Both the position numbers and the translations under genes were made by a program. Below, piece after piece: positions 1 to 64,000 of a DNA stretch of 64,000 nucleotides. Source of the DNA: an uncultured Pseudomonadota bacterium (GTDB lineage: Bacteria; Pseudomonadota; Alphaproteobacteria; Rs-D84); NCBI GenBank assembly GCA_902793435.1, contig CADBDF010000001.1, forward strand, positions 69,131-133,130, in the 5' to 3' direction. The notes below the pieces were generated by a model. It had not been told where the DNA came from. It searched no databases and was given only the letters and a program-made list of their open reading frames with translations. Each line of letters begins with the position of its first letter. Within the stretch, counting starts at the first letter, position 1.

Positions 1-100
1 ATTTGCAGACACTTTTAAATTAAACAGAAAAAATACAACTAATACAACCACATGTTCTTATGTTGTTCGTTGTAATATTTATAAAGAAAAAACAATTCCT

Positions 101-523
101 GTGGTTAGTATGGATTTTTCACAAGATACCGTATTAAATTCTGGTGATGCATTTACAGATTATGTTTTTGACAAAATGTTTGAATTGCAATCTGGCATGC
201 GTGCCACAGTATTATATATTGTGCGTGTTCAATCAAACATTGAAAATCCAGATATCGAAACAGAAACAAAGATTTATTCACATGTGTTTTATCCTGAATC
301 CTATGTAGTGCCGGATTTGACAGGAACCAGTGTTAAATTGAGAGGAAATACCGATAAAAAAGAACGTTGCACACCGGTTAGATTTAATCGTAAAATTCGT
401 ATGGATGTTGGAAACCAAAAAATACGTTTTGGAAATATGCCAGAAGTTATAAACGGTATTAACAGGGTTATAGAAGAAACTGCAAAGTATAATCGTCGGC
501 AACAAAAATGGAAAACAAAGTAA
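101..523 (+). CDS. hypothetical protein, possibly 5'-truncated by the window edge
   Basis: ORF track gives GTG at 101 and there is an ATG at 110. The same frame has no stop codon back to nt 2, so the gene may start upstream of the window. No recognisable motif. Overlaps the queH start by 16 nt. Confidence 0.4.
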   Translation: MVSMDFSQDTVLNSGDAFTDYVFDKMFELQSGMRATVLYIVRVQSNIENPDIETETKIYSHVFYPESYVVPDLTGTSVKLRGNTDKKERCTPVRFNRKIRMDVGNQKIRFGNMPEVINGINRVIEETAKYNRRQQKWKTK

Positions 524-1047
524 AATTAATCTTGATGTCTTGTTGTGCGCCATGCAGCGCTGGCGCAATTAAACAGTTGGCGGAAAAACAAATCCCCAAT
601 ATTGATGATTTTATCGTTTTGTTTTTTAACCCAAATATTTACCCAGATACCGAATATCAAAAAAGACTCGCCGAACAGATTAAATACTGCGAAAGTTTAG
701 GGGTTAAATATGCCGTCGGTAATTATGACCATGATGCGTGGTTGATGGCGGTGCGCGGTCTGGAAAATGAACCTGAACGGGGGGCGCGGTGCAGTAAATG
801 TTTTGCGTATCGGTTTTGCTTTGCGCGTGAATTTGCAATTAAAAATGGATATAATGCTATCGCGTCTGTGTTTGGTGTATCGCGTTTCAAAGACCAAAAC
901 CAAGTAGATGCAGCGGCAGAATCTGCATGTGGTGAGATAAAATATATTCCTGTTAAATGGAACGAAGATTTACGGATTCAAATAAATCGTGCAACTGATT
1001 TTTATCGTCAAAAATATTGCGGCTGTGAATTTTCCATGCGCAAGTAA
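508..1047 (+). CDS. queH: epoxyqueuosine reductase QueH (DUF208 family)
   Basis: N-terminal LILMSCCAPCSAG and C-terminal YRQKYCGCEFS cysteine clusters typical of DUF208/QueH. Size is 179 aa. Confidence 0.75.
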   Translation: MENKVKLILMSCCAPCSAGAIKQLAEKQIPNIDDFIVLFFNPNIYPDTEYQKRLAEQIKYCESLGVKYAVGNYDHDAWLMAVRGLENEPERGARCSKCFAYRFCFAREFAIKNGYNAIASVFGVSRFKDQNQVDAAAESACGEIKYIPVKWNEDLRIQINRATDFYRQKYCGCEFSMRK

Positions 1048-1110
1048 TAAAAATTTGATTTTTACTATATTTTTTCTATAATTTGCGTATATAAAACAAG
1101 GAATAAAATT

Positions 1111-1986
1111 ATGTCGTCGATATTTGTTTTTCCAGGTCAAGGTGCGCAAATCGTTGGTATGGGTGCGGAACTCTATAAAACCAATGCCGCGGCACGCGCC
1201 GTTTTTGACGAGGTTGATTCCGCGTTGGGCGAAAATTTATCAAATATTATTTTCAATGGTCCCATGGAAGATTTGACATTAACACGCAATGTGCAACCGG
1301 CAATTATGGCGACATCTGTCGCAATGTATCGCGCATCTGGGTTGCCTTTACCTGACTTTGTTGCTGGACACAGTTTGGGCGAATACACTGCGCTGACGGT
1401 GGCGGGTGCAATATCGTTGGCGGATACAGCACGCCTGTTGCGCGCACGCGGGAACGCAATGCAGACTGCGGTGCCGGTTGGACGCGGTTTAACATCGGTT
1501 GTGTTGGGTTTAGACGCTGATATCGTTCGTGAAATTTGTGAATCAACCGATTGCGACATGGCAAACGATAATTGTCCAGGCCAGGTCGTAATTTCTGGAT
1601 TAAAAGAATCAGTCGAGGTAGCAAGTGAAAAATTAAAAGACGCCGGCGCACGCAGGGTTATGCCTTTGGCTTTGTCGGCACCGGTGCATTGTCGTGTTCA
1701 GGCACCTGCGGCTGATGAAATGCGCAAAGTTTTCGAAAATGTCAAAATTTCAACACCAAACGCAAAATGGATTTCAAACAAAACTGCAAATGTTATTTCA
1801 AACCCTGACGAAATCCGCGATGCGTTAATTTATCAAATGACCAATACTGTGCGGTGGCGCGAATCTGTGTTGGAAATGGTTAATTTGGGAATAAATTCCG
1901 CCACAGAAATAGGCCCAGGAAATGTCCTGTCTGGTTTAATTTCACGCACAACTGATAAAATAAATGTTCAAAAATTAGAGGTTTAA
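1111..1986 (+). CDS. fabD: malonyl-CoA:ACP transacylase
   Basis: FPGQGAQ near the N-terminus and the GHSLGEY active-site serine motif. 291 aa, in a fab gene neighbourhood. Confidence 0.9.
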   Translation: MSSIFVFPGQGAQIVGMGAELYKTNAAARAVFDEVDSALGENLSNIIFNGPMEDLTLTRNVQPAIMATSVAMYRASGLPLPDFVAGHSLGEYTALTVAGAISLADTARLLRARGNAMQTAVPVGRGLTSVVLGLDADIVREICESTDCDMANDNCPGQVVISGLKESVEVASEKLKDAGARRVMPLALSAPVHCRVQAPAADEMRKVFENVKISTPNAKWISNKTANVISNPDEIRDALIYQMTNTVRWRESVLEMVNLGINSATEIGPGNVLSGLISRTTDKINVQKLEV

Positions 1987-1989
1987 TTT

Positions 1990-2919
1990 ATGGCTGGTAA
2001 AAATATTTTTAATATTTCATTTCAAGAAATTGTTTCATCAGATAGATGCAGCACCACAGATAAAATATATTCTGTTAATGTGGGCGATTTAGTTGCTGGA
2101 AAACTGGTGGTACCAAATGACACCAGATTTGTTTTAAACATTTTGTTTGAAGATAATTTTAATAACCATTATCTTAAAACCAGAATTTTAAACGAAACAC
2201 AAAAAAAATTTCATCGTGATATTTTGTTTGTAAATAAACAAGGAAAAGAAAAATTATTTTCAAAACCAACAAATTCATCAAAAACACAACAAAAATCTCA
2301 GTGGAAACGATATTATAATTTTGTGAATAAATACATGGGAAAATATCGCGAATATAACGATAAAAATCAACCTTGTGTGGAATTGGTGTTAAAGAAAGTT
2401 ATTAGTCAAAAAGACGCAATTTTTGCAATCAAAGAATTTTTGAAAAAATATTCTGTGGTTAGATTGACTATCACACAACATTCAAAAAATCCTGTGGATT
2501 TTAAAAGGTCTTTTGGTGATAAAGATATCAAAGTCATGGTGTTATCAATATTGTTATCGAACCACGAAACAACAGAAAAACATTTCAGCGATACAAAACA
2601 TGTTGAAACAATGTTGCAAAATCCAGATTCAAAAATTGTTGAACAAGAATCTGTGGCACAAACCAATATACCAAAAATTCCTGAACATATTGACCCTATT
2701 GTTTTATCAAAAACACTAACACTGACAATGAATCAAAAACAAACCATAGAATCTGCACAAAAACGCGCACAAATCATGGCAAATTTACAATATGTTTGTG
2801 TTAAACTGTTGGATAAAAACGGTAAATTTGTATGCAATATTTATCCACAAAATGTTGAAGAAATGCGCAAAGCACGTATTGAAGAAATAAAAAAACACTT
2901 GGCAATGCGCCAATACTAA
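1990..2919 (+). CDS. hypothetical protein, Lys/Asn-rich, no recognisable domain
   Basis: 309-aa ORF that tightly fills the space between fabD (stop 1986) and fabG (start 2934/2937). No motif recognised. Confidence 0.5.
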   Translation: MAGKNIFNISFQEIVSSDRCSTTDKIYSVNVGDLVAGKLVVPNDTRFVLNILFEDNFNNHYLKTRILNETQKKFHRDILFVNKQGKEKLFSKPTNSSKTQQKSQWKRYYNFVNKYMGKYREYNDKNQPCVELVLKKVISQKDAIFAIKEFLKKYSVVRLTITQHSKNPVDFKRSFGDKDIKVMVLSILLSNHETTEKHFSDTKHVETMLQNPDSKIVEQESVAQTNIPKIPEHIDPIVLSKTLTLTMNQKQTIESAQKRAQIMANLQYVCVKLLDKNGKFVCNIYPQNVEEMRKARIEEIKKHLAMRQY

Positions 2920-2933
2920 AAAATGGAGAAAAC

Positions 2934-3665
2934 TTGATGTTCGATTTAACAAACAAAGTTGTTTTGATAACTGGGGCAACCGGTGGCATTGGTGGCGCAA
3001 TCGCAAAACATATGAAAAACGCGGGTGCGACAGTTGTTGTATCTGGACGCAATGTGGCAAAATTAGAACAAGAATTTAATGACGAATATATCAAAATACC
3101 TGCTGATTTGGCAAACGATGGTGCCGCAGTGGAATTGGTTATGGCAACAATTGAAAAATGCGGACGCATTGATGTTTTAATTAACAATGCCGGTATCACT
3201 ATGGATACTTTGTTGGTTCGTATGACCGATGAACAATTTGATAATGTTATAAATACTAATTTGCGTGCCGCATTTAAAACATGTCGTGCTGCGTTAATGC
3301 CAATGATGAAACAAAGATTTGGTCGTATTATAAATATGGCATCTATTGTTGGTGTGGTTGGCGGTGCCGGTCAGGCAAATTATGCGGCAAGTAAAGGCGG
3401 TTTAATTGCGATGACAAAATCAATCGCCGCAGAGGTTGCATCACGCGGAATTACCGCAAACGCAATCGCACCTGGATTTATCGAAACACCGATGACCGAT
3501 GTTTTACCAGACGAATTAAAGAAAAAATATTTGGAACAAATACCGGCCGGTCGTTTTGGCAAACCAGAAGATATTGCAGCGGTGTGTGTATTTTTAGCAA
3601 GTGACGAAGCGGCATATATCAATGGTCAAACAATTCATGTAAATGGTGGTATGGGACGGTTTTAA
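2934..3665 (+). CDS. fabG: 3-oxoacyl-ACP reductase
   Basis: TGATGGIGGAIA Rossmann motif, NNAG, and the YAASKGG Tyr-x3-Lys catalytic motif. 243 aa. The ATG at 2937 is the likelier start than the TTG at 2934. Confidence 0.9.
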   Translation: MMFDLTNKVVLITGATGGIGGAIAKHMKNAGATVVVSGRNVAKLEQEFNDEYIKIPADLANDGAAVELVMATIEKCGRIDVLINNAGITMDTLLVRMTDEQFDNVINTNLRAAFKTCRAALMPMMKQRFGRIINMASIVGVVGGAGQANYAASKGGLIAMTKSIAAEVASRGITANAIAPGFIETPMTDVLPDELKKKYLEQIPAGRFGKPEDIAAVCVFLASDEAAYINGQTIHVNGGMGRF

Positions 3666-3668
3666 TTT

Positions 3669-5318
3669 ATGCAAAATTTTGATGTAATTGTTATTGGTGG
3701 GGGACATGCCGGGGTTGAGGCCGCAGGTGCGGCAGCGCGGCGCGGTGCAAAAACTTTACTGATAACAATGCGTGAAAGCGATATTGGCGCGATGTCATGC
3801 AATCCGTCAATTGGCGGACCGGGCAAATCACAAATGGTTGCAGAAATGGCAGCATTTGGCGGTGTTATGCCACGTGCGGCGGATAGTGCAGGAATCCATT
3901 TTCGTATGCTGAATGCATCACATGGGGCGGCGACACGCGCGTTGCGTGCGCAAATTGACCGCGATTTATATCATAAATCTGTTATGCGTATTTTAAAAAA
4001 CACTAAAAATTTAACAATTTTATTTGATAAGGTCACATTATTAGATTTACAAAAAAAGACCGTAAATAATGCGTATAGCGCGCATGCGATTATTTTAACC
4101 ACAGGAACTTTTTTAGGCGGACTGGTGACGCGCGGCGGCGAAAAAATTCCGTCAGGTAGATTGATGGACAATGGCGAATACCAAGAAAATGATTCCGGTA
4201 TTTCATCTGTGTTGCGTGAAAATGGTTTTGATTTAATGCGGTTGAAAACCGGAACACCTGCGCGTATTTATCGTGATTCTATTGATTTTTCGGGTCTGGA
4301 AGAACAACCGGGTGACGCGCCACATGATTGGTTTATGTTTGGCGATGAAAATAACAATTATAATGAAAAATGTTTTATTACGCACACCACAGGTGAAACA
4401 CACCAGATTATTCGCGATAATATAAAATTTGCACCAATGTATAACGGCGATATTCGTGGAACCGGCCCACGTTATTGTCCAAGTCTGGAAGATAAAGTTA
4501 TGCGTTTTCCAGAACACACCTCGCATCATGTTTTTTTAGAACCCGAAGGTTTAAATAGTGATTTAATTTATCCAAATGGTATATCAACTTCGTTTGGTGA
4601 TGATATCCAAGACAAATGGATTCGCACAATTCCAGGATTAGAAAATGCACGTATTGCACGTTACGGATATGCGATTGAATATGATGCAATTGATGCGCGA
4701 AAATTGAAATCCACATTGGAATCCAAAGATATTGCGGGACTCTTTTTCGCAGGACAAATCAATGGAACATCTGGATACGAAGAGGCCGCCGCCCAGGGTT
4801 TAGTTGCGGGCGCAAATGCCGCGGCACATGCATTAAATTTAGGTAATTTAGAGTTAATGCGTACGAATTCTATGATTGGGGTTTTAATTGACGATATTAC
4901 AACTTTGGGGGTTGATGAACCATACCGCATGTTTTCATCTCGTGCAGAATACAGATTATTATTGCGCGCAGATAACGCAATTAAACGGCTGGGAAAAATT
5001 GGTGTTGAATTAAATTTGATATCAAATGATGATTACGAAAAATTATATAATTTACGCAAAATCGAAATTGATGAAAACGATAAAATGTATGCTGGGTATA
5101 TCGCACGAAATGAACGCGAAATAGAATCTGTGAAACGCGATATAAATTTAAAAATTCCATCGAACATGGATTATACAGGCATGCCGGGACTGACCAACGA
5201 ATTGATTGAAAAATTAAATAAAACACGCCCTGAAAATATTGCGGCATTGTCAAGAATCCCAGGTATGACCCCGGCTGGTATTATGGTTGTTTTGCGTAAA
5301 ATAAAATCAAATAAGTAA
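3669..5318 (+). CDS. mnmG: tRNA uridine 5-carboxymethylaminomethyl modification enzyme MnmG/GidA, short form
   Basis: [19 protein letters not shown] motif, [18 protein letters not shown] and [19 protein letters not shown]. At 549 aa it is about 70-80 aa shorter than typical MnmG, and the missing part is in the C-terminal helical region. Confidence 0.88.
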
Positions 5319-5328
5319 AAGGTGTATC

Positions 5329-5766
5329 ATGAAGGAATCTGATAAAAAAAGAATTTATTACGATTTGCGCAATAATGATGTTCAAAAAAAAGAATATACA
5401 ACACATACCGAATATAGATTTGGGCGTTATAAGGTTAAAGATTTTATATCCTTTGTAGTGATTGACCAAATGTATCCACAATTTAAAAGGATTATTCCAT
5501 GGAACGTCCATGAATTTCAACAAGATGCATATGATATAGGTGTTGCTGTACGATTTAAATATGCAGGAACCCCGTATAATGACCCATATAAAGATATGCC
5601 AACCGATGTTGAAATAAAGGATTTAACAAAATCATTTGGCAAAGAATTATTGAAAACCGCTGACGATTTTTTGCCAGTTGATATGCCAAAGTATCAAGCA
5701 TTACGAACAATTGTCAAATTAAAACAACAATTAAACCGACAATTAAAAGAGTATTACACAAAATAA
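5329..5766 (+). CDS. hypothetical protein
   Basis: 145-aa ORF immediately after mnmG. No motif recognised. Confidence 0.45.
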   Translation: MKESDKKRIYYDLRNNDVQKKEYTTHTEYRFGRYKVKDFISFVVIDQMYPQFKRIIPWNVHEFQQDAYDIGVAVRFKYAGTPYNDPYKDMPTDVEIKDLTKSFGKELLKTADDFLPVDMPKYQALRTIVKLKQQLNRQLKEYYTK

Positions 5767-5813
5767 AAGCGCTTGAAAATTGCGATTTTGTCGGGTATAT
5801 TATACGCGCATAT

Positions 5814-5889
5814 GCCGGAATAGCTCAGTTGGTAGAGCATCTCATTCGTAATGAGGGGGTCGCAGGTTCGAATCCTGTTTCCGGCACCA
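5814..5889 (+). tRNA. tRNA-Thr (anticodon CGU)
   Basis: Hand-folded cloverleaf. Acceptor GCCGGAA/TTCCGGC, D arm GCTC-AGTTGGTA-GAGC, anticodon stem TCTCA/TGAGG with loop TTCGTAA, T arm GCAGG-TTCGAAT-CCTGT, and an encoded CCA. Confidence 0.9.
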
Positions 5890-5898
5890 CAAATAAAA

Positions 5899-5923
5899 AC
5901 CGGCAAATGCCGGTGTTTTTTTT
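5899..5923. terminator. bidirectional rho-independent terminator
   Basis: Hairpin ACCGGCA-AAT-GCCGGT followed by T9 on the plus strand, with an A-run on the other side. It sits between tRNA-Thr (+) and the minus-strand ORF ending at 5922. Confidence 0.7.
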
Positions 5924-6233
5924 AACTTCTTTGTTTGGTTTTATATTCATTCAATCTGGCATCGGCGCACGATTTACATGCCGCATAAACCAATAATGGC
6001 ATTTGGGATAAATCCGTAATTTTTTCGTTATAATCATTGGCATATCTGTCCCAATATGTTGTTTTATCCATATCTTTTTGGGCGGAACAAAATGTTTTTT
6101 TTGCAGAAAACAAACACACAATTGGAACAGTCCAACACAATATAAATGCCAATACCGCACCAGCAGTCGTGCCACCACAAATCAACGCAAAATTTTTAAT
6201 CTTTAATTTTTGTAATTCTCTATCTTTATTCAT
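5922..6233 (-). CDS. hypothetical small membrane protein
   Basis: 103-aa ORF with one clear hydrophobic span (FALICGGTTAGAVLAFILCWTVPIVCLF). No motif recognised. Confidence 0.45.
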   Translation of the reverse strand: MNKDRELQKLKIKNFALICGGTTAGAVLAFILCWTVPIVCLFSAKKTFCSAQKDMDKTTYWDRYANDYNEKITDLSQMPLLVYAACKSCADARLNEYKTKQRS

Positions 6234-6375
6234 ATCTAATTATCCAGTTTTACATAAAAATAGCATTTTTTTATTACATGTCAATTTTTTATAAAAAAAA
6301 ACTGGAAAAAATCAAAAACATATACTAGTATTCTGGTTATGAACAAAAAACAAATAATTATTATTAAATAAACAG

Positions 6376-6418
6376 CACTGCGCTTTGGCGGTGGCTGGGG
6401 CGCGTAGGCGCTTTTTTT
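6376..6418 (+). promoter_or_regulatory. GC-rich hairpins plus T7 in the ileS 5' leader (terminator-like, possible attenuator)
   Basis: CAGC..CGC-TTTG-GCG..GCTG, then GGGCGC-GTAG-GCGCTT followed by TTTTTTT. This lies 27 nt upstream of the ileS ATG, in otherwise very AT-rich DNA. Confidence 0.35.
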
Positions 6419-6444
6419 AATATAAAAAACAAGGAAAATATAAA

Positions 6445-9400
6445 ATGGCATACCCAAAAACAGAAACAAAAACAGACTTTTCAAAACTTGAACGTGAAAT
6501 AATGGAGTTTTGGCGTCGTGATGATACTTTCCATAAATCGTTGAATAAAACAAAATTAGGACATCCGTTTTCTTTCTATGATGGGCCACCGTTTGCCAAT
6601 GGTTTGCCACACTGGGGGCATTTAGGGGTTTCTGCGGTCAAAGATATGGTTTGCCGTTATCATACTATGCGTGGCGAATATGTTGAACGCGCATTGGGTT
6701 GGGATTGTCACGGGCTTCCAGCAGAGGCATCTGTTGAGAAAAAACAAGGTCGCACAGCCAAAGATATTGTGGCATTGGACGGTATTACACATTTTTGTGA
6801 TTTATGCCGCCAGGATGTTATGACATATTCTAATGAGTGGTTAAAGTTTATTGAACGCGTCGGTCGTTGGGTTGATGGTGGCGACGAATTTGGATATCGC
6901 ACCATGGACAGAAACTTTATGGAATCTGTGATGTGGGCAATGAAGGAATTGCATAAGAAAGGTTTGTTATACAAAGATTTCAAAGTTAATCCATACGATT
7001 GGAAATTGGGTACCGTATTATCAAACAGTGAAGCATCAAGCGAATATCAAGACGTCGTTGATGATACTGTGACCGTTTGGTTCGAATTAGAAAATGGCGA
7101 CAGGGCGATTGCATGGACAACAACACCATGGACATTGCCAGCAAATTCTGCATTGGCGGTGAATAATAATATGCGCTATGTTCGTATGAAACACGATGAT
7201 GGACATGTTTATGTTTTGGCAGAAAGTCGCGTTAAAGCATACGAAAAGATTTTTGCAAATTCTGAAAATCTGGGAACGGTTATGGGTGCCGAATTGGTTG
7301 GTTTGCACTATAAACCAATATTCCCATACTATACAGATTTAGCCAAAGACGGTCATGGTTTATACACAATTATTTCTGGCGATTATGTCAGCGACAGCGA
7401 CGGTACCGGTATCGTGCATATTGCACCAGCGTATGGTGAAGACGACTATATCGTTGCCAAGGCAATCGACCCACAATTTCCTGTGATTTTAAATGTTGAT
7501 GATTATGGTAATTTTGATTCAACGGTCACAGAGTGGGCGGGTGAAAATATTTTCGTTGCAAACCCAAAGATTATCGATTGGTTGCGCCAAAATGGAATAT
7601 TGGTTAAAAAAGACCAACATAAACACAGTTATCCATACGGCCCACGCAGTAAAGAAAAATTAATCTATCGCGCAACAGATGCTTGGTATGTTGATGTGCC
7701 AAAGATTCGCGACAGATTGGTTGAAATAACCAAAACACAAACAACATGGACATCCGCGGGTAATCGTTTCTTGTCATGGATTGAAAATGCGCGTCCATGG
7801 GGTATTTCGCGCAATCGTTTCTGGGGTGTGCCATTACCAATTTGGGAACGGGACGGCGAATACAAAATCTTTGGTTCGGTCGCAGAATTAGAAGAATTCT
7901 TTGGTGTAAAAATTGATGATTTACACAGACCAACATTGGATAAATTGGAAAAAGACGGATGGAAAAGAATTCCAGATGTTTTAGATTGTTGGTTTGAATC
8001 GGGTTCTATGCCATTTGCATCTTTGCATTATCCCTTTGAAAATAAAGATTTGTTCGATAAAACTTTCCCGGCGGATTATATTATCGAAGGTCAAGACCAA
8101 ACACGCGGTTGGTTCTATCATTTGATGATTATGTCCGTTGCGTTGTTTGATAAACCTGCGTTCCGCGTTGTATCTGCAAATGGTATGGTTGTAGATGAAA
8201 ACAAACGCAAGTTTTCAAAATCTTTGCAAAACTTTGTAAATCCCGAAGAACAGTTAAACGCGTACGGTGCAGACGCAATTAGACTTTTCATATTGGGCAG
8301 TAATTTCTTGAAAGCAGAACCTGTGCCTGTGGATAAAGAAGGCAAAGTGTTTGTTGATTCAATTAAAACAATTTTGACGCCGTTGTGGAATGCGTACCAT
8401 TTCTTTACATTGTATGCAAATGCAGGAAACGTGACCGCAGAATTAAAAACAACATCTCAAAATGTTTTGGATAAATATATAATTGCTGAATTAAACGAAG
8501 TTATCCGTATTGCAACAAATTCTTTGGACGAATATAAACCAGATGTTGCAATCAAAGAATTTGTTCGTTTCTTGGATGTATTAAACAACTGGTATATCCG
8601 TCGCGGACGCGCACGTTTCTGGGACGAAGAGAAGGACGCATTTAATACCTTGTATTATGTATTGGTGAATTTTACCAAGATTTTGGCACCTTTTGCGCCT
8701 TTTATCAGTGAATATATCTATAAAAATTTAACAGGTGCAGAATCTGTGCATTTGACCGATTGGCCAACAGTTGTGGATGTTGATAACTCTGTTGTCCAAG
8801 ATATGCGCCATGTTCAATCGATTGTTTCGGTTGGAAACCAGTTGCGCGAACAATATAAATTACCAAATCGTCTGCCTTTGCAAGACATGACAATTGCAGG
8901 TAAAAACGCACAACAATATGCCGATATTATCCGCGATGAATTAAATGTAAAGTCTGTAAATTTCGTTGATAATATTGCATCTGTGGCTGATTCATTTGTA
9001 TATTTAATCACACCAAAGATTGGTGCGCGTTTGGGTTCTGCATTAAAAAATATTATTCCGGCTGTGAAACAGGGTAATTACAAAATCGATGGCGATAAAT
9101 TATTGGTTGGTGATTACACATTGAACAGTGACGAATTTGAAAGTCGTTTGACTGTAAAATCTGGTATCACAGGTGCCGCATTACCAGACAGTACCGCTGT
9201 CGTGGTATTAAACACAAATGTCACCCCAGATTTATTAGTCGAAGGTTTGGCGAATAATATATTGCGCTTTATCCAAGATTCGCGTAAAGCCGCAAATCTG
9301 GACGTGTCCGACAGAATCAATTTGGTATATAGCGGTGACAACGATATAGAAAACGCAATCAATACACACCGAGATATGATTGTGCGTAATGCGTTAATTG

Positions 9401-9483
9401 TTAATTTGTCGAAGGCATCAGCCACACAATTTGAAACAGAAATTGACGGACATAAATTCGCAATCAAAATTGAAAAAGCATAA
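6445..9483 (+). CDS. ileS: isoleucyl-tRNA synthetase, type 2 (eukaryote-like)
   Basis: FSFYDGPPFANGLPHWGHL (HIGH region in the type-2 style) and the KFSKSL KMSKS motif. 1012 aa with no C-terminal Cys cluster. Confidence 0.95.
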   Translation: MAYPKTETKTDFSKLEREIMEFWRRDDTFHKSLNKTKLGHPFSFYDGPPFANGLPHWGHLGVSAVKDMVCRYHTMRGEYVERALGWDCHGLPAEASVEKKQGRTAKDIVALDGITHFCDLCRQDVMTYSNEWLKFIERVGRWVDGGDEFGYRTMDRNFMESVMWAMKELHKKGLLYKDFKVNPYDWKLGTVLSNSEASSEYQDVVDDTVTVWFELENGDRAIAWTTTPWTLPANSALAVNNNMRYVRMKHDDGHVYVLAESRVKAYEKIFANSENLGTVMGAELVGLHYKPIFPYYTDLAKDGHGLYTIISGDYVSDSDGTGIVHIAPAYGEDDYIVAKAIDPQFPVILNVDDYGNFDSTVTEWAGENIFVANPKIIDWLRQNGILVKKDQHKHSYPYGPRSKEKLIYRATDAWYVDVPKIRDRLVEITKTQTTWTSAGNRFLSWIENARPWGISRNRFWGVPLPIWERDGEYKIFGSVAELEEFFGVKIDDLHRPTLDKLEKDGWKRIPDVLDCWFESGSMPFASLHYPFENKDLFDKTFPADYIIEGQDQTRGWFYHLMIMSVALFDKPAFRVVSANGMVVDENKRKFSKSLQNFVNPEEQLNAYGADAIRLFILGSNFLKAEPVPVDKEGKVFVDSIKTILTPLWNAYHFFTLYANAGNVTAELKTTSQNVLDKYIIAELNEVIRIATNSLDEYKPDVAIKEFVRFLDVLNNWYIRRGRARFWDEEKDAFNTLYYVLVNFTKILAPFAPFISEYIYKNLTGAESVHLTDWPTVVDVDNSVVQDMRHVQSIVSVGNQLREQYKLPNRLPLQDMTIAGKNAQQYADIIRDELNVKSVNFVDNIASVADSFVYLITPKIGARLGSALKNIIPAVKQGNYKIDGDKLLVGDYTLNSDEFESRLTVKSGITGAALPDSTAVVVLNTNVTPDLLVEGLANNILRFIQDSRKAANLDVSDRINLVYSGDNDIENAINTHRDMIVRNALIVNLSKASATQFETEIDGHKFAIKIEKA

Positions 9484-9490
9484 AAAAACA

Positions 9491-10141
9491 ATGATGACGC
9501 CGGATATTTATTTTCAAAATGTTCCACCAACATTGGATATGAATATCCGGTCTGAATTGTATTCGGTAAATGAATTTACTTTTGCGGTTGCGGTTATATT
9601 ATCTGCCCAGGCGACAGATAAAAAAGTAAATGAGGTAACACCCGAATTGTTCCGCGTTGCACCAACACCAAATAAAATGTTGGATTTGGGAATTGATGGG
9701 TTAAAGAAACATATTCGCGTAATTTCTTTTTTTAACAACAAAGCAAACAATATTATCAAACTGGCTGAAAAACTGGCGGATGGGCAGGGGACAAATTGGA
9801 AATTTCCAGCAAAATATCACGCACGCGATGAATTGATGAAATTGCCGGGGATAGGTCAAAAGACCGCAAATGTTATAACAAATGTTTTGTGGGGCGCACC
9901 CAATATTGGTGTGGATACGCATGTTTTCCGCAACGCACACCGGTATGGTTGGGTTAGTGACGCCGACAACACACCGGAAAAAGTGGAAGCGAAATTGCGT
10001 AAAAAAATACCGGAAAAATATCATGATATTGTAAATCATGTTATGGTTTTGCATGGTCGATATACTTGCAAGGCACTGCGTCCAAAATGCGATATGTGCC
10101 CAGTTCAAAAATGGTGCGATGCAAAGGATAAAAATATATAA
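9491..10141 (+). CDS. nth: endonuclease III
   Basis: LPGIGQKTANVI helix-hairpin-helix and the C-terminal 4Fe-4S cluster CKALRPKCDMCPVQKWC. The ORF-track start at 9398 lies inside ileS. The ATG at 9491, 8 nt after the ileS stop, is used instead. Confidence 0.9.
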   Translation: MMTPDIYFQNVPPTLDMNIRSELYSVNEFTFAVAVILSAQATDKKVNEVTPELFRVAPTPNKMLDLGIDGLKKHIRVISFFNNKANNIIKLAEKLADGQGTNWKFPAKYHARDELMKLPGIGQKTANVITNVLWGAPNIGVDTHVFRNAHRYGWVSDADNTPEKVEAKLRKKIPEKYHDIVNHVMVLHGRYTCKALRPKCDMCPVQKWCDAKDKNI

Positions 10142-10143
10142 AA

Positions 10144-10168
10144 AACACCGGCATTTGCCGGTGTTTTT
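10144..10168. terminator. bidirectional rho-independent terminator
   Basis: ACACCGGC-ATTT-GCCGGTGT flanked by an A-run and a T-run, between convergent nth and the OMP gene. The core is the reverse complement of the hairpin at 5899-5923. Confidence 0.75.
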
Positions 10169-10180
10169 TAAACTTTTTGA

Positions 10181-10801
10181 TTAAAAGTTTAGTTTTATAC
10201 CAGTTTGAATAGATATTACATTTTTTATAATTTCATCTTTAGATGGTATAAAATCCCGTAGTGTTGTATACCAATCAACTGTTTCATTCAATTGTATATT
10301 TGTACCAAATTTTAATACTATCATAGTGGTACTTTCTTTTTCATCTACTGTTATAAAGTCTGGAATAGACCAATAGCTACGTTCTGTTCCTTTACCAACA
10401 CCGATTCCAAAAATTAAATCTGTTCTTTTACTATCTTTATCATCAACCCTTATATAATTGTCAAACCCTATATTCCATGCAGAAAAACCAGATTCTGCAT
10501 TCTTTATATAACTGTTGGTAACAGAAGCACTTGTGTCAAACGCATAATCATATGCAATGGCTACCCCGCCATTCCAAATATTATTTTTATCTCCAAATTT
10601 AACACCTGCTTCTAATCCAATACCAAAATAGCTATCAGAAAAATGTAATCCTGAATTATCCATGACATCTTCCATATAAGGACTATATGATATAAAGTCA
10701 AAATTTATATTCGCGCCTATATAAGGTCTAACAACTGCCTCATCAGCAATAGCTGGTGTTATACAAAATGTACATAATGCAGGTATAAGTATTTTTTTCA
10801 T
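10181..10801 (-). CDS. small outer-membrane beta-barrel protein
   Basis: Signal peptide MKKILIPALCTFCITPAIA, alternating aromatic/Gly-rich strands, and a C-terminal ...GIKLNF ending in Phe. AAGGAG lies 7 nt upstream of the ATG. Confidence 0.6.
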   Translation of the reverse strand: MKKILIPALCTFCITPAIADEAVVRPYIGANINFDFISYSPYMEDVMDNSGLHFSDSYFGIGLEAGVKFGDKNNIWNGGVAIAYDYAFDTSASVTNSYIKNAESGFSAWNIGFDNYIRVDDKDSKRTDLIFGIGVGKGTERSYWSIPDFITVDEKESTTMIVLKFGTNIQLNETVDWYTTLRDFIPSKDEIIKNVISIQTGIKLNF

Positions 10802-10827
10802 ATTTAAACTCCTTGAATTGTTATGTT

Positions 10828-11000
10828 AAAAAAACCGCTAATAAAAAGCGGTTGGAGTTTAAGAACAATTGGAAAAAATTGCGTGGTTTATTCGTTATAA
10901 ACTTATTCGCCACACTCCAACCTTGGTTATGTTGGAGTTTTTTACGTCTTCTCTTGACGTTTTCCAATGGGTTCTTAAGCCCAATCCTTTTTATAAGGAT
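10828..11000 (-). promoter_or_regulatory. structured 5' leader RNA ending in an intrinsic terminator (copy 1 of a two-copy family; riboswitch/attenuator candidate)
   Basis: On the minus strand, a P1 helix encloses three hairpins. A third ACUCCAACC then overlaps the terminator AACCGC-loop-GCGGUU-U7, followed by the RBS and the OMP ATG. The same architecture, with compensatory changes, occurs at 49575-49740. Confidence 0.5.
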
Positions 11001-11010
11001 GTTTGCATTG

Positions 11011-11050
11011 TAAAATAAAAAGCGCTGGAAATCCAGTGCTTTTTATTTTC
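11011..11050 (-). terminator. terminator downstream of pheT
   Basis: Inverted repeat AGCGCTGG-AAAT-CCAGTGCT flanked by A/T runs, 16 nt after the pheT stop. There is one non-Watson-Crick position in the minus-strand RNA. Confidence 0.5.
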
Positions 11051-11065
11051 TTTCTTTATTGATTT

Positions 11066-13384
11066 TTATGCTCTTAACTTTGCGTGGCATTTGGTTTCAA
11101 CCGCAGATATTACTTTATTTTGTATTTCAGTTAATTCTGCGTCACCCATATTTTCAGTTGGATAAATCGTGATTGTAAATGCCACAGATTTATTCCCGCC
11201 ACCCATTTCAAATGAATCAAACACCGTCACATCGCCAATACGGCTATCCGCATTGCGCGCCGTCACAATTAAACGTTCCGCCGCAAATTTTGATTCAACA
11301 ACAAATGCAAAATCACGTGTGATTGGTTGAAATTCTGTGATTGGTGTTTTTGCATATTTTGGTGTTTTTGGCAACGCATTTATATCATCAATAATTGCGA
11401 TAACCGTTGGTGCCTTGATATGCAATGCATGGGCTACCGTTGGGTGCAATTCGCCAAATTCAGCAATTTGTTTTTGACCCTGCATAATACGTCCATATTT
11501 ATATGGGTGCGCCCATTTTGGTGCATCACTTTTTTCAACTGTATATTTTTGATTGCCAATCAATTCCAATATATCGTTTTTGACATCAAATACATCTACA
11601 TTACGATTGCGATGCATCCAATGTTTTGGCGATGTCTCCCCAGAACGCACTATGCAAATTTGTGTATGCTGGTTTCCTGGGATATCGCCATCAAATACAG
11701 TTCCTAATTCAAATATATTCATATCTGGAAAACCGCGTTTGATATTTTGCGACAACGCAATCAACTGATTCCCAAGCAGGCAATTACGCATACAATCAAA
11801 ATCAACCGTTATTGGATTAGAAACTTTGATAACAGGTTTTGTGGTTAGCATAGATTCTATTTTCGAATTTCCAAAACCAAACGAAATATTTTCATTTAAT
11901 CCCAAATTCGCCAAACGTTGTTTTAATATCAGGCATGATTTTTCCGCCATGCGTGTCGCACTTTCATTTACAGTTTCAACAACACCTGATAAACCGACCT
12001 TGTCATAACCATAAATACGGATTAAATCAGAAACTATGTTTTCTGGCGCCGTCATATCAACACGCGCGCTGCGTGGTGTGACTGTCCAAATACCGCCTTT
12101 GCCCTCACTGACATTAAATTGCAAAGATTCCAAAATTTCGCGTTGTGTTGCGGGTGCAATATTTATACCGGTTCTTTGCAGGCAAAATGCCGGATTATAT
12201 GCGATTTTATTTGGTGTGACATAATCCATACCTGCGGTCATGACATTTACCAATTTTCCACCACACGCGTCCATAATAATTTGTGCCGCATACGCCAAAG
12301 CAACACCATTAACATTTGGGTCAATTCCGCGTTCATATCTGTATGATGCATCGGTGGATAAACCTAATCTTTTTGCAGTCTTACGAATACCAACCGGTTC
12401 AAAATATGCAGATTCCAAAATTATATTTGTTGTTTCATCGGTTGTCATTGCACGCGCACCACCAACAATCCCGGCCAATGCCAAAATACCTGACAGGTCG
12501 GCAATAACCAAATCTTTATCAGTCAAAACATATTCGTTGCCGAACAAATCACAGAATTTTTCACCGTTTTGTGCAGTACGAACTATGATAGAACCATTGA
12601 CCTTGTCTGCATCAAAACAATGCAAAGGTTGGCCCATGTCATAACATATGTAATTTGTTGCATCGACACATGCGTTTTTAGGATTTATACCAGCAGCAAT
12701 CAATCGATTTGCAATCTTTGGTTTTGATGGCGCGTTTTTAATTCCATGAATTTCCGCCATACGATATGTTTGGCAACGGTCTGACATAATTTGCACAATT
12801 CTGTCGCCAGGCATATCTTTTAAAATCTCTGGTGTTTTTGCAATATAACGTCCAGAGCCACATGCCGATAAATCCAGCGCAATTCCGCGAACTGCCAAAA
12901 AATCCGGACGATTTGGTGTTATACCTGTATCGAAAATAGGACTGGCATTAAATCCAGAAATTGCCGAACCAATTTTTGTGTCTTCTGGTAATTCCATAAT
13001 TCCACTGTGGTCAGGTCCTAAACCTAATTCTTTTTCACTGCACATCATACCGTCACTCAATACACCACGCAGTTTGCCAGATTTAATTTCAACACCACCA
13101 ATTATGCACCCCGGACGCGCCAACGCAGAAATTAACCCAACGCGAACATTTGGCGCACCACAAACAACCTGGCGCGGTGTGTCTGTGCCATCATCGACCA
13201 TTAATACATGTAAATGGTCACTGTTTTCATGTGGTTTTACCGATATAATACGCGCAGCAATCGGTGGAACAGGGGCGATAAAATCTTCGACCTCTAACCC
13301 GGTGCGATTTAATGTTTCAGCAATTTGTTCAGGCGAATTTTCTGTATCCAAATATTCACGCAACCATTCATAAGACCATTTCAT
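11066..13384 (-). CDS. pheT: phenylalanyl-tRNA synthetase beta subunit
   Basis: 772 aa. N-terminal MKWSYEWLREYL, typical of PheT, with a tRNA-binding domain. Lies immediately downstream of pheS. Confidence 0.9.
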   Translation of the reverse strand: MKWSYEWLREYLDTENSPEQIAETLNRTGLEVEDFIAPVPPIAARIISVKPHENSDHLHVLMVDDGTDTPRQVVCGAPNVRVGLISALARPGCIIGGVEIKSGKLRGVLSDGMMCSEKELGLGPDHSGIMELPEDTKIGSAISGFNASPIFDTGITPNRPDFLAVRGIALDLSACGSGRYIAKTPEILKDMPGDRIVQIMSDRCQTYRMAEIHGIKNAPSKPKIANRLIAAGINPKNACVDATNYICYDMGQPLHCFDADKVNGSIIVRTAQNGEKFCDLFGNEYVLTDKDLVIADLSGILALAGIVGGARAMTTDETTNIILESAYFEPVGIRKTAKRLGLSTDASYRYERGIDPNVNGVALAYAAQIIMDACGGKLVNVMTAGMDYVTPNKIAYNPAFCLQRTGINIAPATQREILESLQFNVSEGKGGIWTVTPRSARVDMTAPENIVSDLIRIYGYDKVGLSGVVETVNESATRMAEKSCLILKQRLANLGLNENISFGFGNSKIESMLTTKPVIKVSNPITVDFDCMRNCLLGNQLIALSQNIKRGFPDMNIFELGTVFDGDIPGNQHTQICIVRSGETSPKHWMHRNRNVDVFDVKNDILELIGNQKYTVEKSDAPKWAHPYKYGRIMQGQKQIAEFGELHPTVAHALHIKAPTVIAIIDDINALPKTPKYAKTPITEFQPITRDFAFVVESKFAAERLIVTARNADSRIGDVTVFDSFEMGGGNKSVAFTITIYPTENMGDAELTEIQNKVISAVETKCHAKLRA

Positions 13385-13399
13385 TTTTATACCCCTATA

Positions 13400-14353
13400 T
13401 TAAAAACCTGTATTTTTCAGCCAACGTATATCACCATCATAGAATTTGCGAATATCGTTTAATCCAAATTTTAACATCGCAATTCTGTCCCAACCAAAAC
13501 CAAACGCAAAGCCTTGGTATTCATCAGGATTTATTCCACAATTACGCAATACGTTTGGATGAACCATGCCGGCACCTGCAATTTCCAACCATTTATCACC
13601 GTTCCATTTAATATCTATTTCAATCGATGGTTCGGTAAATGGAAAGTAAGACGGACGAATACGCATTTCTAATTTTCTTTCAAAATATTTTTCCAACATT
13701 GTGCGAATTGTTGCAACCAAATCGTCCATTGTTATATGTGCGTCAATCTTATCAACATACAAACCTTCGATTTGACCAAACATTGGCGAATGTGTCGCAT
13801 CCATTTCTTTGCGATATGTACGACCAACACCAAACATTTTAATTGGCACACCATTTTCTTCCATTGCACGAATTTGAATCGCAGATGTTTGTGTGCGCAA
13901 AACATTTCCATTATCTAAAAAGAACGAATCCTGCATATCGCGGGCAGGGTGATATGACGGTGTATTTAACGCGGTAAAGTTATGCCAATCATCTTCGATT
14001 TCGGGTCCAACCCACATCGTATATCCCAAAGATTCCAAAATTGTTCCAATTTGTGATAACGTTTCGGTCAAAGGATGCAATGTGCCATGATTTTTATATT
14101 CAGCATCCAATGTGACATCGACATATTCGGTCTTTAATTTTTGATTTAATGCCGCCGTTTCCAGTTCTGTTTGGCGAATTTTAAATGCTTCGCGCAGTGC
14201 GGCATTTTCTTTATTTAATTCTGCACGTGAATCGGCGTCCATTTTTGACATTTCACGCAACCGCGCAGTCATTGTGCCGTTTTTACCAAATACCGATGTA
14301 TATAAAGATTGTAATTCTTCCAAAGAATCTATGTTTTTTATTTTATCCTGCAT
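13400..14353 (-). CDS. pheS: phenylalanyl-tRNA synthetase alpha subunit
   Basis: Class II aaRS motifs (FPFTEPS, GAGMVHPNVL, GFAFGFGWDRIAML). 317 aa. Confidence 0.92.
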   Translation of the reverse strand: MQDKIKNIDSLEELQSLYTSVFGKNGTMTARLREMSKMDADSRAELNKENAALREAFKIRQTELETAALNQKLKTEYVDVTLDAEYKNHGTLHPLTETLSQIGTILESLGYTMWVGPEIEDDWHNFTALNTPSYHPARDMQDSFFLDNGNVLRTQTSAIQIRAMEENGVPIKMFGVGRTYRKEMDATHSPMFGQIEGLYVDKIDAHITMDDLVATIRTMLEKYFERKLEMRIRPSYFPFTEPSIEIDIKWNGDKWLEIAGAGMVHPNVLRNCGINPDEYQGFAFGFGWDRIAMLKFGLNDIRKFYDGDIRWLKNTGF

Positions 14354-14405
14354 AACTGATACCTTATAAATTTTTATTTGTTTGTCTGTATATCGGCGAC
14401 AATAA

Positions 14406-14434
14406 ATAAAAAGCCGCCAAATACCTGACGGCTT
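14406..14434 (-). terminator. hairpin plus T-run between rplT and pheS (terminator or attenuator)
   Basis: The minus strand reads AAGCCG-12 nt loop-CGGCTT followed by TTTTT. Confidence 0.45.
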
Positions 14435-14468
14435 TTATAATACAAAACAAATGACCCACCGCCAAGGA

Positions 14469-14837
14469 TTATTTTGCGTCCCCGGCAATAAATCGTTTTG
14501 CAACATCAATCAATTTTGTGAAGTTTTCGTCACCCGCAAAAGCCATTTCAGCCAAAACCTTGCGGTCCAGGGCAACACCAGCCTTTTTCAAGCCGTTCAT
14601 AAATTGAGAGTATGTTAAACCATTATTACGCACAGCGGCGTTAATACGGACAATCCACAAACCACGAAATTCGCGTTTTTTAACACGTCTGTCGCGATAT
14701 GCATACTGACCCGCCTTTTCAGACTTTTCACGTGCAGCACGATATGTCGAATGATGACGGCCCAAATAACCCTTGGCACGTGCCAAGATTTTATTGTGTT
14801 TTTGTTTAACTGTTGTTCCACGTTTTACTCTTGCCAT
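14469..14837 (-). CDS. rplT: 50S ribosomal protein L20
   Basis: MARVKRGTTVKQKHNKIL..., 122 aa, conserved L20 sequence. Confidence 0.95.
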   Translation of the reverse strand: MARVKRGTTVKQKHNKILARAKGYLGRHHSTYRAAREKSEKAGQYAYRDRRVKKREFRGLWIVRINAAVRNNGLTYSQFMNGLKKAGVALDRKVLAEMAFAGDENFTKLIDVAKRFIAGDAK

Positions 14838-14850
14838 GATTGCCCCCTAT

Positions 14851-15054
14851 TTATTTCAAACCGTATGGCGCCAAGATTTTAGCCTGACCCATCATGTTAT
14901 CGTTCAAATACTGTGCCTTAGACCCCGCGTTATTTGCGCGTTTTGATTTATGACGCAGTAATTTTTTGTGAGCATTTCTGGCAACACGGATTTTTCCAGT
15001 TGCAGTCATAGATGCACGTTTTTTCAAGTATGACTTGGTTTTTAATTTTGGCAT
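14851..15054 (-). CDS. rpmI: 50S ribosomal protein L35
   Basis: MPKLKTKSYLKKR... preceded by GAGGTG. The ORF-track start at 15120 is an upstream extension with no RBS. Confidence 0.9.
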   Translation of the reverse strand: MPKLKTKSYLKKRASMTATGKIRVARNAHKKLLRHKSKRANNAGSKAQYLNDNMMGQAKILAPYGLK

Positions 15055-15197
15055 TTTTTCACCTCTTGATTTTATGTCCTGATGGCAATGCCTTTGCCAT
15101 TTTGGACCGTTACGACCCATATTTTGCCAGAAATAAACAAAAAATCAAGTTTTTATTGAATATTAAAAAATTCATGTTTAAACTGTGGCTGAAAAAC

Positions 15198-16019
15198 ATG
15201 AATCAGCGCTCTTTATCTTGGCGGGCAGTTAAATTGATTAAATCCGCAGCAGCCGCGGCGGCTGTTCCGTTGGTATTTATATATATATTGGTATCAAAAC
15301 CCGATTTTTACCTGATAAATTGGGCGGGACATATTATATTACCGGTCGCACATTTTATTGGAAATGTTGTCACTTGGCCTATTCGTGCCACAGGCGAGGC
15401 GGTATCTAATATCTATGATTTGTCGCATTTACGGGCGGAAAACGAACGTTTGTCACGCGAATTAGAAGCCGCGTTGGCTGATAAAAATGCGTGCAAGGTC
15501 GCGATTGCTGAAAACGAACGCTTATCAAATGAATTAGATATTGTACGCGCAACACCACAAAATGTTATTATGGCGGACGTTGTTCATGATACGGTCGCAT
15601 TACACCACAGCAACTTTTTAATAAACAAAGGTGTGTTTGATGGTGTAAAAAAAGGTATGGTTGTGACATCGGTTGATGGGGTTATGGCTGGTATGGTTAT
15701 CGATGTTGGTGGTGAATTTTCACGTGTTCGCGCATTAAATGATGCCGACAGTAATATTGCTGTGCGTATTGCGGGTGATGAAGTCTATGGTTTTTTACAA
15801 GGCGATGGTTCGGCGTCCCCAGAAATTGGTTTTTTCAGCAGACCTGAATTCAAAGCACAAAAGGGCATGACGGTTATAACCAGTAATATTAGTGGTGTTT
15901 TACCAAATGGTATTTTGGTTGGAACATTAAAAAATGGTCGCGATGTTAAAGTGTTGCAACCAGATTCCGTATCGCGTGTCAAAGTTTTAGAATTTAACAA
16001 TAATAACGAATATAAATGA
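15198..16019 (+). CDS. mreC: rod shape-determining protein MreC
   Basis: N-terminal TM segment, a coiled-coil (LRAENERLSRELEAALADK), then a beta-rich C-terminal domain. Followed by mreD-mrdA-rodA. Start chosen at ATG 15198 (15174 is also possible) because the ORF-track start at 15012 overlaps rpmI. Confidence 0.7.
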   Translation: MNQRSLSWRAVKLIKSAAAAAAVPLVFIYILVSKPDFYLINWAGHIILPVAHFIGNVVTWPIRATGEAVSNIYDLSHLRAENERLSRELEAALADKNACKVAIAENERLSNELDIVRATPQNVIMADVVHDTVALHHSNFLINKGVFDGVKKGMVVTSVDGVMAGMVIDVGGEFSRVRALNDADSNIAVRIAGDEVYGFLQGDGSASPEIGFFSRPEFKAQKGMTVITSNISGVLPNGILVGTLKNGRDVKVLQPDSVSRVKVLEFNNNNEYK

Positions 16020-16474
16020 TTAGGAATTTTTTCTTTTTCTTGCGCAAAATATCGCCATTTTTGGCTGTGATTATTTTATGGCGTTTGCAGTTGCACTGGT
16101 GGAATCCTGCTGGGATTTTGGCAATTATTCCTATATTTTTCTTTTCGTTTGTTCGTACAATTGATTGGATGCCTTTGTTTTCAATTTTGTTTTGTTTTTT
16201 AATTGATTACAATGGTGATACCAAATTATTTTGGACATGTTGTTATTTAATTGCGTATGCGATAAATGGTTTTCAATATTTTATTGATTTGCACAGGGCT
16301 GATAAAAACGCAATTATTCCATTTGTTATATTTTTTGGTGCATCGTGTTTCATGTTGATGTTTGCTAATTTATCTTGGACCACGATTGGACGCGCATTAT
16401 GGTTATTTATATGGGTTTCAACATTGTATATTCCTCTTACAAATTTATTAACCAAGGTGTTGCCACATGATTGA
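16016..16474 (+). CDS. mreD: rod shape-determining protein MreD (by position)
   Basis: 152-aa polytopic membrane protein. ATGA overlap with mreC and an 8-nt overlap with mrdA. Confidence 0.55.
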   Translation: MIRNFFFFLRKISPFLAVIILWRLQLHWWNPAGILAIIPIFFFSFVRTIDWMPLFSILFCFLIDYNGDTKLFWTCCYLIAYAINGFQYFIDLHRADKNAIIPFVIFFGASCFMLMFANLSWTTIGRALWLFIWVSTLYIPLTNLLTKVLPHD

Positions 16475-18242
16475 TATAGAAGTTGGAAATACCTTTAACC
16501 GTCGTAGTGCTTTGTTTTTAACAACGGGCGCGGTTCTTACGTCTGTGTTAATTTTACGTATGTTGCAAATGCAGGTGTTTAATTATCGTGATTATAAAAA
16601 GAAATCCGAAAATAATTCTTTTCGTATTCAAATCAATATGCCTGAACGCGGAAAAATTTTATCTGCCGAAGGTATCCCTGTATCACGCGACACACCAATT
16701 TATCGTATTTATATTGTTCCCGAAGAAACCGATGATTTGGATTCTTTGTTGCAAACATTAACAAATGATTTGAAATTAAAATCAAAAACATTAAAACGAA
16801 TTGATAAACAAATAAAAAAACAACAAAAATTTCAACCTGTTTTGATTTCCGAACATACGGATTGGGCAACACTGGCGCGCGTGAGTGCAAAAAATTTACC
16901 CGGTGTTCATATCAACAGTGGTTATGCGCGTGTATATGAATTACATGAATCTGGGGCACATATATTGGGTTATGTTGGTGCGCCCAAAACACCAAAACCA
17001 AATGCACCGTTTTTCACAACTGGGGTTTTGGGATTGGAAAAAAAGTATAATGACGAAATGGCAGGAACCCCGGGACAAACTGTTATGTTATCTAATGCGG
17101 TGGGGCGTATTACCGGGGAAGACGAAGACCAATTTATAAAACCAGAACCTGGGCATGATATTCAAACAACACTGCGTTATGATGCACAACGGGTTATGCA
17201 TGATGCGTTAAAACAACATAATGCCGGTTGTGGTGTTGCAATTGATATTGAATCTGGTGATATTTTGGCAATGACATCGGCACCTGGCTTTGACCCAAAT
17301 TTATTTTCGGGCGATGATGCCGAAGAATATATGGAAAAACTGCGTAATGATTATATGAAACCTTTTGTTAATAAAACAGTCGAAGGTTTGTTTCCACCTG
17401 GTTCAACTTTTAAAATTATTGTGGCTTTGGCGGCATTGGAATCTGGTGCGGTCACCCCAAATGAACAGGTTTATTGTCCGGGTTATTGGGATTATGGCGA
17501 TAGGCGATATCATTGTTGGGAAGCCAAAGGTCATGGTTATATGAATCTGGCTGGGGCATTGGCACATTCTTGCGATATTTATTTTTATAAACTGGCATTA
17601 AAAATTGGTATTGATGCCATACGCAAAATGGCATTACGTTTGGGGTTGGGTGAAAAATATTTAAGTGATATTTTCCCAAAAGAAATGGCAGGGGTTATAC
17701 CTGATAAATATTGGAAGGAAAAACATGTGGGTGCCAATTGGGTGCATGGTGACACTGTTATTTCTGGAATTGGTCAGGGATTTATTTTAACAAACTGTCT
17801 GCAATTAGCATTGATGTTGGCACGTGTGACATCAAACAAGGTTGTTATGCCGCGATTGATTTATTCAAATAAAAAACAAAAATTTAAAAATTTGGGGCTG
17901 GATAGAAAAAATATAAACTATGTTTTGCGTGGTTTAGAAATGGTGACCCAACCTGGTGGTACCGCGGCGGGCAGTGCAATAAATGTTGATGGTGCAAAAA
18001 TGGGTGGAAAAACAGGCACATCCCAGGTACGTAATATTTCAAAAAAAGAACGCGCCACAGGGGTGCTCACTGCATCACAATTAGAGTGGAATAAACGCAA
18101 TCATGGTTTGTTTGTTGGATATGCACCAACCGATAATCCACGTTATGCGGTTTGTATAATTACAGAACATTCGGGGGGCAGTGGTCCAGCCGCACGAACA
18201 TGTGCCGCGGTTATGAAAACTTTATTAGAGGGCGATAAATGA
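16467..18242 (+). CDS. mrdA: penicillin-binding protein 2 (elongasome transpeptidase)
   Basis: SxxK (GSTFKI), SxD (HSCDIYF) and KTGT (GGKTGTSQ) motifs. 591 aa. Confidence 0.9.
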   Translation: MIDIEVGNTFNRRSALFLTTGAVLTSVLILRMLQMQVFNYRDYKKKSENNSFRIQINMPERGKILSAEGIPVSRDTPIYRIYIVPEETDDLDSLLQTLTNDLKLKSKTLKRIDKQIKKQQKFQPVLISEHTDWATLARVSAKNLPGVHINSGYARVYELHESGAHILGYVGAPKTPKPNAPFFTTGVLGLEKKYNDEMAGTPGQTVMLSNAVGRITGEDEDQFIKPEPGHDIQTTLRYDAQRVMHDALKQHNAGCGVAIDIESGDILAMTSAPGFDPNLFSGDDAEEYMEKLRNDYMKPFVNKTVEGLFPPGSTFKIIVALAALESGAVTPNEQVYCPGYWDYGDRRYHCWEAKGHGYMNLAGALAHSCDIYFYKLALKIGIDAIRKMALRLGLGEKYLSDIFPKEMAGVIPDKYWKEKHVGANWVHGDTVISGIGQGFILTNCLQLALMLARVTSNKVVMPRLIYSNKKQKFKNLGLDRKNINYVLRGLEMVTQPGGTAAGSAINVDGAKMGGKTGTSQVRNISKKERATGVLTASQLEWNKRNHGLFVGYAPTDNPRYAVCIITEHSGGSGPAARTCAAVMKTLLEGDK

Positions 18243-19387
18243 TAATTCACCAAACACGCGTTTCTAATGCAAATATGATGACGATACCTGAAAAGTTATC
18301 GCGGTTTTTATGGGGTTTGTTTTTGCCTATGTGCGCGGTTTTGGCTATTTCGGTTATGGTATTATTTTCCGCCGGTGGTGGTTCGTGGCAACCGTTTGCC
18401 GCACCACAATTGATTAAGATTTTATTGGGTTTTGTTGTGTTTTTTATTGTTGCGTTTTCAAATATTAAAACATGGTTAAAATCCGCATATTTAATTTATG
18501 CTGTTGCGTTTATTTTGATAGTTTTGGTGACATTTATTGGTGATGTTGGTATGGGTGCGCAACGATGGTTAAACTTGGGGGTTATAAATATTCAACCGTC
18601 CGAATTTATTAAAATTGCGTTAGTGTTGGCTTTATCGCGTTATTTTGCATGGATGAATTCTGTGGAATTAACCCAGGCGAAAAACTATGTTGCACCAGTA
18701 TTAATGACATTTGTGCCATTTGCATTGATTGTTGCACAACCTGATTTAGGAACCGCACTATCAATGTTGATGATTATGTTTGGTATGTTTTATATTGTTG
18801 GTGCGCAAAAAAAATGGTTTATTATTGTTGCGATTTTGGGTGTTATGGCGGCACCGGTTGTTTGGTTTGGTGGTATGCATGATTATCAACGAGACAGAAT
18901 TATTACATTTATAAATCCAGAACACGATGCAAAAGGTACCGGATATCAAATAAACCAGGCTAAAATTGCGTTTGGGTCTGGGGGTGTTTTTGGCAAAGGT
19001 TATATGTCAGGAACCCAATCACAACAATCTTTTTTACCAGAAAAACAAACAGATTTTATTTTTACTATGTTGGGTGAAGAGTTTGGTTTTATTGGCGCAT
19101 TTATTTTATTGGCTATTTATACATGGATTATTTTGGTTCTGTTTTGGTGCGCAAAAACATGCAAGAATCGATTTGGGCAATTGGTGTGTTTTGGTTTTAT
19201 GTTGAACTTTTTTGTTTATTATTTTATAAATATTTCAATGGTATTGGGTTTATTGCCAACCGTTGGTGTGCCGTTGCCGTTAATGTCTTTTGGTGGCAGC
19301 AGTTTGCTATCATTGATGTTTGGATTTGGACTGTGCCAAAACGCGTATATAAATAAAGATCAACAATTATCTGCAAAAGGAAGTTAA
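18239..19387 (+). CDS. rodA: peptidoglycan glycosyltransferase RodA (SEDS family)
   Basis: About 10 TM segments, and GVPLPLMSFGGSS, the SEDS signature. Overlaps the mrdA stop. Confidence 0.85.
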   Translation: MIIHQTRVSNANMMTIPEKLSRFLWGLFLPMCAVLAISVMVLFSAGGGSWQPFAAPQLIKILLGFVVFFIVAFSNIKTWLKSAYLIYAVAFILIVLVTFIGDVGMGAQRWLNLGVINIQPSEFIKIALVLALSRYFAWMNSVELTQAKNYVAPVLMTFVPFALIVAQPDLGTALSMLMIMFGMFYIVGAQKKWFIIVAILGVMAAPVVWFGGMHDYQRDRIITFINPEHDAKGTGYQINQAKIAFGSGGVFGKGYMSGTQSQQSFLPEKQTDFIFTMLGEEFGFIGAFILLAIYTWIILVLFWCAKTCKNRFGQLVCFGFMLNFFVYYFINISMVLGLLPTVGVPLPLMSFGGSSLLSLMFGFGLCQNAYINKDQQLSAKGS

Positions 19388-19390
19388 ATT

Positions 19391-21667
19391 ATGAATTTAC
19401 TGATTGTGGAATCTCCATCAAAAGCGAAAACAATTGAAAAATACTTGGGTGCCCCATGGCGTGTTATTGCATCTGTTGGTCATGTGCGTGATTTGGTGCC
19501 TGAAAATGGAAGTGTTGATACAAAAAATAATTTTAAAATGCGTTGGCAAATTATGCCAGGCAAAGAAAAACAAATTAAACAAATTACCGATTTGGTAAAA
19601 CAGGCTGATGCAGTATATTTGGCATCGGACCCTGACCGCGAAGGAGAGGCTATTGCGTGGCATATTTTGGATATATTAAAATCTAAACGCGTATTGGGTA
19701 AAACACCGGTTTATCGTGTGGCTTTTCATGAAATTACAAAAAACGCGGTTATGGCGGCTATAAAAGAACCCAGGGAAATAGATTCTAATTTGGTTGATGC
19801 ATATATTGTGCGACGCGCCCTGGATTATTTAATTGGTTTTAGTGTTTCTCCATTATTATGGCGACGTAATTTGGGACGGTCGGCTGGTCGTGTGCAATCG
19901 GTTGCTGTTAAATTGGTTGTTGATAGGGAACGCGAAATAGAGGCTTTCCACCCACAAGAATATTGGTCACTGAAATCAGAGTTCAGAGTTCAGAGTTCAG
20001 AGTTCAGTGGAATTTTATCAAAATATAAAAATAAAAAAATTGATAAACAAACCATTAAAAGTAAAGATGAAATTGATGAAATATTAAATACTTTGGGTGA
20101 ACCGGTTGTTTCGGCATCTGTTGTAAATATTGAAAAGAAAAAAACATCGCGCAAAGCATTTGCACCATTTACAACCAGTACTTTGCAGCAAGAAGCCGCG
20201 CGTAAATTATATTTTTCATCAAAACGCACTATGTCGGTTGCACAACATTTATATGAACAAGGTTTGATTACATATATGAGAACCGATGCAACAAATTTGT
20301 CAGCCGAGGCTGTTGCAGATATTCGTAAATATATTACAAAAACATACGGTGATAATTTTGTTCCAAAATCACCAAATGTTTATATCACTAAATCTAAAAA
20401 TGCCCAGGAAGCACACGAGGCTATACGTCCAACCCATTTTGATGCGCCGGCAAAAAACTTGGATACAGATGAACAAAAATTATACGATTTGATTTGGAAA
20501 CGAACAATCGCGTGTCAAATGGTAAATGCAGAATTTGATTCTTTGGCCGTTGATATTAAACCAGATAACACAAATGCAATTTTCCACAGTGTTGGCACAA
20601 CATGCACTTTTGATGGATTTATGCATGTTTATAATGAAACACGCGATGATGATACAGATGAAGATGTTGTAAAATTACCACCTTTAAATATTGGTGATAA
20701 AATCACAATAAGTAAATTTTTGCCTGAACAACATTGGACAACACCACCACCCAGATTTACCGAGGCATCTTTGGTTAAAAAACTGGAAGAATTGGGAATA
20801 GGGCGACCATCAACATACGCAACAATTATGAGTACCATTGTTGATAGAAGTTATGTTGAACAAGATAAACAACACAGATTTCACCCAACAAGTGCAGGGT
20901 GGATTATTTCTGCATATTTATCAAAATATTTTACCGATTTGGTTGATGTTAATTTTACCGCAAAAACCGAAGATACTTTGGACGATGTTTCAAATGGTAA
21001 AAATGATAAAATTACCGCTTTGCAAGATTTCTGGAAACCGACCGAGGCCACAATTGATGCCGCGCGTGGTGTTAAAACTAGTGAAATTATCGATGTTATA
21101 AATGAATTTATGGAACATCATTTATTCCCAGATGCAAATACAAAATGCCCAAAATGTGGTGGTGTATTGGGAATAAAACTATCAAAATATGGCGCGTTTA
21201 TTGGTTGCAATAAATATCCAGATTGTGATTATACTTTAAAAATTGGAACCACAGAATCTGCAGAAATACCAACCGATGATAATACGGATAAAAAACCTGA
21301 TGAACCGATTGATTTGGACGAAGGTATTACTTTTTATCCACGCGGTAAATTTGGTCCGTATGTTTCAAATGGCAAACAAAATGCGGCGGCAAAAAATTAT
21401 ACGGCTGATACAATTACACTGGAAATTGCCAAAGAATTATTAGATAAAAAATCGTCTGCAAAAACATCGGTTGAATTGGGAATAAACCCGGCAACAAAAC
21501 AACCAATTTTATATTTTGCAACCGGACGATATGGTCCATATATTTCCAGTAATAAAGTAAATGTTTCGGTTAAAACACAACCAGATTTGGAAACAGCAAT
21601 CAATTTAATAAACAATAAGAAATCGTCTGGCAACGCATCAATTCCGGCAAAAAAAGGAAAAAAGTAA
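19391..21667 (+). CDS. topA: DNA topoisomerase I
   Basis: TOPRIM N-terminus LLIVESPSKAKTIEKYLG, active-site region ITYMRTD, one Zn ribbon CPKCGG...CNKYPDC, and C-terminal GKFGPYV / GRYGPYI repeats. Confidence 0.92.
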   Translation: MNLLIVESPSKAKTIEKYLGAPWRVIASVGHVRDLVPENGSVDTKNNFKMRWQIMPGKEKQIKQITDLVKQADAVYLASDPDREGEAIAWHILDILKSKRVLGKTPVYRVAFHEITKNAVMAAIKEPREIDSNLVDAYIVRRALDYLIGFSVSPLLWRRNLGRSAGRVQSVAVKLVVDREREIEAFHPQEYWSLKSEFRVQSSEFSGILSKYKNKKIDKQTIKSKDEIDEILNTLGEPVVSASVVNIEKKKTSRKAFAPFTTSTLQQEAARKLYFSSKRTMSVAQHLYEQGLITYMRTDATNLSAEAVADIRKYITKTYGDNFVPKSPNVYITKSKNAQEAHEAIRPTHFDAPAKNLDTDEQKLYDLIWKRTIACQMVNAEFDSLAVDIKPDNTNAIFHSVGTTCTFDGFMHVYNETRDDDTDEDVVKLPPLNIGDKITISKFLPEQHWTTPPPRFTEASLVKKLEELGIGRPSTYATIMSTIVDRSYVEQDKQHRFHPTSAGWIISAYLSKYFTDLVDVNFTAKTEDTLDDVSNGKNDKITALQDFWKPTEATIDAARGVKTSEIIDVINEFMEHHLFPDANTKCPKCGGVLGIKLSKYGAFIGCNKYPDCDYTLKIGTTESAEIPTDDNTDKKPDEPIDLDEGITFYPRGKFGPYVSNGKQNAAAKNYTADTITLEIAKELLDKKSSAKTSVELGINPATKQPILYFATGRYGPYISSNKVNVSVKTQPDLETAINLINNKKSSGNASIPAKKGKK
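19977..20007 (+). repeat. tandem heptanucleotide repeat (CAGAGTT x4 plus partial) inside topA
   Basis: cagagtt cagagtt cagagtt cagagtt cag, read directly. Encodes ..SEFRVQSSEFSG.. in a variable part of TopA. Confidence 0.9.
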
Positions 21668-23284
21668 TTGGCAAAATATGATAATAATTTTGTTGATGAA
21701 TTACGCACACGCCTGTCGATTGTTGATGTGGTTGGACGACATGTTCCTTTGACCAAAAAAGGTCAAAATTATTGGGGTTGTTGCCCGTTTCATAATGAAA
21801 AAACCCCGTCTTTTTCGGTTAATGAAGAAAAAGGATTTTATCATTGTTTTGGTTGTGGCGCACATGGCGATATTGTTTCTTTTACAATGAATATTGAACA
21901 TGTTGAATTCAAAACTGCTTTGCAAGAATTGGCAGATATGGCGGGATTAAAAATGCCAACAGTTAAAGAAAAATCCCCAGAAAGAGTGCGTTTAGAAGAT
22001 TCTTACTTTGATATATGCGAACGCGCCACATGTGAATATCAAAAGTTATTATTTGAACCGGTGGGGGCTGATGCGTTGGCGTATATTCGCGGACGTGGTT
22101 TTACGGACGAAATGATAAAAAAATATCGTTTGGGTTATGCACCAAAAAACAACTTGATTACAAATAAATTTAGTAATTTAAAACAATCTAATTTATTAGC
22201 CACCGGTTTGGTTCGGCATGGTGATTATGGTTTATTTGATTTTTTCCGTCATAAATTAATGTTTCCAATTTTTGACCCAAAAGGAAAAGTTGTTGCTTTT
22301 TCAGGACGCAGTTTAGACGGGTCTGAACCTAAATACATAAATACAACCGATACAGAATTATTCCATAAAAGACATACTATATTTGGTTTTAATTTTGCCC
22401 GCGAAGATATTTATAAAAAAAATCGCAGTATTATTGTCGAAGGTCAAATTGACGCAATACAAATGCAATGTCATGGATTTGGTGAAACTGTTGCACCACT
22501 GGGCACCGCATTAACCGAAGACCATATCGCAATTTTATGCAAATCAAATCGTAATATAATTTTTTGCTTTGATGGTGATTCCGCAGGACAAAAGGCGGCC
22601 TCGCGGGCGGCATCTATTGTTTTACCGTTTGTCAAAGATAATTCAAATGTTAGTTTTGCGTTTGTGACGGGTGGTAAAGATCCAGATGAAGTTTTAAAAT
22701 CTGGTGGAATTCCTGCAATGAAAAAAATTATAGATGATGCGACACCATTGATTGATTTTTTATGGAAATCTGTGAATCAAAATTATTTGGTAAAAACACC
22801 TGGGGGACGTGTGCAGGCTGAAAAATTTTTGGATACGGAAATAAAAAAAATCACCGATAAAAAATTACAATTTGAATACGAACAAGAATATAAAAAACGC
22901 GAATTTCTGACATGGCGTTCGTGGAAAAAAGATGATACACCAAAAATTAAATTACCTGATACAGATTTGGTGACAAAAAACACACTTATTTATATTGTGA
23001 ATAATTTTGAAAATATTGCCACGCAATACGCAGACTTTTTGGCAAGTCTAAATATTTCTTTTGATGGAAACGCACCAGATTTATGTTGGAACGAAAAACA
23101 GGCTGAAAAATTTATCGTATCATTAAAACTGCAAAGATATCGCGCAACATTAGAACAAGAATTAAAAACAAAAATGCAGGGTATGATAAATGGTGAAAAC
23201 ATCACAAATGAAGAGTTAGCCGAGATAAAGAAAAAAATTACAGATATAAACCAAAGATTAGAAAAATTATTATATATGGAGTAG
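21668..23284 (+). CDS. dnaG: DNA primase
   Basis: Zn-finger CCPFHNEKTPSFSV...YHCFGCGAHGD and TOPRIM IIVEGQIDA...FDGDSAGQKA. TTG start 1 nt after the topA stop. Confidence 0.9.
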   Translation: MAKYDNNFVDELRTRLSIVDVVGRHVPLTKKGQNYWGCCPFHNEKTPSFSVNEEKGFYHCFGCGAHGDIVSFTMNIEHVEFKTALQELADMAGLKMPTVKEKSPERVRLEDSYFDICERATCEYQKLLFEPVGADALAYIRGRGFTDEMIKKYRLGYAPKNNLITNKFSNLKQSNLLATGLVRHGDYGLFDFFRHKLMFPIFDPKGKVVAFSGRSLDGSEPKYINTTDTELFHKRHTIFGFNFAREDIYKKNRSIIVEGQIDAIQMQCHGFGETVAPLGTALTEDHIAILCKSNRNIIFCFDGDSAGQKAASRAASIVLPFVKDNSNVSFAFVTGGKDPDEVLKSGGIPAMKKIIDDATPLIDFLWKSVNQNYLVKTPGGRVQAEKFLDTEIKKITDKKLQFEYEQEYKKREFLTWRSWKKDDTPKIKLPDTDLVTKNTLIYIVNNFENIATQYADFLASLNISFDGNAPDLCWNEKQAEKFIVSLKLQRYRATLEQELKTKMQGMINGENITNEELAEIKKKITDINQRLEKLLYME

Positions 23285-23288
23285 AACA

Positions 23289-23561
23289 ATGTCTAATAAA
23301 AAAAATAAAGATGAATTAAAAGACTTTGAGTGGGTTTTAAAATATTTATCATCTAGCTTAATTGCTGGTTTGGGTTTTGTATTAATGTTTTGTGGTGCTT
23401 TTACAATGATAGATGTACAAAAAAAAGAACAAGCATTATTAAATAAAAAACCTGTAAAAAAATATGATACTTATAATGTTATTGATAATGGTGATACTTT
23501 ATATCTAACACAACAACAATGGAATTTATACAGAGAACAAAGACGACAAAAAATCAAATAA
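23289..23561 (+). CDS. hypothetical small membrane protein
   Basis: 90-aa ORF with one TM segment (LIAGLGFVLMFCGAFTMI). It occupies the position where rpoD usually follows dnaG. Confidence 0.45.
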   Translation: MSNKKNKDELKDFEWVLKYLSSSLIAGLGFVLMFCGAFTMIDVQKKEQALLNKKPVKKYDTYNVIDNGDTLYLTQQQWNLYREQRRQKIK

Positions 23562-23623
23562 ATTTACCGGCTTTTTTTAACATTTTTATTAAAAAAGCCG
23601 GGAAAAACTAGCAAAAATAAAAA

Positions 23624-23660
23624 ACCGGTGTTTTTGTATATTTTTATCAAAAACACCGGT
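23624..23660. terminator. bidirectional rho-independent terminator
   Basis: 12-bp inverted repeat ACCGGTGTTTTT / AAAAACACCGGT flanked by T-runs in both orientations. Lies between convergent ORF 23289-23561 and ychF. Confidence 0.7.
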
Positions 23661-23679
23661 AATTTTTAACAGTTTTATT

Positions 23680-24759
23680 TTACACATTAAACAAGAAGTG
23701 ACAAATGTCGCCGGGTTGCATTACATAATCGCGACCAACTGTACGCATTTTTCCAGCCTCGCGAACCTTTACCTCGCCACCATATTCAATATAATCAGCC
23801 GGTGTTATAATTTCGGCACGAATAAATCCACGTTCAAAATCTGTATGGATTTTGCCGGCGGCCTGGGGGGCCGTCATACCCGCGGTAATAGTCCAGGCGT
23901 GTGCCTCACGTGGTCCAACCGTATAAAATGTTTGCAACCCCAATGTTTTATAACCTGTTTTTATAACCTGTTCCAAACCCGATTGTTTTAAACCTAAATC
24001 GTCCAAGAACATTTTTCTTTCATCAATATCTGTAATTTGTGCAATTTCCATTTCGATTTTTGATGAAATAATTAAAACAGGGTTTTTTGAACCAAATTTA
24101 TCAATAACTGCACGCGAAAATTCATTTCCGGTTGCAGCGGATTTTTCATCAACATTACACACATAAATTACAGGTTTTGCCGTTAATAAATTAAATGGTT
24201 TTGCATCAATATCAACATCACGTGCCGGCACACCATTTGTTAAATTTGTCCGGATAATTGTTGCGTCCGCTAATAATTTTGCTGCGTCTTTGTCCAGCCC
24301 GCGAGCTTTCTTTTCCAGGTTTTTTATTTGTTTTTCAATACTTTCCAAATCAGCCAAAGCCAATTCTGTTTCAATTATATCAATATCAGCAATAGGGTCT
24401 ATTTTTCCATTTACATGGACAATATCATCGTTTTCAAAACAACGAACAACGTGAATTATCGCGTCTGTTTCCAGAATATTGCCTAAGAATTTATTTCCCA
24501 GACCTTCGCCAGTCGATGCACCTTTGACCAGGCCTGCAATATCAACAATTTCCAGTTGTGTTGGTATAATCTTTTCAGAATTATCAACAGCCGCCAATTT
24601 TAACAAAGTTTCATCAGGCACAACAACACGACCAGTATTTGGTTCGATTGTGCAAAATGGATAATTTTGTGCATCAGCCACCGCACTTTGTGTCAAAGCA
24701 TTAAATAGTGTCGATTTACCCACATTTGGCAAACCAACAATTCCGCAATTGAATCCCAT
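23680..24759 (-). CDS. ychF: ribosome-binding ATPase YchF
   Basis: MGFNCGIVGLPNVGKSTLFNALT P-loop, 359 aa, and a C-terminal TGS-like ...HFLFNV. Confidence 0.92.
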   Translation of the reverse strand: MGFNCGIVGLPNVGKSTLFNALTQSAVADAQNYPFCTIEPNTGRVVVPDETLLKLAAVDNSEKIIPTQLEIVDIAGLVKGASTGEGLGNKFLGNILETDAIIHVVRCFENDDIVHVNGKIDPIADIDIIETELALADLESIEKQIKNLEKKARGLDKDAAKLLADATIIRTNLTNGVPARDVDIDAKPFNLLTAKPVIYVCNVDEKSAATGNEFSRAVIDKFGSKNPVLIISSKIEMEIAQITDIDERKMFLDDLGLKQSGLEQVIKTGYKTLGLQTFYTVGPREAHAWTITAGMTAPQAAGKIHTDFERGFIRAEIITPADYIEYGGEVKVREAGKMRTVGRDYVMQPGDICHFLFNV

Positions 24760-24786
24760 AATAAAATCCTTTATAATAAGAGTAAT

Positions 24787-25470
24787 ATGTCATACATCTG
24801 GCAAGATTTCAACATAAAACCTTTTCCCGCAGAAACTATTGTTTTTCGGGACGGTTTGTTTTGTCCTGAAATTTCCACTTTGGAAAGCCCAGTTATTTCA
24901 AAAAATTATGATTTACCGGTGCATTATATATATGTTGGTAATTTATCAGGTCATAATGTTTTAAATATTGATATAAATGAAAATGTTAAAAACCAAAAGA
25001 TATTCTTGAGTGTTAATGTTAAAACAGAAAATATTACTGATTTTGAAATTGTTATTAAAAACAGTGGTATGGATTCAAATATTACATGTTTTATCGTTAT
25101 GGAAAATTATGGTAATTTAACATATAATATATATGCACATCATTTATGCAGAAAAACTGGTATTTTGGTAAAAAATCGATTGCTGGCATATAAAAATTCA
25201 GTATCAAAATTAAATGGTGTTGCCAATATTTATAAATATTGTGAAGATTGTAATTCAAATATTGAATTTTCTGCAATAGCCGAAAAAGATGCAAAAATTA
25301 TATTCAGCCCACAGCAAAAAATATCTGCAGAACCGGGATTTGCCGCACACAGTGCAAATATTGCCCGACCAAACAACCAACAAATCGAATATTTGCATGG
25401 CGCAGGTTTAACAGACCCAGAAATTCACGATGTTATGCGCGAGGCTTTTATTAATAATACAGATTTTTAA
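24787..25470 (+). CDS. SufD/SufB-like (SUF beta-helix) domain protein, short and stand-alone
   Basis: The C-terminal ...AAHSANIARPNNQQIEYLHGAGLTDPEIHDVMREAFI resembles the conserved SufB/D C-terminus (H.A..g.ld.eq.fYL..RGl....a..ll..aF). Only 227 aa and there are no sufBC neighbours. Confidence 0.4.
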   Translation: MSYIWQDFNIKPFPAETIVFRDGLFCPEISTLESPVISKNYDLPVHYIYVGNLSGHNVLNIDINENVKNQKIFLSVNVKTENITDFEIVIKNSGMDSNITCFIVMENYGNLTYNIYAHHLCRKTGILVKNRLLAYKNSVSKLNGVANIYKYCEDCNSNIEFSAIAEKDAKIIFSPQQKISAEPGFAAHSANIARPNNQQIEYLHGAGLTDPEIHDVMREAFINNTDF

Positions 25471-25484
25471 TACAAACCCAAAAT

Positions 25485-25513
25485 TTGACAAATTATTGTG
25501 TTTATAGTATAAT
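25485..25513 (+). promoter_or_regulatory. consensus sigma70 promoter
   Basis: TTGACA (25485-25490), a 17-nt spacer, and TATAAT (25508-25513). AAAGAGGTG RBS, then the ATG at 25537. Confidence 0.7.
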
Positions 25514-25536
25514 CACCAATGTAAAGAGGTGAAATT

Positions 25537-25875
25537 ATGGACAAAAGTTTAAAAATTCAAATGCTTGAAGCATTGACAGATAGTTTTAAAACTGCACAAC
25601 AAAGATTAAATGAATTTAAGGCCCAATTACCTAATAATTTAAAAGGTTTTGTTGATTTACAGATGGATAATTTGAAAAAAGCACATAAAGAATTGGCAGC
25701 TGATATTGATCTTTACGCTAATTTAGGCAGAGAAGATGATAGTATAAAGTTAAAAAACTTTAAAATTCATTGCGGTGAAAGATTTTTACCTATTGTGATA
25801 TTGTCAGAGCCAGAACGTATAAAAAGTTATGGTATTACATTTGATGAATATAAATCACCTTATAAAGGTAGATAA
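25537..25875 (+). CDS. hypothetical protein
   Basis: 112-aa ORF behind a perfect consensus promoter and a strong RBS. Predicted helical N-terminus. No motif recognised. Confidence 0.5.
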   Translation: MDKSLKIQMLEALTDSFKTAQQRLNEFKAQLPNNLKGFVDLQMDNLKKAHKELAADIDLYANLGREDDSIKLKNFKIHCGERFLPIVILSEPERIKSYGITFDEYKSPYKGR

Positions 25876-25942
25876 TAAGATTTATTTGTTTAGTATAAAA
25901 ATACCCGTTTTTTAACGGGTATTTAATTTTTGTTAGGCCATA

Positions 25943-26074
25943 TTATTTTTTAAAGCCCTGTTTAGCCTTTAATTTAGGATTTTTAGGGTCAATTAAAATA
26001 ATCTGTTTGCCACGACGAATTTGTTTAATATCACCGCGTTTTTTCCATGCCTTTAATGAACTTAAAAATTTCAT
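25943..26074 (-). CDS. rpmJ: 50S ribosomal protein L36, type B (non-zinc form)
   Basis: Hand translation of the minus strand gives MKFLSSLKAWKKRGDIKQIRRGKQIILIDPKNPKLKAKQGFKK (43 aa). This is below the ORF-track size cutoff. It matches the MK..NSLK....R......RR.G...vI.K.NP..KA.QG pattern of YkgO-type L36. A hairpin terminator lies at 25895-25925. Confidence 0.8.
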   Translation of the reverse strand: MKFLSSLKAWKKRGDIKQIRRGKQIILIDPKNPKLKAKQGFKK

Positions 26075-26164
26075 ATCAAATCCTTTTTGCCAAGTGATTA
26101 TAAACGGTTTTTAACAAAAATCAAATAAATAATATAAATTTTGTTGTTTTTGTTGGGGCTGTTT

Positions 26165-26373
26165 AAATTGTTGAAAAAAGTTATTAGTTTTTTATTAACA
26201 GTTTTTTAACAATTTTTTCCCAGATTTTTAAGAAAAAAATTTAAATTGTTAAAAAACACCCTTTATTAAAAACTGTTGAAAAAGTTATTAGTTTTCAACT
26301 GTTTTAACAATTTTTTTGGTTTTATTTTTCTGCTTGTTAAAAAATGTTGAAAAGTGTTATAATTATTAACAAG
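26165..26373. promoter_or_regulatory. iteron-like direct repeats and TTAACAA motifs overlapping the virB3 promoter
   Basis: Three related units contain TGTTGAAAA(A)GTTATTAG...TTAACAA, at 26165-26218, 26269-26317 and 26339-26373. At least 6 copies of TTAACAA/TTGTTAA occur in both orientations. The putative promoter is TTGTTA (26334-26339), an 18-nt spacer, and TGtTATAAT (26355-26363). Confidence 0.4.
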
Positions 26374-26384
26374 TGTAGGAAGAA

Positions 26385-26675
26385 ATGAGACAGCAAGTTT
26401 TAAAAGCTTTGGCAAATCCGCCGCGTATTTTTTACGTGCCATATTCGTTGGCCGTAATCAATTTTGTCGTGCAATTTGTTGCTTTTATTGCAATTTATGT
26501 CGTTTCTTTGGTCTTTTTTGGGTATGATATCAGCCCGGTTATTTTTCTGTTATCTGTGATGTTTGTTCATATGGTTTTGGCAATATATTCCAGGCGCGAC
26601 CCACAAATAGGCCAGATTTTATCCGCAAGAATACAACTTTTTAAACACAAGGTTCCACAAAGATTACCAGCATGA
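26385..26675 (+). CDS. virB3: type IV secretion system protein VirB3/TrbD-like
   Basis: 96 aa. LKALANPPRIFYVPYSLAVINFVV followed by two TM segments, which is the VirB3 pattern. ATGA overlap with virB4. Confidence 0.6.
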   Translation: MRQQVLKALANPPRIFYVPYSLAVINFVVQFVAFIAIYVVSLVFFGYDISPVIFLLSVMFVHMVLAIYSRRDPQIGQILSARIQLFKHKVPQRLPA

Positions 26676-29095
26676 TAGATTATAACCAAATTTTTGAATA
26701 TTTTGCCGGCAGTAGTGATTTTCCAATCACACTGACTGTGTTGGTTATGGTTGTTGTGGTTGTTTTTATTGCTTTGATGTTATATCTTCCTGTTTTAACG
26801 CGAAAAATTTTTCCTAAATTTGGGTATAGTTCATATTCTGACTATTTGCCTTTTAAAAATGTTAAAAAAGACAATACTTTGGTTTTAAATGATGATTCTG
26901 TGGTCAGGGTTTATCATTTAGATGGTGTCCAAACGGGCTTGCAAGATGATGAAACACGTGCAAGATTTTTAGATTTGCGTGCCAGTTTGTTTAATCAAAT
27001 CAAAGACCCAAATGTCGTTTTGCGGTTTTTTACCACCAGAGATGCTGTAAATGAAAATGTTAATTATGAATTTCATCAGCCAACTTTACAGATGATTTAC
27101 GATAAGTGGAAAAACCAGGGTTTAAAGATTTTTTCTAATAATTATTATATTGTGATTTCTGTATCAGGTGCAGATGCAACCGAAAAGTTAAATCAATGCT
27201 GTAATTATATTGAATCAATGTTTGCGGGTTATAAACCTAAATTGTTAAAAAATGATGATAAATATAATATGGCACGGTTTTTTGGCCGGATTTTATCGCC
27301 TGTGACAAAACCAGAACCGGCGGTTGCGGATAAAAATATTGCAAATTTAGTGACGGTTGATGATGTTGAATTTTTACAATCTGGGTTTATTAAATATGAA
27401 AGTGGTGGTAATACAAAATATGCGGCGGCGATTTCTTTCAAAATTGCACCTGATTATTTGGACGAAGAATTTTTTATAAATGTATCAACAATTCAAACAG
27501 AAATGATTTGTATGAGTGGTTTTCGTATTATGGGGGTTGCTGATGTTGCAACGGCTTTGCGTCAAACACAATCAACAATGGACGAAAAACACGAAGAATC
27601 AACCATGGAACAATTAGATGCCGCGGAAAGTATTATGGACGAAAATGTTTCTGGAAATCAAAGTTTGGTTAATTTTTATCCTTTGTTTATGTTGTTTGCG
27701 GATACAGTAGAAGATTTGGAAAAATATGTTGCAGAATTTAAAAAAATATCGGCTTCATTTGGGGTTTCGCCTGTTGTTGAAACATTTGCGTCACGTGTTT
27801 CTATGTTTTCTATTATTCCGGGGTTTGATGTTTTCCCACGCAGTTTTAAATTGTTATCAAAAACGGCTGCGATATCAATTCCTATGGACGCGGTGCCACG
27901 TGGTCATGCAAACAGCGATTGGGGCCCGGGTCCATTGGTTGTTTTCCCAACAGCCCAGGGAACACCATATCAATTCCAATTCCATGTTTCAGATGCGCCG
28001 GTGGCGGTGGGGCATAGTTTAACAATTGGTCCAACCGGTGGTGGTAAAACAACACTTTATTCATTTTTAATTGCACAATCATTGCGTCATCAAAAATTAA
28101 AAGCGTTTTTCTTTGATAGAAATAAAGGTGCCGAAATATTTACTTTGGCGGTGGGTGGTAAATATATCACTATGCAGGGACGCGACAAAAAAGCCGATGA
28201 AAACGAAAAATCTTTTGAAACACACTTAAATCCATTAAAAATGGCTGATACGGTTGCAAATCGTGCATTTTTGCGTCGTTGGTTTGCTATGATTTCCGGG
28301 CAAAATGATGCGGCATCGGCGGACGAAATTGCACGTGCGGTATCGGTTAATTTTGATTATTTGGCTGATAAAGACAGAAAGTTAAAAAATTTGTGGGAAA
28401 GTTGTTTTTCGTCCAGTGGTAATATGCGGCCTGCGTTAAAAAAGTGGGTTGATGATTTGCAATATGGCGATATGTTTAATGAAGATAGTGATACTTTGGA
28501 TTTACAATCCAGACTTACCACTTTTGATTTTACAGATATTTTGCAAGACCCTGATTTAGCGCCGGCGGTTATTTCATATATTTTACACAGAATTAATAAT
28601 ACAACTGTTTCTGGTGGAAATCCGTCTTTGATTATGATTGACGAAACCGCACCTATGTTGGAAAACAAAATGTTCCGCGATAATTTTATTACAGGTCTGC
28701 AAGAAGGTCGTAAAAATCGTCAGGCATATATGGTGGCTTTCCAACGCGCAAATGTTTTGGATAAATTAGGTATCGGTGATGTTGTTCGTGGTCAGGCACA
28801 AACAGTGTTATTTTTCCGGAATCCTGCGGCAGATGTCGCGGATTATGAACACTGGAAATTAAATCCGTTGGAAATGGCGTTTATCCAAGGTAAAGCATAT
28901 CCTAATTTAAAACGCGCGGTGTTGTTGTCGCGTCCGGTCACAGGGGAATCTGTTATTTTAAATACAGAATTAGGTGGTTTGGGTAATTTATTAAGGTTAT
29001 TTGAATCTGGGCGTTCATCGGTTTTATTGGCCGAGGAATTATATAAACAATTTGGGAGTGGTTTTGTCGAAGAATACTTAAAGAAAAATGTATAA
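26672..29095 (+). CDS. virB4: type IV secretion system ATPase VirB4/TrbE family
   Basis: 807 aa. N-terminal TM segment, Walker A GPTGGGKTT, Walker B-like LIMIDETAP. Size and layout match VirB4/CagE. Confidence 0.85.
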   Translation: MIDYNQIFEYFAGSSDFPITLTVLVMVVVVVFIALMLYLPVLTRKIFPKFGYSSYSDYLPFKNVKKDNTLVLNDDSVVRVYHLDGVQTGLQDDETRARFLDLRASLFNQIKDPNVVLRFFTTRDAVNENVNYEFHQPTLQMIYDKWKNQGLKIFSNNYYIVISVSGADATEKLNQCCNYIESMFAGYKPKLLKNDDKYNMARFFGRILSPVTKPEPAVADKNIANLVTVDDVEFLQSGFIKYESGGNTKYAAAISFKIAPDYLDEEFFINVSTIQTEMICMSGFRIMGVADVATALRQTQSTMDEKHEESTMEQLDAAESIMDENVSGNQSLVNFYPLFMLFADTVEDLEKYVAEFKKISASFGVSPVVETFASRVSMFSIIPGFDVFPRSFKLLSKTAAISIPMDAVPRGHANSDWGPGPLVVFPTAQGTPYQFQFHVSDAPVAVGHSLTIGPTGGGKTTLYSFLIAQSLRHQKLKAFFFDRNKGAEIFTLAVGGKYITMQGRDKKADENEKSFETHLNPLKMADTVANRAFLRRWFAMISGQNDAASADEIARAVSVNFDYLADKDRKLKNLWESCFSSSGNMRPALKKWVDDLQYGDMFNEDSDTLDLQSRLTTFDFTDILQDPDLAPAVISYILHRINNTTVSGGNPSLIMIDETAPMLENKMFRDNFITGLQEGRKNRQAYMVAFQRANVLDKLGIGDVVRGQAQTVLFFRNPAADVADYEHWKLNPLEMAFIQGKAYPNLKRAVLLSRPVTGESVILNTELGGLGNLLRLFESGRSSVLLAEELYKQFGSGFVEEYLKKNV

Positions 29096-29711
29096 AATTA
29101 TTGCATTTTTATTATCTGTTTTCGTTATATCGTCTGGGTATGCGCGTGATAAATGTGTGATTTACAAAACAAAACCAACTGTGCAAATAAATAAACCTGA
29201 TTGGGTTAAAAAGGTTGGTCAGCCTTTGAAAATGATGGATTTTTATCATGGTAATGTTGTTGCGACTTTGGTTGATGAATATGATATTGTTGTAAATATT
29301 GATGAATTGCCTAATCGTGATGGATATTGTATTGGTGTTAAAAGTATAAATGCGGTTATTGGTTATAGTGATTTCTTGGTCAAGGTCGATATGCGTCATG
29401 GTGTGAATTCTTGTTCATACAAGGTTGTTTTGGAACACGAAGGCGAACATATTAATGCTTATCTGTCTGTGATTGATGATTTCCAAGATGATTTGAAAAA
29501 TTCTGTGTATTCGGCGGCTAATTCAATTATGCCGGTGTATGTTAAAAATGATGCAGATATCAGTGCCGCAATCGATGAAATAAATTATAAATTACAAAAT
29601 CACCCAGATGTTGTTTTGGTAAAACAAAAAATTTCTGCGGCCGAAGAACTGCGTAATGCCAAAGTTGATGAAGATAATAAACAATATAAAGAATTAGCAA
29701 ACTGTAAATGA
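29088..29711 (+). CDS. secreted HExxH protein (putative Zn-metallopeptidase-like, DUF922-like)
   Basis: Signal peptide MYKIIAFLLSVFVISSGYA. Single HExxH (VVLEHEGEHINAY). Start overlaps the virB4 stop by 8 nt. Confidence 0.4.
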   Translation: MYKIIAFLLSVFVISSGYARDKCVIYKTKPTVQINKPDWVKKVGQPLKMMDFYHGNVVATLVDEYDIVVNIDELPNRDGYCIGVKSINAVIGYSDFLVKVDMRHGVNSCSYKVVLEHEGEHINAYLSVIDDFQDDLKNSVYSAANSIMPVYVKNDADISAAIDEINYKLQNHPDVVLVKQKISAAEELRNAKVDEDNKQYKELANCK

Positions 29712-30052
29712 AAGACGATATAGTAAAATTTGTAGCAAAAAAGTATGGCGCAAAGCCTGAATATTTATGGAAAAAATATCCAACTTTTTTTGTGTTTCGT
29801 AATAATGGTAATCAAAAATGGTTTGCTTTGGTTGCAAATTTGCCACGTAAAACATTGAAATTGTCAGGCGATGGCGCGGTTGATTTTATAAATCTTAAAA
29901 CCGATAATGTCGATTTGTTGCGTGGGGTTAATGGAATATTGCCAGCATATCATATGAATAAACAAAAATGGATAACTGTGTTATTGGACGGAACAATACC
30001 ATTAAAAAATGTCCAAAAATTGATAGAAATGTCGTTCGATTTGGTTGAGTGA
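29708..30052 (+). CDS. MmcQ/YjbR family protein
   Basis: 114 aa. ...KWFALV...INLK......LPAYHMNKQKWITVLLDGTIP...V..LIEMSFDLV matches the YjbR/DUF419 pattern (pgyHmNKkhWntv.ldg). ATGA overlap with the preceding gene. Confidence 0.7.
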   Translation: MKDDIVKFVAKKYGAKPEYLWKKYPTFFVFRNNGNQKWFALVANLPRKTLKLSGDGAVDFINLKTDNVDLLRGVNGILPAYHMNKQKWITVLLDGTIPLKNVQKLIEMSFDLVE

Positions 30053-30206
30053 GAAAGACTTTATATAATGCTGATACATGGTGTGCAGTTTTTGAGCTGA
30101 ATTGTTAGAAATTGGGCGAGAAATTGATAGGGTGAAAAAGTATTTAAACATTGAAAAATAACGTTTATTGGAATATAGTCATAGTGTTGTAAAAAGGGAT
30201 TTTGAT

Positions 30207-30962
30207 ATGAAACTGTTACCAATTTCTATTTTTTTATTATGTTTTCCTATTTTATCATATGCAGATAATACAGGTGATAAAAATATAGTTCAAGAAGAGA
30301 TACAAAATACTAAAATTAAACCATATGCTTCTTTAAAAATAGGCTATAGTAATGTTGGTATAAAAATATCAGAACCAACAAATAAAAGTTTTACAAACAA
30401 TACTTTTTCATTTAATCCAGCAATTGGGTTACAGTTTGACGATAAATTACTAGAAACATTTTCTTTTCGTGTAGAAGCTGAATATTTACGTAATACATCC
30501 GGTGATTCTAGTAATTGGACAATACAAAGACGGTGGCAAACAGGTATTACACCACCATATACAAACCATTATGAGACAAGGAAAGCTTCAATAAACACAA
30601 ATATTGAAGGTTTGTTACTTAATACGTATGCTGATTTTGATGTAATGCAAATCATAAGTCCTTATGTTGTTTTTGGTTTAGGATATGGTAAACTTGAGCA
30701 GGAAAATCAGTTGATAGTAGATACTTTTCATGATTCTCCAGTTGTGAATTCTGATTCAACAGAATATGTCACATACAGTGAAAAACACTCAAAGTATAAT
30801 ATGTTTTGGCAGATTGGACTGGGTGTATCTTTTGATGTTACAGAAAAATTATCATTGAATGCAGAATATAGACATATAAATTATGGTTCTTTAAAACTTT
30901 ATGATTTAGAGTATAAGTATATTGCAAATCAATTTTTAGTTGGTGCAAAATATCTATTTTAA
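30207..30962 (+). CDS. outer-membrane beta-barrel protein
   Basis: Signal peptide MKLLPISIFLLCFPILSYA and a C-terminal ...LVGAKYLF. Alternating beta-strand pattern. ATG 30207 is preferred over the TTG at 30168. Confidence 0.6.
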   Translation: MKLLPISIFLLCFPILSYADNTGDKNIVQEEIQNTKIKPYASLKIGYSNVGIKISEPTNKSFTNNTFSFNPAIGLQFDDKLLETFSFRVEAEYLRNTSGDSSNWTIQRRWQTGITPPYTNHYETRKASINTNIEGLLLNTYADFDVMQIISPYVVFGLGYGKLEQENQLIVDTFHDSPVVNSDSTEYVTYSEKHSKYNMFWQIGLGVSFDVTEKLSLNAEYRHINYGSLKLYDLEYKYIANQFLVGAKYLF

Positions 30963-30984
30963 AAACTTTAAAAAGTTCAAAAGT

Positions 30985-31766
30985 GGTGAATTTTCGCCTT
31001 TGGCAAACTGGCGTGTTCCCACCCGCCTAATCCTTTTAAATAAAAATCGCACCATTTTTTTGATTTTATTGCAAAATATGGTGGGAGATGGACTATGAGT
31101 AAGCAAAAACGAGTGATAACGAAGTTTGAGCGCTAACGAATGCCCAGCAGGCATAAAGTGCCGATGGAATTCCCTCGTCCGTCGCATTTATGCGACGCGA
31201 CTGCGGGGCAACCGTAACGATTTTGCTGCACATAATGTTGGCAAAATCTACTTGTTGTCGCTCGCTCGGCACATTGTGTGCCGGCTGTGCGCAAATTTGT
31301 AGTTATATATTTATATGTAGAGATGGATTTGCTTCGCCACCTTGGCTCATTCGCTTTGCTCACCGGCGCACTTTCGTTCGCCTTTCGCCTGCGGTTGAAC
31401 CAACTTTCCTCGTTGGTTCAAAAGGTAAAATAATAAAAAGTAGGAGATGGAATTCGCTCGACACATAGTGTCTGCGCGCAAATTTGTAGTTATTCGAACT
31501 GCATTTCATTTGTTCTCATATACAAATTTTGAACCATGGCAACCAGTGGTTGCCGTGGTCACAAACCACTGACCACAAAAAATTTCGGGAGATGGAATTG
31601 GCGAAAATGAAATTTTCGCCGCAACTGCGGATTTTTGCCTTTGGCAAACCGGCGTGTTCCAACCCGCCTAATCCTTGTGGTGAACCAACTTTCCTCGTTG
31701 GTTCAAATCACCAACAATACAAGTTTAAATAAAAAGGCACCATTTGTGGTGCCTTTTTATTTAAAT
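30985..31766. repeat. non-coding repeat tract downstream of tRNA-fMet, with stacked partial copies of the tRNA 3' end (att-scar-like)
   Basis: Plus-strand GGGAGATGGA(T/A)TT-type cores at 31083, 31320, 31443 and 31586, plus the genuine tRNA copy at 31772. Further internal repeats are a 44-bp pair (30991-31034 / 31632-31675), a hairpin pair TGAACCAAC-TTTCCTC-GTTGGTTCA (31396-31420 / 31681-31705), and a 32-37-bp pair (31270-31306 / 31462-31493). Confidence 0.8.
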
Positions 31767-31843
<77 letters not shown>

Positions 31844-32002
31844 ATAACGTAATGTCTATTATATACTAAATTTATTAAATGTCAATAAAAAACACTATGT
31901 TTTTTTTAAAAAATTTCACTTAAAACCGTTTGTTAGTGTTTTTTAGGGCTTTTGTCCCTTGCATTGTATTTTTATTATTGCTAAGATTCCTGTGAATTTT
32001 TA

Positions 32003-32797
32003 ATGGTGAAAAAATATATGTCAAAGTTTAAAAAATATGTTATTGAACCTATTGTTAGTTCGGCGCCTGTGCAATGGTTTGTTGCGGGGTTTGCCGTTTT
32101 TGTTGTATTTTTAATTTATATTACATGTTGTAATCATGTGCGTAATAAACGCATTTTGCGCGAATATCGTAAAAAACCGGCTGTATTTGTGGTGTGGCAT
32201 GGGCGAACAATGGTGCCCAGTGTGATTATGTTATTGTATCGCATGCGGTCTTGTGCCGTTGCCAGTCGCCATAAAGATGGCAGGTTGATGGCAAAAATTC
32301 AACGGCTGTTTGGTGCAACCGCCATATACGGCAGTACTTCGTCCGGTGCGGTATCTGTTCTGCGCGAGGGTGTGCGTGTTTTGCATAACGAGGGTCGTTG
32401 TATTGTTATGTGTCCAGATGGCCCCAGTGGTCCGTCTTTGAAATTGCAAGACGGGGCAATGTATTTTGCAAAAATGGCAAATGTGCCAATTATTCCGGTT
32501 TGTTTTTCTTCGTCTAAATCATGGTTTCAAACTCGTTGGGACAGGTATTTGGTGACTTTGCCGTTTGCGAAGACTATTGTTGATGTGGGTGAGCCTATTT
32601 TTGTGAAATCAAAAATTAAAACCGAGGCTTTTGAAAAAGAACGCGAAAAAATTGAAAGAATTTGTGTAAAACAAATGCGTGATTTGGACAAGATTTTTAA
32701 CCTGATGCATGTTGAAGAAGGTTTGACCGCGACTGATTTTAAACGCAAATTGCGCGAGGCGAAAAAATTAGAAAAAGCAAAATTGAGAAAAAAATAA
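32003..32797 (+). CDS. DUF374 (lysophospholipid acyltransferase-like) protein
   Basis: VVWHGR...ASRHKDGRLMA...GSTSSGAVSVL...CPDGPSGP, the DUF374 pattern seen next to kdtA/lpxK. Followed by lpxK with a 1-nt overlap. Confidence 0.65.
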   Translation: MVKKYMSKFKKYVIEPIVSSAPVQWFVAGFAVFVVFLIYITCCNHVRNKRILREYRKKPAVFVVWHGRTMVPSVIMLLYRMRSCAVASRHKDGRLMAKIQRLFGATAIYGSTSSGAVSVLREGVRVLHNEGRCIVMCPDGPSGPSLKLQDGAMYFAKMANVPIIPVCFSSSKSWFQTRWDRYLVTLPFAKTIVDVGEPIFVKSKIKTEAFEKEREKIERICVKQMRDLDKIFNLMHVEEGLTATDFKRKLREAKKLEKAKLRKK

Positions 32798-33717
32798 TGA
32801 AAACACCTTATTGGTTTTTGCATAAATCTTCACTTGCGTTGGCTTTGTTGCCAATGTCGGGGCTGTATTGGTTGGCTAATAAATTTGTAATGTGGCGACG
32901 CGCAAAAAATCCGTATGTATCGCGTCGTAAAATTATTTGTGTTGGTAATGTTTTGGCGGGAGGTGTTGGTAAAACACCGATTGTTCGTCAAATTGCTGAA
33001 TTTTTAGATGCGCCGGTTGTTATGCGTGGTTATAAAAAATCAAACAAGACAAATGGTGTTGGTGACGAGGCTTTGATGTTGGCGCGATATGGTTTAAATG
33101 TTCATACAGGCGACAGAAAAAGTAATATTGTTTTATTAAATAAACAAAAATCAAATACACCAATTGTTATGGACGATGGATTTCAAAACCTGTCAATAAA
33201 TAAAGATATTTCTGTGGTTGTTATTGACGAGGCTTTGGGTTTTGGTAATGGTTTTTTGTTGCCTGCGGGCCCAATGCGCGAAGGGCGGTCTGGGTTAATG
33301 CGGGCTGATGCAATTATTATTGTGCGCGCAAATAAAAAGAATACAAAGTTGCCAGATTTAAAATTGCCGTCAAATATTCCGGTATTTTATGCAGAAAATA
33401 CAACCTTATCGCCATATGATGAAGATGAAAAATTGGTTGCGTTTGCGGGAATTGGATATCCAGACAAATTCTTTCATCAATTAAAAAATGTTGTTTATAA
33501 AAAATCTTATGCTGACCATTATCAATATACAGAACAAGATATCAAAGATTTATTAAATTTGGCAGATAAAAAAAATGCTAAATTGGTGACAACGGAAAAA
33601 GATTGGGTGAGACTCCCACAAAATGTGCGTGATGAAATCAAGTTTGCTGCGTTAGATACCAAGATTGATAAAATGTTCTTTAACTGGTTAGAGGAAAAAT
33701 TAAATGGCAACCTTTAA
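32797..33717 (+). CDS. lpxK: tetraacyldisaccharide 4'-kinase
   Basis: VGNVLAGGVGKTPIV P-loop, typical of LpxK. 306 aa. Confidence 0.85.
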   Translation: MKTPYWFLHKSSLALALLPMSGLYWLANKFVMWRRAKNPYVSRRKIICVGNVLAGGVGKTPIVRQIAEFLDAPVVMRGYKKSNKTNGVGDEALMLARYGLNVHTGDRKSNIVLLNKQKSNTPIVMDDGFQNLSINKDISVVVIDEALGFGNGFLLPAGPMREGRSGLMRADAIIIVRANKKNTKLPDLKLPSNIPVFYAENTTLSPYDEDEKLVAFAGIGYPDKFFHQLKNVVYKKSYADHYQYTEQDIKDLLNLADKKNAKLVTTEKDWVRLPQNVRDEIKFAALDTKIDKMFFNWLEEKLNGNL

Positions 33718-34642
33718 GAAAAAATTTTCTATTTCGGGTCATGGTATTCACAGTGGAAAACCTGTCACAATGGTTATTAAACCGTCCAAGGTTTCAGGAA
33801 TTGTTTTTCATCGTGTGGATTTAGATAAAAAGTTCGATATACCTGCTATATATTCAAATGTGGGTGAAACAAAAATGCGTAATACCACAATTGGAAATAT
33901 GGGCGCACCACATGTGCAAACAATTGAACATTTTATGGCTGCGTTGATGTTGGTTGGTGTTGATAGTGCAATTGTTGAAATAGATGGTCCGGAAACACCG
34001 ATACTGGACGGCAGTGCGGCTGATTTTATGGAAAAATTTTTATCGGTTGGTGTTGTTGGAAAAAAATTAAAACGCATAATTGTTAAACGCGAAGTTGTTG
34101 TTAATTCGCGTGAAGCAAAAAAGAATATTTCTAGAATTGAAAGATTAAAATTTTGGGTTATAAACAAACTGGCTGGGCGGAAAACTGATGGGTTTGTAAA
34201 GTTAATGCCAAATGATGGACGTGGTTTAAATGTGACGGCAACCTTGGTTTATCCTGAAAAAATTATTGGTGACCAAAGTTTTTCCTATTTGTTTGATGGC
34301 ACAAAAAAGTCACAGAATAATTTTATTAAAAATGTTGCGCATGCACGCACTTTTGGAAAAATTTCAGAGTGGGAAGTTTTAAAAAAACATGGTATGGCAC
34401 ATGGTGCAAATGAACATAACGTTATCGTTGTTAATGCCAAGGGTGATGGGGTGTTAAATAATCTGTATTGGGAAAATGAATTTGTGCGTCACAAAGTAAT
34501 AGATGCGTTGGGCGATATGTTTTTATCTGGGGGAATTATTGTTGGTGATTTGGTGTCGTTTAAAGGTAGTCATGCGTTAAATAATCTGGTTTTAAGAAAA
34601 TTGTTTAGCGACCCAGAAAATTACGAAATTGTTGAAAAATAA
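33704..34642 (+). CDS. lpxC: UDP-3-O-acyl-N-acetylglucosamine deacetylase
   Basis: GHGIHSGKPVTMVIKP, TIEHFMAAL and DGSAADF, with the HKVIDALGD His/Asp motif. 312 aa. Confidence 0.92.
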   Translation: MATFKKKFSISGHGIHSGKPVTMVIKPSKVSGIVFHRVDLDKKFDIPAIYSNVGETKMRNTTIGNMGAPHVQTIEHFMAALMLVGVDSAIVEIDGPETPILDGSAADFMEKFLSVGVVGKKLKRIIVKREVVVNSREAKKNISRIERLKFWVINKLAGRKTDGFVKLMPNDGRGLNVTATLVYPEKIIGDQSFSYLFDGTKKSQNNFIKNVAHARTFGKISEWEVLKKHGMAHGANEHNVIVVNAKGDGVLNNLYWENEFVRHKVIDALGDMFLSGGIIVGDLVSFKGSHALNNLVLRKLFSDPENYEIVEK

Positions 34643-34668
34643 TTTATGAATAAAAAAAGGAAGGAAAA

Positions 34669-35016
34669 ATGAAAAAATTGTTTTTATGTGGTGTTGTCTG
34701 TGTTTTGGCGGCGTGTAATAATACAGTAAAGCCTGAATCTAGTGCTGATAATTTGATTGTTGTCGATACAAAACCAACAAATTGTGTTTATTTGTATAAA
34801 ATGAGTGCCGAGGCAGAATTTTATTCCCATGATGATGCAATTCAATATTTAAAAAATCAAATTGTGAAAAGTGGTAAGTCTGGAAATGTTGTTTGGTTAG
34901 AGGTTGATGATAAACAACAAAAGTCATGGGTGATGTTTGGACCAGAATATAAATATAATATGGTTGCGCATGTTTATGATTGTGGTGCCAATTTTGAAAA
35001 TTCAAATAAAAAATAA
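34669..35016 (+). CDS. small lipoprotein, unknown function
   Basis: Lipobox VLAAC after MKKLFLCGVVC. 115 aa. Directly upstream of the pilus-like module. Confidence 0.5.
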   Translation: MKKLFLCGVVCVLAACNNTVKPESSADNLIVVDTKPTNCVYLYKMSAEAEFYSHDDAIQYLKNQIVKSGKSGNVVWLEVDDKQQKSWVMFGPEYKYNMVAHVYDCGANFENSNKK

Positions 35017-35039
35017 AAACAATATTGGTTATTATCTGT

Positions 35040-35069
35040 TTGCCAAAGATTATCTTTTTTTGGTATAAT
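35040..35069 (+). promoter_or_regulatory. putative sigma70 promoter of the pilO-R-like operon
   Basis: TTGCCA (35040-35045), an 18-nt spacer, and an extended -10 TGgTATAAT (35061-35069). Confidence 0.5.
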
Positions 35070-35093
35070 TATCCGCAGGAGAGATGAAATAAA

Positions 35094-36416
35094 TTGTTAG
35101 ACACAGTTATTGGCGCTTTTTTCAGTTTTTTATTCAACAAATTGTTCGGGTTTGGTGATAAGACATTGTCTAATTTGTTGCGTGTAAATAAAAAACGTTT
35201 TGCCGCGGGGTTGTTTTGGCAACCGGTTGCGGTTGGGTACAGTGCAAAAAATTATGCGCGCGTTTTAACAAAAAATTCCAAGGTTAAAGCAAATTTATTT
35301 GTTGAATATCGGTCTATGGTTGGTTTGGCACCAAAGCATCGCGGTTTTTATGCGGGTATGCCATCTGCGGCCGCAGAAATTGTTGATACGTTGGCTGAAT
35401 ATTCTTCGTTCTTGGCGGTTTTTGTTGTTGATAAAAAATATTATTTGTTGGCTGTGCGTAATGGTATTATTTTGGCTGATAAATTATATACTGACGAGGC
35501 GGATGCGCGTGCGGAATATGCACGATTTTCAAAAATTCCTGATTGGACCGCTTTTATTGCGCCAAATTCGTGGGGAATTCCGCGTGCGTCGGCGCGTGAT
35601 TTGAATACTTTATTGCCACGCAAAACAAAATATAATTTACGTGCAATCAGTCGTTGGGCACCGATTGTGTTTTCTGTAATTATGTTTTTGATTTTCTTTG
35701 GTGCGTTGTATTTTATCTTTCGCGAACCAATTAATAAAATTACGGCACCAAAAAAAGTTGAATTGGACCCTGAATTAGTTGCGGAATACAAACGTCAGGT
35801 CGAAGAAAAAAATAAAGAGTTAGATGCAGAATTTAATATTCAAAAAGAAGAAGTTAAACCACTGGTTTTACCATATACAAATTTGCCAGAACCAATGGCA
35901 CGTGCAAAGCAATGTTATCAGGCAATTGGATTTTTAATGCAGCCGGTGACCGGATGGGCGCAATCAAATGTTGTTTGTGATGAAACACGTGCAACAGCTG
36001 AATTTAACAGAAAATTTGGATCATTGGACGGTTTTTATTCTGTGGCGGCGGATTTTTTACCTGGGGCAGATGTTGTTGAAATAGATGACAATACTTTGAG
36101 TGTTAGTGTTGCTTTGCCAAATATTGAACATGTGGCGTCTTTGGACGAACGCGATGCTGAAACAATTGAACGTAATGTTGTTAGTTTGTTTCAAACGGCG
36201 CATATGGACGCAAAAACAAAGATTGTTGTTGATACATTAACCAATGGTGTTGATACGGCAAAATTAAACATTGTAGAAATTGCGGTTAATTCAAAATTAT
36301 TGCCAATGCAATTTACAAAAATGTTTGAAAATTTTGGTGGTGTATATGTCACGCGTTGTGCGTGGAATGCAATATCACGAAATTGGAACTATGAGGTTAT
36401 AATCTATGCAAAATAA
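35094..36416 (+). CDS. type IVb pilus biogenesis protein, PilO-like (R64/PAPI-1 PilO2 family, tentative)
   Basis: 440 aa with a TTG start. N-terminal ...RFAAGLFWQPV... and a central TM segment (WAPIVFSVIMFLIFFGALYFIF). The assignment rests mainly on size and position upstream of PilP/PilQ/PilR-like genes, as in R64 (PilO is about 430 aa). Confidence 0.4.
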   Translation: MLDTVIGAFFSFLFNKLFGFGDKTLSNLLRVNKKRFAAGLFWQPVAVGYSAKNYARVLTKNSKVKANLFVEYRSMVGLAPKHRGFYAGMPSAAAEIVDTLAEYSSFLAVFVVDKKYYLLAVRNGIILADKLYTDEADARAEYARFSKIPDWTAFIAPNSWGIPRASARDLNTLLPRKTKYNLRAISRWAPIVFSVIMFLIFFGALYFIFREPINKITAPKKVELDPELVAEYKRQVEEKNKELDAEFNIQKEEVKPLVLPYTNLPEPMARAKQCYQAIGFLMQPVTGWAQSNVVCDETRATAEFNRKFGSLDGFYSVAADFLPGADVVEIDDNTLSVSVALPNIEHVASLDERDAETIERNVVSLFQTAHMDAKTKIVVDTLTNGVDTAKLNIVEIAVNSKLLPMQFTKMFENFGGVYVTRCAWNAISRNWNYEVIIYAK

Positions 36417-37152
36417 AATTAAATTGTTTGGTTTGTTGTTCGGCGTATTTACGTTATGTGTTATGCCAAATGTGTCGTATGCGGACGATGATTTCGAAGA
36501 ATTGGTCGAAGAAGATTCTTTTGATTATTTGACCGATGATGCGGCAAAAGATTTGTCGGCTATGTCTGTTGCAAATTACGATGTTGATGGGTCTGTGTTT
36601 CAAAAAATTACAGATTTAGAACAACAAAAAGTTTTGATGGAATTGGAAAAAGAACGCGCACAATTAGATTTAGATTTGGATAGATTGGCGGCTGAAAAAA
36701 TTAAACTGCAAATGGAAATGGATACTTTGTCTGGGCGTGCAGAACAAGAACAACAGATTTTGCAAAACGAAAAAGCAAAATTAGAAGCCGAGGCTGCGCG
36801 TATAGAAGCCGAGAAAAAGGCTTTGATTGCGGCGGCAGAAAATGAAACATATGCGGCACCTGTGGTGACGGGTTCTGCCAAGAAATCGTCTGTTGCAAAA
36901 AAGAAACCTGTGGTGGAAGAAAACCAAGATGAAGATTGGGTTGATATTTCGTCTTTATATAAATTGGTAAATGTTATGGGTGCCGGAAATCAGTTGCAGG
37001 CAACATTGTCTGATTTGGAAACTGGGCAAACAAAACGCGTGACGGTTGGTAAAAAAATCAATGGTTTTGTTGTGAAATCTATATCGTTGGAAGACGGTGT
37101 TGTGTTTAGTAAAGATGGTGAAACACAAAATTTAAATATATCAAGTCGGTAA
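36406..37152 (+). CDS. PilP-like periplasmic pilus assembly protein (tentative)
   Basis: Signal peptide, an acidic region, a long coiled-coil, and a C-terminal beta domain LQATLSDLETGQTKRVTVGKKINGFVVKSISLEDGVVF like the PilP C-domain. Overlaps both neighbours. Confidence 0.4.
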   Translation: MQNKIKLFGLLFGVFTLCVMPNVSYADDDFEELVEEDSFDYLTDDAAKDLSAMSVANYDVDGSVFQKITDLEQQKVLMELEKERAQLDLDLDRLAAEKIKLQMEMDTLSGRAEQEQQILQNEKAKLEAEAARIEAEKKALIAAAENETYAAPVVTGSAKKSSVAKKKPVVEENQDEDWVDISSLYKLVNVMGAGNQLQATLSDLETGQTKRVTVGKKINGFVVKSISLEDGVVFSKDGETQNLNISSR

Positions 37153-37156
37153 TAAA

Positions 37157-38779
37157 ATGAGTAAAGATACAGAAAATTTAACCGCATTAAAACCGTCTGT
37201 GCCAGCCGGCATGGAAGGTGCCGAAATAAAAGAAATCATTGATTATTTGTTTTCTAATGGTAATCGTTTATTGACGGCGACTGGGGCAAAAATGGAATTA
37301 TCCAAAGATGTCCAAAGTTTGATTGCGTATTTTTCTGGGGGTGAAATTATTGTTTCGCGAACACATAAATATGATGGTCGTGTGTTGGCTTTTATGGATT
37401 TGTTGCGCGAACGTGGTATGAATTATCGGGAACCGTTCTATTCCGATTTAGGTTTGGTGTCGGCGATATATAAAACATACGAAGAAAGGTTGGGTTCTGG
37501 GGCGCGTCAAAGAAATGATTTCGACAACCAAATGCAGAAAGATTTTGTCGATATTATTGCACGTGCGGCGGCACAAAAGGTTAGTGATGTGCATATCGAG
37601 GTGGCTGACCAGACAACAATTTATTTCCGTATAGATGGTAGTATGCAACCTGTGTTGGAATATAATTCTGGGTGGGGTGAATCTTTTGTTAGAGCGGCCT
37701 TTGCATCGGCGGATATTTCAAATTCAAACTATGCACAAAATGAATATCAATCTGCCCAAAAAGATGGCAGAACACCATTGCGTGGAACGCGTGATTTATA
37801 TTTGCCTGCGGGTGTCACCAGTATTCGTATGCAGTTTAATCCAATCGCGTATGGAACGCGTTATGTTGTTATGCGATTGTTGTATGATAATCCGTCAGAA
37901 GGTATTAAAACAGAACAAGAATTTGGTGAATATGAACAAAGGTTGTTAATGCGTCTGCGTTCGTATCCAACAGGTTTGGTTATTGTTGCGGGTCCAACCA
38001 GTTCTGGTAAATCAACGACATTGGTTCGCAATATGTCGATGATGTTAAAAGAACGTAATTATGAAATAAATATGATTACGGTGGAAAATCCGGTTGAACA
38101 AAAAATTTTTGGCGCACATCAAATGCCTGTCGTAAATGCTATGAACGAAGAACAACGCGATGAAAAATATACCGAGGCTTTGGCGGCGGCATTGCGTAGT
38201 GACCCGGATACATTGATGGTTGGTGAAATTCGTACTTTGGCGGCGGCGCAATTAACGGTGCGTGGTGCGTTGTCGGGGCATAATGTTTGGACGACTTTGC
38301 ATGCGAATTCTGCGATGGCGGCTTTGACACGATTGTTGGATATGGGTATTGAAAGTTTTAAATTAAAAGATGAAACTTTGATGCGTGGTTTGGTGTCTAT
38401 GCGGTTGTTTAAAAAACTGTGTCCGCATTGTCGCGAGGCTTTATCGAATCACCCAGAACATTCGGCATATTCGCGTGTGATGGATGCGTTTGGTGAAATT
38501 GGATTAAAACAAGTTTTTATTAAAGGTCCAGGTTGTAGCGAATGTAATGGTTCGGGCACCATTGGGCGTATCAAGGCCGGTGAAATCATTATCACAAACA
38601 GTGAGTTTTTGCGGATTGCATTGGCGGGAAATACCGATATGGCGGTTAAATATTGGTTGGAAGAAATGGATGGGCGCACATTAAAGGAATCTGCCGCAGA
38701 GTTAATGTTGCGTGGTATTATTGGTGTTGATGAATTAGAACGTTGGGTTGGATTGTTGGACAGACCAGGGGAATATTAA
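37157..38779 (+). CDS. GspE/PilB-family secretion ATPase (R64 PilQ-like)
   Basis: Walker A GPTSSGKST, Asp box, Walker B DTLMVGEIR, His box GHNVWTTLHAN, and the tetracysteine CPHC...CSEC. 540 aa. Confidence 0.88.
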   Translation: MSKDTENLTALKPSVPAGMEGAEIKEIIDYLFSNGNRLLTATGAKMELSKDVQSLIAYFSGGEIIVSRTHKYDGRVLAFMDLLRERGMNYREPFYSDLGLVSAIYKTYEERLGSGARQRNDFDNQMQKDFVDIIARAAAQKVSDVHIEVADQTTIYFRIDGSMQPVLEYNSGWGESFVRAAFASADISNSNYAQNEYQSAQKDGRTPLRGTRDLYLPAGVTSIRMQFNPIAYGTRYVVMRLLYDNPSEGIKTEQEFGEYEQRLLMRLRSYPTGLVIVAGPTSSGKSTTLVRNMSMMLKERNYEINMITVENPVEQKIFGAHQMPVVNAMNEEQRDEKYTEALAAALRSDPDTLMVGEIRTLAAAQLTVRGALSGHNVWTTLHANSAMAALTRLLDMGIESFKLKDETLMRGLVSMRLFKKLCPHCREALSNHPEHSAYSRVMDAFGEIGLKQVFIKGPGCSECNGSGTIGRIKAGEIIITNSEFLRIALAGNTDMAVKYWLEEMDGRTLKESAAELMLRGIIGVDELERWVGLLDRPGEY

Positions 38780-38783
38780 ACGC

Positions 38784-39854
38784 ATGGAAAAATTAGAAAT
38801 TTTATATGCAAAAATGGTGTTCAAATTGAATACCGACAGACGATTGGCGCTGATACGAAAATTGGCGTCGTTGTTGCGTAATAATTTTTCTTTGATGGAC
38901 GCGTTGAGTCGTATAGAAGATATTGAATCTAAAAATGGACGAAAACCCGATGAACCCTTTGCTATTGCGATGCGTATGTGGCAAAAAAATCTGGAAATGG
39001 GACTTAGTTTTGCAGATGCTACGCGTGGTTGGTTGCCTGATTCCGAAATTTTGTTGGTGACATCTGCAAATGTGACAGATTTGGTTATTTCGCTTGAAAA
39101 TCTGGATAGGGTGGTAAATGGTATTACCAAAATAAAACGCGCAATGCGTAATGCGATTGCGTATCCTTTGTTTTTGTTGGCTTTGACATTTGGTATTATT
39201 GTTATGGTTGGTGTGTATTTGGTGCCACCATTGGCATCGGTTGCGGGTCCAAATGTTGTTTTTGGTGGTGCCGCTGGGATTTTAATTACTGTGTCACAGT
39301 TTTGTATAAATTATTGGCATGTTATTGTTGGATTTATGTTGGTTGTTATTTTCTTGGTTTGGGCAAGTTTGGCAAATTGGCGTGGGGGGTTGCGGACTTT
39401 GTTTGATGTTTTGCCACCATGGAGTATTTATAAAATGTATGTGTCGGTTGGTTGGATGATGTCTTTGTCGGCGATGGTGCGTGCGGGTGTTGCGGTGCCA
39501 GATGCAATGCGGACATTGGCAGATAATTCAAACGGATATTTGCGTGATATTTTGGAAAATACTTTGCGGTATATTGCAAATGGTGATAATTTAGGTGTTG
39601 CATTGGATAAAACAGGGCGCGAATTTCCAAATGATGAAATTATCGGCGATTTGACTATATATTCTGAAATGAACGATTTTGGTGAAAATATATCGCGTGT
39701 GGCAAATGATTATTTGGTAAATTCTGTGCGCAAAATGGAGGCTGTATCATCAACATTAAACAGTGTTGGTATTTTGTTGGTGTCGATTATTATTGCGTGG
39801 GTTGTGTTGGCTACTTTCCAAATGCAAGACCAAATTACTATGATGTTATCGTAG
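38784..39854 (+). CDS. GspF/PilC-family inner-membrane platform protein (R64 PilR-like)
   Basis: About 357 aa. Two repeated cytoplasmic T2SSF-type domains separated by TM segments. The ATG at 38784 lies 5 nt after the ATPase stop; the ORF-track start at 38748 overlaps the ATPase. Confidence 0.75.
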   Translation: MEKLEILYAKMVFKLNTDRRLALIRKLASLLRNNFSLMDALSRIEDIESKNGRKPDEPFAIAMRMWQKNLEMGLSFADATRGWLPDSEILLVTSANVTDLVISLENLDRVVNGITKIKRAMRNAIAYPLFLLALTFGIIVMVGVYLVPPLASVAGPNVVFGGAAGILITVSQFCINYWHVIVGFMLVVIFLVWASLANWRGGLRTLFDVLPPWSIYKMYVSVGWMMSLSAMVRAGVAVPDAMRTLADNSNGYLRDILENTLRYIANGDNLGVALDKTGREFPNDEIIGDLTIYSEMNDFGENISRVANDYLVNSVRKMEAVSSTLNSVGILLVSIIIAWVVLATFQMQDQITMMLS

Positions 39855-40116
39855 GGTACCCAAAAAATTTTTCAAATTTTTCGGGGCCCGGGAAACTGCC
39901 CCGTCTTGCAACTGCGTTGTAATCCACCCCTTCTTTTTTGCTTATGCAATAAAAGACGGGGAATTAATAGGGTGTGGTGCTTTTTGTAAAACCCCCTCCC
40001 CACAGGGGCGGAATAACCCCCTCCACCCGCTTTCGCTTCGCTTCAGCGAGGTTCCCCTCCCCAAGCATCACCCACGAAAACTATGTTTTCGCGGGGCCCG
40101 ATTGGGGCGGAATTCC
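39855..40116. repeat. GC-rich, non-coding, internally repetitive block
   Basis: About 50% GC in an AT-rich genome. Repeated CGGGGCCCG (x2), CCCCTCC (x3) and GGGGCGGAAT / GGGGAAT (several). Nested inverted repeats such as CCCCGTCTT...AAGACGGGG. Only junk ORFs. Confidence 0.6.
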
Positions 40117-40283
40117 ACACCCCGTCGCTTATATGCTTTTTGCCCGCCTACGCTAGTGCTTAATTGCACAAAATGGATTAATTTCAAATTATTAATACTT
40201 TTCGCCGAATGCGTTGGCTACGGCGCGGCACTCAATTTTCAATCCTCAACAAAAGTTTCGGTGAAAATTGGTGGGGCGGAATA
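40117..40283 (+). repeat. left copy of a ~165-bp imperfect direct repeat
   Basis: Aligns with 41748-41913. Identical blocks are TATATGCTTTTTGCCCGCCT, GCTACGGCGCGGCACTCAATTTTCA and TCGGTGAAAATTGGTGG. Contains a conserved hairpin CAATTTTC...GAAAATTG with a variable loop. Confidence 0.85.
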
Positions 40284-40292
40284 AAAAATATT

Positions 40293-40321
40293 TTGGTTTT
40301 GGGGTGGTTTTATGCTATAAT
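40293..40321 (+). promoter_or_regulatory. putative promoter of the repeat-flanked gene
   Basis: TTGGTT (40293-40298), a 17-nt spacer, and an extended -10 TGcTATAAT (40313-40321). AAGGAG lies 7 nt before the ATG at 40348. Confidence 0.5.
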
Positions 40322-40347
40322 TTATGTGTTAATAAAAGGAGATTTTT

Positions 40348-41643
40348 ATGCCGGATTTTAAATTTGATTTGGAAACATTTGTTCGCGCGTATATGGATTT
40401 AAAAAAAGAGTGGCAAAATGGGTCCAGAGCTTGTTATGAATTTTGGGACTCTGTTACCCGTGCTATGAATAATAATGATTCAAATGTTAGTGTCAATAAA
40501 GTGTTGGGGGATTATAGAGATATAAAATCTGGGACTGTGAAAAATGTGTTGAAATATATGGACGATGTAAAGGGAAAGCCAGAGGCAAGAGATGTCACAA
40601 ACACAATTCAATTTGTGGCGGAACAAGTGTTTTTCCCAAAACAAAATAGAAAGAGTTTTGATGATAATCTATATTATGATAATACAACATATATGCAGAT
40701 GTTTTTAAATAGAATGAAATCTTTTAAAGATAAACAACTGGTGTATGATGTATTAAAACAGTTTCAAAGTTTTTCAGGATATTATCAAAAACCAGCAGAG
40801 GAAGTTTATAATAATTCTGTCAAAAATCCTGCGAAAGCCGGTGTGTATAAAGATATTGCAACAATGTTGGCAAATAATGAAAATGCAACATTGGAGGATA
40901 TCGCAGAAATGATTTATTTTGTTGAAACACCAGACGAGGCTTTGAAAATTATAAATGATGTTTTCGCTAGAACAGATGAAATTTTAGACAAAGAATTAAG
41001 TAAAGATGTGCCAGGGACAGAAAGGGTTAGAGATATTTTGGCCCAACCATCGTCTGTTGTGAATAAGGTATTAAATTTAAATCAATTAAACCCAAGTTTG
41101 CAGAAAATTTTAAATGTTCGCGATGGGTCCAATGATGAATTCTTTAATCAATTAAAACAATGGTCACAGATGGCAAATAATAAATATGACTTTAATAAAG
41201 TTATTGGGTCTGGTGATGCACAATATGTCACAAATTATGAAAATACATTGGAACAAGAAAATATCGATTTAACAAATCAAAACGAAGAGTTAAAGAAAGA
41301 AAAAGGTGCGTTGGAACAATCCAGAAACCAATTTCGTGATAATTTCGACAGAGAAAAATTGCTGAATAAAAAAATGGAACAAAGATACAATGATGAACGC
41401 GCGGCAAGAATATCTGTGGAAAAAATGTTGCAAAAAGCTTTGGATGTTATTGCAGCGTATGAAAGGGGCAATCAAGAAATTGACAAGGCTGGTGTGTTTA
41501 ACAAAGCCGCGGCAAAGGTCAAAATGAAGGAAGAAGTCGAAAATGCAAAAGATGAACTGAAACGCGCCGAGGCCGAGGAAAAAAAACGTATGGCAGAATT
41601 GGTGGCACGACAAAAGGCAATGGGTGAAGCAATCAGTATTTAA
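40348..41643 (+). CDS. hypothetical protein with a C-terminal coiled-coil
   Basis: 431-aa ORF with its own promoter, RBS and terminator (41649-41675). The last ~130 aa are heptad-like and Glu/Lys-rich. No signal peptide and no catalytic motif recognised. Confidence 0.5.
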   Translation: MPDFKFDLETFVRAYMDLKKEWQNGSRACYEFWDSVTRAMNNNDSNVSVNKVLGDYRDIKSGTVKNVLKYMDDVKGKPEARDVTNTIQFVAEQVFFPKQNRKSFDDNLYYDNTTYMQMFLNRMKSFKDKQLVYDVLKQFQSFSGYYQKPAEEVYNNSVKNPAKAGVYKDIATMLANNENATLEDIAEMIYFVETPDEALKIINDVFARTDEILDKELSKDVPGTERVRDILAQPSSVVNKVLNLNQLNPSLQKILNVRDGSNDEFFNQLKQWSQMANNKYDFNKVIGSGDAQYVTNYENTLEQENIDLTNQNEELKKEKGALEQSRNQFRDNFDREKLLNKKMEQRYNDERAARISVEKMLQKALDVIAAYERGNQEIDKAGVFNKAAAKVKMKEEVENAKDELKRAEAEEKKRMAELVARQKAMGEAISI

Positions 41644-41648
41644 TAGAA

Positions 41649-41675
41649 AATCCCCAAAATATTGGGGATTTTTTA
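41649..41675 (+). terminator. rho-independent terminator
   Basis: AATCCCCA-AAATAT-TGGGGATT followed by TTTTT, 6 nt after the stop. Confidence 0.8.
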
Positions 41676-41747
41676 TAGATAACAGGGGACAGATAACAGA
41701 GTTCAGTTGATGAATTATAAATAATACAATGGGTTATTGTTTTTTTA

Positions 41748-41913
41748 CCACCCCGCTGTTTATATGCTTTTTGCCCGCCTGCGCTAGTTTTTAATTTCAA
41801 AGAACAAATTATTTCAAATTATAAATATTTTTTGTTGAACGCGTTTGCTACGGCGCGGCACTCAATTTTCAGCCCTTTGGCTACGCCTCGGTGAAAATTG
41901 GTGGAGGGGAATT
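41748..41913 (+). repeat. right copy of the ~165-bp imperfect direct repeat
   Basis: See the left copy at 40117-40283. It ends exactly at the stop codon of the minus-strand gene 41913-42482. Confidence 0.85.
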
Positions 41914-42482
41914 TACACCATAAATGGCAGGTTTTCCAAATTACCTTCGGTGACGCGGACATTTACGTCAATTAATACAAATACTGAATCTGGACTGCCT
42001 TGATATTTTTCTGGGATAATATCGTGTGCCAACAAGTGTGATGTATTTACCGTCAGTTTTGTCACCAAGTGGTCGTCGTCCAATAATGTGAAAATTGGCC
42101 CAATGTTCGCCGGGGTATTTGTCCCGATTTCGTGTTCGTTTTGTGGGCAACGCAGTCCGTCCATCAATGTTTTTATACGGTTATCAATATCGCTGCGCGC
42201 AACCCCAACAATTTCAGGGTGTAATAACAAAATATCCAGTTCTGCAATCATTTTCAGGTTTGGACTGATAATTGGGTTCCAATCTATGCCACCAACATGA
42301 CGGGTTATTAACGGTGCCTTGGACGCGTGTGGCAGCATATATTTTGTTAAATTATTCCATGGGCTGTGTTCAACTAACTTTTTCAATTGAGGGTGAAATT
42401 GCATGCGGATATCCGAAATATGCTGGGCCCGTTTTTTAGGATTGACAAATATATCACCTGAATAAATTAATTTAAATTTCAT
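41913..42482 (-). CDS. hypothetical protein, RusA-like endodeoxyribonuclease motif (tentative)
   Basis: 189 aa. ARSDIDNRIKTLMDGL and later LLDDDHLVTKLTV resemble the RusA D.DN..K...D.L ... DD..v..l signature. The rest is not recognisable. Confidence 0.3.
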   Translation of the reverse strand: MKFKLIYSGDIFVNPKKRAQHISDIRMQFHPQLKKLVEHSPWNNLTKYMLPHASKAPLITRHVGGIDWNPIISPNLKMIAELDILLLHPEIVGVARSDIDNRIKTLMDGLRCPQNEHEIGTNTPANIGPIFTLLDDDHLVTKLTVNTSHLLAHDIIPEKYQGSPDSVFVLIDVNVRVTEGNLENLPFMV

Positions 42483-42528
42483 GTGTTTTTTCCTTTAATT
42501 TTTTTGCCTTTTTCCTTGAAAATTATAG

Positions 42529-44995
<2,467 letters not shown>

Positions 44996-45015
44996 TAAAA
45001 AAATAAAGATGCAAA

Positions 45016-45681
45016 ATGTTTTCTGCAAGTTGGTTTTTTGATTTGGAATCACAGTTGCGTGCGCGTGGTTTGGATAGCGATGATAAATCGTTTGATGAAA
45101 TACGCGATACTTTGTCAAATCCAAAAAAATTGTCGCCAACTGCGTTTGCGTCGGCTGTGTCGTATGTGATTTTGGCAAGTGGTTTTAATCAAAATACTGC
45201 GAAAAAAATTCATAAAATTATTATGCCGTTAATGAATCAAAATCCAACCATTGATGATTTGAAAAAGTTTTTTAAAAATGATGTTAAATTAAAATCTATT
45301 ATCAAAGTGTGGCAAAATAAAAATGCGTTTTGTGATGAATATTACAGTTGTAAAAATTTAGATGAAAAAATATCTTGTTTAAAAAAATTGCCATATATTG
45401 GTGATATAACTGTAAATCATTTGGCGCGTAATTTGGGTGAAAATGTTGTGAAATACGACCGGTGGATTCAACGGTTGGGGGCGCTGTACGCAGGAAATCC
45501 GGGTGTTTTTAAATTAATTGATAACGGAAAATTAAATTCGCAAATAAAACAATATTGTGATGATATGTTTGCACATTTGGAACAAGAAACAAATTTACCA
45601 CGCGGATATATTGATGTTGTATTATTTAAATCTGCACAAAATGGTTTAATTAAAGGGTTAAAAAATGGATGTGAAAATTGA
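45016..45681 (+). CDS. hypothetical protein, possibly an HhH-type DNA glycosylase-like protein
   Basis: 221 aa. [17 protein letters not shown]...[10 protein letters not shown] loosely resembles the helix-hairpin-helix of HhH-GPD enzymes. Overlaps the ung start by 17 nt. Confidence 0.3.
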
Positions 45682-46327
45682 AGAATCTTGGAAATCTGTG
45701 TTGGCAGATGAATTTGATAAAGATTATTTTGTGCGATTGACTGATTTTGTGCGCGGCGAATATTTATCTGGGAAAACAATATATCCGCGTGCGCGTGATA
45801 TTTTTAATGCGTTTAATTTGTGCCCGTTTGATAAAGTCAAAGTTGTTATTATTGGGCAAGACCCATACCATGAACCAGGGCAAGCACATGGTCTTTGTTT
45901 TTCTGTGCCGTCGGGAATTACACCACCGCCATCACTCATAAATATTTATCGTGAAATAGAAAATGATTTAGGGCGGCCGTCATCGACACATGGTGATTTA
46001 ACGCATTGGGCAAATCAGGGTGTGTTGTTATTAAATTCAACATTGACGGTAATTGCACATTTGGCAGCGTCACATGCGGGACATGGTTGGGAACAATTTA
46101 CAGATGCTGTAATCAGTGCGGTCGCAAAAAAAGAACATGTTGTTTATATGTTGTGGGGCAGTTATGCGCAAAAGAAAGCATCATTGGTTGATGGGTCAAA
46201 AAATTTAGTTTTAAAGTCTGTACATCCATCGCCTTTGTCGGCATATCGTGGATTTTTTGGGTGTAAGCATTTTAGTCAGGCAAATGATTATTTGATAAAA
46301 ACAGGGCAAACACCAATAGATTGGTAA
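45665..46327 (+). CDS. ung: uracil-DNA glycosylase
   Basis: [22 protein letters not shown] and HPSPLSA motifs. 220 aa. Confidence 0.93.
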
Positions 46328-46331
46328 TCGT

Positions 46332-46907
46332 TTAGAAATTGTGTGTTATACCAATTCCGTAAAATGCGTAAGAATTATTTTCTTCGGCGGTATTTGCGTT
46401 TGAGAAATGTTGAATAAATAATTCCGTTGCCCATTCTTTGTTGATGTTATAACCAAACATAACTTTGAATTGGAAAACCAACTTTGCGCCCAAGCGCGCG
46501 TTTTCTTTGGCCTGTAATCCAACACCGGCACCGGTTCCCATATAAATTCGTTTATAGCGGAACAGGGCAATATCTTCGGTGACATATCCAATTGGAATTG
46601 TGTAATCTTGCCATTTCCAACCGTTTTTTTCGCCCAACCCAAGTGTCACAGATATATTTAAATTTCTGCGTGCTGGAATACGAAAAAAAGATGTCGGTTG
46701 CGAATATGTGATTGTGCCAATATAAAACGGAACAGGCTTTACAGGTGGTGGTAATAAAATACCGGTATCAAAACCTTGGCCAATACCATAAAACATTTGA
46801 TTTTGATAATTTCCTGTAAATGGGTTGTTGTCAGGTAAAAACATAGATTCAGCCATTGCCATTGTTGGCATCAGTATTGGTAATAAAAATAGTAATTTTT
46901 GTTTCAT
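46332..46907 (-). CDS. PagL-like lipid A deacylase / acyloxyacyl hydrolase family outer-membrane protein
   Basis: Signal peptide MKQKLLFLLPILMPTMAMA, beta-barrel pattern, C-terminal QHFSNANTAEENN...GITHNF with an H-x-S-N motif as in PagL. ATG 46907 is preferred to the ORF-track start at 46943. Confidence 0.5.
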   Translation of the reverse strand: MKQKLLFLLPILMPTMAMAESMFLPDNNPFTGNYQNQMFYGIGQGFDTGILLPPPVKPVPFYIGTITYSQPTSFFRIPARRNLNISVTLGLGEKNGWKWQDYTIPIGYVTEDIALFRYKRIYMGTGAGVGLQAKENARLGAKLVFQFKVMFGYNINKEWATELFIQHFSNANTAEENNSYAFYGIGITHNF

Positions 46908-46991
46908 GGGGTATATTTTATCATATTTTGGAATATAATACAAATTGAATAAAAGTAAAAAAAGACCGAAATAAAAATCGGTCGAATATCA

Positions 46992-47065
46992 TGGTGCCCT
47001 AAGCAAGAATCGGACTTGCGACTCGTCCTTACCAAGGACGTGTTTTACCACTAGACTATTAGGGC
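46992..47065 (-). tRNA. tRNA-Thr (anticodon GGU)
   Basis: The minus strand reads GCCCTAA-TA-GTCT-AGTGGTAA-AACA-C-... with anticodon stem CGTCC/GGACG and loop TTGGTAA. T arm GCAAG-TCCGATT-CTTGC, acceptor TTAGGGC, then A-CCA. There is one C:A mismatch in the D stem, and the T loop has C at position 55. Confidence 0.72.
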
Positions 47066-47160
47066 GACAAGGGCTATTATAGCCGTCGTTTAATAAAAAT
47101 CAACACAAAAACCATTTTTTACTGGATTTTTATTTTTTTGCATCTATAATGCACAACATT

Positions 47161-47237
47161 GGCGGAGTAGCTCAGCTGGTTAGAGCAGCGGAATCATAAT
47201 CCGCGTGTCGGGGGTCCGAGTCCCTCCTCCGCTACCA
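47161..47237 (+). tRNA. tRNA with CAU anticodon (elongator Met or Ile2-lysidine)
   Basis: GGCGGAG-TA-GCTC-AGCTGGTTA-GAGC-A-GCGGA-ATCATAA-TCCGC-GTGTC-GGGGG-TCCGAGT-CCCTC-CTCCGCT-A-CCA. G1:U72 wobble, and the T loop has C at position 55. Confidence 0.8.
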
Positions 47238-47431
47238 AGATTAACGACCATTTTTGGTCGTTTTTTTTATAAAGCAGGGACGAGGACCCCTGGGCCGACA
47301 AAATAGCAGGTTTTGCAAATGTAATGTGGCAAAACCGTCGCGATTTGGAAAGGGGCCCACGAATGAAAAGAGTGGGAATATACAGTCCCTCCTCCGCTAC
47401 CAAGATTAACGACCATTTTTGGTCGTTTTTT
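47219..47431 (+). repeat. 48-bp perfect direct repeat (tRNA 3' end plus terminator) flanking a 117-bp GC-rich insert
   Basis: AGTCCCTCCTCCGCTACCAAGATTAACGACCATTTTTGGTCGTTTTTT occurs at 47219-47266 and again at 47384-47431. The repeat starts inside the T loop of the tRNA. Confidence 0.9.
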
Positions 47432-47514
47432 GTTTTATAGAGTAATTTGTTATTGACGATTGTGTTTTTTTGTGTATATTTTATTGGTTAGATTTAAGAT
47501 ATAGGGGATTTGTT

Positions 47515-49179
47515 ATGCTGTCGGTTAAAGAACAAAAAGATATTGTTGATTTGGTAAAAAAATATAAACGTGCGCGTTTGCGTTTGGCGGATCATTATAA
47601 CTCACGCAGTGCCAATCAAATGAAAACAATGTGTTTAAAGCAGGCAGAAAAATATTTTGATACTATGAATCGTATGATAGCAAACAATCCTGATACACTT
47701 ACAAATACAGATATTCAATGTTTTGCTTTGTTAATTGACGGTTTTGAACAAATGCGTCGCAATCGCTTGTTGGGTGAATTGCAAAAGTATGCGTCTTTTG
47801 ATGTGCAGGCTTATGTTGGTGCATATAATCGTAATGGTTTTTTTAAAAATGCTAAAAATGTGACAGAAATGAGTCCTGAGGATTTAAGAAAAAGACAAAC
47901 AAAATATATATCTGCGCGTGCAAAGGTTAAAAAAAATGCTACCAACACACATAGTGTTGAAATGTTGGATATTATTTGTGATGAAGTAGTGGAATTGTCG
48001 CGGGCTGTTGTTAATAAAACTGTGAAACTTACACCTGAATATGCCAGTGCTGCTTTGGGATTATTGGAAACAGTTGGTATAATTGACGATAAAAAAACAC
48101 AGGCAATTAATATATTAAATGATTGGTTGAAAAATAATAATCATGCAGTTAAAGAAAATGTCGAACCAAAGAAATCTTGGTTTGGCAAATTGAAAGATAA
48201 ATTTAATTCTTGGCATGATGAAAAAAAATCTGGGCACGAAGAAAAAAAATCAAAAGAACCCAAAAATATTATAAAAAATAAAGCAGAGGTGCGTGCTGAA
48301 AAACGCGATGCACGCAGGGCAAATTTTGAACAGGCTGCATCTGTTTTGAAAAAAACGGTATCTGGTGTTGTTGATGAATTTCAAGATGTTGTTCAATCTG
48401 GGGTTGAAACAATTAATGCAAAACGTGCGGAACATAAAGCGGGGCGTGATGAAAAAAAACGCAATCGTGAAATTATTCGTGATGCAGAAAAAACTTCGCG
48501 CGAACATTGGAAAAATTTGAAAAAACAACAAAAATCATCGCAAGAACCAAAACGCACCAAAAAACATTTTTGGACCGGCTGGGTTTCTGTGGTTGCCGCA
48601 GGTGCTTTGTTGGCAGGTTTGTTAAAAATTGGTGTTGATGCAGAAAGAAATTATAAAGATGCAAAAATTGTAAAAAAAGAAGTAAAGGCAAAACCTGTGG
48701 CGCAAAATGTTAAAAAGCAAGTTGCACCAACAGTTGATTCTGCGTATGTGGTTGCTATGAAAAATTATTATAATTCGACTATGGACATTATCGCAGGTCA
48801 AAATAAAAAGGCTGATGTTTTATCAAAAATAAACAACCAAGTTCAATCAGGCAATATTGTTTTAAGTGATTATATTTCTGCGGAACGCGTTGCGTATGCG
48901 TATTTCATGTATCGTGAATATGGTTTTAATATTGATGTGTTGAATTTGGCGGTAAATTCAAACGAAAAACTGACCGATGCACAAAATGCTGAATTGATTC
49001 AGGTTGTTTTAAATGCTGGCGAACGCGGGGCAGGTGTTAAAAAAATGGCTCAGCAACGCGTTGAATCACGTGGTGGCAGTTTGGGCAAACACAGTAAATT
49101 TGAACATGCAACACGCGCACAACAACGCGCATATTTGGTTAATCGCGGTGTGTTGAAAAAAGTTCAACATAACAGATAA
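47515..49179 (+). CDS. hypothetical Lys-rich protein with one central TM segment
   Basis: 554 aa from ATG 47515. A highly basic middle region (KKSGHEEKKSKEPK...KRNREI...), a TM segment HFWTGWVSVVAAGALLAGLL, and a C-terminal domain of unknown type. Confidence 0.5.
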   Translation: MLSVKEQKDIVDLVKKYKRARLRLADHYNSRSANQMKTMCLKQAEKYFDTMNRMIANNPDTLTNTDIQCFALLIDGFEQMRRNRLLGELQKYASFDVQAYVGAYNRNGFFKNAKNVTEMSPEDLRKRQTKYISARAKVKKNATNTHSVEMLDIICDEVVELSRAVVNKTVKLTPEYASAALGLLETVGIIDDKKTQAINILNDWLKNNNHAVKENVEPKKSWFGKLKDKFNSWHDEKKSGHEEKKSKEPKNIIKNKAEVRAEKRDARRANFEQAASVLKKTVSGVVDEFQDVVQSGVETINAKRAEHKAGRDEKKRNREIIRDAEKTSREHWKNLKKQQKSSQEPKRTKKHFWTGWVSVVAAGALLAGLLKIGVDAERNYKDAKIVKKEVKAKPVAQNVKKQVAPTVDSAYVVAMKNYYNSTMDIIAGQNKKADVLSKINNQVQSGNIVLSDYISAERVAYAYFMYREYGFNIDVLNLAVNSNEKLTDAQNAELIQVVLNAGERGAGVKKMAQQRVESRGGSLGKHSKFEHATRAQQRAYLVNRGVLKKVQHNR

Positions 49180-49187
49180 TTTTAAAA

Positions 49188-49547
49188 TTATTTATGTTGA
49201 TTTAATATTAAATTACGGATTGGTTTAATGGATTCTTGATTTATAAGTTCCAAATTGTTTTTTGTTTTTTGCGATATGTTCGCGTTAATTTTGTTTGTAG
49301 ATACAATTGAAATAATTGTATTCAGTTGCAATGCAAAATCATCGTTCATATTGCGGAGTTGAAATGGATATGATTTTAAATATTCTGTGATAATATCATC
49401 ATATATTTTATCAAAATCGTGCGCGACAGAGGGTGGAAGTTTGCATCGAAATTCGTCTAATTTTTTATGCATTATTTTTAGTGGTTTTTTATTTTCGGGG
49501 GCTGATACAGAATCGTGATAACAAACTTTTTTTATTGGGCGACGCAT
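49188..49547 (-). CDS. hypothetical protein
   Basis: The ORF-track start is 49559. The second ATG at 49547 has GGAG 6 nt upstream and matches the RBS spacing of the other leader-controlled gene. No motif recognised. Confidence 0.45.
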   Translation of the reverse strand: MRRPIKKVCYHDSVSAPENKKPLKIMHKKLDEFRCKLPPSVAHDFDKIYDDIITEYLKSYPFQLRNMNDDFALQLNTIISIVSTNKINANISQKTKNNLELINQESIKPIRNLILNQHK

Positions 49548-49574
49548 TGAAATCTCCATTATTTTTATAAAAAC

Positions 49575-49740
49575 AAAAAAACCACCAAAAAATAAAAGGT
49601 GGTTGGAGTCTCATAACAATCAGTAAGATTTGTGTGCTTATTCGATATATTCACACACTCCAACCAATGTTGGAGTTTTTACGCCACTCTGGCGCTTACT
49701 GCTGGGTTATGAGGCCCGATTCCAAGAACACCTTGGAACA
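49575..49740 (-). promoter_or_regulatory. structured 5' leader RNA ending in an intrinsic terminator (copy 2 of the two-copy family)
   Basis: On the minus strand: 5' hairpin UUCCAAG/CUUGGAA; GGGC; P1 CUCAUAAC..CAGUAAG / CUUACUG..GUUAUGAG; P2 CGCCA-GAG-UGGCG; ACUCCAAC-AUUG-GUUGGAGU; P4 GUGUGUG...CACACA. A third ACUCCAACC overlaps the terminator AACCACC-loop-GGUGGUU-U7. Confidence 0.5.
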
Positions 49741-49837
49741 CATTTGTATTTTATGTTATGAATTGTCAAAAATCAAGTTTTTGGTTAAAAAATCTTGCAA
49801 ACTGTATTTTTTGATTATATCATATTTGTATGTTTTA

Positions 49838-49960
49838 TGGGTGCGGCGCCGGTGAAGTGACTGACAACCACAGAGGTTCCAAAGCCCAAGGTAAAGTGAT
49901 AAATTCGGGTGGCACCGCGCGTTAAAATCGCGCCCCGAAATTTAACTGAAAAAAAACCGG
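49838..49960 (+). promoter_or_regulatory. T-box leader (tRNA-sensing riboswitch) upstream of aspS
   Basis: AAAUUCGGGUGGCACCGCGCG at 49901-49921 matches the T-box consensus GGGUGGNACCGCG. It folds as an antiterminator: A1 UUCGGG/CCCGAA, 7-nt bulge UGGCACC, A2 GCGCG-UUAAAAU-CGCGC. UGGC is complementary to a GCCA 3' end (G73, as in tRNA-Asp). The candidate specifier is GAC followed by A at 49863-49866. Confidence 0.6.
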
Positions 49961-50002
49961 GTGCCAAAAAAATCCGTTTAGTTTTTATTGGTACCCAAAA
50001 AT

Positions 50003-50062
50003 CCCACTTCGCAAATGCTTTGTGGGACAAGTGCCCACGTCGCAAATGCTTTGTGGGACAAG
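50003..50062 (+). repeat. tandem 29-nt repeat (31-bp period) in the aspS leader
   Basis: CCCACtTCGCAAATGCTTTGTGGGACAAG at 50003-50031 and CCCACgTCGCAAATGCTTTGTGGGACAAG at 50034-50062. Each unit can form a CCCAC/GTGGG hairpin. Confidence 0.9.
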
Positions 50063-50078
50063 CAAAAAAGGGACCAAA

Positions 50079-51851
50079 ATGTTATCTTTAAAATCTAAAT
50101 ACAGAACACATACTTGTGGCGAATTAAATATTGCCAATGTGGGTGAAACAGTCACTTTGGCTGGGTGGGTGCATCGCAAACGCGATCATGGATCGTTGTT
50201 GTTTGTGGATTTGCGCGATAATTACGGTATTACACAATGTGTGTTTGATGGTGGGGACGAAAGATTAGAAAAAATTCGCCCTGAATCTGTTGTTCAAATT
50301 ACAGGGACCGTTGTTGCACGTGAAATGGAGGCAATAAATGAAAAAATTCCCACAGGACATATTGAAATCAAGGCTGATAAAGTTAATGTTTTAACAAATG
50401 CCGAAGTATTACCTTTCCAGGTTTTTGGTGATGAAGATACAAGTGAAGAATTGCGTTATAAATATCGTTTCTTGGATTTGCGTCGTGAGAAGTTGCATTA
50501 CAACATCTTGATGCGCAATAAAATGATGAAATGGTTAAGGGACAAAATGTGGGATTTGGGTTTTTCCGAATTTCAAACACCATTATTGACCGCGGATTCT
50601 CCCGAAGGTGCGCGCAGTTTCTTGGTGCCGTCCAGATTACATCATGGTAAATTTTACGCGTTGCCCCAGGCACCACAAATGTTTAAACAGTTATTGCAAG
50701 TATCTGGGTTTGACCGTTATTTCCAAATCGCGCCTTGTTTCAGGGACGAAGATTTGCGCGCAGACAGATTGTTGGAATTTTACCAATTAGATATGGAAAT
50801 GTCTTTTGTTGATGTTGGTGATATTCAAGCCGTTGGCGAGGTTATTATGCCGGAAATGGTGAAAACTTTTGCGCCAGATGCAAATGTTTATCCGTCGATT
50901 CCACATATTTCTTATGATGATGCAATGTTGAAATATGGTTGCGATAAACCTGATTTGCGTAATCCTATTTTAATTAGTGATGTGACGGAAATTTTCCGCG
51001 GGTCTGAATTTGGAATCTTTGCAAATGCGATTGAAAATGGCGCGGTTGTGCGTGCTGTGCCGGCACCAAATAGTGCAGACCGTCCGCGTTCTTGGTTTGA
51101 TAAATTGGGCGAATATGCCGTCAAAGAGTTAGGCTTGGGCGGATTGGGTTATATCGTGTTTGCCGATGAGCCAAAAGGACCTGTTGCAAAAAAATTAGAT
51201 GCAGATCGTATTGCAAAATTGAAAGAGATTGCAGGTGATAATTCTTCGTTGTTCTTTGTTTGTGACAATGTAGATGTGGCGGCAAAGGCGGCGGGTAAAT
51301 TGCGTAATAAATTAGGTGCAGATTTGGGATTGGTCAAAGAACGCGATTTCGCATTTTGCTGGGTTGATAATTTCCCGTTCTTTGAACCAGACGAAGAACG
51401 CGGTGGTGCGCCGGCATTTACGCATAATCCGTTTTCGTATCCTATTGTTGATTCAATCGAAGATTTATCAACACGCGACCCATTTTCTATCAAGGCTGCA
51501 CAATTCGATATGGTGTTGAACGGTATTGAAATTTGTAGTGGTGGGTTGCGCAATTATAACCCAGAAATTATGAAAAAGTGTTTCGAAATTGCCGGCTATC
51601 CAATCGAAGCAGTCGAGAAAAACTTTTCTGGATTATATACTTCGTTCCAATATGGTGCGCCACCACATGGTGGTTGTGCGTTTGGTATTGAACGCGTTGT
51701 TTCCGAAATATTGGGTATCGGTGACAGTTTGCGCGAAATCGTTGCGTTCCCTGCAAATCAACGCGGACAAGATTTGTTGATGGGGTCACCGAATGAGGTT
51801 ACCGAACAACAACTGCGTGATGTACATATTCAAATCCGCAAGAAAATGTAA
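50079..51851 (+). CDS. aspS: aspartyl-tRNA synthetase
   Basis: MLSLKSKYRTHTCGEL...GWVHRKRDHGSLLFVDLRD (OB-fold N-terminus), QSPQ-like LPQAPQMFKQLL, FRDEDLRADR, and class II motif 3 GGCAFGIERV. The ATG at 50079 is preferred over the GTG at 50022. Confidence 0.95.
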   Translation: MLSLKSKYRTHTCGELNIANVGETVTLAGWVHRKRDHGSLLFVDLRDNYGITQCVFDGGDERLEKIRPESVVQITGTVVAREMEAINEKIPTGHIEIKADKVNVLTNAEVLPFQVFGDEDTSEELRYKYRFLDLRREKLHYNILMRNKMMKWLRDKMWDLGFSEFQTPLLTADSPEGARSFLVPSRLHHGKFYALPQAPQMFKQLLQVSGFDRYFQIAPCFRDEDLRADRLLEFYQLDMEMSFVDVGDIQAVGEVIMPEMVKTFAPDANVYPSIPHISYDDAMLKYGCDKPDLRNPILISDVTEIFRGSEFGIFANAIENGAVVRAVPAPNSADRPRSWFDKLGEYAVKELGLGGLGYIVFADEPKGPVAKKLDADRIAKLKEIAGDNSSLFFVCDNVDVAAKAAGKLRNKLGADLGLVKERDFAFCWVDNFPFFEPDEERGGAPAFTHNPFSYPIVDSIEDLSTRDPFSIKAAQFDMVLNGIEICSGGLRNYNPEIMKKCFEIAGYPIEAVEKNFSGLYTSFQYGAPPHGGCAFGIERVVSEILGIGDSLREIVAFPANQRGQDLLMGSPNEVTEQQLRDVHIQIRKKM

Positions 51852-51917
51852 AAACATTTAAAACAGGGGGGCAAAATTTATGATGCCCCCTTGGTTTTTA
51901 TAAAGACAGAAAAAATA

Positions 51918-52913
51918 ATGATAAAAAAACCATTGTCGTTTGATTCGATGCTTATGCAAAATAATATTCCTTTTCGTACAATAAGGAATATACGCTTTCG
52001 TGATTGGAAACAGAATTTTGTTGAACAACCAAAAGTTGTTTTAAAAGATGATTTGTCTTTGAATAATTCGTATTTTTTTGGTGGTGTTAGTGGTTGTTAT
52101 AGTGTTAATCAAATTCCGCAAATAAATGTTTATGAAGAAGAACCAGGTTTTAAATCAAAACTTTATGGTATATGTGATTATTTTTCTTTTTTTAAATTTG
52201 GTGGAATATCATTTAAATGTACTCATAAAATTCCAGAGCAATATAATTATATTTATTCTGGGGATGTAGAACCAGAAGATAGGTATTTTTTTGAAACAAA
52301 ATATAATATAAAAATTGATAATGTTTATATATCTTTGGCAGAATTGTTTAGCGTTGCTGATTGGAGTGGAATTTTATCAACAGTAGATGATTTTATGGTT
52401 GCTGGTAATCATAATAATACACTTTTGACAATATTTGATAATGATTTGGATTATTCTGCAAATGGTTCAACAGAAAAATATGATTGTTATTTTAAACCAG
52501 TGTTTTGTTTGGACCGCGGGGTTCCTGTTAAATATATTAAAACAGTTGATGATTCCAGACCGATGGAAAGGGGTGCTGTTCCAAAAGCCAGATTTGAATA
52601 TGATATGCAAAGAAAAAGTGTGTTAAAAAAACTAAACAATGTTTTTGATAAAGATGGTGTTATTAATGGGTATCCAACGGCAATAGATTTTGTTGTAAAA
52701 ACAGGATTGCGTGAATTTGTTTTTTTAAGTTATGATCGTTTTAAAAATAATGGTTGTTTTTGGATTACGAAGGTTAATTATAGTTTGGATGGGTCGGATC
52801 CTAAATATGTAATAAAAAAATGTGACTTTCGAGAATTAGAACAATATATAAAAAATGTACAGCGTGCGCGTGCGTATCATTATAATAAGATGTATGCCCA
52901 TAAAGATAAATAA
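51918..52913 (+). CDS. hypothetical protein
   Basis: About 331 aa from ATG 51918. The ORF-track TTG at 51891 lies inside the aspS terminator hairpin GGGGGCA...TGCCCCC. No motif recognised. Confidence 0.45.
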   Translation: MIKKPLSFDSMLMQNNIPFRTIRNIRFRDWKQNFVEQPKVVLKDDLSLNNSYFFGGVSGCYSVNQIPQINVYEEEPGFKSKLYGICDYFSFFKFGGISFKCTHKIPEQYNYIYSGDVEPEDRYFFETKYNIKIDNVYISLAELFSVADWSGILSTVDDFMVAGNHNNTLLTIFDNDLDYSANGSTEKYDCYFKPVFCLDRGVPVKYIKTVDDSRPMERGAVPKARFEYDMQRKSVLKKLNNVFDKDGVINGYPTAIDFVVKTGLREFVFLSYDRFKNNGCFWITKVNYSLDGSDPKYVIKKCDFRELEQYIKNVQRARAYHYNKMYAHKDK

Positions 52914-52919
52914 AAAAGT

Positions 52920-52948
52920 CCCCGGAGATTCCGGGGTGTTTTTTTTTA
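52920..52948. terminator. bidirectional rho-independent terminator
   Basis: CCCCGG-AGATT-CCGGGG followed by a T-run and preceded by an A-run. Lies between convergent genes. Confidence 0.8.
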
Positions 52949-55426
52949 TTAAAATTTATCGTGTGTTTTTATAAATGCACGCATAAAACCGATATCCAAA
53001 TTATTTATTAATTCTGTGATTGAATATGTGCGTTTTCCGTTTTCGTTTATGTCCAATGATATATTTGCGGGTTTTGGTGCGGTGCCACGTAATACAAAAT
53101 CAAATGTTCCGGTTGTTATTTTGTTGTTTATGAATATTGCACCAACACCTTCGACATGACGCATTGATATTGTCATGGGGCGTGTTGTTTCAAAATTACC
53201 GTTGTTGTATTTGCCAACTAGTTTTAATTTTTTTATTCGTGTCGTGCCGCTTTCCAGTGCATATGATAATGCGTATTCTGCATTTAATACACTCAAAGAA
53301 TCAGCAGATGCATAAAAATTATCAAATCCAAATCCTGATATTGTGCCACCAATTACAGTCATATCTATATCGCCGTTCAGGTTATAAATCAAATCGTTTG
53401 CGGTTTGTCCCGTTGTTTGTAATTTTATTTCTGCGGTAATTTCACCGTTTTCAATGTTTAATGGTGATTCAAATTTTAATATTGGTTCGGTTAATTTGAA
53501 TTTGTTTAATTGAATCGAAATGTCGTAATTAAATTTGTCGCGTTCGATTATTGCCAATAAATGTCCGCGGTCGTTATCGGATATAGAAAATATTTGTGTG
53601 TTTGGTTTTAATGAATATACAAAGTTTTTGTATTCATTATCGTTATAAAAAACAGATTCTGCGGATACTGACAAATTTATTGGGAAATCAAACAATGTTG
53701 CAATTGGATGATTTGTTAAAAATTTTTGTTCATCAAAATTGTTTATGAAAGATGAATTTATAAATTTATTTAAATCTAGTTCATTTGTTTCTAATGTAAT
53801 TCCTGATTTTGATGCCACACCGCGAAACAGGTGGCCTGCCAACATTATGTTTAAATCACCTATGTTGGTGTTATCAAATGTGCCAGATACTGCGTATGGC
53901 ATATCGTTCATAAAACGCAAATCCATGTTTGGTAATATCTGTTTAAAGTTCATGCCAGATAATGTAAAATTGTTGCCAGATATTTCCAACATCCATTGTT
54001 TGTTGTCTGGGATAAATGTTTTTTTGTCGTTATCGTTTGTGTAAATGCCAGGAACGCTGTGCATAAAATCTGGTAAAAATTCCAGGTTCATATCAATATC
54101 ATTTAATGTGACATTTTTTGCATAACGATATTTTGGCAATATTTGTTTTGGTGTGATTACCATGCTGCCAGCCATATTCGAAAATGTAAATTTAATTGTG
54201 CCGTTGTCACCAATACGCGAAATCAATTTGCGTATTGTTTTTAATTGTGGCATTTTATCTGGTGATTTTGCAGTAATATTAAATATTCCGTTGTCGGTTG
54301 TTATATCGCCAATAATATTACCAAATTTATAATTTTTACATTCCCATTTTGTTTTTGTTCCAGAAAAATTACATGTAAAAGATTCTGGTAAATCATTTAT
54401 TTTTAATTTAGTGTTTTGTAATCCGTTTTTATCGTATGTGCCACCGAATAATTCAATGTTGTCTAGTATCGCATGGTTCAATGCAAATTTATTGTTTCGA
54501 CCCATTGCCATAATCATAAATTTTTTATAATTTTTATTTTCAAATTTTATATCGCCATCAAAATCCAGATTCAAATTTGTTTTGTTTAATAAATTTTTAT
54601 CGTTCATTATAAATGATAAATCAATGTCTGCGTTGTTTGATTTTAAATCTATGATGTTTATGCCAGATTCCATTAGCTTTATTGAACCGGTGTATGTGTT
54701 GTTTATGCGTATGTTTGTAAAATCAAATCCGTATGCGCCGTCCCAATTAAAATCCATGGACAGATGGACGGTTGTTGTTATTTTTGGATTTTCGAATTCA
54801 AACCATTGATTGATTTTATCTGTGGTGATTGTCATTTCGCCGGCGGCACCACCGTCTGGGAACAAAGTGCCACGAATATTTAAATTGTTTTCATTGTTTA
54901 ATATTGTAAATTCGCCATCGTTATATTCTATGTCGTATTTATGTTGGCTGGTACGGACGTACGCGTTTAATGTGTTGCCATGCATTGTACCACGAACAAT
55001 TTTATATTCGTGATTCATAAACTCAACAGATGTATTTGTTATAAAAATTTGATTATTTACAGGCTGTGGAAAAAGGTCTGTGATTTTTAATTTTGCACCT
55101 GCGATAGATATATTTTGATTTAGTGTTGCGTTTTGCAAGTTAAACATTTGAGATAGTGGCACAGAAAAAGATATACTGGAAATTGTGCCGTTTGGAACAG
55201 TTATATCGTGTGCGACAATTGTGGCGGTTCCCAGCAGGCTGAAATTAATATTACCGTTTATTTTTGTTTGAATACCGGTTTGTTCGAACAGTTTAGATTC
55301 CAAAGAATCACGCATTTTATTCAGGTTTATAAATGGTGGAATACATATCAGTCCAATAAAAAATAGCCCGATTAAAGTAACAATTGTCCAAAAAAAACGA
55401 CGTTTATGTCTTGGTTTTATATTCAT
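52949..55426 (-). CDS. AsmA-family / TamB-like large envelope protein
   Basis: 825 aa. N-terminal basic stretch plus TM anchor (RRFFWTIVTLIGLFFIGLICIPPF), then a long Asn/Thr/Gly-rich beta-type repeat region, as in AsmA-like proteins. Confidence 0.5.
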   Translation of the reverse strand: MNIKPRHKRRFFWTIVTLIGLFFIGLICIPPFINLNKMRDSLESKLFEQTGIQTKINGNINFSLLGTATIVAHDITVPNGTISSISFSVPLSQMFNLQNATLNQNISIAGAKLKITDLFPQPVNNQIFITNTSVEFMNHEYKIVRGTMHGNTLNAYVRTSQHKYDIEYNDGEFTILNNENNLNIRGTLFPDGGAAGEMTITTDKINQWFEFENPKITTTVHLSMDFNWDGAYGFDFTNIRINNTYTGSIKLMESGINIIDLKSNNADIDLSFIMNDKNLLNKTNLNLDFDGDIKFENKNYKKFMIMAMGRNNKFALNHAILDNIELFGGTYDKNGLQNTKLKINDLPESFTCNFSGTKTKWECKNYKFGNIIGDITTDNGIFNITAKSPDKMPQLKTIRKLISRIGDNGTIKFTFSNMAGSMVITPKQILPKYRYAKNVTLNDIDMNLEFLPDFMHSVPGIYTNDNDKKTFIPDNKQWMLEISGNNFTLSGMNFKQILPNMDLRFMNDMPYAVSGTFDNTNIGDLNIMLAGHLFRGVASKSGITLETNELDLNKFINSSFINNFDEQKFLTNHPIATLFDFPINLSVSAESVFYNDNEYKNFVYSLKPNTQIFSISDNDRGHLLAIIERDKFNYDISIQLNKFKLTEPILKFESPLNIENGEITAEIKLQTTGQTANDLIYNLNGDIDMTVIGGTISGFGFDNFYASADSLSVLNAEYALSYALESGTTRIKKLKLVGKYNNGNFETTRPMTISMRHVEGVGAIFINNKITTGTFDFVLRGTAPKPANISLDINENGKRTYSITELINNLDIGFMRAFIKTHDKF

Positions 55427-55466
55427 CTCTCTTTTCCTTGTATTTTGATTATAGTGTATTATATTA

Positions 55467-57464
55467 GTGTTTGTGAATAAAAAAAGTGTTTTTAATCTTG
55501 AAAGTGATTATGCCCCAATGGGTGACCAGCCAACCGCAATACGTGAATTGGTAGATGGTGTCGAACATGGTAAAAAATCCCAGGTTTTGTTGGGTGTGAC
55601 GGGGTCTGGTAAAACTTTTACCATGGCAAATGTTATTGCGGAATTATCGCGACCGGCTTTGTTGATGGCGCCTAATAAAATTTTGGCGGCACAGTTATAT
55701 ACAGAAATGAAATCGTTTTTTCCGCATAATCATGTTGAATACTTTGTATCGTATTATGATTATTACCAACCTGAAGCGTATATTCCAACAACAGATACAT
55801 ATATTGATAAAGATGCCGCAATAAACGAACAACTTGATCGTATGCGTCACAGCGCAACACGAGCAATGTTGGAAGAACGCGATGTTATTGTTGTGTCATC
55901 GGTGTCTGCAATTTATGGTATGGGGTCGCCAGAACAATATTCGTCTATGCGGTTGGCATTAAATGTTGGGGATAAAATTAGTGTGGCTGATGTTGTTCGT
56001 TCTTTGGTTGATATTCAATATAAACGAAATGATGTCGCGCCAACACGTGGTGAATTCAGGGTGCGTGGTGATACGATTGATTTGTTCCCATCGCATTTGG
56101 CTGATTTGGGATGGAAAATTTCTTTTTGGGGTGATGAAATAGAAGAAATTTGGGAATTTGATACTTTGACAGGTGCCAAGTTGCATAAAATGGACAGGGC
56201 GGTTGTATATCCAAACACTCACTATGCAACACCGATGCCATCTGTATTACAGGCAATTAGTCAAATTCGTCAGGATTTAGATGAAAGATTACAATATTTC
56301 AAAGATAATATGAAGTATGTTGAAGAACAAAGGTTGCGCGAACGTGTGAATTTCGATATTGAAATGATGGAATCAACCGGAACATGTCGTGGTATTGAAA
56401 ATTATTCGCGGTATTTAACTGGACGGTTGCCAGGACAACCACCACCAACGCTGTTTGAATATTTACCAAAAGACGCGGTATTATTTATTGATGAAAGTCA
56501 TGTGACTGTTCCGCAAATAGGTGCGATGTCGCGTGGGGACAGGGCGCGTAAAGAAAATCTGTCGCATTATGGATTTCGGTTACCATCGTGCATAGATAAC
56601 AGACCTTTGACTTTTGATGAATGGGACGCTTTGCGACCACAAACGATTTTTGTTTCGGCGACACCTGCACAATGGGAGTTGGAACAATCGGGTGGTGTTG
56701 TCAGCGAACAAGTTATTAGACCCACAGGATTATTGGACCCAGTTTGTGAAGTTCGACCAATCGAACATCAGGTTGATGATTTATTGGGTGTGTTGAAAAA
56801 TATATCTGGGCGTGCGCTGGTGACGACATTAACAAAAAAAATGGCAGAGCAACTGACAGATTATTTAAATGAAAATGGTGTGCGCGCACGATATATGCAC
56901 AGTGATATTGATACATTGGAACGTATCGATTTGTTGCGTGATTTGAGATTGGGAAAATATGATGTGTTGGTTGGGATTAATTTGTTGCGCGAAGGGTTGG
57001 ATGTGCCAGAGTGTGAATTGGTTGCAATCATGGATGCTGATAAAGAAGGATTTTTGCGTTCAACGCGTTCTTTGATTCAAACAATTGGTCGTGCGGCTCG
57101 TAATGCAAATGGGCGGGTTATTTTGTATGCGGATAATATAACAGAATCTATGAATGAGGCTTTGACTGAAACCGCGCGTCGTCGTGAAATTCAAATGAAA
57201 TACAATGCTGAACATGGAATTGTTCCAAAAACAGTCACCAAGGCTGTGTTTGAAGAAGTCAAAGAATCAAATGAAAAGGTTGATAAAAAACGCAAATTTG
57301 TTTATAATAATGATGGTGTATGGGACGCGGCAAGTTTGAAAAAAGAAATTGCGGCACTTACAAAACGTATGAAAAAAGCGGCTGAAAATTTAGAGTTTGA
57401 AGAGGCGGCGGAAATTCGTGATACAATAAATAAAATGCAAGATGATTTGTTATTGCTGGAATAA
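55467..57464 (+). CDS. uvrB: excinuclease ABC subunit B
   Basis: GDQPTAIRELV, GVTGSGKTFT Walker A, DESH, helicase motif VI QTIGRAARN, and a C-terminal UVR domain EFEEAAEIRD. Confidence 0.95.
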   Translation: MFVNKKSVFNLESDYAPMGDQPTAIRELVDGVEHGKKSQVLLGVTGSGKTFTMANVIAELSRPALLMAPNKILAAQLYTEMKSFFPHNHVEYFVSYYDYYQPEAYIPTTDTYIDKDAAINEQLDRMRHSATRAMLEERDVIVVSSVSAIYGMGSPEQYSSMRLALNVGDKISVADVVRSLVDIQYKRNDVAPTRGEFRVRGDTIDLFPSHLADLGWKISFWGDEIEEIWEFDTLTGAKLHKMDRAVVYPNTHYATPMPSVLQAISQIRQDLDERLQYFKDNMKYVEEQRLRERVNFDIEMMESTGTCRGIENYSRYLTGRLPGQPPPTLFEYLPKDAVLFIDESHVTVPQIGAMSRGDRARKENLSHYGFRLPSCIDNRPLTFDEWDALRPQTIFVSATPAQWELEQSGGVVSEQVIRPTGLLDPVCEVRPIEHQVDDLLGVLKNISGRALVTTLTKKMAEQLTDYLNENGVRARYMHSDIDTLERIDLLRDLRLGKYDVLVGINLLREGLDVPECELVAIMDADKEGFLRSTRSLIQTIGRAARNANGRVILYADNITESMNEALTETARRREIQMKYNAEHGIVPKTVTKAVFEEVKESNEKVDKKRKFVYNNDGVWDAASLKKEIAALTKRMKKAAENLEFEEAAEIRDTINKMQDDLLLLE

Positions 57465-57476
57465 AAAGGTTTTTAT

Positions 57477-57893
57477 ATGCAAGAAGAAGTTATATTACCT
57501 GATTTAGATGCTACACATAAATGGGCGCGTGAGTTTGCAAAAAAATTACATGCACCTGTGACTGTTGCTTTGCATGGTGATTTGGGTATGGGAAAAAGTG
57601 AAATTGCGCGAACAATTATTAAAACGTTGCGTGGTGAAAATACAGTGGTGCCAAGTCCTACTTTTACCATTGTGCAAAGTTATGATGGAATTTCTCATTT
57701 TGATTTATACAGAATTACGGACGCAAGTGAATTGGTCGAGGTTGGTTTGCCATATGCGGTGCAACATGATATTACTTTGATAGAGTGGCCAGATGTTGCA
57801 ATGGGATTGTTGCCCAAAGATACTATTCATATTTATATTTCATCGTGTGGTGCAGATTGCTGTAATGGCGGACGCAAAATAGAAATCAAATAA
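57477..57893 (+). CDS. tsaE: tRNA t6A biosynthesis protein TsaE
   Basis: LHGDLGMGKSEIARTII P-loop, VPSPTFTIVQSY and HFDLYR motifs. 138 aa. Confidence 0.85.
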   Translation: MQEEVILPDLDATHKWAREFAKKLHAPVTVALHGDLGMGKSEIARTIIKTLRGENTVVPSPTFTIVQSYDGISHFDLYRITDASELVEVGLPYAVQHDITLIEWPDVAMGLLPKDTIHIYISSCGADCCNGGRKIEIK

Positions 57894-59672
57894 TTAGTTT
57901 TGTTTTTTTAATAAACTTTGGACCGCCATTGTGAAATCAGGGGCAGATGCCAGGTAAGAACCGCTGACCAAGAAATCTGCACCGGCGGCCCAACATTTTT
58001 GTGCGGTTATGTCGTTTATTCCGCCATCAACCGATATTATATATTTTAATCCATGTTTTTTGCGGGTTATTGATAAAGCAGAAATTTTCTGCAAAACATT
58101 TGTATCAAATTTTTGTCCCGCGGCACCAGGCGCAACAGCCATTATTAAAAATTCATCAACATCACGTAAATATTTTGCCATTTCACCAATTGGTGTGTCT
58201 GGGTTAATTGCGATTGCAGCGCGACGACCGGTTGCACGTATTTCGCGTAATGCCGATAATACCCCCGGTGTATTACATTCTAAGATTATTGTATCTGCGC
58301 CGGCACGAATTGCATTTGCAGCCCAAACAGATGGGTTTTGAACCATTAAATGAACATGTAAATGTGCGTGTGTGTTTGCACGAATTGTTTTTAATTCTGG
58401 GATTCCACCAGCAATTTTATCAACGTACAATCCGTCCATTATATCAACATGAATTGTTGTTATTCCCGCAGATTCAAACAGTTTATATGTTGATGTGCTG
58501 AACATATTAAAACACAATGTTGATGGGGCAATGGGAATAAATTTTGGTTTTTGTTTTTTTGGTTTTTTGATAAAAATTTTTTTAATTTTGTTTATGATTG
58601 CTGTGCGGCGTTCTTGTTTCTCCAAATATAATTTGCGTTCTGGTTCCTGGGCTTTCCAAATGTAGTTTGATAGGGCAGTGATTGTTGCGTCGGCATGGTA
58701 ATTTTCAATCGGTAATCCAAATGCATTTCCAACAAAATCAACAACACCGGTTATTGCGGTCCCACCACCGCTGATTATTATTTTTGTAGGCATAAATTCG
58801 TTTATTGGTGTAATGCATAAATCTTTTAATTTTCCAATTATATCAACCACAGTTGGAACAACAATGTCATTTACATCGCCACGTGAAAAATCGTATGCAG
58901 TATCAGCAGGCGCCAATCTGTCCATGGCGCGCGGAATTAATGTTGCAACCATGCGTTTTATTCTTTCGGCTTCGTCAAAATCTATGTGTAATCCGTCCAT
59001 TAATTTCATTGTGACATTTGACATGCCGGCTGGTAATTTTTCATACCAACATACACCGTTGTCGTTCCATATTGAACAAGATGTAAATTCAGCACCCATA
59101 TCAACAAATAATATGGTTTGACCAGATTTGCGTAATGTCATATTTTGAACATATCCAGGGTCAAATAATCCGTTATATTGAATATGTGCCTTGTTCAAAA
59201 TTGATACAATTTCAGCCAATCTGTCGTTTTCATAACATATAACACCAAATGTGGAAACCAATGCTCTGTCAATAGAGCCCACAGGATTTGCGATTTTGCG
59301 TATTGTTGGAATATCATATTGGATTGGTATTAAATGAATTCCGGTGTATCCATCAGGTGTATGTATTTTTGAAATCTGGGTGCGAATATCGGCGTCTGTG
59401 ATTTTGTGTTCGGTGTTCCATACGGTTGTTTGTGGTTGGCGCAAAAAAATAGATTTTCCAAAATTTCCAGTCACATATGCGTTTTCAAAATGTGCGCCCA
59501 GTTCGTGTTCCAGTTTATCAACAACAACACGAACAGCAAATTCTGGATTAAAACTGTCGCACATGGCGGTTGCGGATTTTGCAATTTTTCCAGAACATAC
59601 ATGATGTGCAATTCCACGAACGCAACTGGTCCCGATATCAAGGCATAAAAAACAAGAATCAAACATATTCAT
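57894..59672 (-). CDS. ftsA: FtsA-like cell division protein fused to a complete ribulose-phosphate 3-epimerase domain
   Basis: The N-terminal ~385 aa is a divergent actin-like FtsA (LDIGTSCVRG, FVDMGAEFTS, IISGGGTAITG) and ends in a basic amphipathic stretch AIINKIKKIFIKKPKK. The C-terminal ~215 aa carries Rpe motifs IAPS, HVDIMDG, HVHLMV, NPDTP, MAVAPGAAGQKF, SVDGGI and GADFLVSGS. It is one uninterrupted frame. The start is likely ATG 59672 or 59666, because the ORF-track start at 59714 overlaps ftsQ. Confidence 0.75.
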   Translation of the reverse strand: MNMFDSCFLCLDIGTSCVRGIAHHVCSGKIAKSATAMCDSFNPEFAVRVVVDKLEHELGAHFENAYVTGNFGKSIFLRQPQTTVWNTEHKITDADIRTQISKIHTPDGYTGIHLIPIQYDIPTIRKIANPVGSIDRALVSTFGVICYENDRLAEIVSILNKAHIQYNGLFDPGYVQNMTLRKSGQTILFVDMGAEFTSCSIWNDNGVCWYEKLPAGMSNVTMKLMDGLHIDFDEAERIKRMVATLIPRAMDRLAPADTAYDFSRGDVNDIVVPTVVDIIGKLKDLCITPINEFMPTKIIISGGGTAITGVVDFVGNAFGLPIENYHADATITALSNYIWKAQEPERKLYLEKQERRTAIINKIKKIFIKKPKKQKPKFIPIAPSTLCFNMFSTSTYKLFESAGITTIHVDIMDGLYVDKIAGGIPELKTIRANTHAHLHVHLMVQNPSVWAANAIRAGADTIILECNTPGVLSALREIRATGRRAAIAINPDTPIGEMAKYLRDVDEFLIMAVAPGAAGQKFDTNVLQKISALSITRKKHGLKYIISVDGGINDITAQKCWAAGADFLVSGSYLASAPDFTMAVQSLLKKQN

Positions 59673-59676
59673 TTTT

Positions 59677-60372
59677 TTATTTAACCAATATTCGTGATGC
59701 ATCGCGCATATCAATTACGGTTATGTCGCGATTTAATATATTATGATTTTTATTTATTGTTATTAAATTGGCAATCGCATGTGCAAAGTCGTCTTCGGGT
59801 AATTTAACCGTAATGCCGGTATTTGTTTGTATATTCCAACGACGATTTTCAATGCGTTCAATATAATCAATATCAGCCGCCATGTCGTTTGCGGCATTTG
59901 TAATTTCTGTTAAATCCATACCTTCGGGAATATAACCGCGAAACAGTAATGCGGATTCAGGACGTTCGGTGGTTGGGTTTTGAACGATTTTTCCGTCATC
60001 GGACACTGGAAAATAATATTCACCATCGGTCCATGCCGCTACAACATGATAATATGATACGCGCGCGCGAATAGTGCTGTTTGGTAATTTGCGAACCGCG
60101 GCATCGCGAACATTTGGAATTGCCTTTAAATTAGCAGTCAAAGAATCCAGGTCTATGGAATAAAATGGTGTGCTTTTTGGGATTGATACCGCGCCAACCA
60201 ATGCGGTCATATCTTTGTTTTCAACATCGGCGGTAAAAGATATTTTATGCACATGTGCCAAATCGCCATGTCCCAAACCAATCATAATTGTACGCGATAC
60301 AAAGTATATCGCCAATATAATGGCGGCACAGAAAGATAACCAAAACCAGATTGAACGCCTCATGTTTGGCAT
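59677..60372 (-). CDS. ftsQ: cell division protein FtsQ (by position and topology)
   Basis: 231 aa. Short cytoplasmic tail, one TM segment (IWFWLSFCAAIILAIYFV), and a periplasmic POTRA-like domain. Immediately upstream of ftsA. Confidence 0.6.
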   Translation of the reverse strand: MPNMRRSIWFWLSFCAAIILAIYFVSRTIMIGLGHGDLAHVHKISFTADVENKDMTALVGAVSIPKSTPFYSIDLDSLTANLKAIPNVRDAAVRKLPNSTIRARVSYYHVVAAWTDGEYYFPVSDDGKIVQNPTTERPESALLFRGYIPEGMDLTEITNAANDMAADIDYIERIENRRWNIQTNTGITVKLPEDDFAHAIANLITINKNHNILNRDITVIDMRDASRILVK

Positions 60373-60417
60373 TATAGCATATTTTTTATGAATAAAAAAG
60401 GGGGTAAAAAAATATTT

Positions 60418-60798
60418 TTATATCGCACGCAATAAGTATCCGCGACGCATCATACAACGGCGATAGGCACCAACGGTTTTAGATGCCTGGTTGCGTGGAA
60501 CAGACATTAATGCGCGTTGTCCAACATCCCTGTATTCGTTTGATTGAAATGTGACCCAAATTCCGTCCCAATCTGGCATTTGGTCATTTTGGTTTGGTGA
60601 TAACAGGCGCGCAATACGCGAACGTGGTGTATAATTGTTTGTTTTTAATCCCAGACAAGATTTGTGGTCGCGAACAAATTGTTCGGTTGTGACGGCATCG
60701 TTTTCCCAATTTAAAATTGTTGCGTCGTCGATATTGCCACGATTTGCCGATGCACATGATGTTAAAGCCAATAATAATGCCAGGTATTTGATTTTCAT
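60418..60798 (-). CDS. small lipoprotein, unknown function
   Basis: MKIKYLALLLALTSCAS lipobox. 126 aa. Confidence 0.5.
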   Translation of the reverse strand: MKIKYLALLLALTSCASANRGNIDDATILNWENDAVTTEQFVRDHKSCLGLKTNNYTPRSRIARLLSPNQNDQMPDWDGIWVTFQSNEYRDVGQRALMSVPRNQASKTVGAYRRCMMRRGYLLRAI

Positions 60799-60872
60799 GT
60801 TTTATATTATAAAACATTTGCGTTAGGGTGGCAATAGTTTTTATAATGAAAAAAAGAGGAAGGGAACAAGTT

Positions 60873-61193
60873 ATGGCAATATCTGTTCAAAATTTTATCA
60901 AGTTGGCTAATTTTTATAACCAAATGTTGGTGACTATGTCTGCAATTTGTGTGGAAAAGGGCGGAATAGCAATGGAAAATTATGTTGGTCGATTCTTTGT
61001 CGCAGATACATTGGAATATATTTTGGAATATGCGCGTCGATTAGAACAGGCGGGGCCTGTGCCAAATGATGTTGCGCGTGTGATAAAGGTGTTTCAAGAA
61101 AAGTTTGAAGGTATGAAGGATTTAGTCACACCAACAGAAAAACCGATTTATGAAATGACATTGGAAGAATTTGAAAAAATTATGAACATATAA
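60873..61193 (+). CDS. hypothetical protein upstream of the secretin-like gene
   Basis: Start chosen at ATG 60873, after GGAAGGGA and downstream of a TATAAT at 60842. The ORF-track GTG is at 60828. 106 aa with no motif. Confidence 0.4.
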   Translation: MAISVQNFIKLANFYNQMLVTMSAICVEKGGIAMENYVGRFFVADTLEYILEYARRLEQAGPVPNDVARVIKVFQEKFEGMKDLVTPTEKPIYEMTLEEFEKIMNI

Positions 61194-61224
61194 TATGTTA
61201 TAAAACAAGAAATGGAGAAATAAT

Positions 61225-62538
61225 ATGAAACGTTTTTTATTGTATGCTTTGGCTGTCGTTATATGTGCGGGGTGTCAAAACGCAAAAAATGTTCCACAAT
61301 ATGAAACAGTCCAGGTTGTTGAAAATATGGTCATAGATGAAAAGTCTGTGCCAATATTTCCAAAAAAAGCCGCTTTGACTACGGATACGGCGCAAAGATT
61401 TTCTGTGGAATTGCCTATGCGTTGCACTGTTGATTGGAATAATCAATCTGTTGTGTCGGTTGTGCCGGCTGAAAAAATTGAAATTGTGCGATTGGGATTG
61501 GGTGATGCGTTGCCAGAATTGACTGTCAGTGAATATAAGTTCAAAGATGTGACTGTGGCGGCGGCGTTAAATAAATTGTTGGACGGAACAGATGTGTCCG
61601 TTGTTGCAGATGAACAGTTGGTTGAAAAAATATCTGGCGAGGTTCAATCTGGCAGTTTGGCGGATACGGTTGATTTGATTGCGAAAATGGGACGCGCATA
61701 TTATTCGTATGATGCGGTGACGGCAGAAATTCATTTGCAACATCGCGCAAAATGGATGATTAAAATGCCAAAAGATGAATCTATAATTATGGCTTTGTTG
61801 GACGCGATGCATGGTGCGGATGTGCGGAATTTGTTGGTAAATTGGCAAGATAAAACCGTCGTGTTCGAAGGTGATGCGCAAACAGAACGCGAAGTATCCA
61901 GAATTATTGCGGATATTGCGTCTAAAAAATATATGATTGCATGGGATATGGACGTGTATCGTGTTTATCCAAAGACAGATAATCCAATTATATGGATGAA
62001 TTTGTTGCCTGCGTTTGGAAAAAATAATATTAAAATGTCTATACCGGGTGTTGTTGGTCGTGCGTTGGTTGTGGGGCCAGAAATAAATACAAAAACTTTG
62101 CAGGAATTTTTGGCGCAACAATCAAATGTTGTATTGATTTCACAAGGGACTTTTTCGATTCCAAATGGTTGGCAGTCACGATTTGATATCGGTCAATGCA
62201 GTAAAGAAGACAGATTGGAAACAGATTTAGTGATTGGGGCAACTGGTCGTTATGGTGATTATGGCGGTTATCAAAAAATAGATGCCAAAATAGTTTTAAC
62301 AACAAAGTATGGTGAATTGACTTCATTTAATATACCGTCCAGTGTTGGTGATAATTATGTGATTGTTGGTATTCCTACGCATTCTTTTGTGACAACCCCA
62401 GAAACATTGATTAGTCCTTTTGCAGAATTGGTTGTGTTTATGTCACCGCGGTTGGTGTCGATTGTTGATGATGTTAAACCAAAATCTGGTGAAGCATTAT
62501 TGGTTGGTGACGATGTGCGTGAGTTGTTAAATAATTAA
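61225..62538 (+). CDS. secretin-like outer-membrane lipoprotein (type IVb pilus PilN/BfpB-like, tentative)
   Basis: Lipobox VICAGCQ. The C-terminal ...VGDNYVIVGIPT...SPFAELVVFMSPRLVSI resembles the secretin C-domain end (G....viGG.....eLlifitPriv). At 437 aa it is shorter than R64 PilN. Confidence 0.42.
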   Translation: MKRFLLYALAVVICAGCQNAKNVPQYETVQVVENMVIDEKSVPIFPKKAALTTDTAQRFSVELPMRCTVDWNNQSVVSVVPAEKIEIVRLGLGDALPELTVSEYKFKDVTVAAALNKLLDGTDVSVVADEQLVEKISGEVQSGSLADTVDLIAKMGRAYYSYDAVTAEIHLQHRAKWMIKMPKDESIIMALLDAMHGADVRNLLVNWQDKTVVFEGDAQTEREVSRIIADIASKKYMIAWDMDVYRVYPKTDNPIIWMNLLPAFGKNNIKMSIPGVVGRALVVGPEINTKTLQEFLAQQSNVVLISQGTFSIPNGWQSRFDIGQCSKEDRLETDLVIGATGRYGDYGGYQKIDAKIVLTTKYGELTSFNIPSSVGDNYVIVGIPTHSFVTTPETLISPFAELVVFMSPRLVSIVDDVKPKSGEALLVGDDVRELLNN

Positions 62539-62549
62539 AGGAATTTTGT

Positions 62550-63806
62550 ATGTTGTTTTCAAATTTAGAAAAAAAAGTTGCCTTTCGTTATTTGCGTGCA
62601 AAAAAGCGCGGTTTTGGTTCGGTGGTGTCGTGGGTGTCGCTGATAGGTATTATGTTAGGCGTGGCAACCTTGATTGTTGTTATGTCGGTTATGGGTGGCT
62701 TTCATGATGTTTTGTTGGGACGTATTATTGGTATGAACGGGCATATTGTTGTTCAACACCAAGATGGACCGATTGCCGATTATGATTATTTAATAGACAA
62801 AATTAAACAAAATAAAATTGTTGATGCAAACGCAGTGTCTGTGGTTCCAATTATCGAAGGTCAGGTTATGGTGACGCATGATGGACGCAATTCTGGGGCG
62901 ATGATTCGTGGAATAAATATGCCAGATTTGATTTCTAAAACAACCGGCGGAACACGTTTTTATGGTAAAGATTTAGCGGCTATTAAAGATGGTGAATTGG
63001 TTATGGGTGCAACTTTGTCGCGTAATTTGGGTGTTGCGCTGGGTGATGATGTGTCTTTGGTTTCGGCGAATAATTCAACCCCAACACCATTTGGTTCAAT
63101 GCCACGTATTGTTTCGTATCCTGTGAAAAATTCTTTCTTTATGGGTATGTATGAATATGATTCTGGGTATATATTTATGCCGATTTCCACCGCGCAAAAA
63201 TATTTGAATATTGGAAAGTCTGTCACGCATATCGATATATTTTTAAAAAATGCAGAAAATACAACCGCGGTGCGTGATGCGTTGGTGCGGTTGTTGCCAG
63301 ACGGTTTTATTGTGCGTGATTGGCGTGATTTAAATCGTGGATTTGTTGGTGCATTACAGGTCGAATCAAATGTGATGTTTTTGATTTTGATGCTGATAAT
63401 TATTGTTGCGGTATTTAATATTGTGTCTTCGTTGGTTATGTTGGTGCAAGATAAAGCCAAAGATATTGCGGTTTTGCGGACTTTTGGTGTGTCGCGCAAA
63501 TCTATGATGCGTATATTTGTTTTGTCGGGAACAACAATTGGTGTGATTGGTTCTGCGGCTGGAACATTGTTGGGAACATTGATTGCGATTTATATTGAAC
63601 CAATACGTAAGTTTTTACAATGGGCCACAGGGCGCGATTTGTTTCCTGCGGAATTGTATTATCTATCTGAATTACCATCGCGTGTAGAATTTTGGACTGT
63701 GTTTGGAATTGCGTTTATTGCGATATTGTTGGCTTTTTTGGCAACATTATATCCAGCATGGAAGGCGGCAAATACTGACCCTGTGGAGGTGTTAAGAAAT
63801 GAATAA
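62550..63806 (+). CDS. lipoprotein-releasing ABC transporter permease LolC/LolE
   Basis: AFRYLRAKKRGFGSVVSWVSLIGIMLGVATLIVVMSVMGGF N-terminus, a large periplasmic loop, and a C-terminal FtsX-type 3-TM domain. 418 aa. Confidence 0.85.
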   Translation: MLFSNLEKKVAFRYLRAKKRGFGSVVSWVSLIGIMLGVATLIVVMSVMGGFHDVLLGRIIGMNGHIVVQHQDGPIADYDYLIDKIKQNKIVDANAVSVVPIIEGQVMVTHDGRNSGAMIRGINMPDLISKTTGGTRFYGKDLAAIKDGELVMGATLSRNLGVALGDDVSLVSANNSTPTPFGSMPRIVSYPVKNSFFMGMYEYDSGYIFMPISTAQKYLNIGKSVTHIDIFLKNAENTTAVRDALVRLLPDGFIVRDWRDLNRGFVGALQVESNVMFLILMLIIIVAVFNIVSSLVMLVQDKAKDIAVLRTFGVSRKSMMRIFVLSGTTIGVIGSAAGTLLGTLIAIYIEPIRKFLQWATGRDLFPAELYYLSELPSRVEFWTVFGIAFIAILLAFLATLYPAWKAANTDPVEVLRNE

Positions 63807-64000
63807 AGATTATCAAATGAATTTAATAAATCTGGTGACGCGTATGAATTACGGTCACGAGGGTTGGCAATCCAGTGCCGAAGATTTACAAAATGATTTA
63901 AGTAAAAAAGGCGTTAATGATTTCAAAGTTTATCACAGGTATAAATTACCTGATGATATGTCACCTGTATCTTATATGGTAAAAAACGCACTGAATTGGT
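63800..64000 (+). CDS. partial ORF running off the window (not LolD-like)
   Basis: The ATG at 63800 overlaps the lolC/E stop. MNKDYQMNLINLVTRMNYGHEGWQSS... is open to the window end. No P-loop, so it is not the expected lolD. Confidence 0.3.

What the first reader, a model, noticed from the sequence alone, without database searches (positions are those of the whole stretch)
57894..59672. FtsA reading frame continues into a full ribulose-phosphate 3-epimerase domain
One uninterrupted 606-codon ORF follows ftsQ. Its first ~385 aa are a divergent FtsA (actin-fold phosphate motifs LDIGTS, DMGAEFT, SGGGTA). This part ends in a basic amphipathic stretch AIINKIKKIFIKKPKK, which looks like the usual C-terminal membrane-targeting helix of FtsA.

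Without a stop codon, the frame continues into a ~215-aa domain with all Rpe hallmarks:
- IAPS.
- HVDIMDG, carrying the His/Asp metal ligands.
- HVHLMV.
- MAVAPGAAGQKF.
- SVDGGI.
- GADFLVSGS.

There is no in-frame ATG or GTG with an RBS at the junction, so Rpe cannot obviously be made separately. I do not know of a described fusion of a divisome protein with a pentose-phosphate enzyme. It could be a recent stop-codon loss, an assembly or sequencing artefact, or a genuine moonlighting arrangement in a reduced genome.
Basis: partly seen in the sequence, partly recalled or inferred. Interest (0 to 1): 0.62.

Follow-up and report, generated by a model that had tools for sequence, protein, structure and literature searches.

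The report
Conserved FtsA–Rpe fusion protein
In a whole lineage of tiny-genome gut Alphaproteobacteria (order Rs-D84, e.g. Candidatus Enterousia), the cell-division protein FtsA is permanently fused to the sugar-phosphate enzyme ribulose-phosphate 3-epimerase; this is a real, ancient gene and not an assembly error, and I found no paper describing it.

Summary
One open frame, 57894-59714 (-), encodes both parts; its likely start is the ATG at 59672, giving 592 aa. The parts are an FtsA-type actin-fold domain, a basic amphipathic helix, a short Lys/Pro linker and a complete ribulose-phosphate 3-epimerase (Rpe) TIM barrel.

It is neither an artefact nor a recent stop-codon loss.
- About 140 protein clusters at 90% identity, and roughly 25 at 50%, have the same ~565-623 aa architecture, down to 28% identity.
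- These come from genomes of 24-55% GC, nearly always directly downstream of ftsQ.
- Independent metagenome assemblies and one metatranscriptome contig cross the junction without indels.
- Both halves are under strong purifying selection (dN/dS 0.05-0.08).
- 137 of 140 fusions keep the Rpe His/Asp/His/Asp active-site residues.

Two AT-rich sublineages have lost those residues. They still keep the full-length domain, in one of them at dN/dS 0.2. This suggests the barrel also has a structural role for FtsA.

Best reading: a genuine two-domain protein that places an active Rpe at the membrane-proximal end of FtsA. Oligomerisation by the Rpe barrel probably contributes to FtsA assembly; that part is inferred.

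I class it as a new variant of known kinds. Literature searches found no description of it.

The parts
57894..59672 (-). ftsA::rpe fusion gene. 592 codons from ATG 59672, stop codon at 57894-57896. The mechanical ORF extends to a TTG at 59714, inside ftsQ.
58647..59672 (-). FtsA-type actin-fold domain (ORF residues 15-356). Includes the phosphate-1 motif LDIGTS (59625-59642), the phosphate-2 motif DMGAEFT (59082-59102) and the adenosine motif SGGGTA (58755-58772).
   Evidence: Pfam FtsA above cut-off, SHS2_FTSA weak. The family profile hits FtsA structures first: 7q6f at E=2.8e-26, against PilM at 2.4e-12. Foldseek TM 0.70-0.74 to FtsA over about 380 columns. Motif conservation.
58572..58646 (-). 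Long C-terminal helix of the FtsA part (residues 357-381). Its distal half, continuing into the linker (AIINKIKKIFIKK, 58563-58601), is basic and amphipathic. It corresponds to the FtsA membrane-targeting helix but is internal here.
   Evidence: AF2 predicts a helix at 357-381. The hydrophobic moment is 0.57, the same as the E. coli FtsA MTS computed the same way. An amphipathic basic helix is present in most but not all family members.
58539..58571 (-). Lys/Pro-rich basic linker IKKPKKQKPKF (residues 382-392), A-rich at the DNA level. It is predicted to be disordered. The 'KPKF-IPI(A/M)PS' junction is conserved.
   Evidence: pLDDT below 50 at 383-389. Junction conservation. The A-runs are not conserved in relatives.
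57903..58538 (-). Ribulose-phosphate 3-epimerase (beta/alpha)8 domain (residues 393-604). Metal and catalytic residues: H422 (58449-58451), D424 (58443-58445), H455 (58350-58352) and D563 (58026-58028).
   Evidence: PF00834 E=1.8e-43. NF004076 above cut-off. Full-length alignment to 2FLI and 1RPX. Foldseek TM 0.92, rmsd 1.4 A to 2FLI. The four residues (His, Asp, His, Asp) are kept in 137 of 140 fusions.
59677..60372 (-). ftsQ, immediately upstream and apparently in the same operon (4-nt gap here, 4-nt overlap in relatives).
   Evidence: PF03799 and PF08478. Synteny.

Best explanation
**What it is.** This is a genuine, anciently fixed gene encoding one polypeptide of about 66 kDa. It is the FtsA orthologue of these bacteria, co-transcribed with ftsQ. 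Its membrane-targeting amphipathic helix is followed, after a basic linker of about 10 residues, by a complete ribulose-phosphate 3-epimerase barrel.

**Shown:**
- The frame is uninterrupted in every relative examined.
- Both domains have the expected folds and are under purifying selection.
- The Rpe active-site residues are intact here and in about 98% of family members.
- No conserved internal start or slippery site exists.

**Inferred:**
1. The N-terminal part works as FtsA: it anchors FtsZ and the divisome to the membrane through the now-internal helix plus the polybasic linker.
2. The C-terminal part is a working Rpe that supplies the non-oxidative pentose-phosphate step in these genomes of under 1 Mb. 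The enzyme would therefore sit at the inner face of the membrane or the division ring.
3. Rpe barrels are obligate dimers or hexamers, so the fused barrel probably also clusters FtsA molecules, raising avidity for the membrane or pairing filaments. FtsA has probably become dependent on this. That would explain why two sublineages that lost the catalytic residues still keep the whole domain under purifying selection.
For: **Reality and age of the fusion**
- 666 hits; the best 120 are nearly all about 590 aa and carry both PF14450 and PF00834.
- About 25 representatives at 50% identity are full-length fusions, down to 28% identity.
- In 15 GTDB species genomes, including a 95%-identical rumen MAG, the frame is uninterrupted.
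- Loci carrying the fusion range from 24% to 55% GC.
- Four independent metagenome assemblies cross 58530-58620 with no indels. A sheep metatranscriptome contig, 58501-58757, does the same.

**Orthology to FtsA**
- ftsQ is annotated directly upstream in nearly every locus examined. In L054 the upstream gene has no Pfam hit.
- The family profile and the predicted fold hit FtsA ahead of PilM and MreB.
- The N-terminal part of member P0134 finds only bona fide unfused FtsA proteins, for example one in a canonical mraY...ddl-ftsQ-ftsA-ftsZ cluster.

**Selection**
- Window against L001: dN/dS 0.08 for FtsA and 0.05 for Rpe. L007 against L008: 0.07 for both.

**Catalytic competence of Rpe**
- His/Asp/His/Asp are retained in 137 of 140 fusions. 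Ser398, the PG..GQ loop and the GS phosphate loop are also conserved.
- The domain aligns with 2FLI over its full length.
- Rs-D84 genomes are reported to encode the non-oxidative PPP except transaldolase (PMC12306168).

**Structural role of the barrel**
- P0137 and P0284 (75% identical to each other, GC about 25%) and P0142 have lost the metal and catalytic residues and the phosphate loops. They keep a full-length barrel in the same ftsQ context.
- The Rpe part of P0137 against P0284 has dN/dS 0.20.
- The barrel is still predicted confidently for P0137.

**Helix**
- Its amphipathicity equals that of the E. coli MTS.
- AF2 predicts a helix at 357-381 followed by a disordered basic linker.
Against: - No biochemical or localisation data exist; the organisms are uncultured.
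- I could not scan a whole genome, so a second rpe or ftsA elsewhere is not excluded. None occurs in the 64-kb window or in the 10-kb flanks of 15 relatives.
- ftsZ is not adjacent in any locus.
- The FtsA part is very divergent: TIGR01174 scores 79.7 bits against a cut-off of 175.9.
- One subgroup (P0140, P0141, P0143, P0145) has no amphipathic helix before the barrel.
- Some distant members lack the phosphate-1 Asp.
- The oligomerisation role rests on the known quaternary structure of free Rpe enzymes, not on a test here. The AF2 pTM of 0.62 gives no reliable inter-domain geometry.
- The confident fold predicted for the dead-enzyme member may be inherited from the alignment.
Confidence: 0.7

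Rival explanations
1. Functionally uncoupled 'Rosetta-stone' fusion. In a shrinking genome, rpe landed downstream of ftsA and the stop codon was lost. The two domains simply work independently on one chain, and Rpe has no role in division.
For: Rs-D84 genomes are under 1 Mb and gene-dense. Both domains keep their own functional motifs. The linker is short and disordered. No inter-domain contact could be assessed.
Against: A dead Rpe barrel is kept at full length in two sublineages, and in one of them it has dN/dS 0.20. The fusion has never been reverted across lineages of 24-55% GC. The junction KPKF-IPI(A/M)PSTLCF is highly conserved.
Confidence: 0.22
2. One gene, two proteins. Free FtsA (ending at its membrane helix) and free Rpe are produced by internal initiation, ribosomal frameshifting or sliding on the A-rich Lys codons, or proteolysis in the linker.
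For: The junction DNA in the window has A6-A7 runs. Some relatives have Met in 'PIMPS' at the start of the barrel. The linker is predicted to be disordered.
Against: A-runs of 6 or more are absent in the 95%-identical L001 and in L004, L014, L048 and L054. Off-frame stops lie at variable distances. The window and its close relatives have Ala, not Met, at that position, and no Shine-Dalgarno sequence. Proteolysis cannot be tested here.
Confidence: 0.06
3. Assembly or sequencing artefact, or a recent strain-specific stop-codon loss.
For: The homopolymer-rich junction is the kind of sequence where indel errors occur.
Against: The same frame is found in hundreds of independent assemblies and 15 species genomes. 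Contigs from four DNA runs and one RNA run cross the junction without gaps. The only 'split' example is a scaffold mis-join with an N gap and a duplicated segment.
Confidence: 0.01
4. The N-terminal domain is not the divisome FtsA but another actin-fold paralogue (PilM- or EutJ-like) that recruits Rpe for a different process.
For: It scores below the FtsA equivalog cut-off and has weak PilM and EutJ hits. ftsZ is not adjacent. The window also carries a type-IV-pilus-like cluster.
Against: It is always translationally coupled to ftsQ. Profile and fold comparisons rank FtsA well above PilM and MreB. The nearest unfused homologues are canonical FtsA proteins in dcw clusters.
Confidence: 0.04

Closest known systems
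Canonical FtsA (E. coli, Vibrio, T. maritima, S. aureus; PDB 7Q6D, 7Q6F, 4A2A, 3WQT)
   Same: ASKHA/actin fold with the FtsA-specific 1C (SHS2) subdomain. ATP-binding motifs. The gene sits directly after ftsQ. A basic amphipathic helix lies at the end of the FtsA part.
   Different: The membrane helix is internal and is followed by a 215-aa enzyme domain. The sequence is very divergent (13-17% identity to solved FtsA structures, below the TIGR01174 cut-off). ftsZ is not downstream.
Free ribulose-phosphate 3-epimerase (S. pyogenes 2FLI, potato chloroplast 1RPX, human 3OVP)
   Same: Full (beta/alpha)8 barrel: TM 0.92, 35% identity, with the His/Asp/His/Asp metal and catalytic residues and the phosphate loops.
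   Different: The N-terminus is covalently tethered to FtsA and its membrane helix. In two sublineages it is a catalytically dead pseudo-enzyme domain.
Metabolic enzymes that moonlight as division regulators: UgtP (B. subtilis), OpgH (E. coli), GdhZ and KidO (Caulobacter). This comparison is from my own knowledge, not tested here.
   Same: A central-metabolism enzyme is physically associated with the early divisome, which could couple division to metabolite supply.
   Different: Those are separate proteins acting on FtsZ, with demonstrated regulation. Here the link is a permanent covalent fusion to FtsA, and no regulatory effect has been shown.

Membership tests
FtsA (cell-division actin homologue) | Pfam FtsA domain (PF14450) above the gathering score | tested here: met
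   44.4 bits against a cut-off of 31.8
FtsA (cell-division actin homologue) | NCBIfam/TIGR01174 equivalog cut-off | tested here: not met
   79.7 bits against 175.85. PRK09472 scores 20 against 409. I attribute this to divergence in a fast-evolving reduced genome.
FtsA (cell-division actin homologue) | Actin fold with the 1C/SHS2 subdomain; closest to FtsA rather than PilM or MreB | tested here: met
   Profile against PDB: FtsA E=2.8e-26, PilM 2.4e-12, MreB 7e-11. Foldseek TM 0.70-0.74 over about 380 columns. SHS2_FTSA is a weak hit.
FtsA (cell-division actin homologue) | Nucleotide-binding motifs (phosphate-1 Asp, phosphate-2 Asp-x-Gly, GGG adenosine loop) | tested here: met
   D26, D205/G207 and G316-318 are present in the window and in more than 93% of family members. 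They are lost in a few distant lineages.
FtsA (cell-division actin homologue) | C-terminal amphipathic membrane-targeting helix | tested here: inconclusive
   A basic amphipathic helix (hydrophobic moment 0.57, equal to the E. coli MTS) exists but is internal. It is absent in subgroup P0140, P0141, P0143, P0145. Membrane binding was not tested.
FtsA (cell-division actin homologue) | Gene context ftsQ-ftsA(-ftsZ) | tested here: inconclusive
   ftsQ is annotated directly upstream in nearly all loci. ftsZ is never downstream, and no tubulin signature occurs in any held locus.
FtsA (cell-division actin homologue) | Binds the FtsZ C-terminal peptide and localises to the division site | not testable with these tools
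   This needs biochemistry or microscopy.
Ribulose-phosphate 3-epimerase (Rpe) | PF00834 above the gathering score; NCBIfam rpe model | tested here: met
   PF00834 148.7 bits against 21.1. NF004076 178 bits against 165. The stricter TIGR01163 scores 160.8, below its cut-off of 212.6.
Ribulose-phosphate 3-epimerase (Rpe) | Metal and catalytic residues His-x-Asp, His (HLM) and Asp (VDGG), plus the phosphate-binding loops | tested here: met
   H422, D424, H455, D563, PG..GQ and GS are present in the window. The four residues are kept in 137 of 140 family members.
Ribulose-phosphate 3-epimerase (Rpe) | (beta/alpha)8 barrel fold | tested here: met
   AF2 pLDDT about 90. Foldseek against 2FLI: TM 0.92, rmsd 1.4 A.
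Ribulose-phosphate 3-epimerase (Rpe) | Ru5P/Xu5P epimerase activity and substrate specificity (as opposed to allulose-6-P and similar) | not testable with these tools
   This needs an enzyme assay or complementation.

The most novel reading that the evidence does not exclude
The Rpe barrel has become an integral module of the divisome. Its dimer or hexamer interface organises FtsA into paired or clustered filaments at the membrane. In catalytically active members, pentose-phosphate binding may tune FtsA assembly. That would make it a hard-wired metabolic checkpoint on cell division, one that persists as a dead-enzyme scaffold in the most reduced lineages.
Probability: 0.25. Interest if true: 0.8.

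Novelty: new variant of a known kind. Interest (0 to 1): 0.6.

Why it matters
FtsA is one of the best-studied divisome proteins, and its extreme C-terminal membrane helix is considered a defining feature. Here a whole bacterial order has buried that helix between FtsA and a metabolic enzyme and kept it that way over deep divergence.

If the barrel contributes to FtsA assembly, this is a natural experiment on two questions: how FtsA oligomeric state controls division, and how essential machines recruit and then become dependent on unrelated domains during genome reduction. The sublineages that retain a dead enzyme domain are a clean example of such dependence.

There is also a practical point. 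These genes are annotated only as 'ribulose-phosphate 3-epimerase' in public records. Automated surveys will therefore score Rs-D84 genomes as lacking FtsA.

Tried and rejected
1. **Artefact at the A-rich junction.** Rejected by independent contigs and by conservation.
2. **A stand-alone Rpe in a relative (P0136, 209 aa).** Its locus L052 is a scaffold mis-join: 10 Ns flanked by a duplicated 'TEQSEKYIN' segment. It is not a real split.
3. **Programmed frameshift or sliding on poly-A.** A-runs are not conserved, even in the 95%-identical L001, and off-frame stops are at variable distances.
4. **Internal start.** Only TTG400 and ATG404 exist, both after the first barrel strand and without an RBS. 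The Met of 'PIMPS' in some relatives is Ala here.
5. **Second ftsA or rpe copy.** None was found by phmmer in the six-frame ORFs of the window and of L001-L015. A whole-genome check was not possible with the tools.
6. **ftsZ near the locus.** No GGGTG[ST]G tubulin signature occurs in the window or in any fusion-bearing locus.
7. **Literature.** No paper combines FtsA, ribulose-phosphate 3-epimerase and fusion. The two papers that mention both proteins are unrelated. The Enterousia/Rs-D84 genome paper does not mention FtsA or the fusion.
8. **phmmer of the single sequence against PDB.** It found no FtsA hits. A family profile was needed.
Full report
**1. Observation.**
The window carries one ORF, 57894..59714 (-), of 606 codons from a TTG. 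Homologues begin at 'MN(L/M)xDS'. The probable start is therefore the ATG at 59672, four bases after the ftsQ stop codon.

Pfam finds FtsA (PF14450, 44 bits, above its cut-off) at residues 203-340. It also finds a weak SHS2_FTSA hit, and Ribul_P_3_epim (PF00834, E=1.8e-43) at 395-588. NCBIfam places the C-terminal part above the cut-off of the rpe subfamily model NF004076. The N-terminal part scores below the FtsA equivalog cut-off.

The only in-frame start-type codons near the junction (TTG400, ATG404) lie inside the barrel and have no ribosome-binding site.

**2. Not an artefact, not recent.**
A search of 5.8 billion proteins returned 666 relatives. The best 120 are nearly all about 590 aa and carry both Pfam domains, at 53-100% identity. 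An exhaustive search of representatives clustered at 50% identity found about 25 further full-length fusions of 564-623 aa, down to 28% identity. After these, the list drops to ordinary free Rpe proteins of about 220 aa.

In 15 species-representative genomes, including a 95%-identical rumen MAG, the frame is uninterrupted. The junction reads ...K(P)KF-IPI(A/M)PSTLCFNM... in nearly all of them.

The single apparent split (P0136, a 209-aa 'Rpe') comes from a scaffold with an N gap and a duplicated segment. It is a mis-join.

Logan contigs from four independent bovine-gut runs cross the junction with no indels. One of them is a diverged strain with 35 substitutions and no gaps. A 257-nt contig from a sheep-gut metatranscriptome also spans it without gaps.

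Loci with the fusion have GC contents from 0.24 to 0.55, so the fusion predates a large radiation.

**3. Organism and context.**
The relatives are Candidatus Enterousia and other Alphaproteobacteria MAGs. Enterousia belongs to the order Rs-D84. These are gut bacteria with genomes under 1 Mb and a presumed partner-dependent lifestyle. They are reported to keep the non-oxidative pentose-phosphate genes except transaldolase (PMC12306168).

Gene order around the fusion is strikingly conserved, even at 30% identity:
- lolD, lolC/E, and two unknown genes;
- then, divergently, a 126-aa lipoprotein, ftsQ and ftsA::rpe;
- often followed by convergent tsaE, uvrB and asmA.

One lineage has ftsL-like, ftsI, ftsQ and ftsA::rpe. 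ftsZ is never adjacent, and no tubulin signature occurs in any held locus.

No second ftsA or rpe is present in the window or in the flanks of 15 relatives. The rest of the genome could not be examined.

**4. The two domains.**
A family profile hits solved FtsA structures first (7Q6F at E=2.8e-26). PilM (2.4e-12) and MreB follow well behind.

The AlphaFold2 model has mean pLDDT 90.4. In Foldseek it superposes on FtsA structures over about 380 columns (TM 0.70-0.74) and on S. pyogenes Rpe 2FLI (TM 0.92, rmsd 1.4 A).

The N-terminal part of the most canonical family member (P0134) retrieves only ordinary unfused FtsA proteins. One of them lies in a classical mraY-murD-ftsW-murG-murC-murB-ddl-ftsQ-ftsA-ftsZ cluster. 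The N-terminal domain is therefore an FtsA orthologue, though a fast-evolving one.

The model shows a long helix at 357-381, a disordered Lys/Pro linker at 383-389, and then barrel strand 1 at 395. The distal helix (AIINKIKKIFIKK) has the same hydrophobic moment (0.57) as the E. coli FtsA membrane-targeting sequence. The 21 residues before the barrel carry a net charge of +9.

Most family members share such a helix. One higher-GC subgroup (P0140, P0141, P0143, P0145) has only a Pro/Arg-rich linker.

**5. Selection and catalytic state.**

| Comparison | dN/dS, FtsA part | dN/dS, Rpe part |
|---|---|---|
| Window vs L001 | 0.08 | 0.05 |
| L007 vs L008 | 0.07 | 0.07 |
| P0137 vs P0284 (dead-Rpe lineage) | 0.375 | 0.20 |

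Of 140 fusion sequences, 137 retain the Rpe metal and catalytic residues (H422, D424, H455, D563). Ser398, the PG..GQ loop and the GS loop are almost equally conserved. The FtsA phosphate-1 Asp is kept in 132 of 140. The Rpe domain is therefore very probably an active enzyme in the window organism.

Two sublineages are exceptions:
- P0137 and P0284 (75% identical to each other, GC about 25%) have Tyr, Thr or Ser, and Cys in place of His422, Asp424 and Asp563, and degenerate phosphate loops.
- P0142 has Asn, Asn and Tyr in place of His422, His455 and Asp563, and a deleted PG..GQ loop.

Both keep a full-length barrel in the same ftsQ context. The P0137 lineage also has degenerate FtsA nucleotide motifs. 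The P0137 against P0284 values in the table show relaxed but still purifying selection. AlphaFold still predicts the barrel confidently for P0137, though this may be inherited from the alignment.

**6. Mechanism.**
*Shown:* one conserved polypeptide made of FtsA, an amphipathic helix, a basic linker and Rpe. There is no conserved route to separate products: A-runs are not conserved and there is no conserved internal start.

*Inferred:* the protein acts as the cell's FtsA and, in most lineages, as its Rpe. The enzyme would be held within a few nanometres of the membrane.

Free Rpe enzymes crystallise as dimers or hexamers. This is my own knowledge of 2FLI, 1RPX, 1TQJ and 3OVP; the chain counts are consistent with it. 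FtsA function depends on its oligomeric state; for double-stranded filaments see PMC11323482, and for the C-terminus acting as a polymerisation and membrane switch see PMC4252000. The most economical explanation for retention of a dead barrel is that barrel-mediated oligomerisation has become part of how this FtsA assembles on the membrane. A metabolite-sensing role is possible but has no support yet.

**7. Comparison and novelty.**
Each domain is a member of a known family. The membership tests are met for fold, Pfam models and key residues. The strict FtsA equivalog score is not met, and the requirement for a terminal membrane helix is met only in modified form.

The architecture itself, FtsA with an internalised membrane helix and a C-terminal sugar-phosphate epimerase, was not found in the literature searched. 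Public records name these proteins only 'ribulose-phosphate 3-epimerase'.

I rate it a new variant of known kinds. It is real and ancient, and of moderate-to-high interest to cell-division and genome-reduction researchers.

Noticed in passing
window 60418-60798 (-): A 126-aa predicted lipoprotein (signal peptide with a Cys lipobox-like 'LTSCAS', no Pfam hit). A gene of 124-127 aa sits upstream of ftsQ in every relative examined, immediately so or, in L048 and L053, with a glycosyltransferase gene in between, down to 28-30% identity of the fusion. It may be an unrecognised divisome-associated lipoprotein of this order.
   Followed up: partly
window 60828-61193 (+) and 61225-62538 (+): Two genes without Pfam hits (121 aa and 437 aa, the latter with a lipoprotein-like N-terminus) precede lolC/E (62550-63806). 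The same 105-aa, 435-aa, lolCE, lolD block is syntenic across all fusion-bearing lineages.
   Followed up: partly
window 35094-39854 (+): A cluster with a PilO-like pilin accessory protein (PF06864), a T2SSE-type ATPase and a T2SSF platform protein. This is a type-IV-pilus or T2SS-like system, although the published Rs-D84 survey reports type IV pili only for another lineage.
   Followed up: no
window 26672-29095 (+): A VirB4/TrbE-type ATPase of a type IV secretion system. VirB4 or VirD4 genes also lie near the fusion in distant relatives (L053, L054, L055), in keeping with a host- or partner-associated lifestyle.
   Followed up: no
window 15012-23284 (+): The elongasome genes mreC, a 152-aa gene (likely mreD, no Pfam hit), PBP2 and rodA run straight into topA and dnaG on the same strand, with overlapping or abutting coding regions.
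   Followed up: no
L054 10001-11698; proteins P0140, P0141, P0143, P0145: A higher-GC subgroup of the fusion family (GC 0.55) has no amphipathic helix between FtsA and the barrel, only a Pro/Arg/Lys-rich linker. The gene upstream (207 aa) has no FtsQ Pfam hit.
   Followed up: partly
L050 and L056 (P0137, P0284); L057 (P0142): Sublineages, very AT-rich where measured (GC 0.24-0.26 for L050 and L056; L057 not measured), in which the Rpe active site is degenerate. In P0137 and P0284 the FtsA nucleotide-binding motifs are degenerate too (LSIAEG, VNLENYFT, SGSNR). The 589-590-aa frame is nevertheless maintained.
   Followed up: yes
L052 2500-3000: A public metagenome scaffold with a 10-N gap flanked by a duplicated segment splits the fusion gene into a false 'FtsA' (306 aa) and a false 'Rpe' (209 aa). 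Such entries could mislead domain-architecture surveys.
   Followed up: yes
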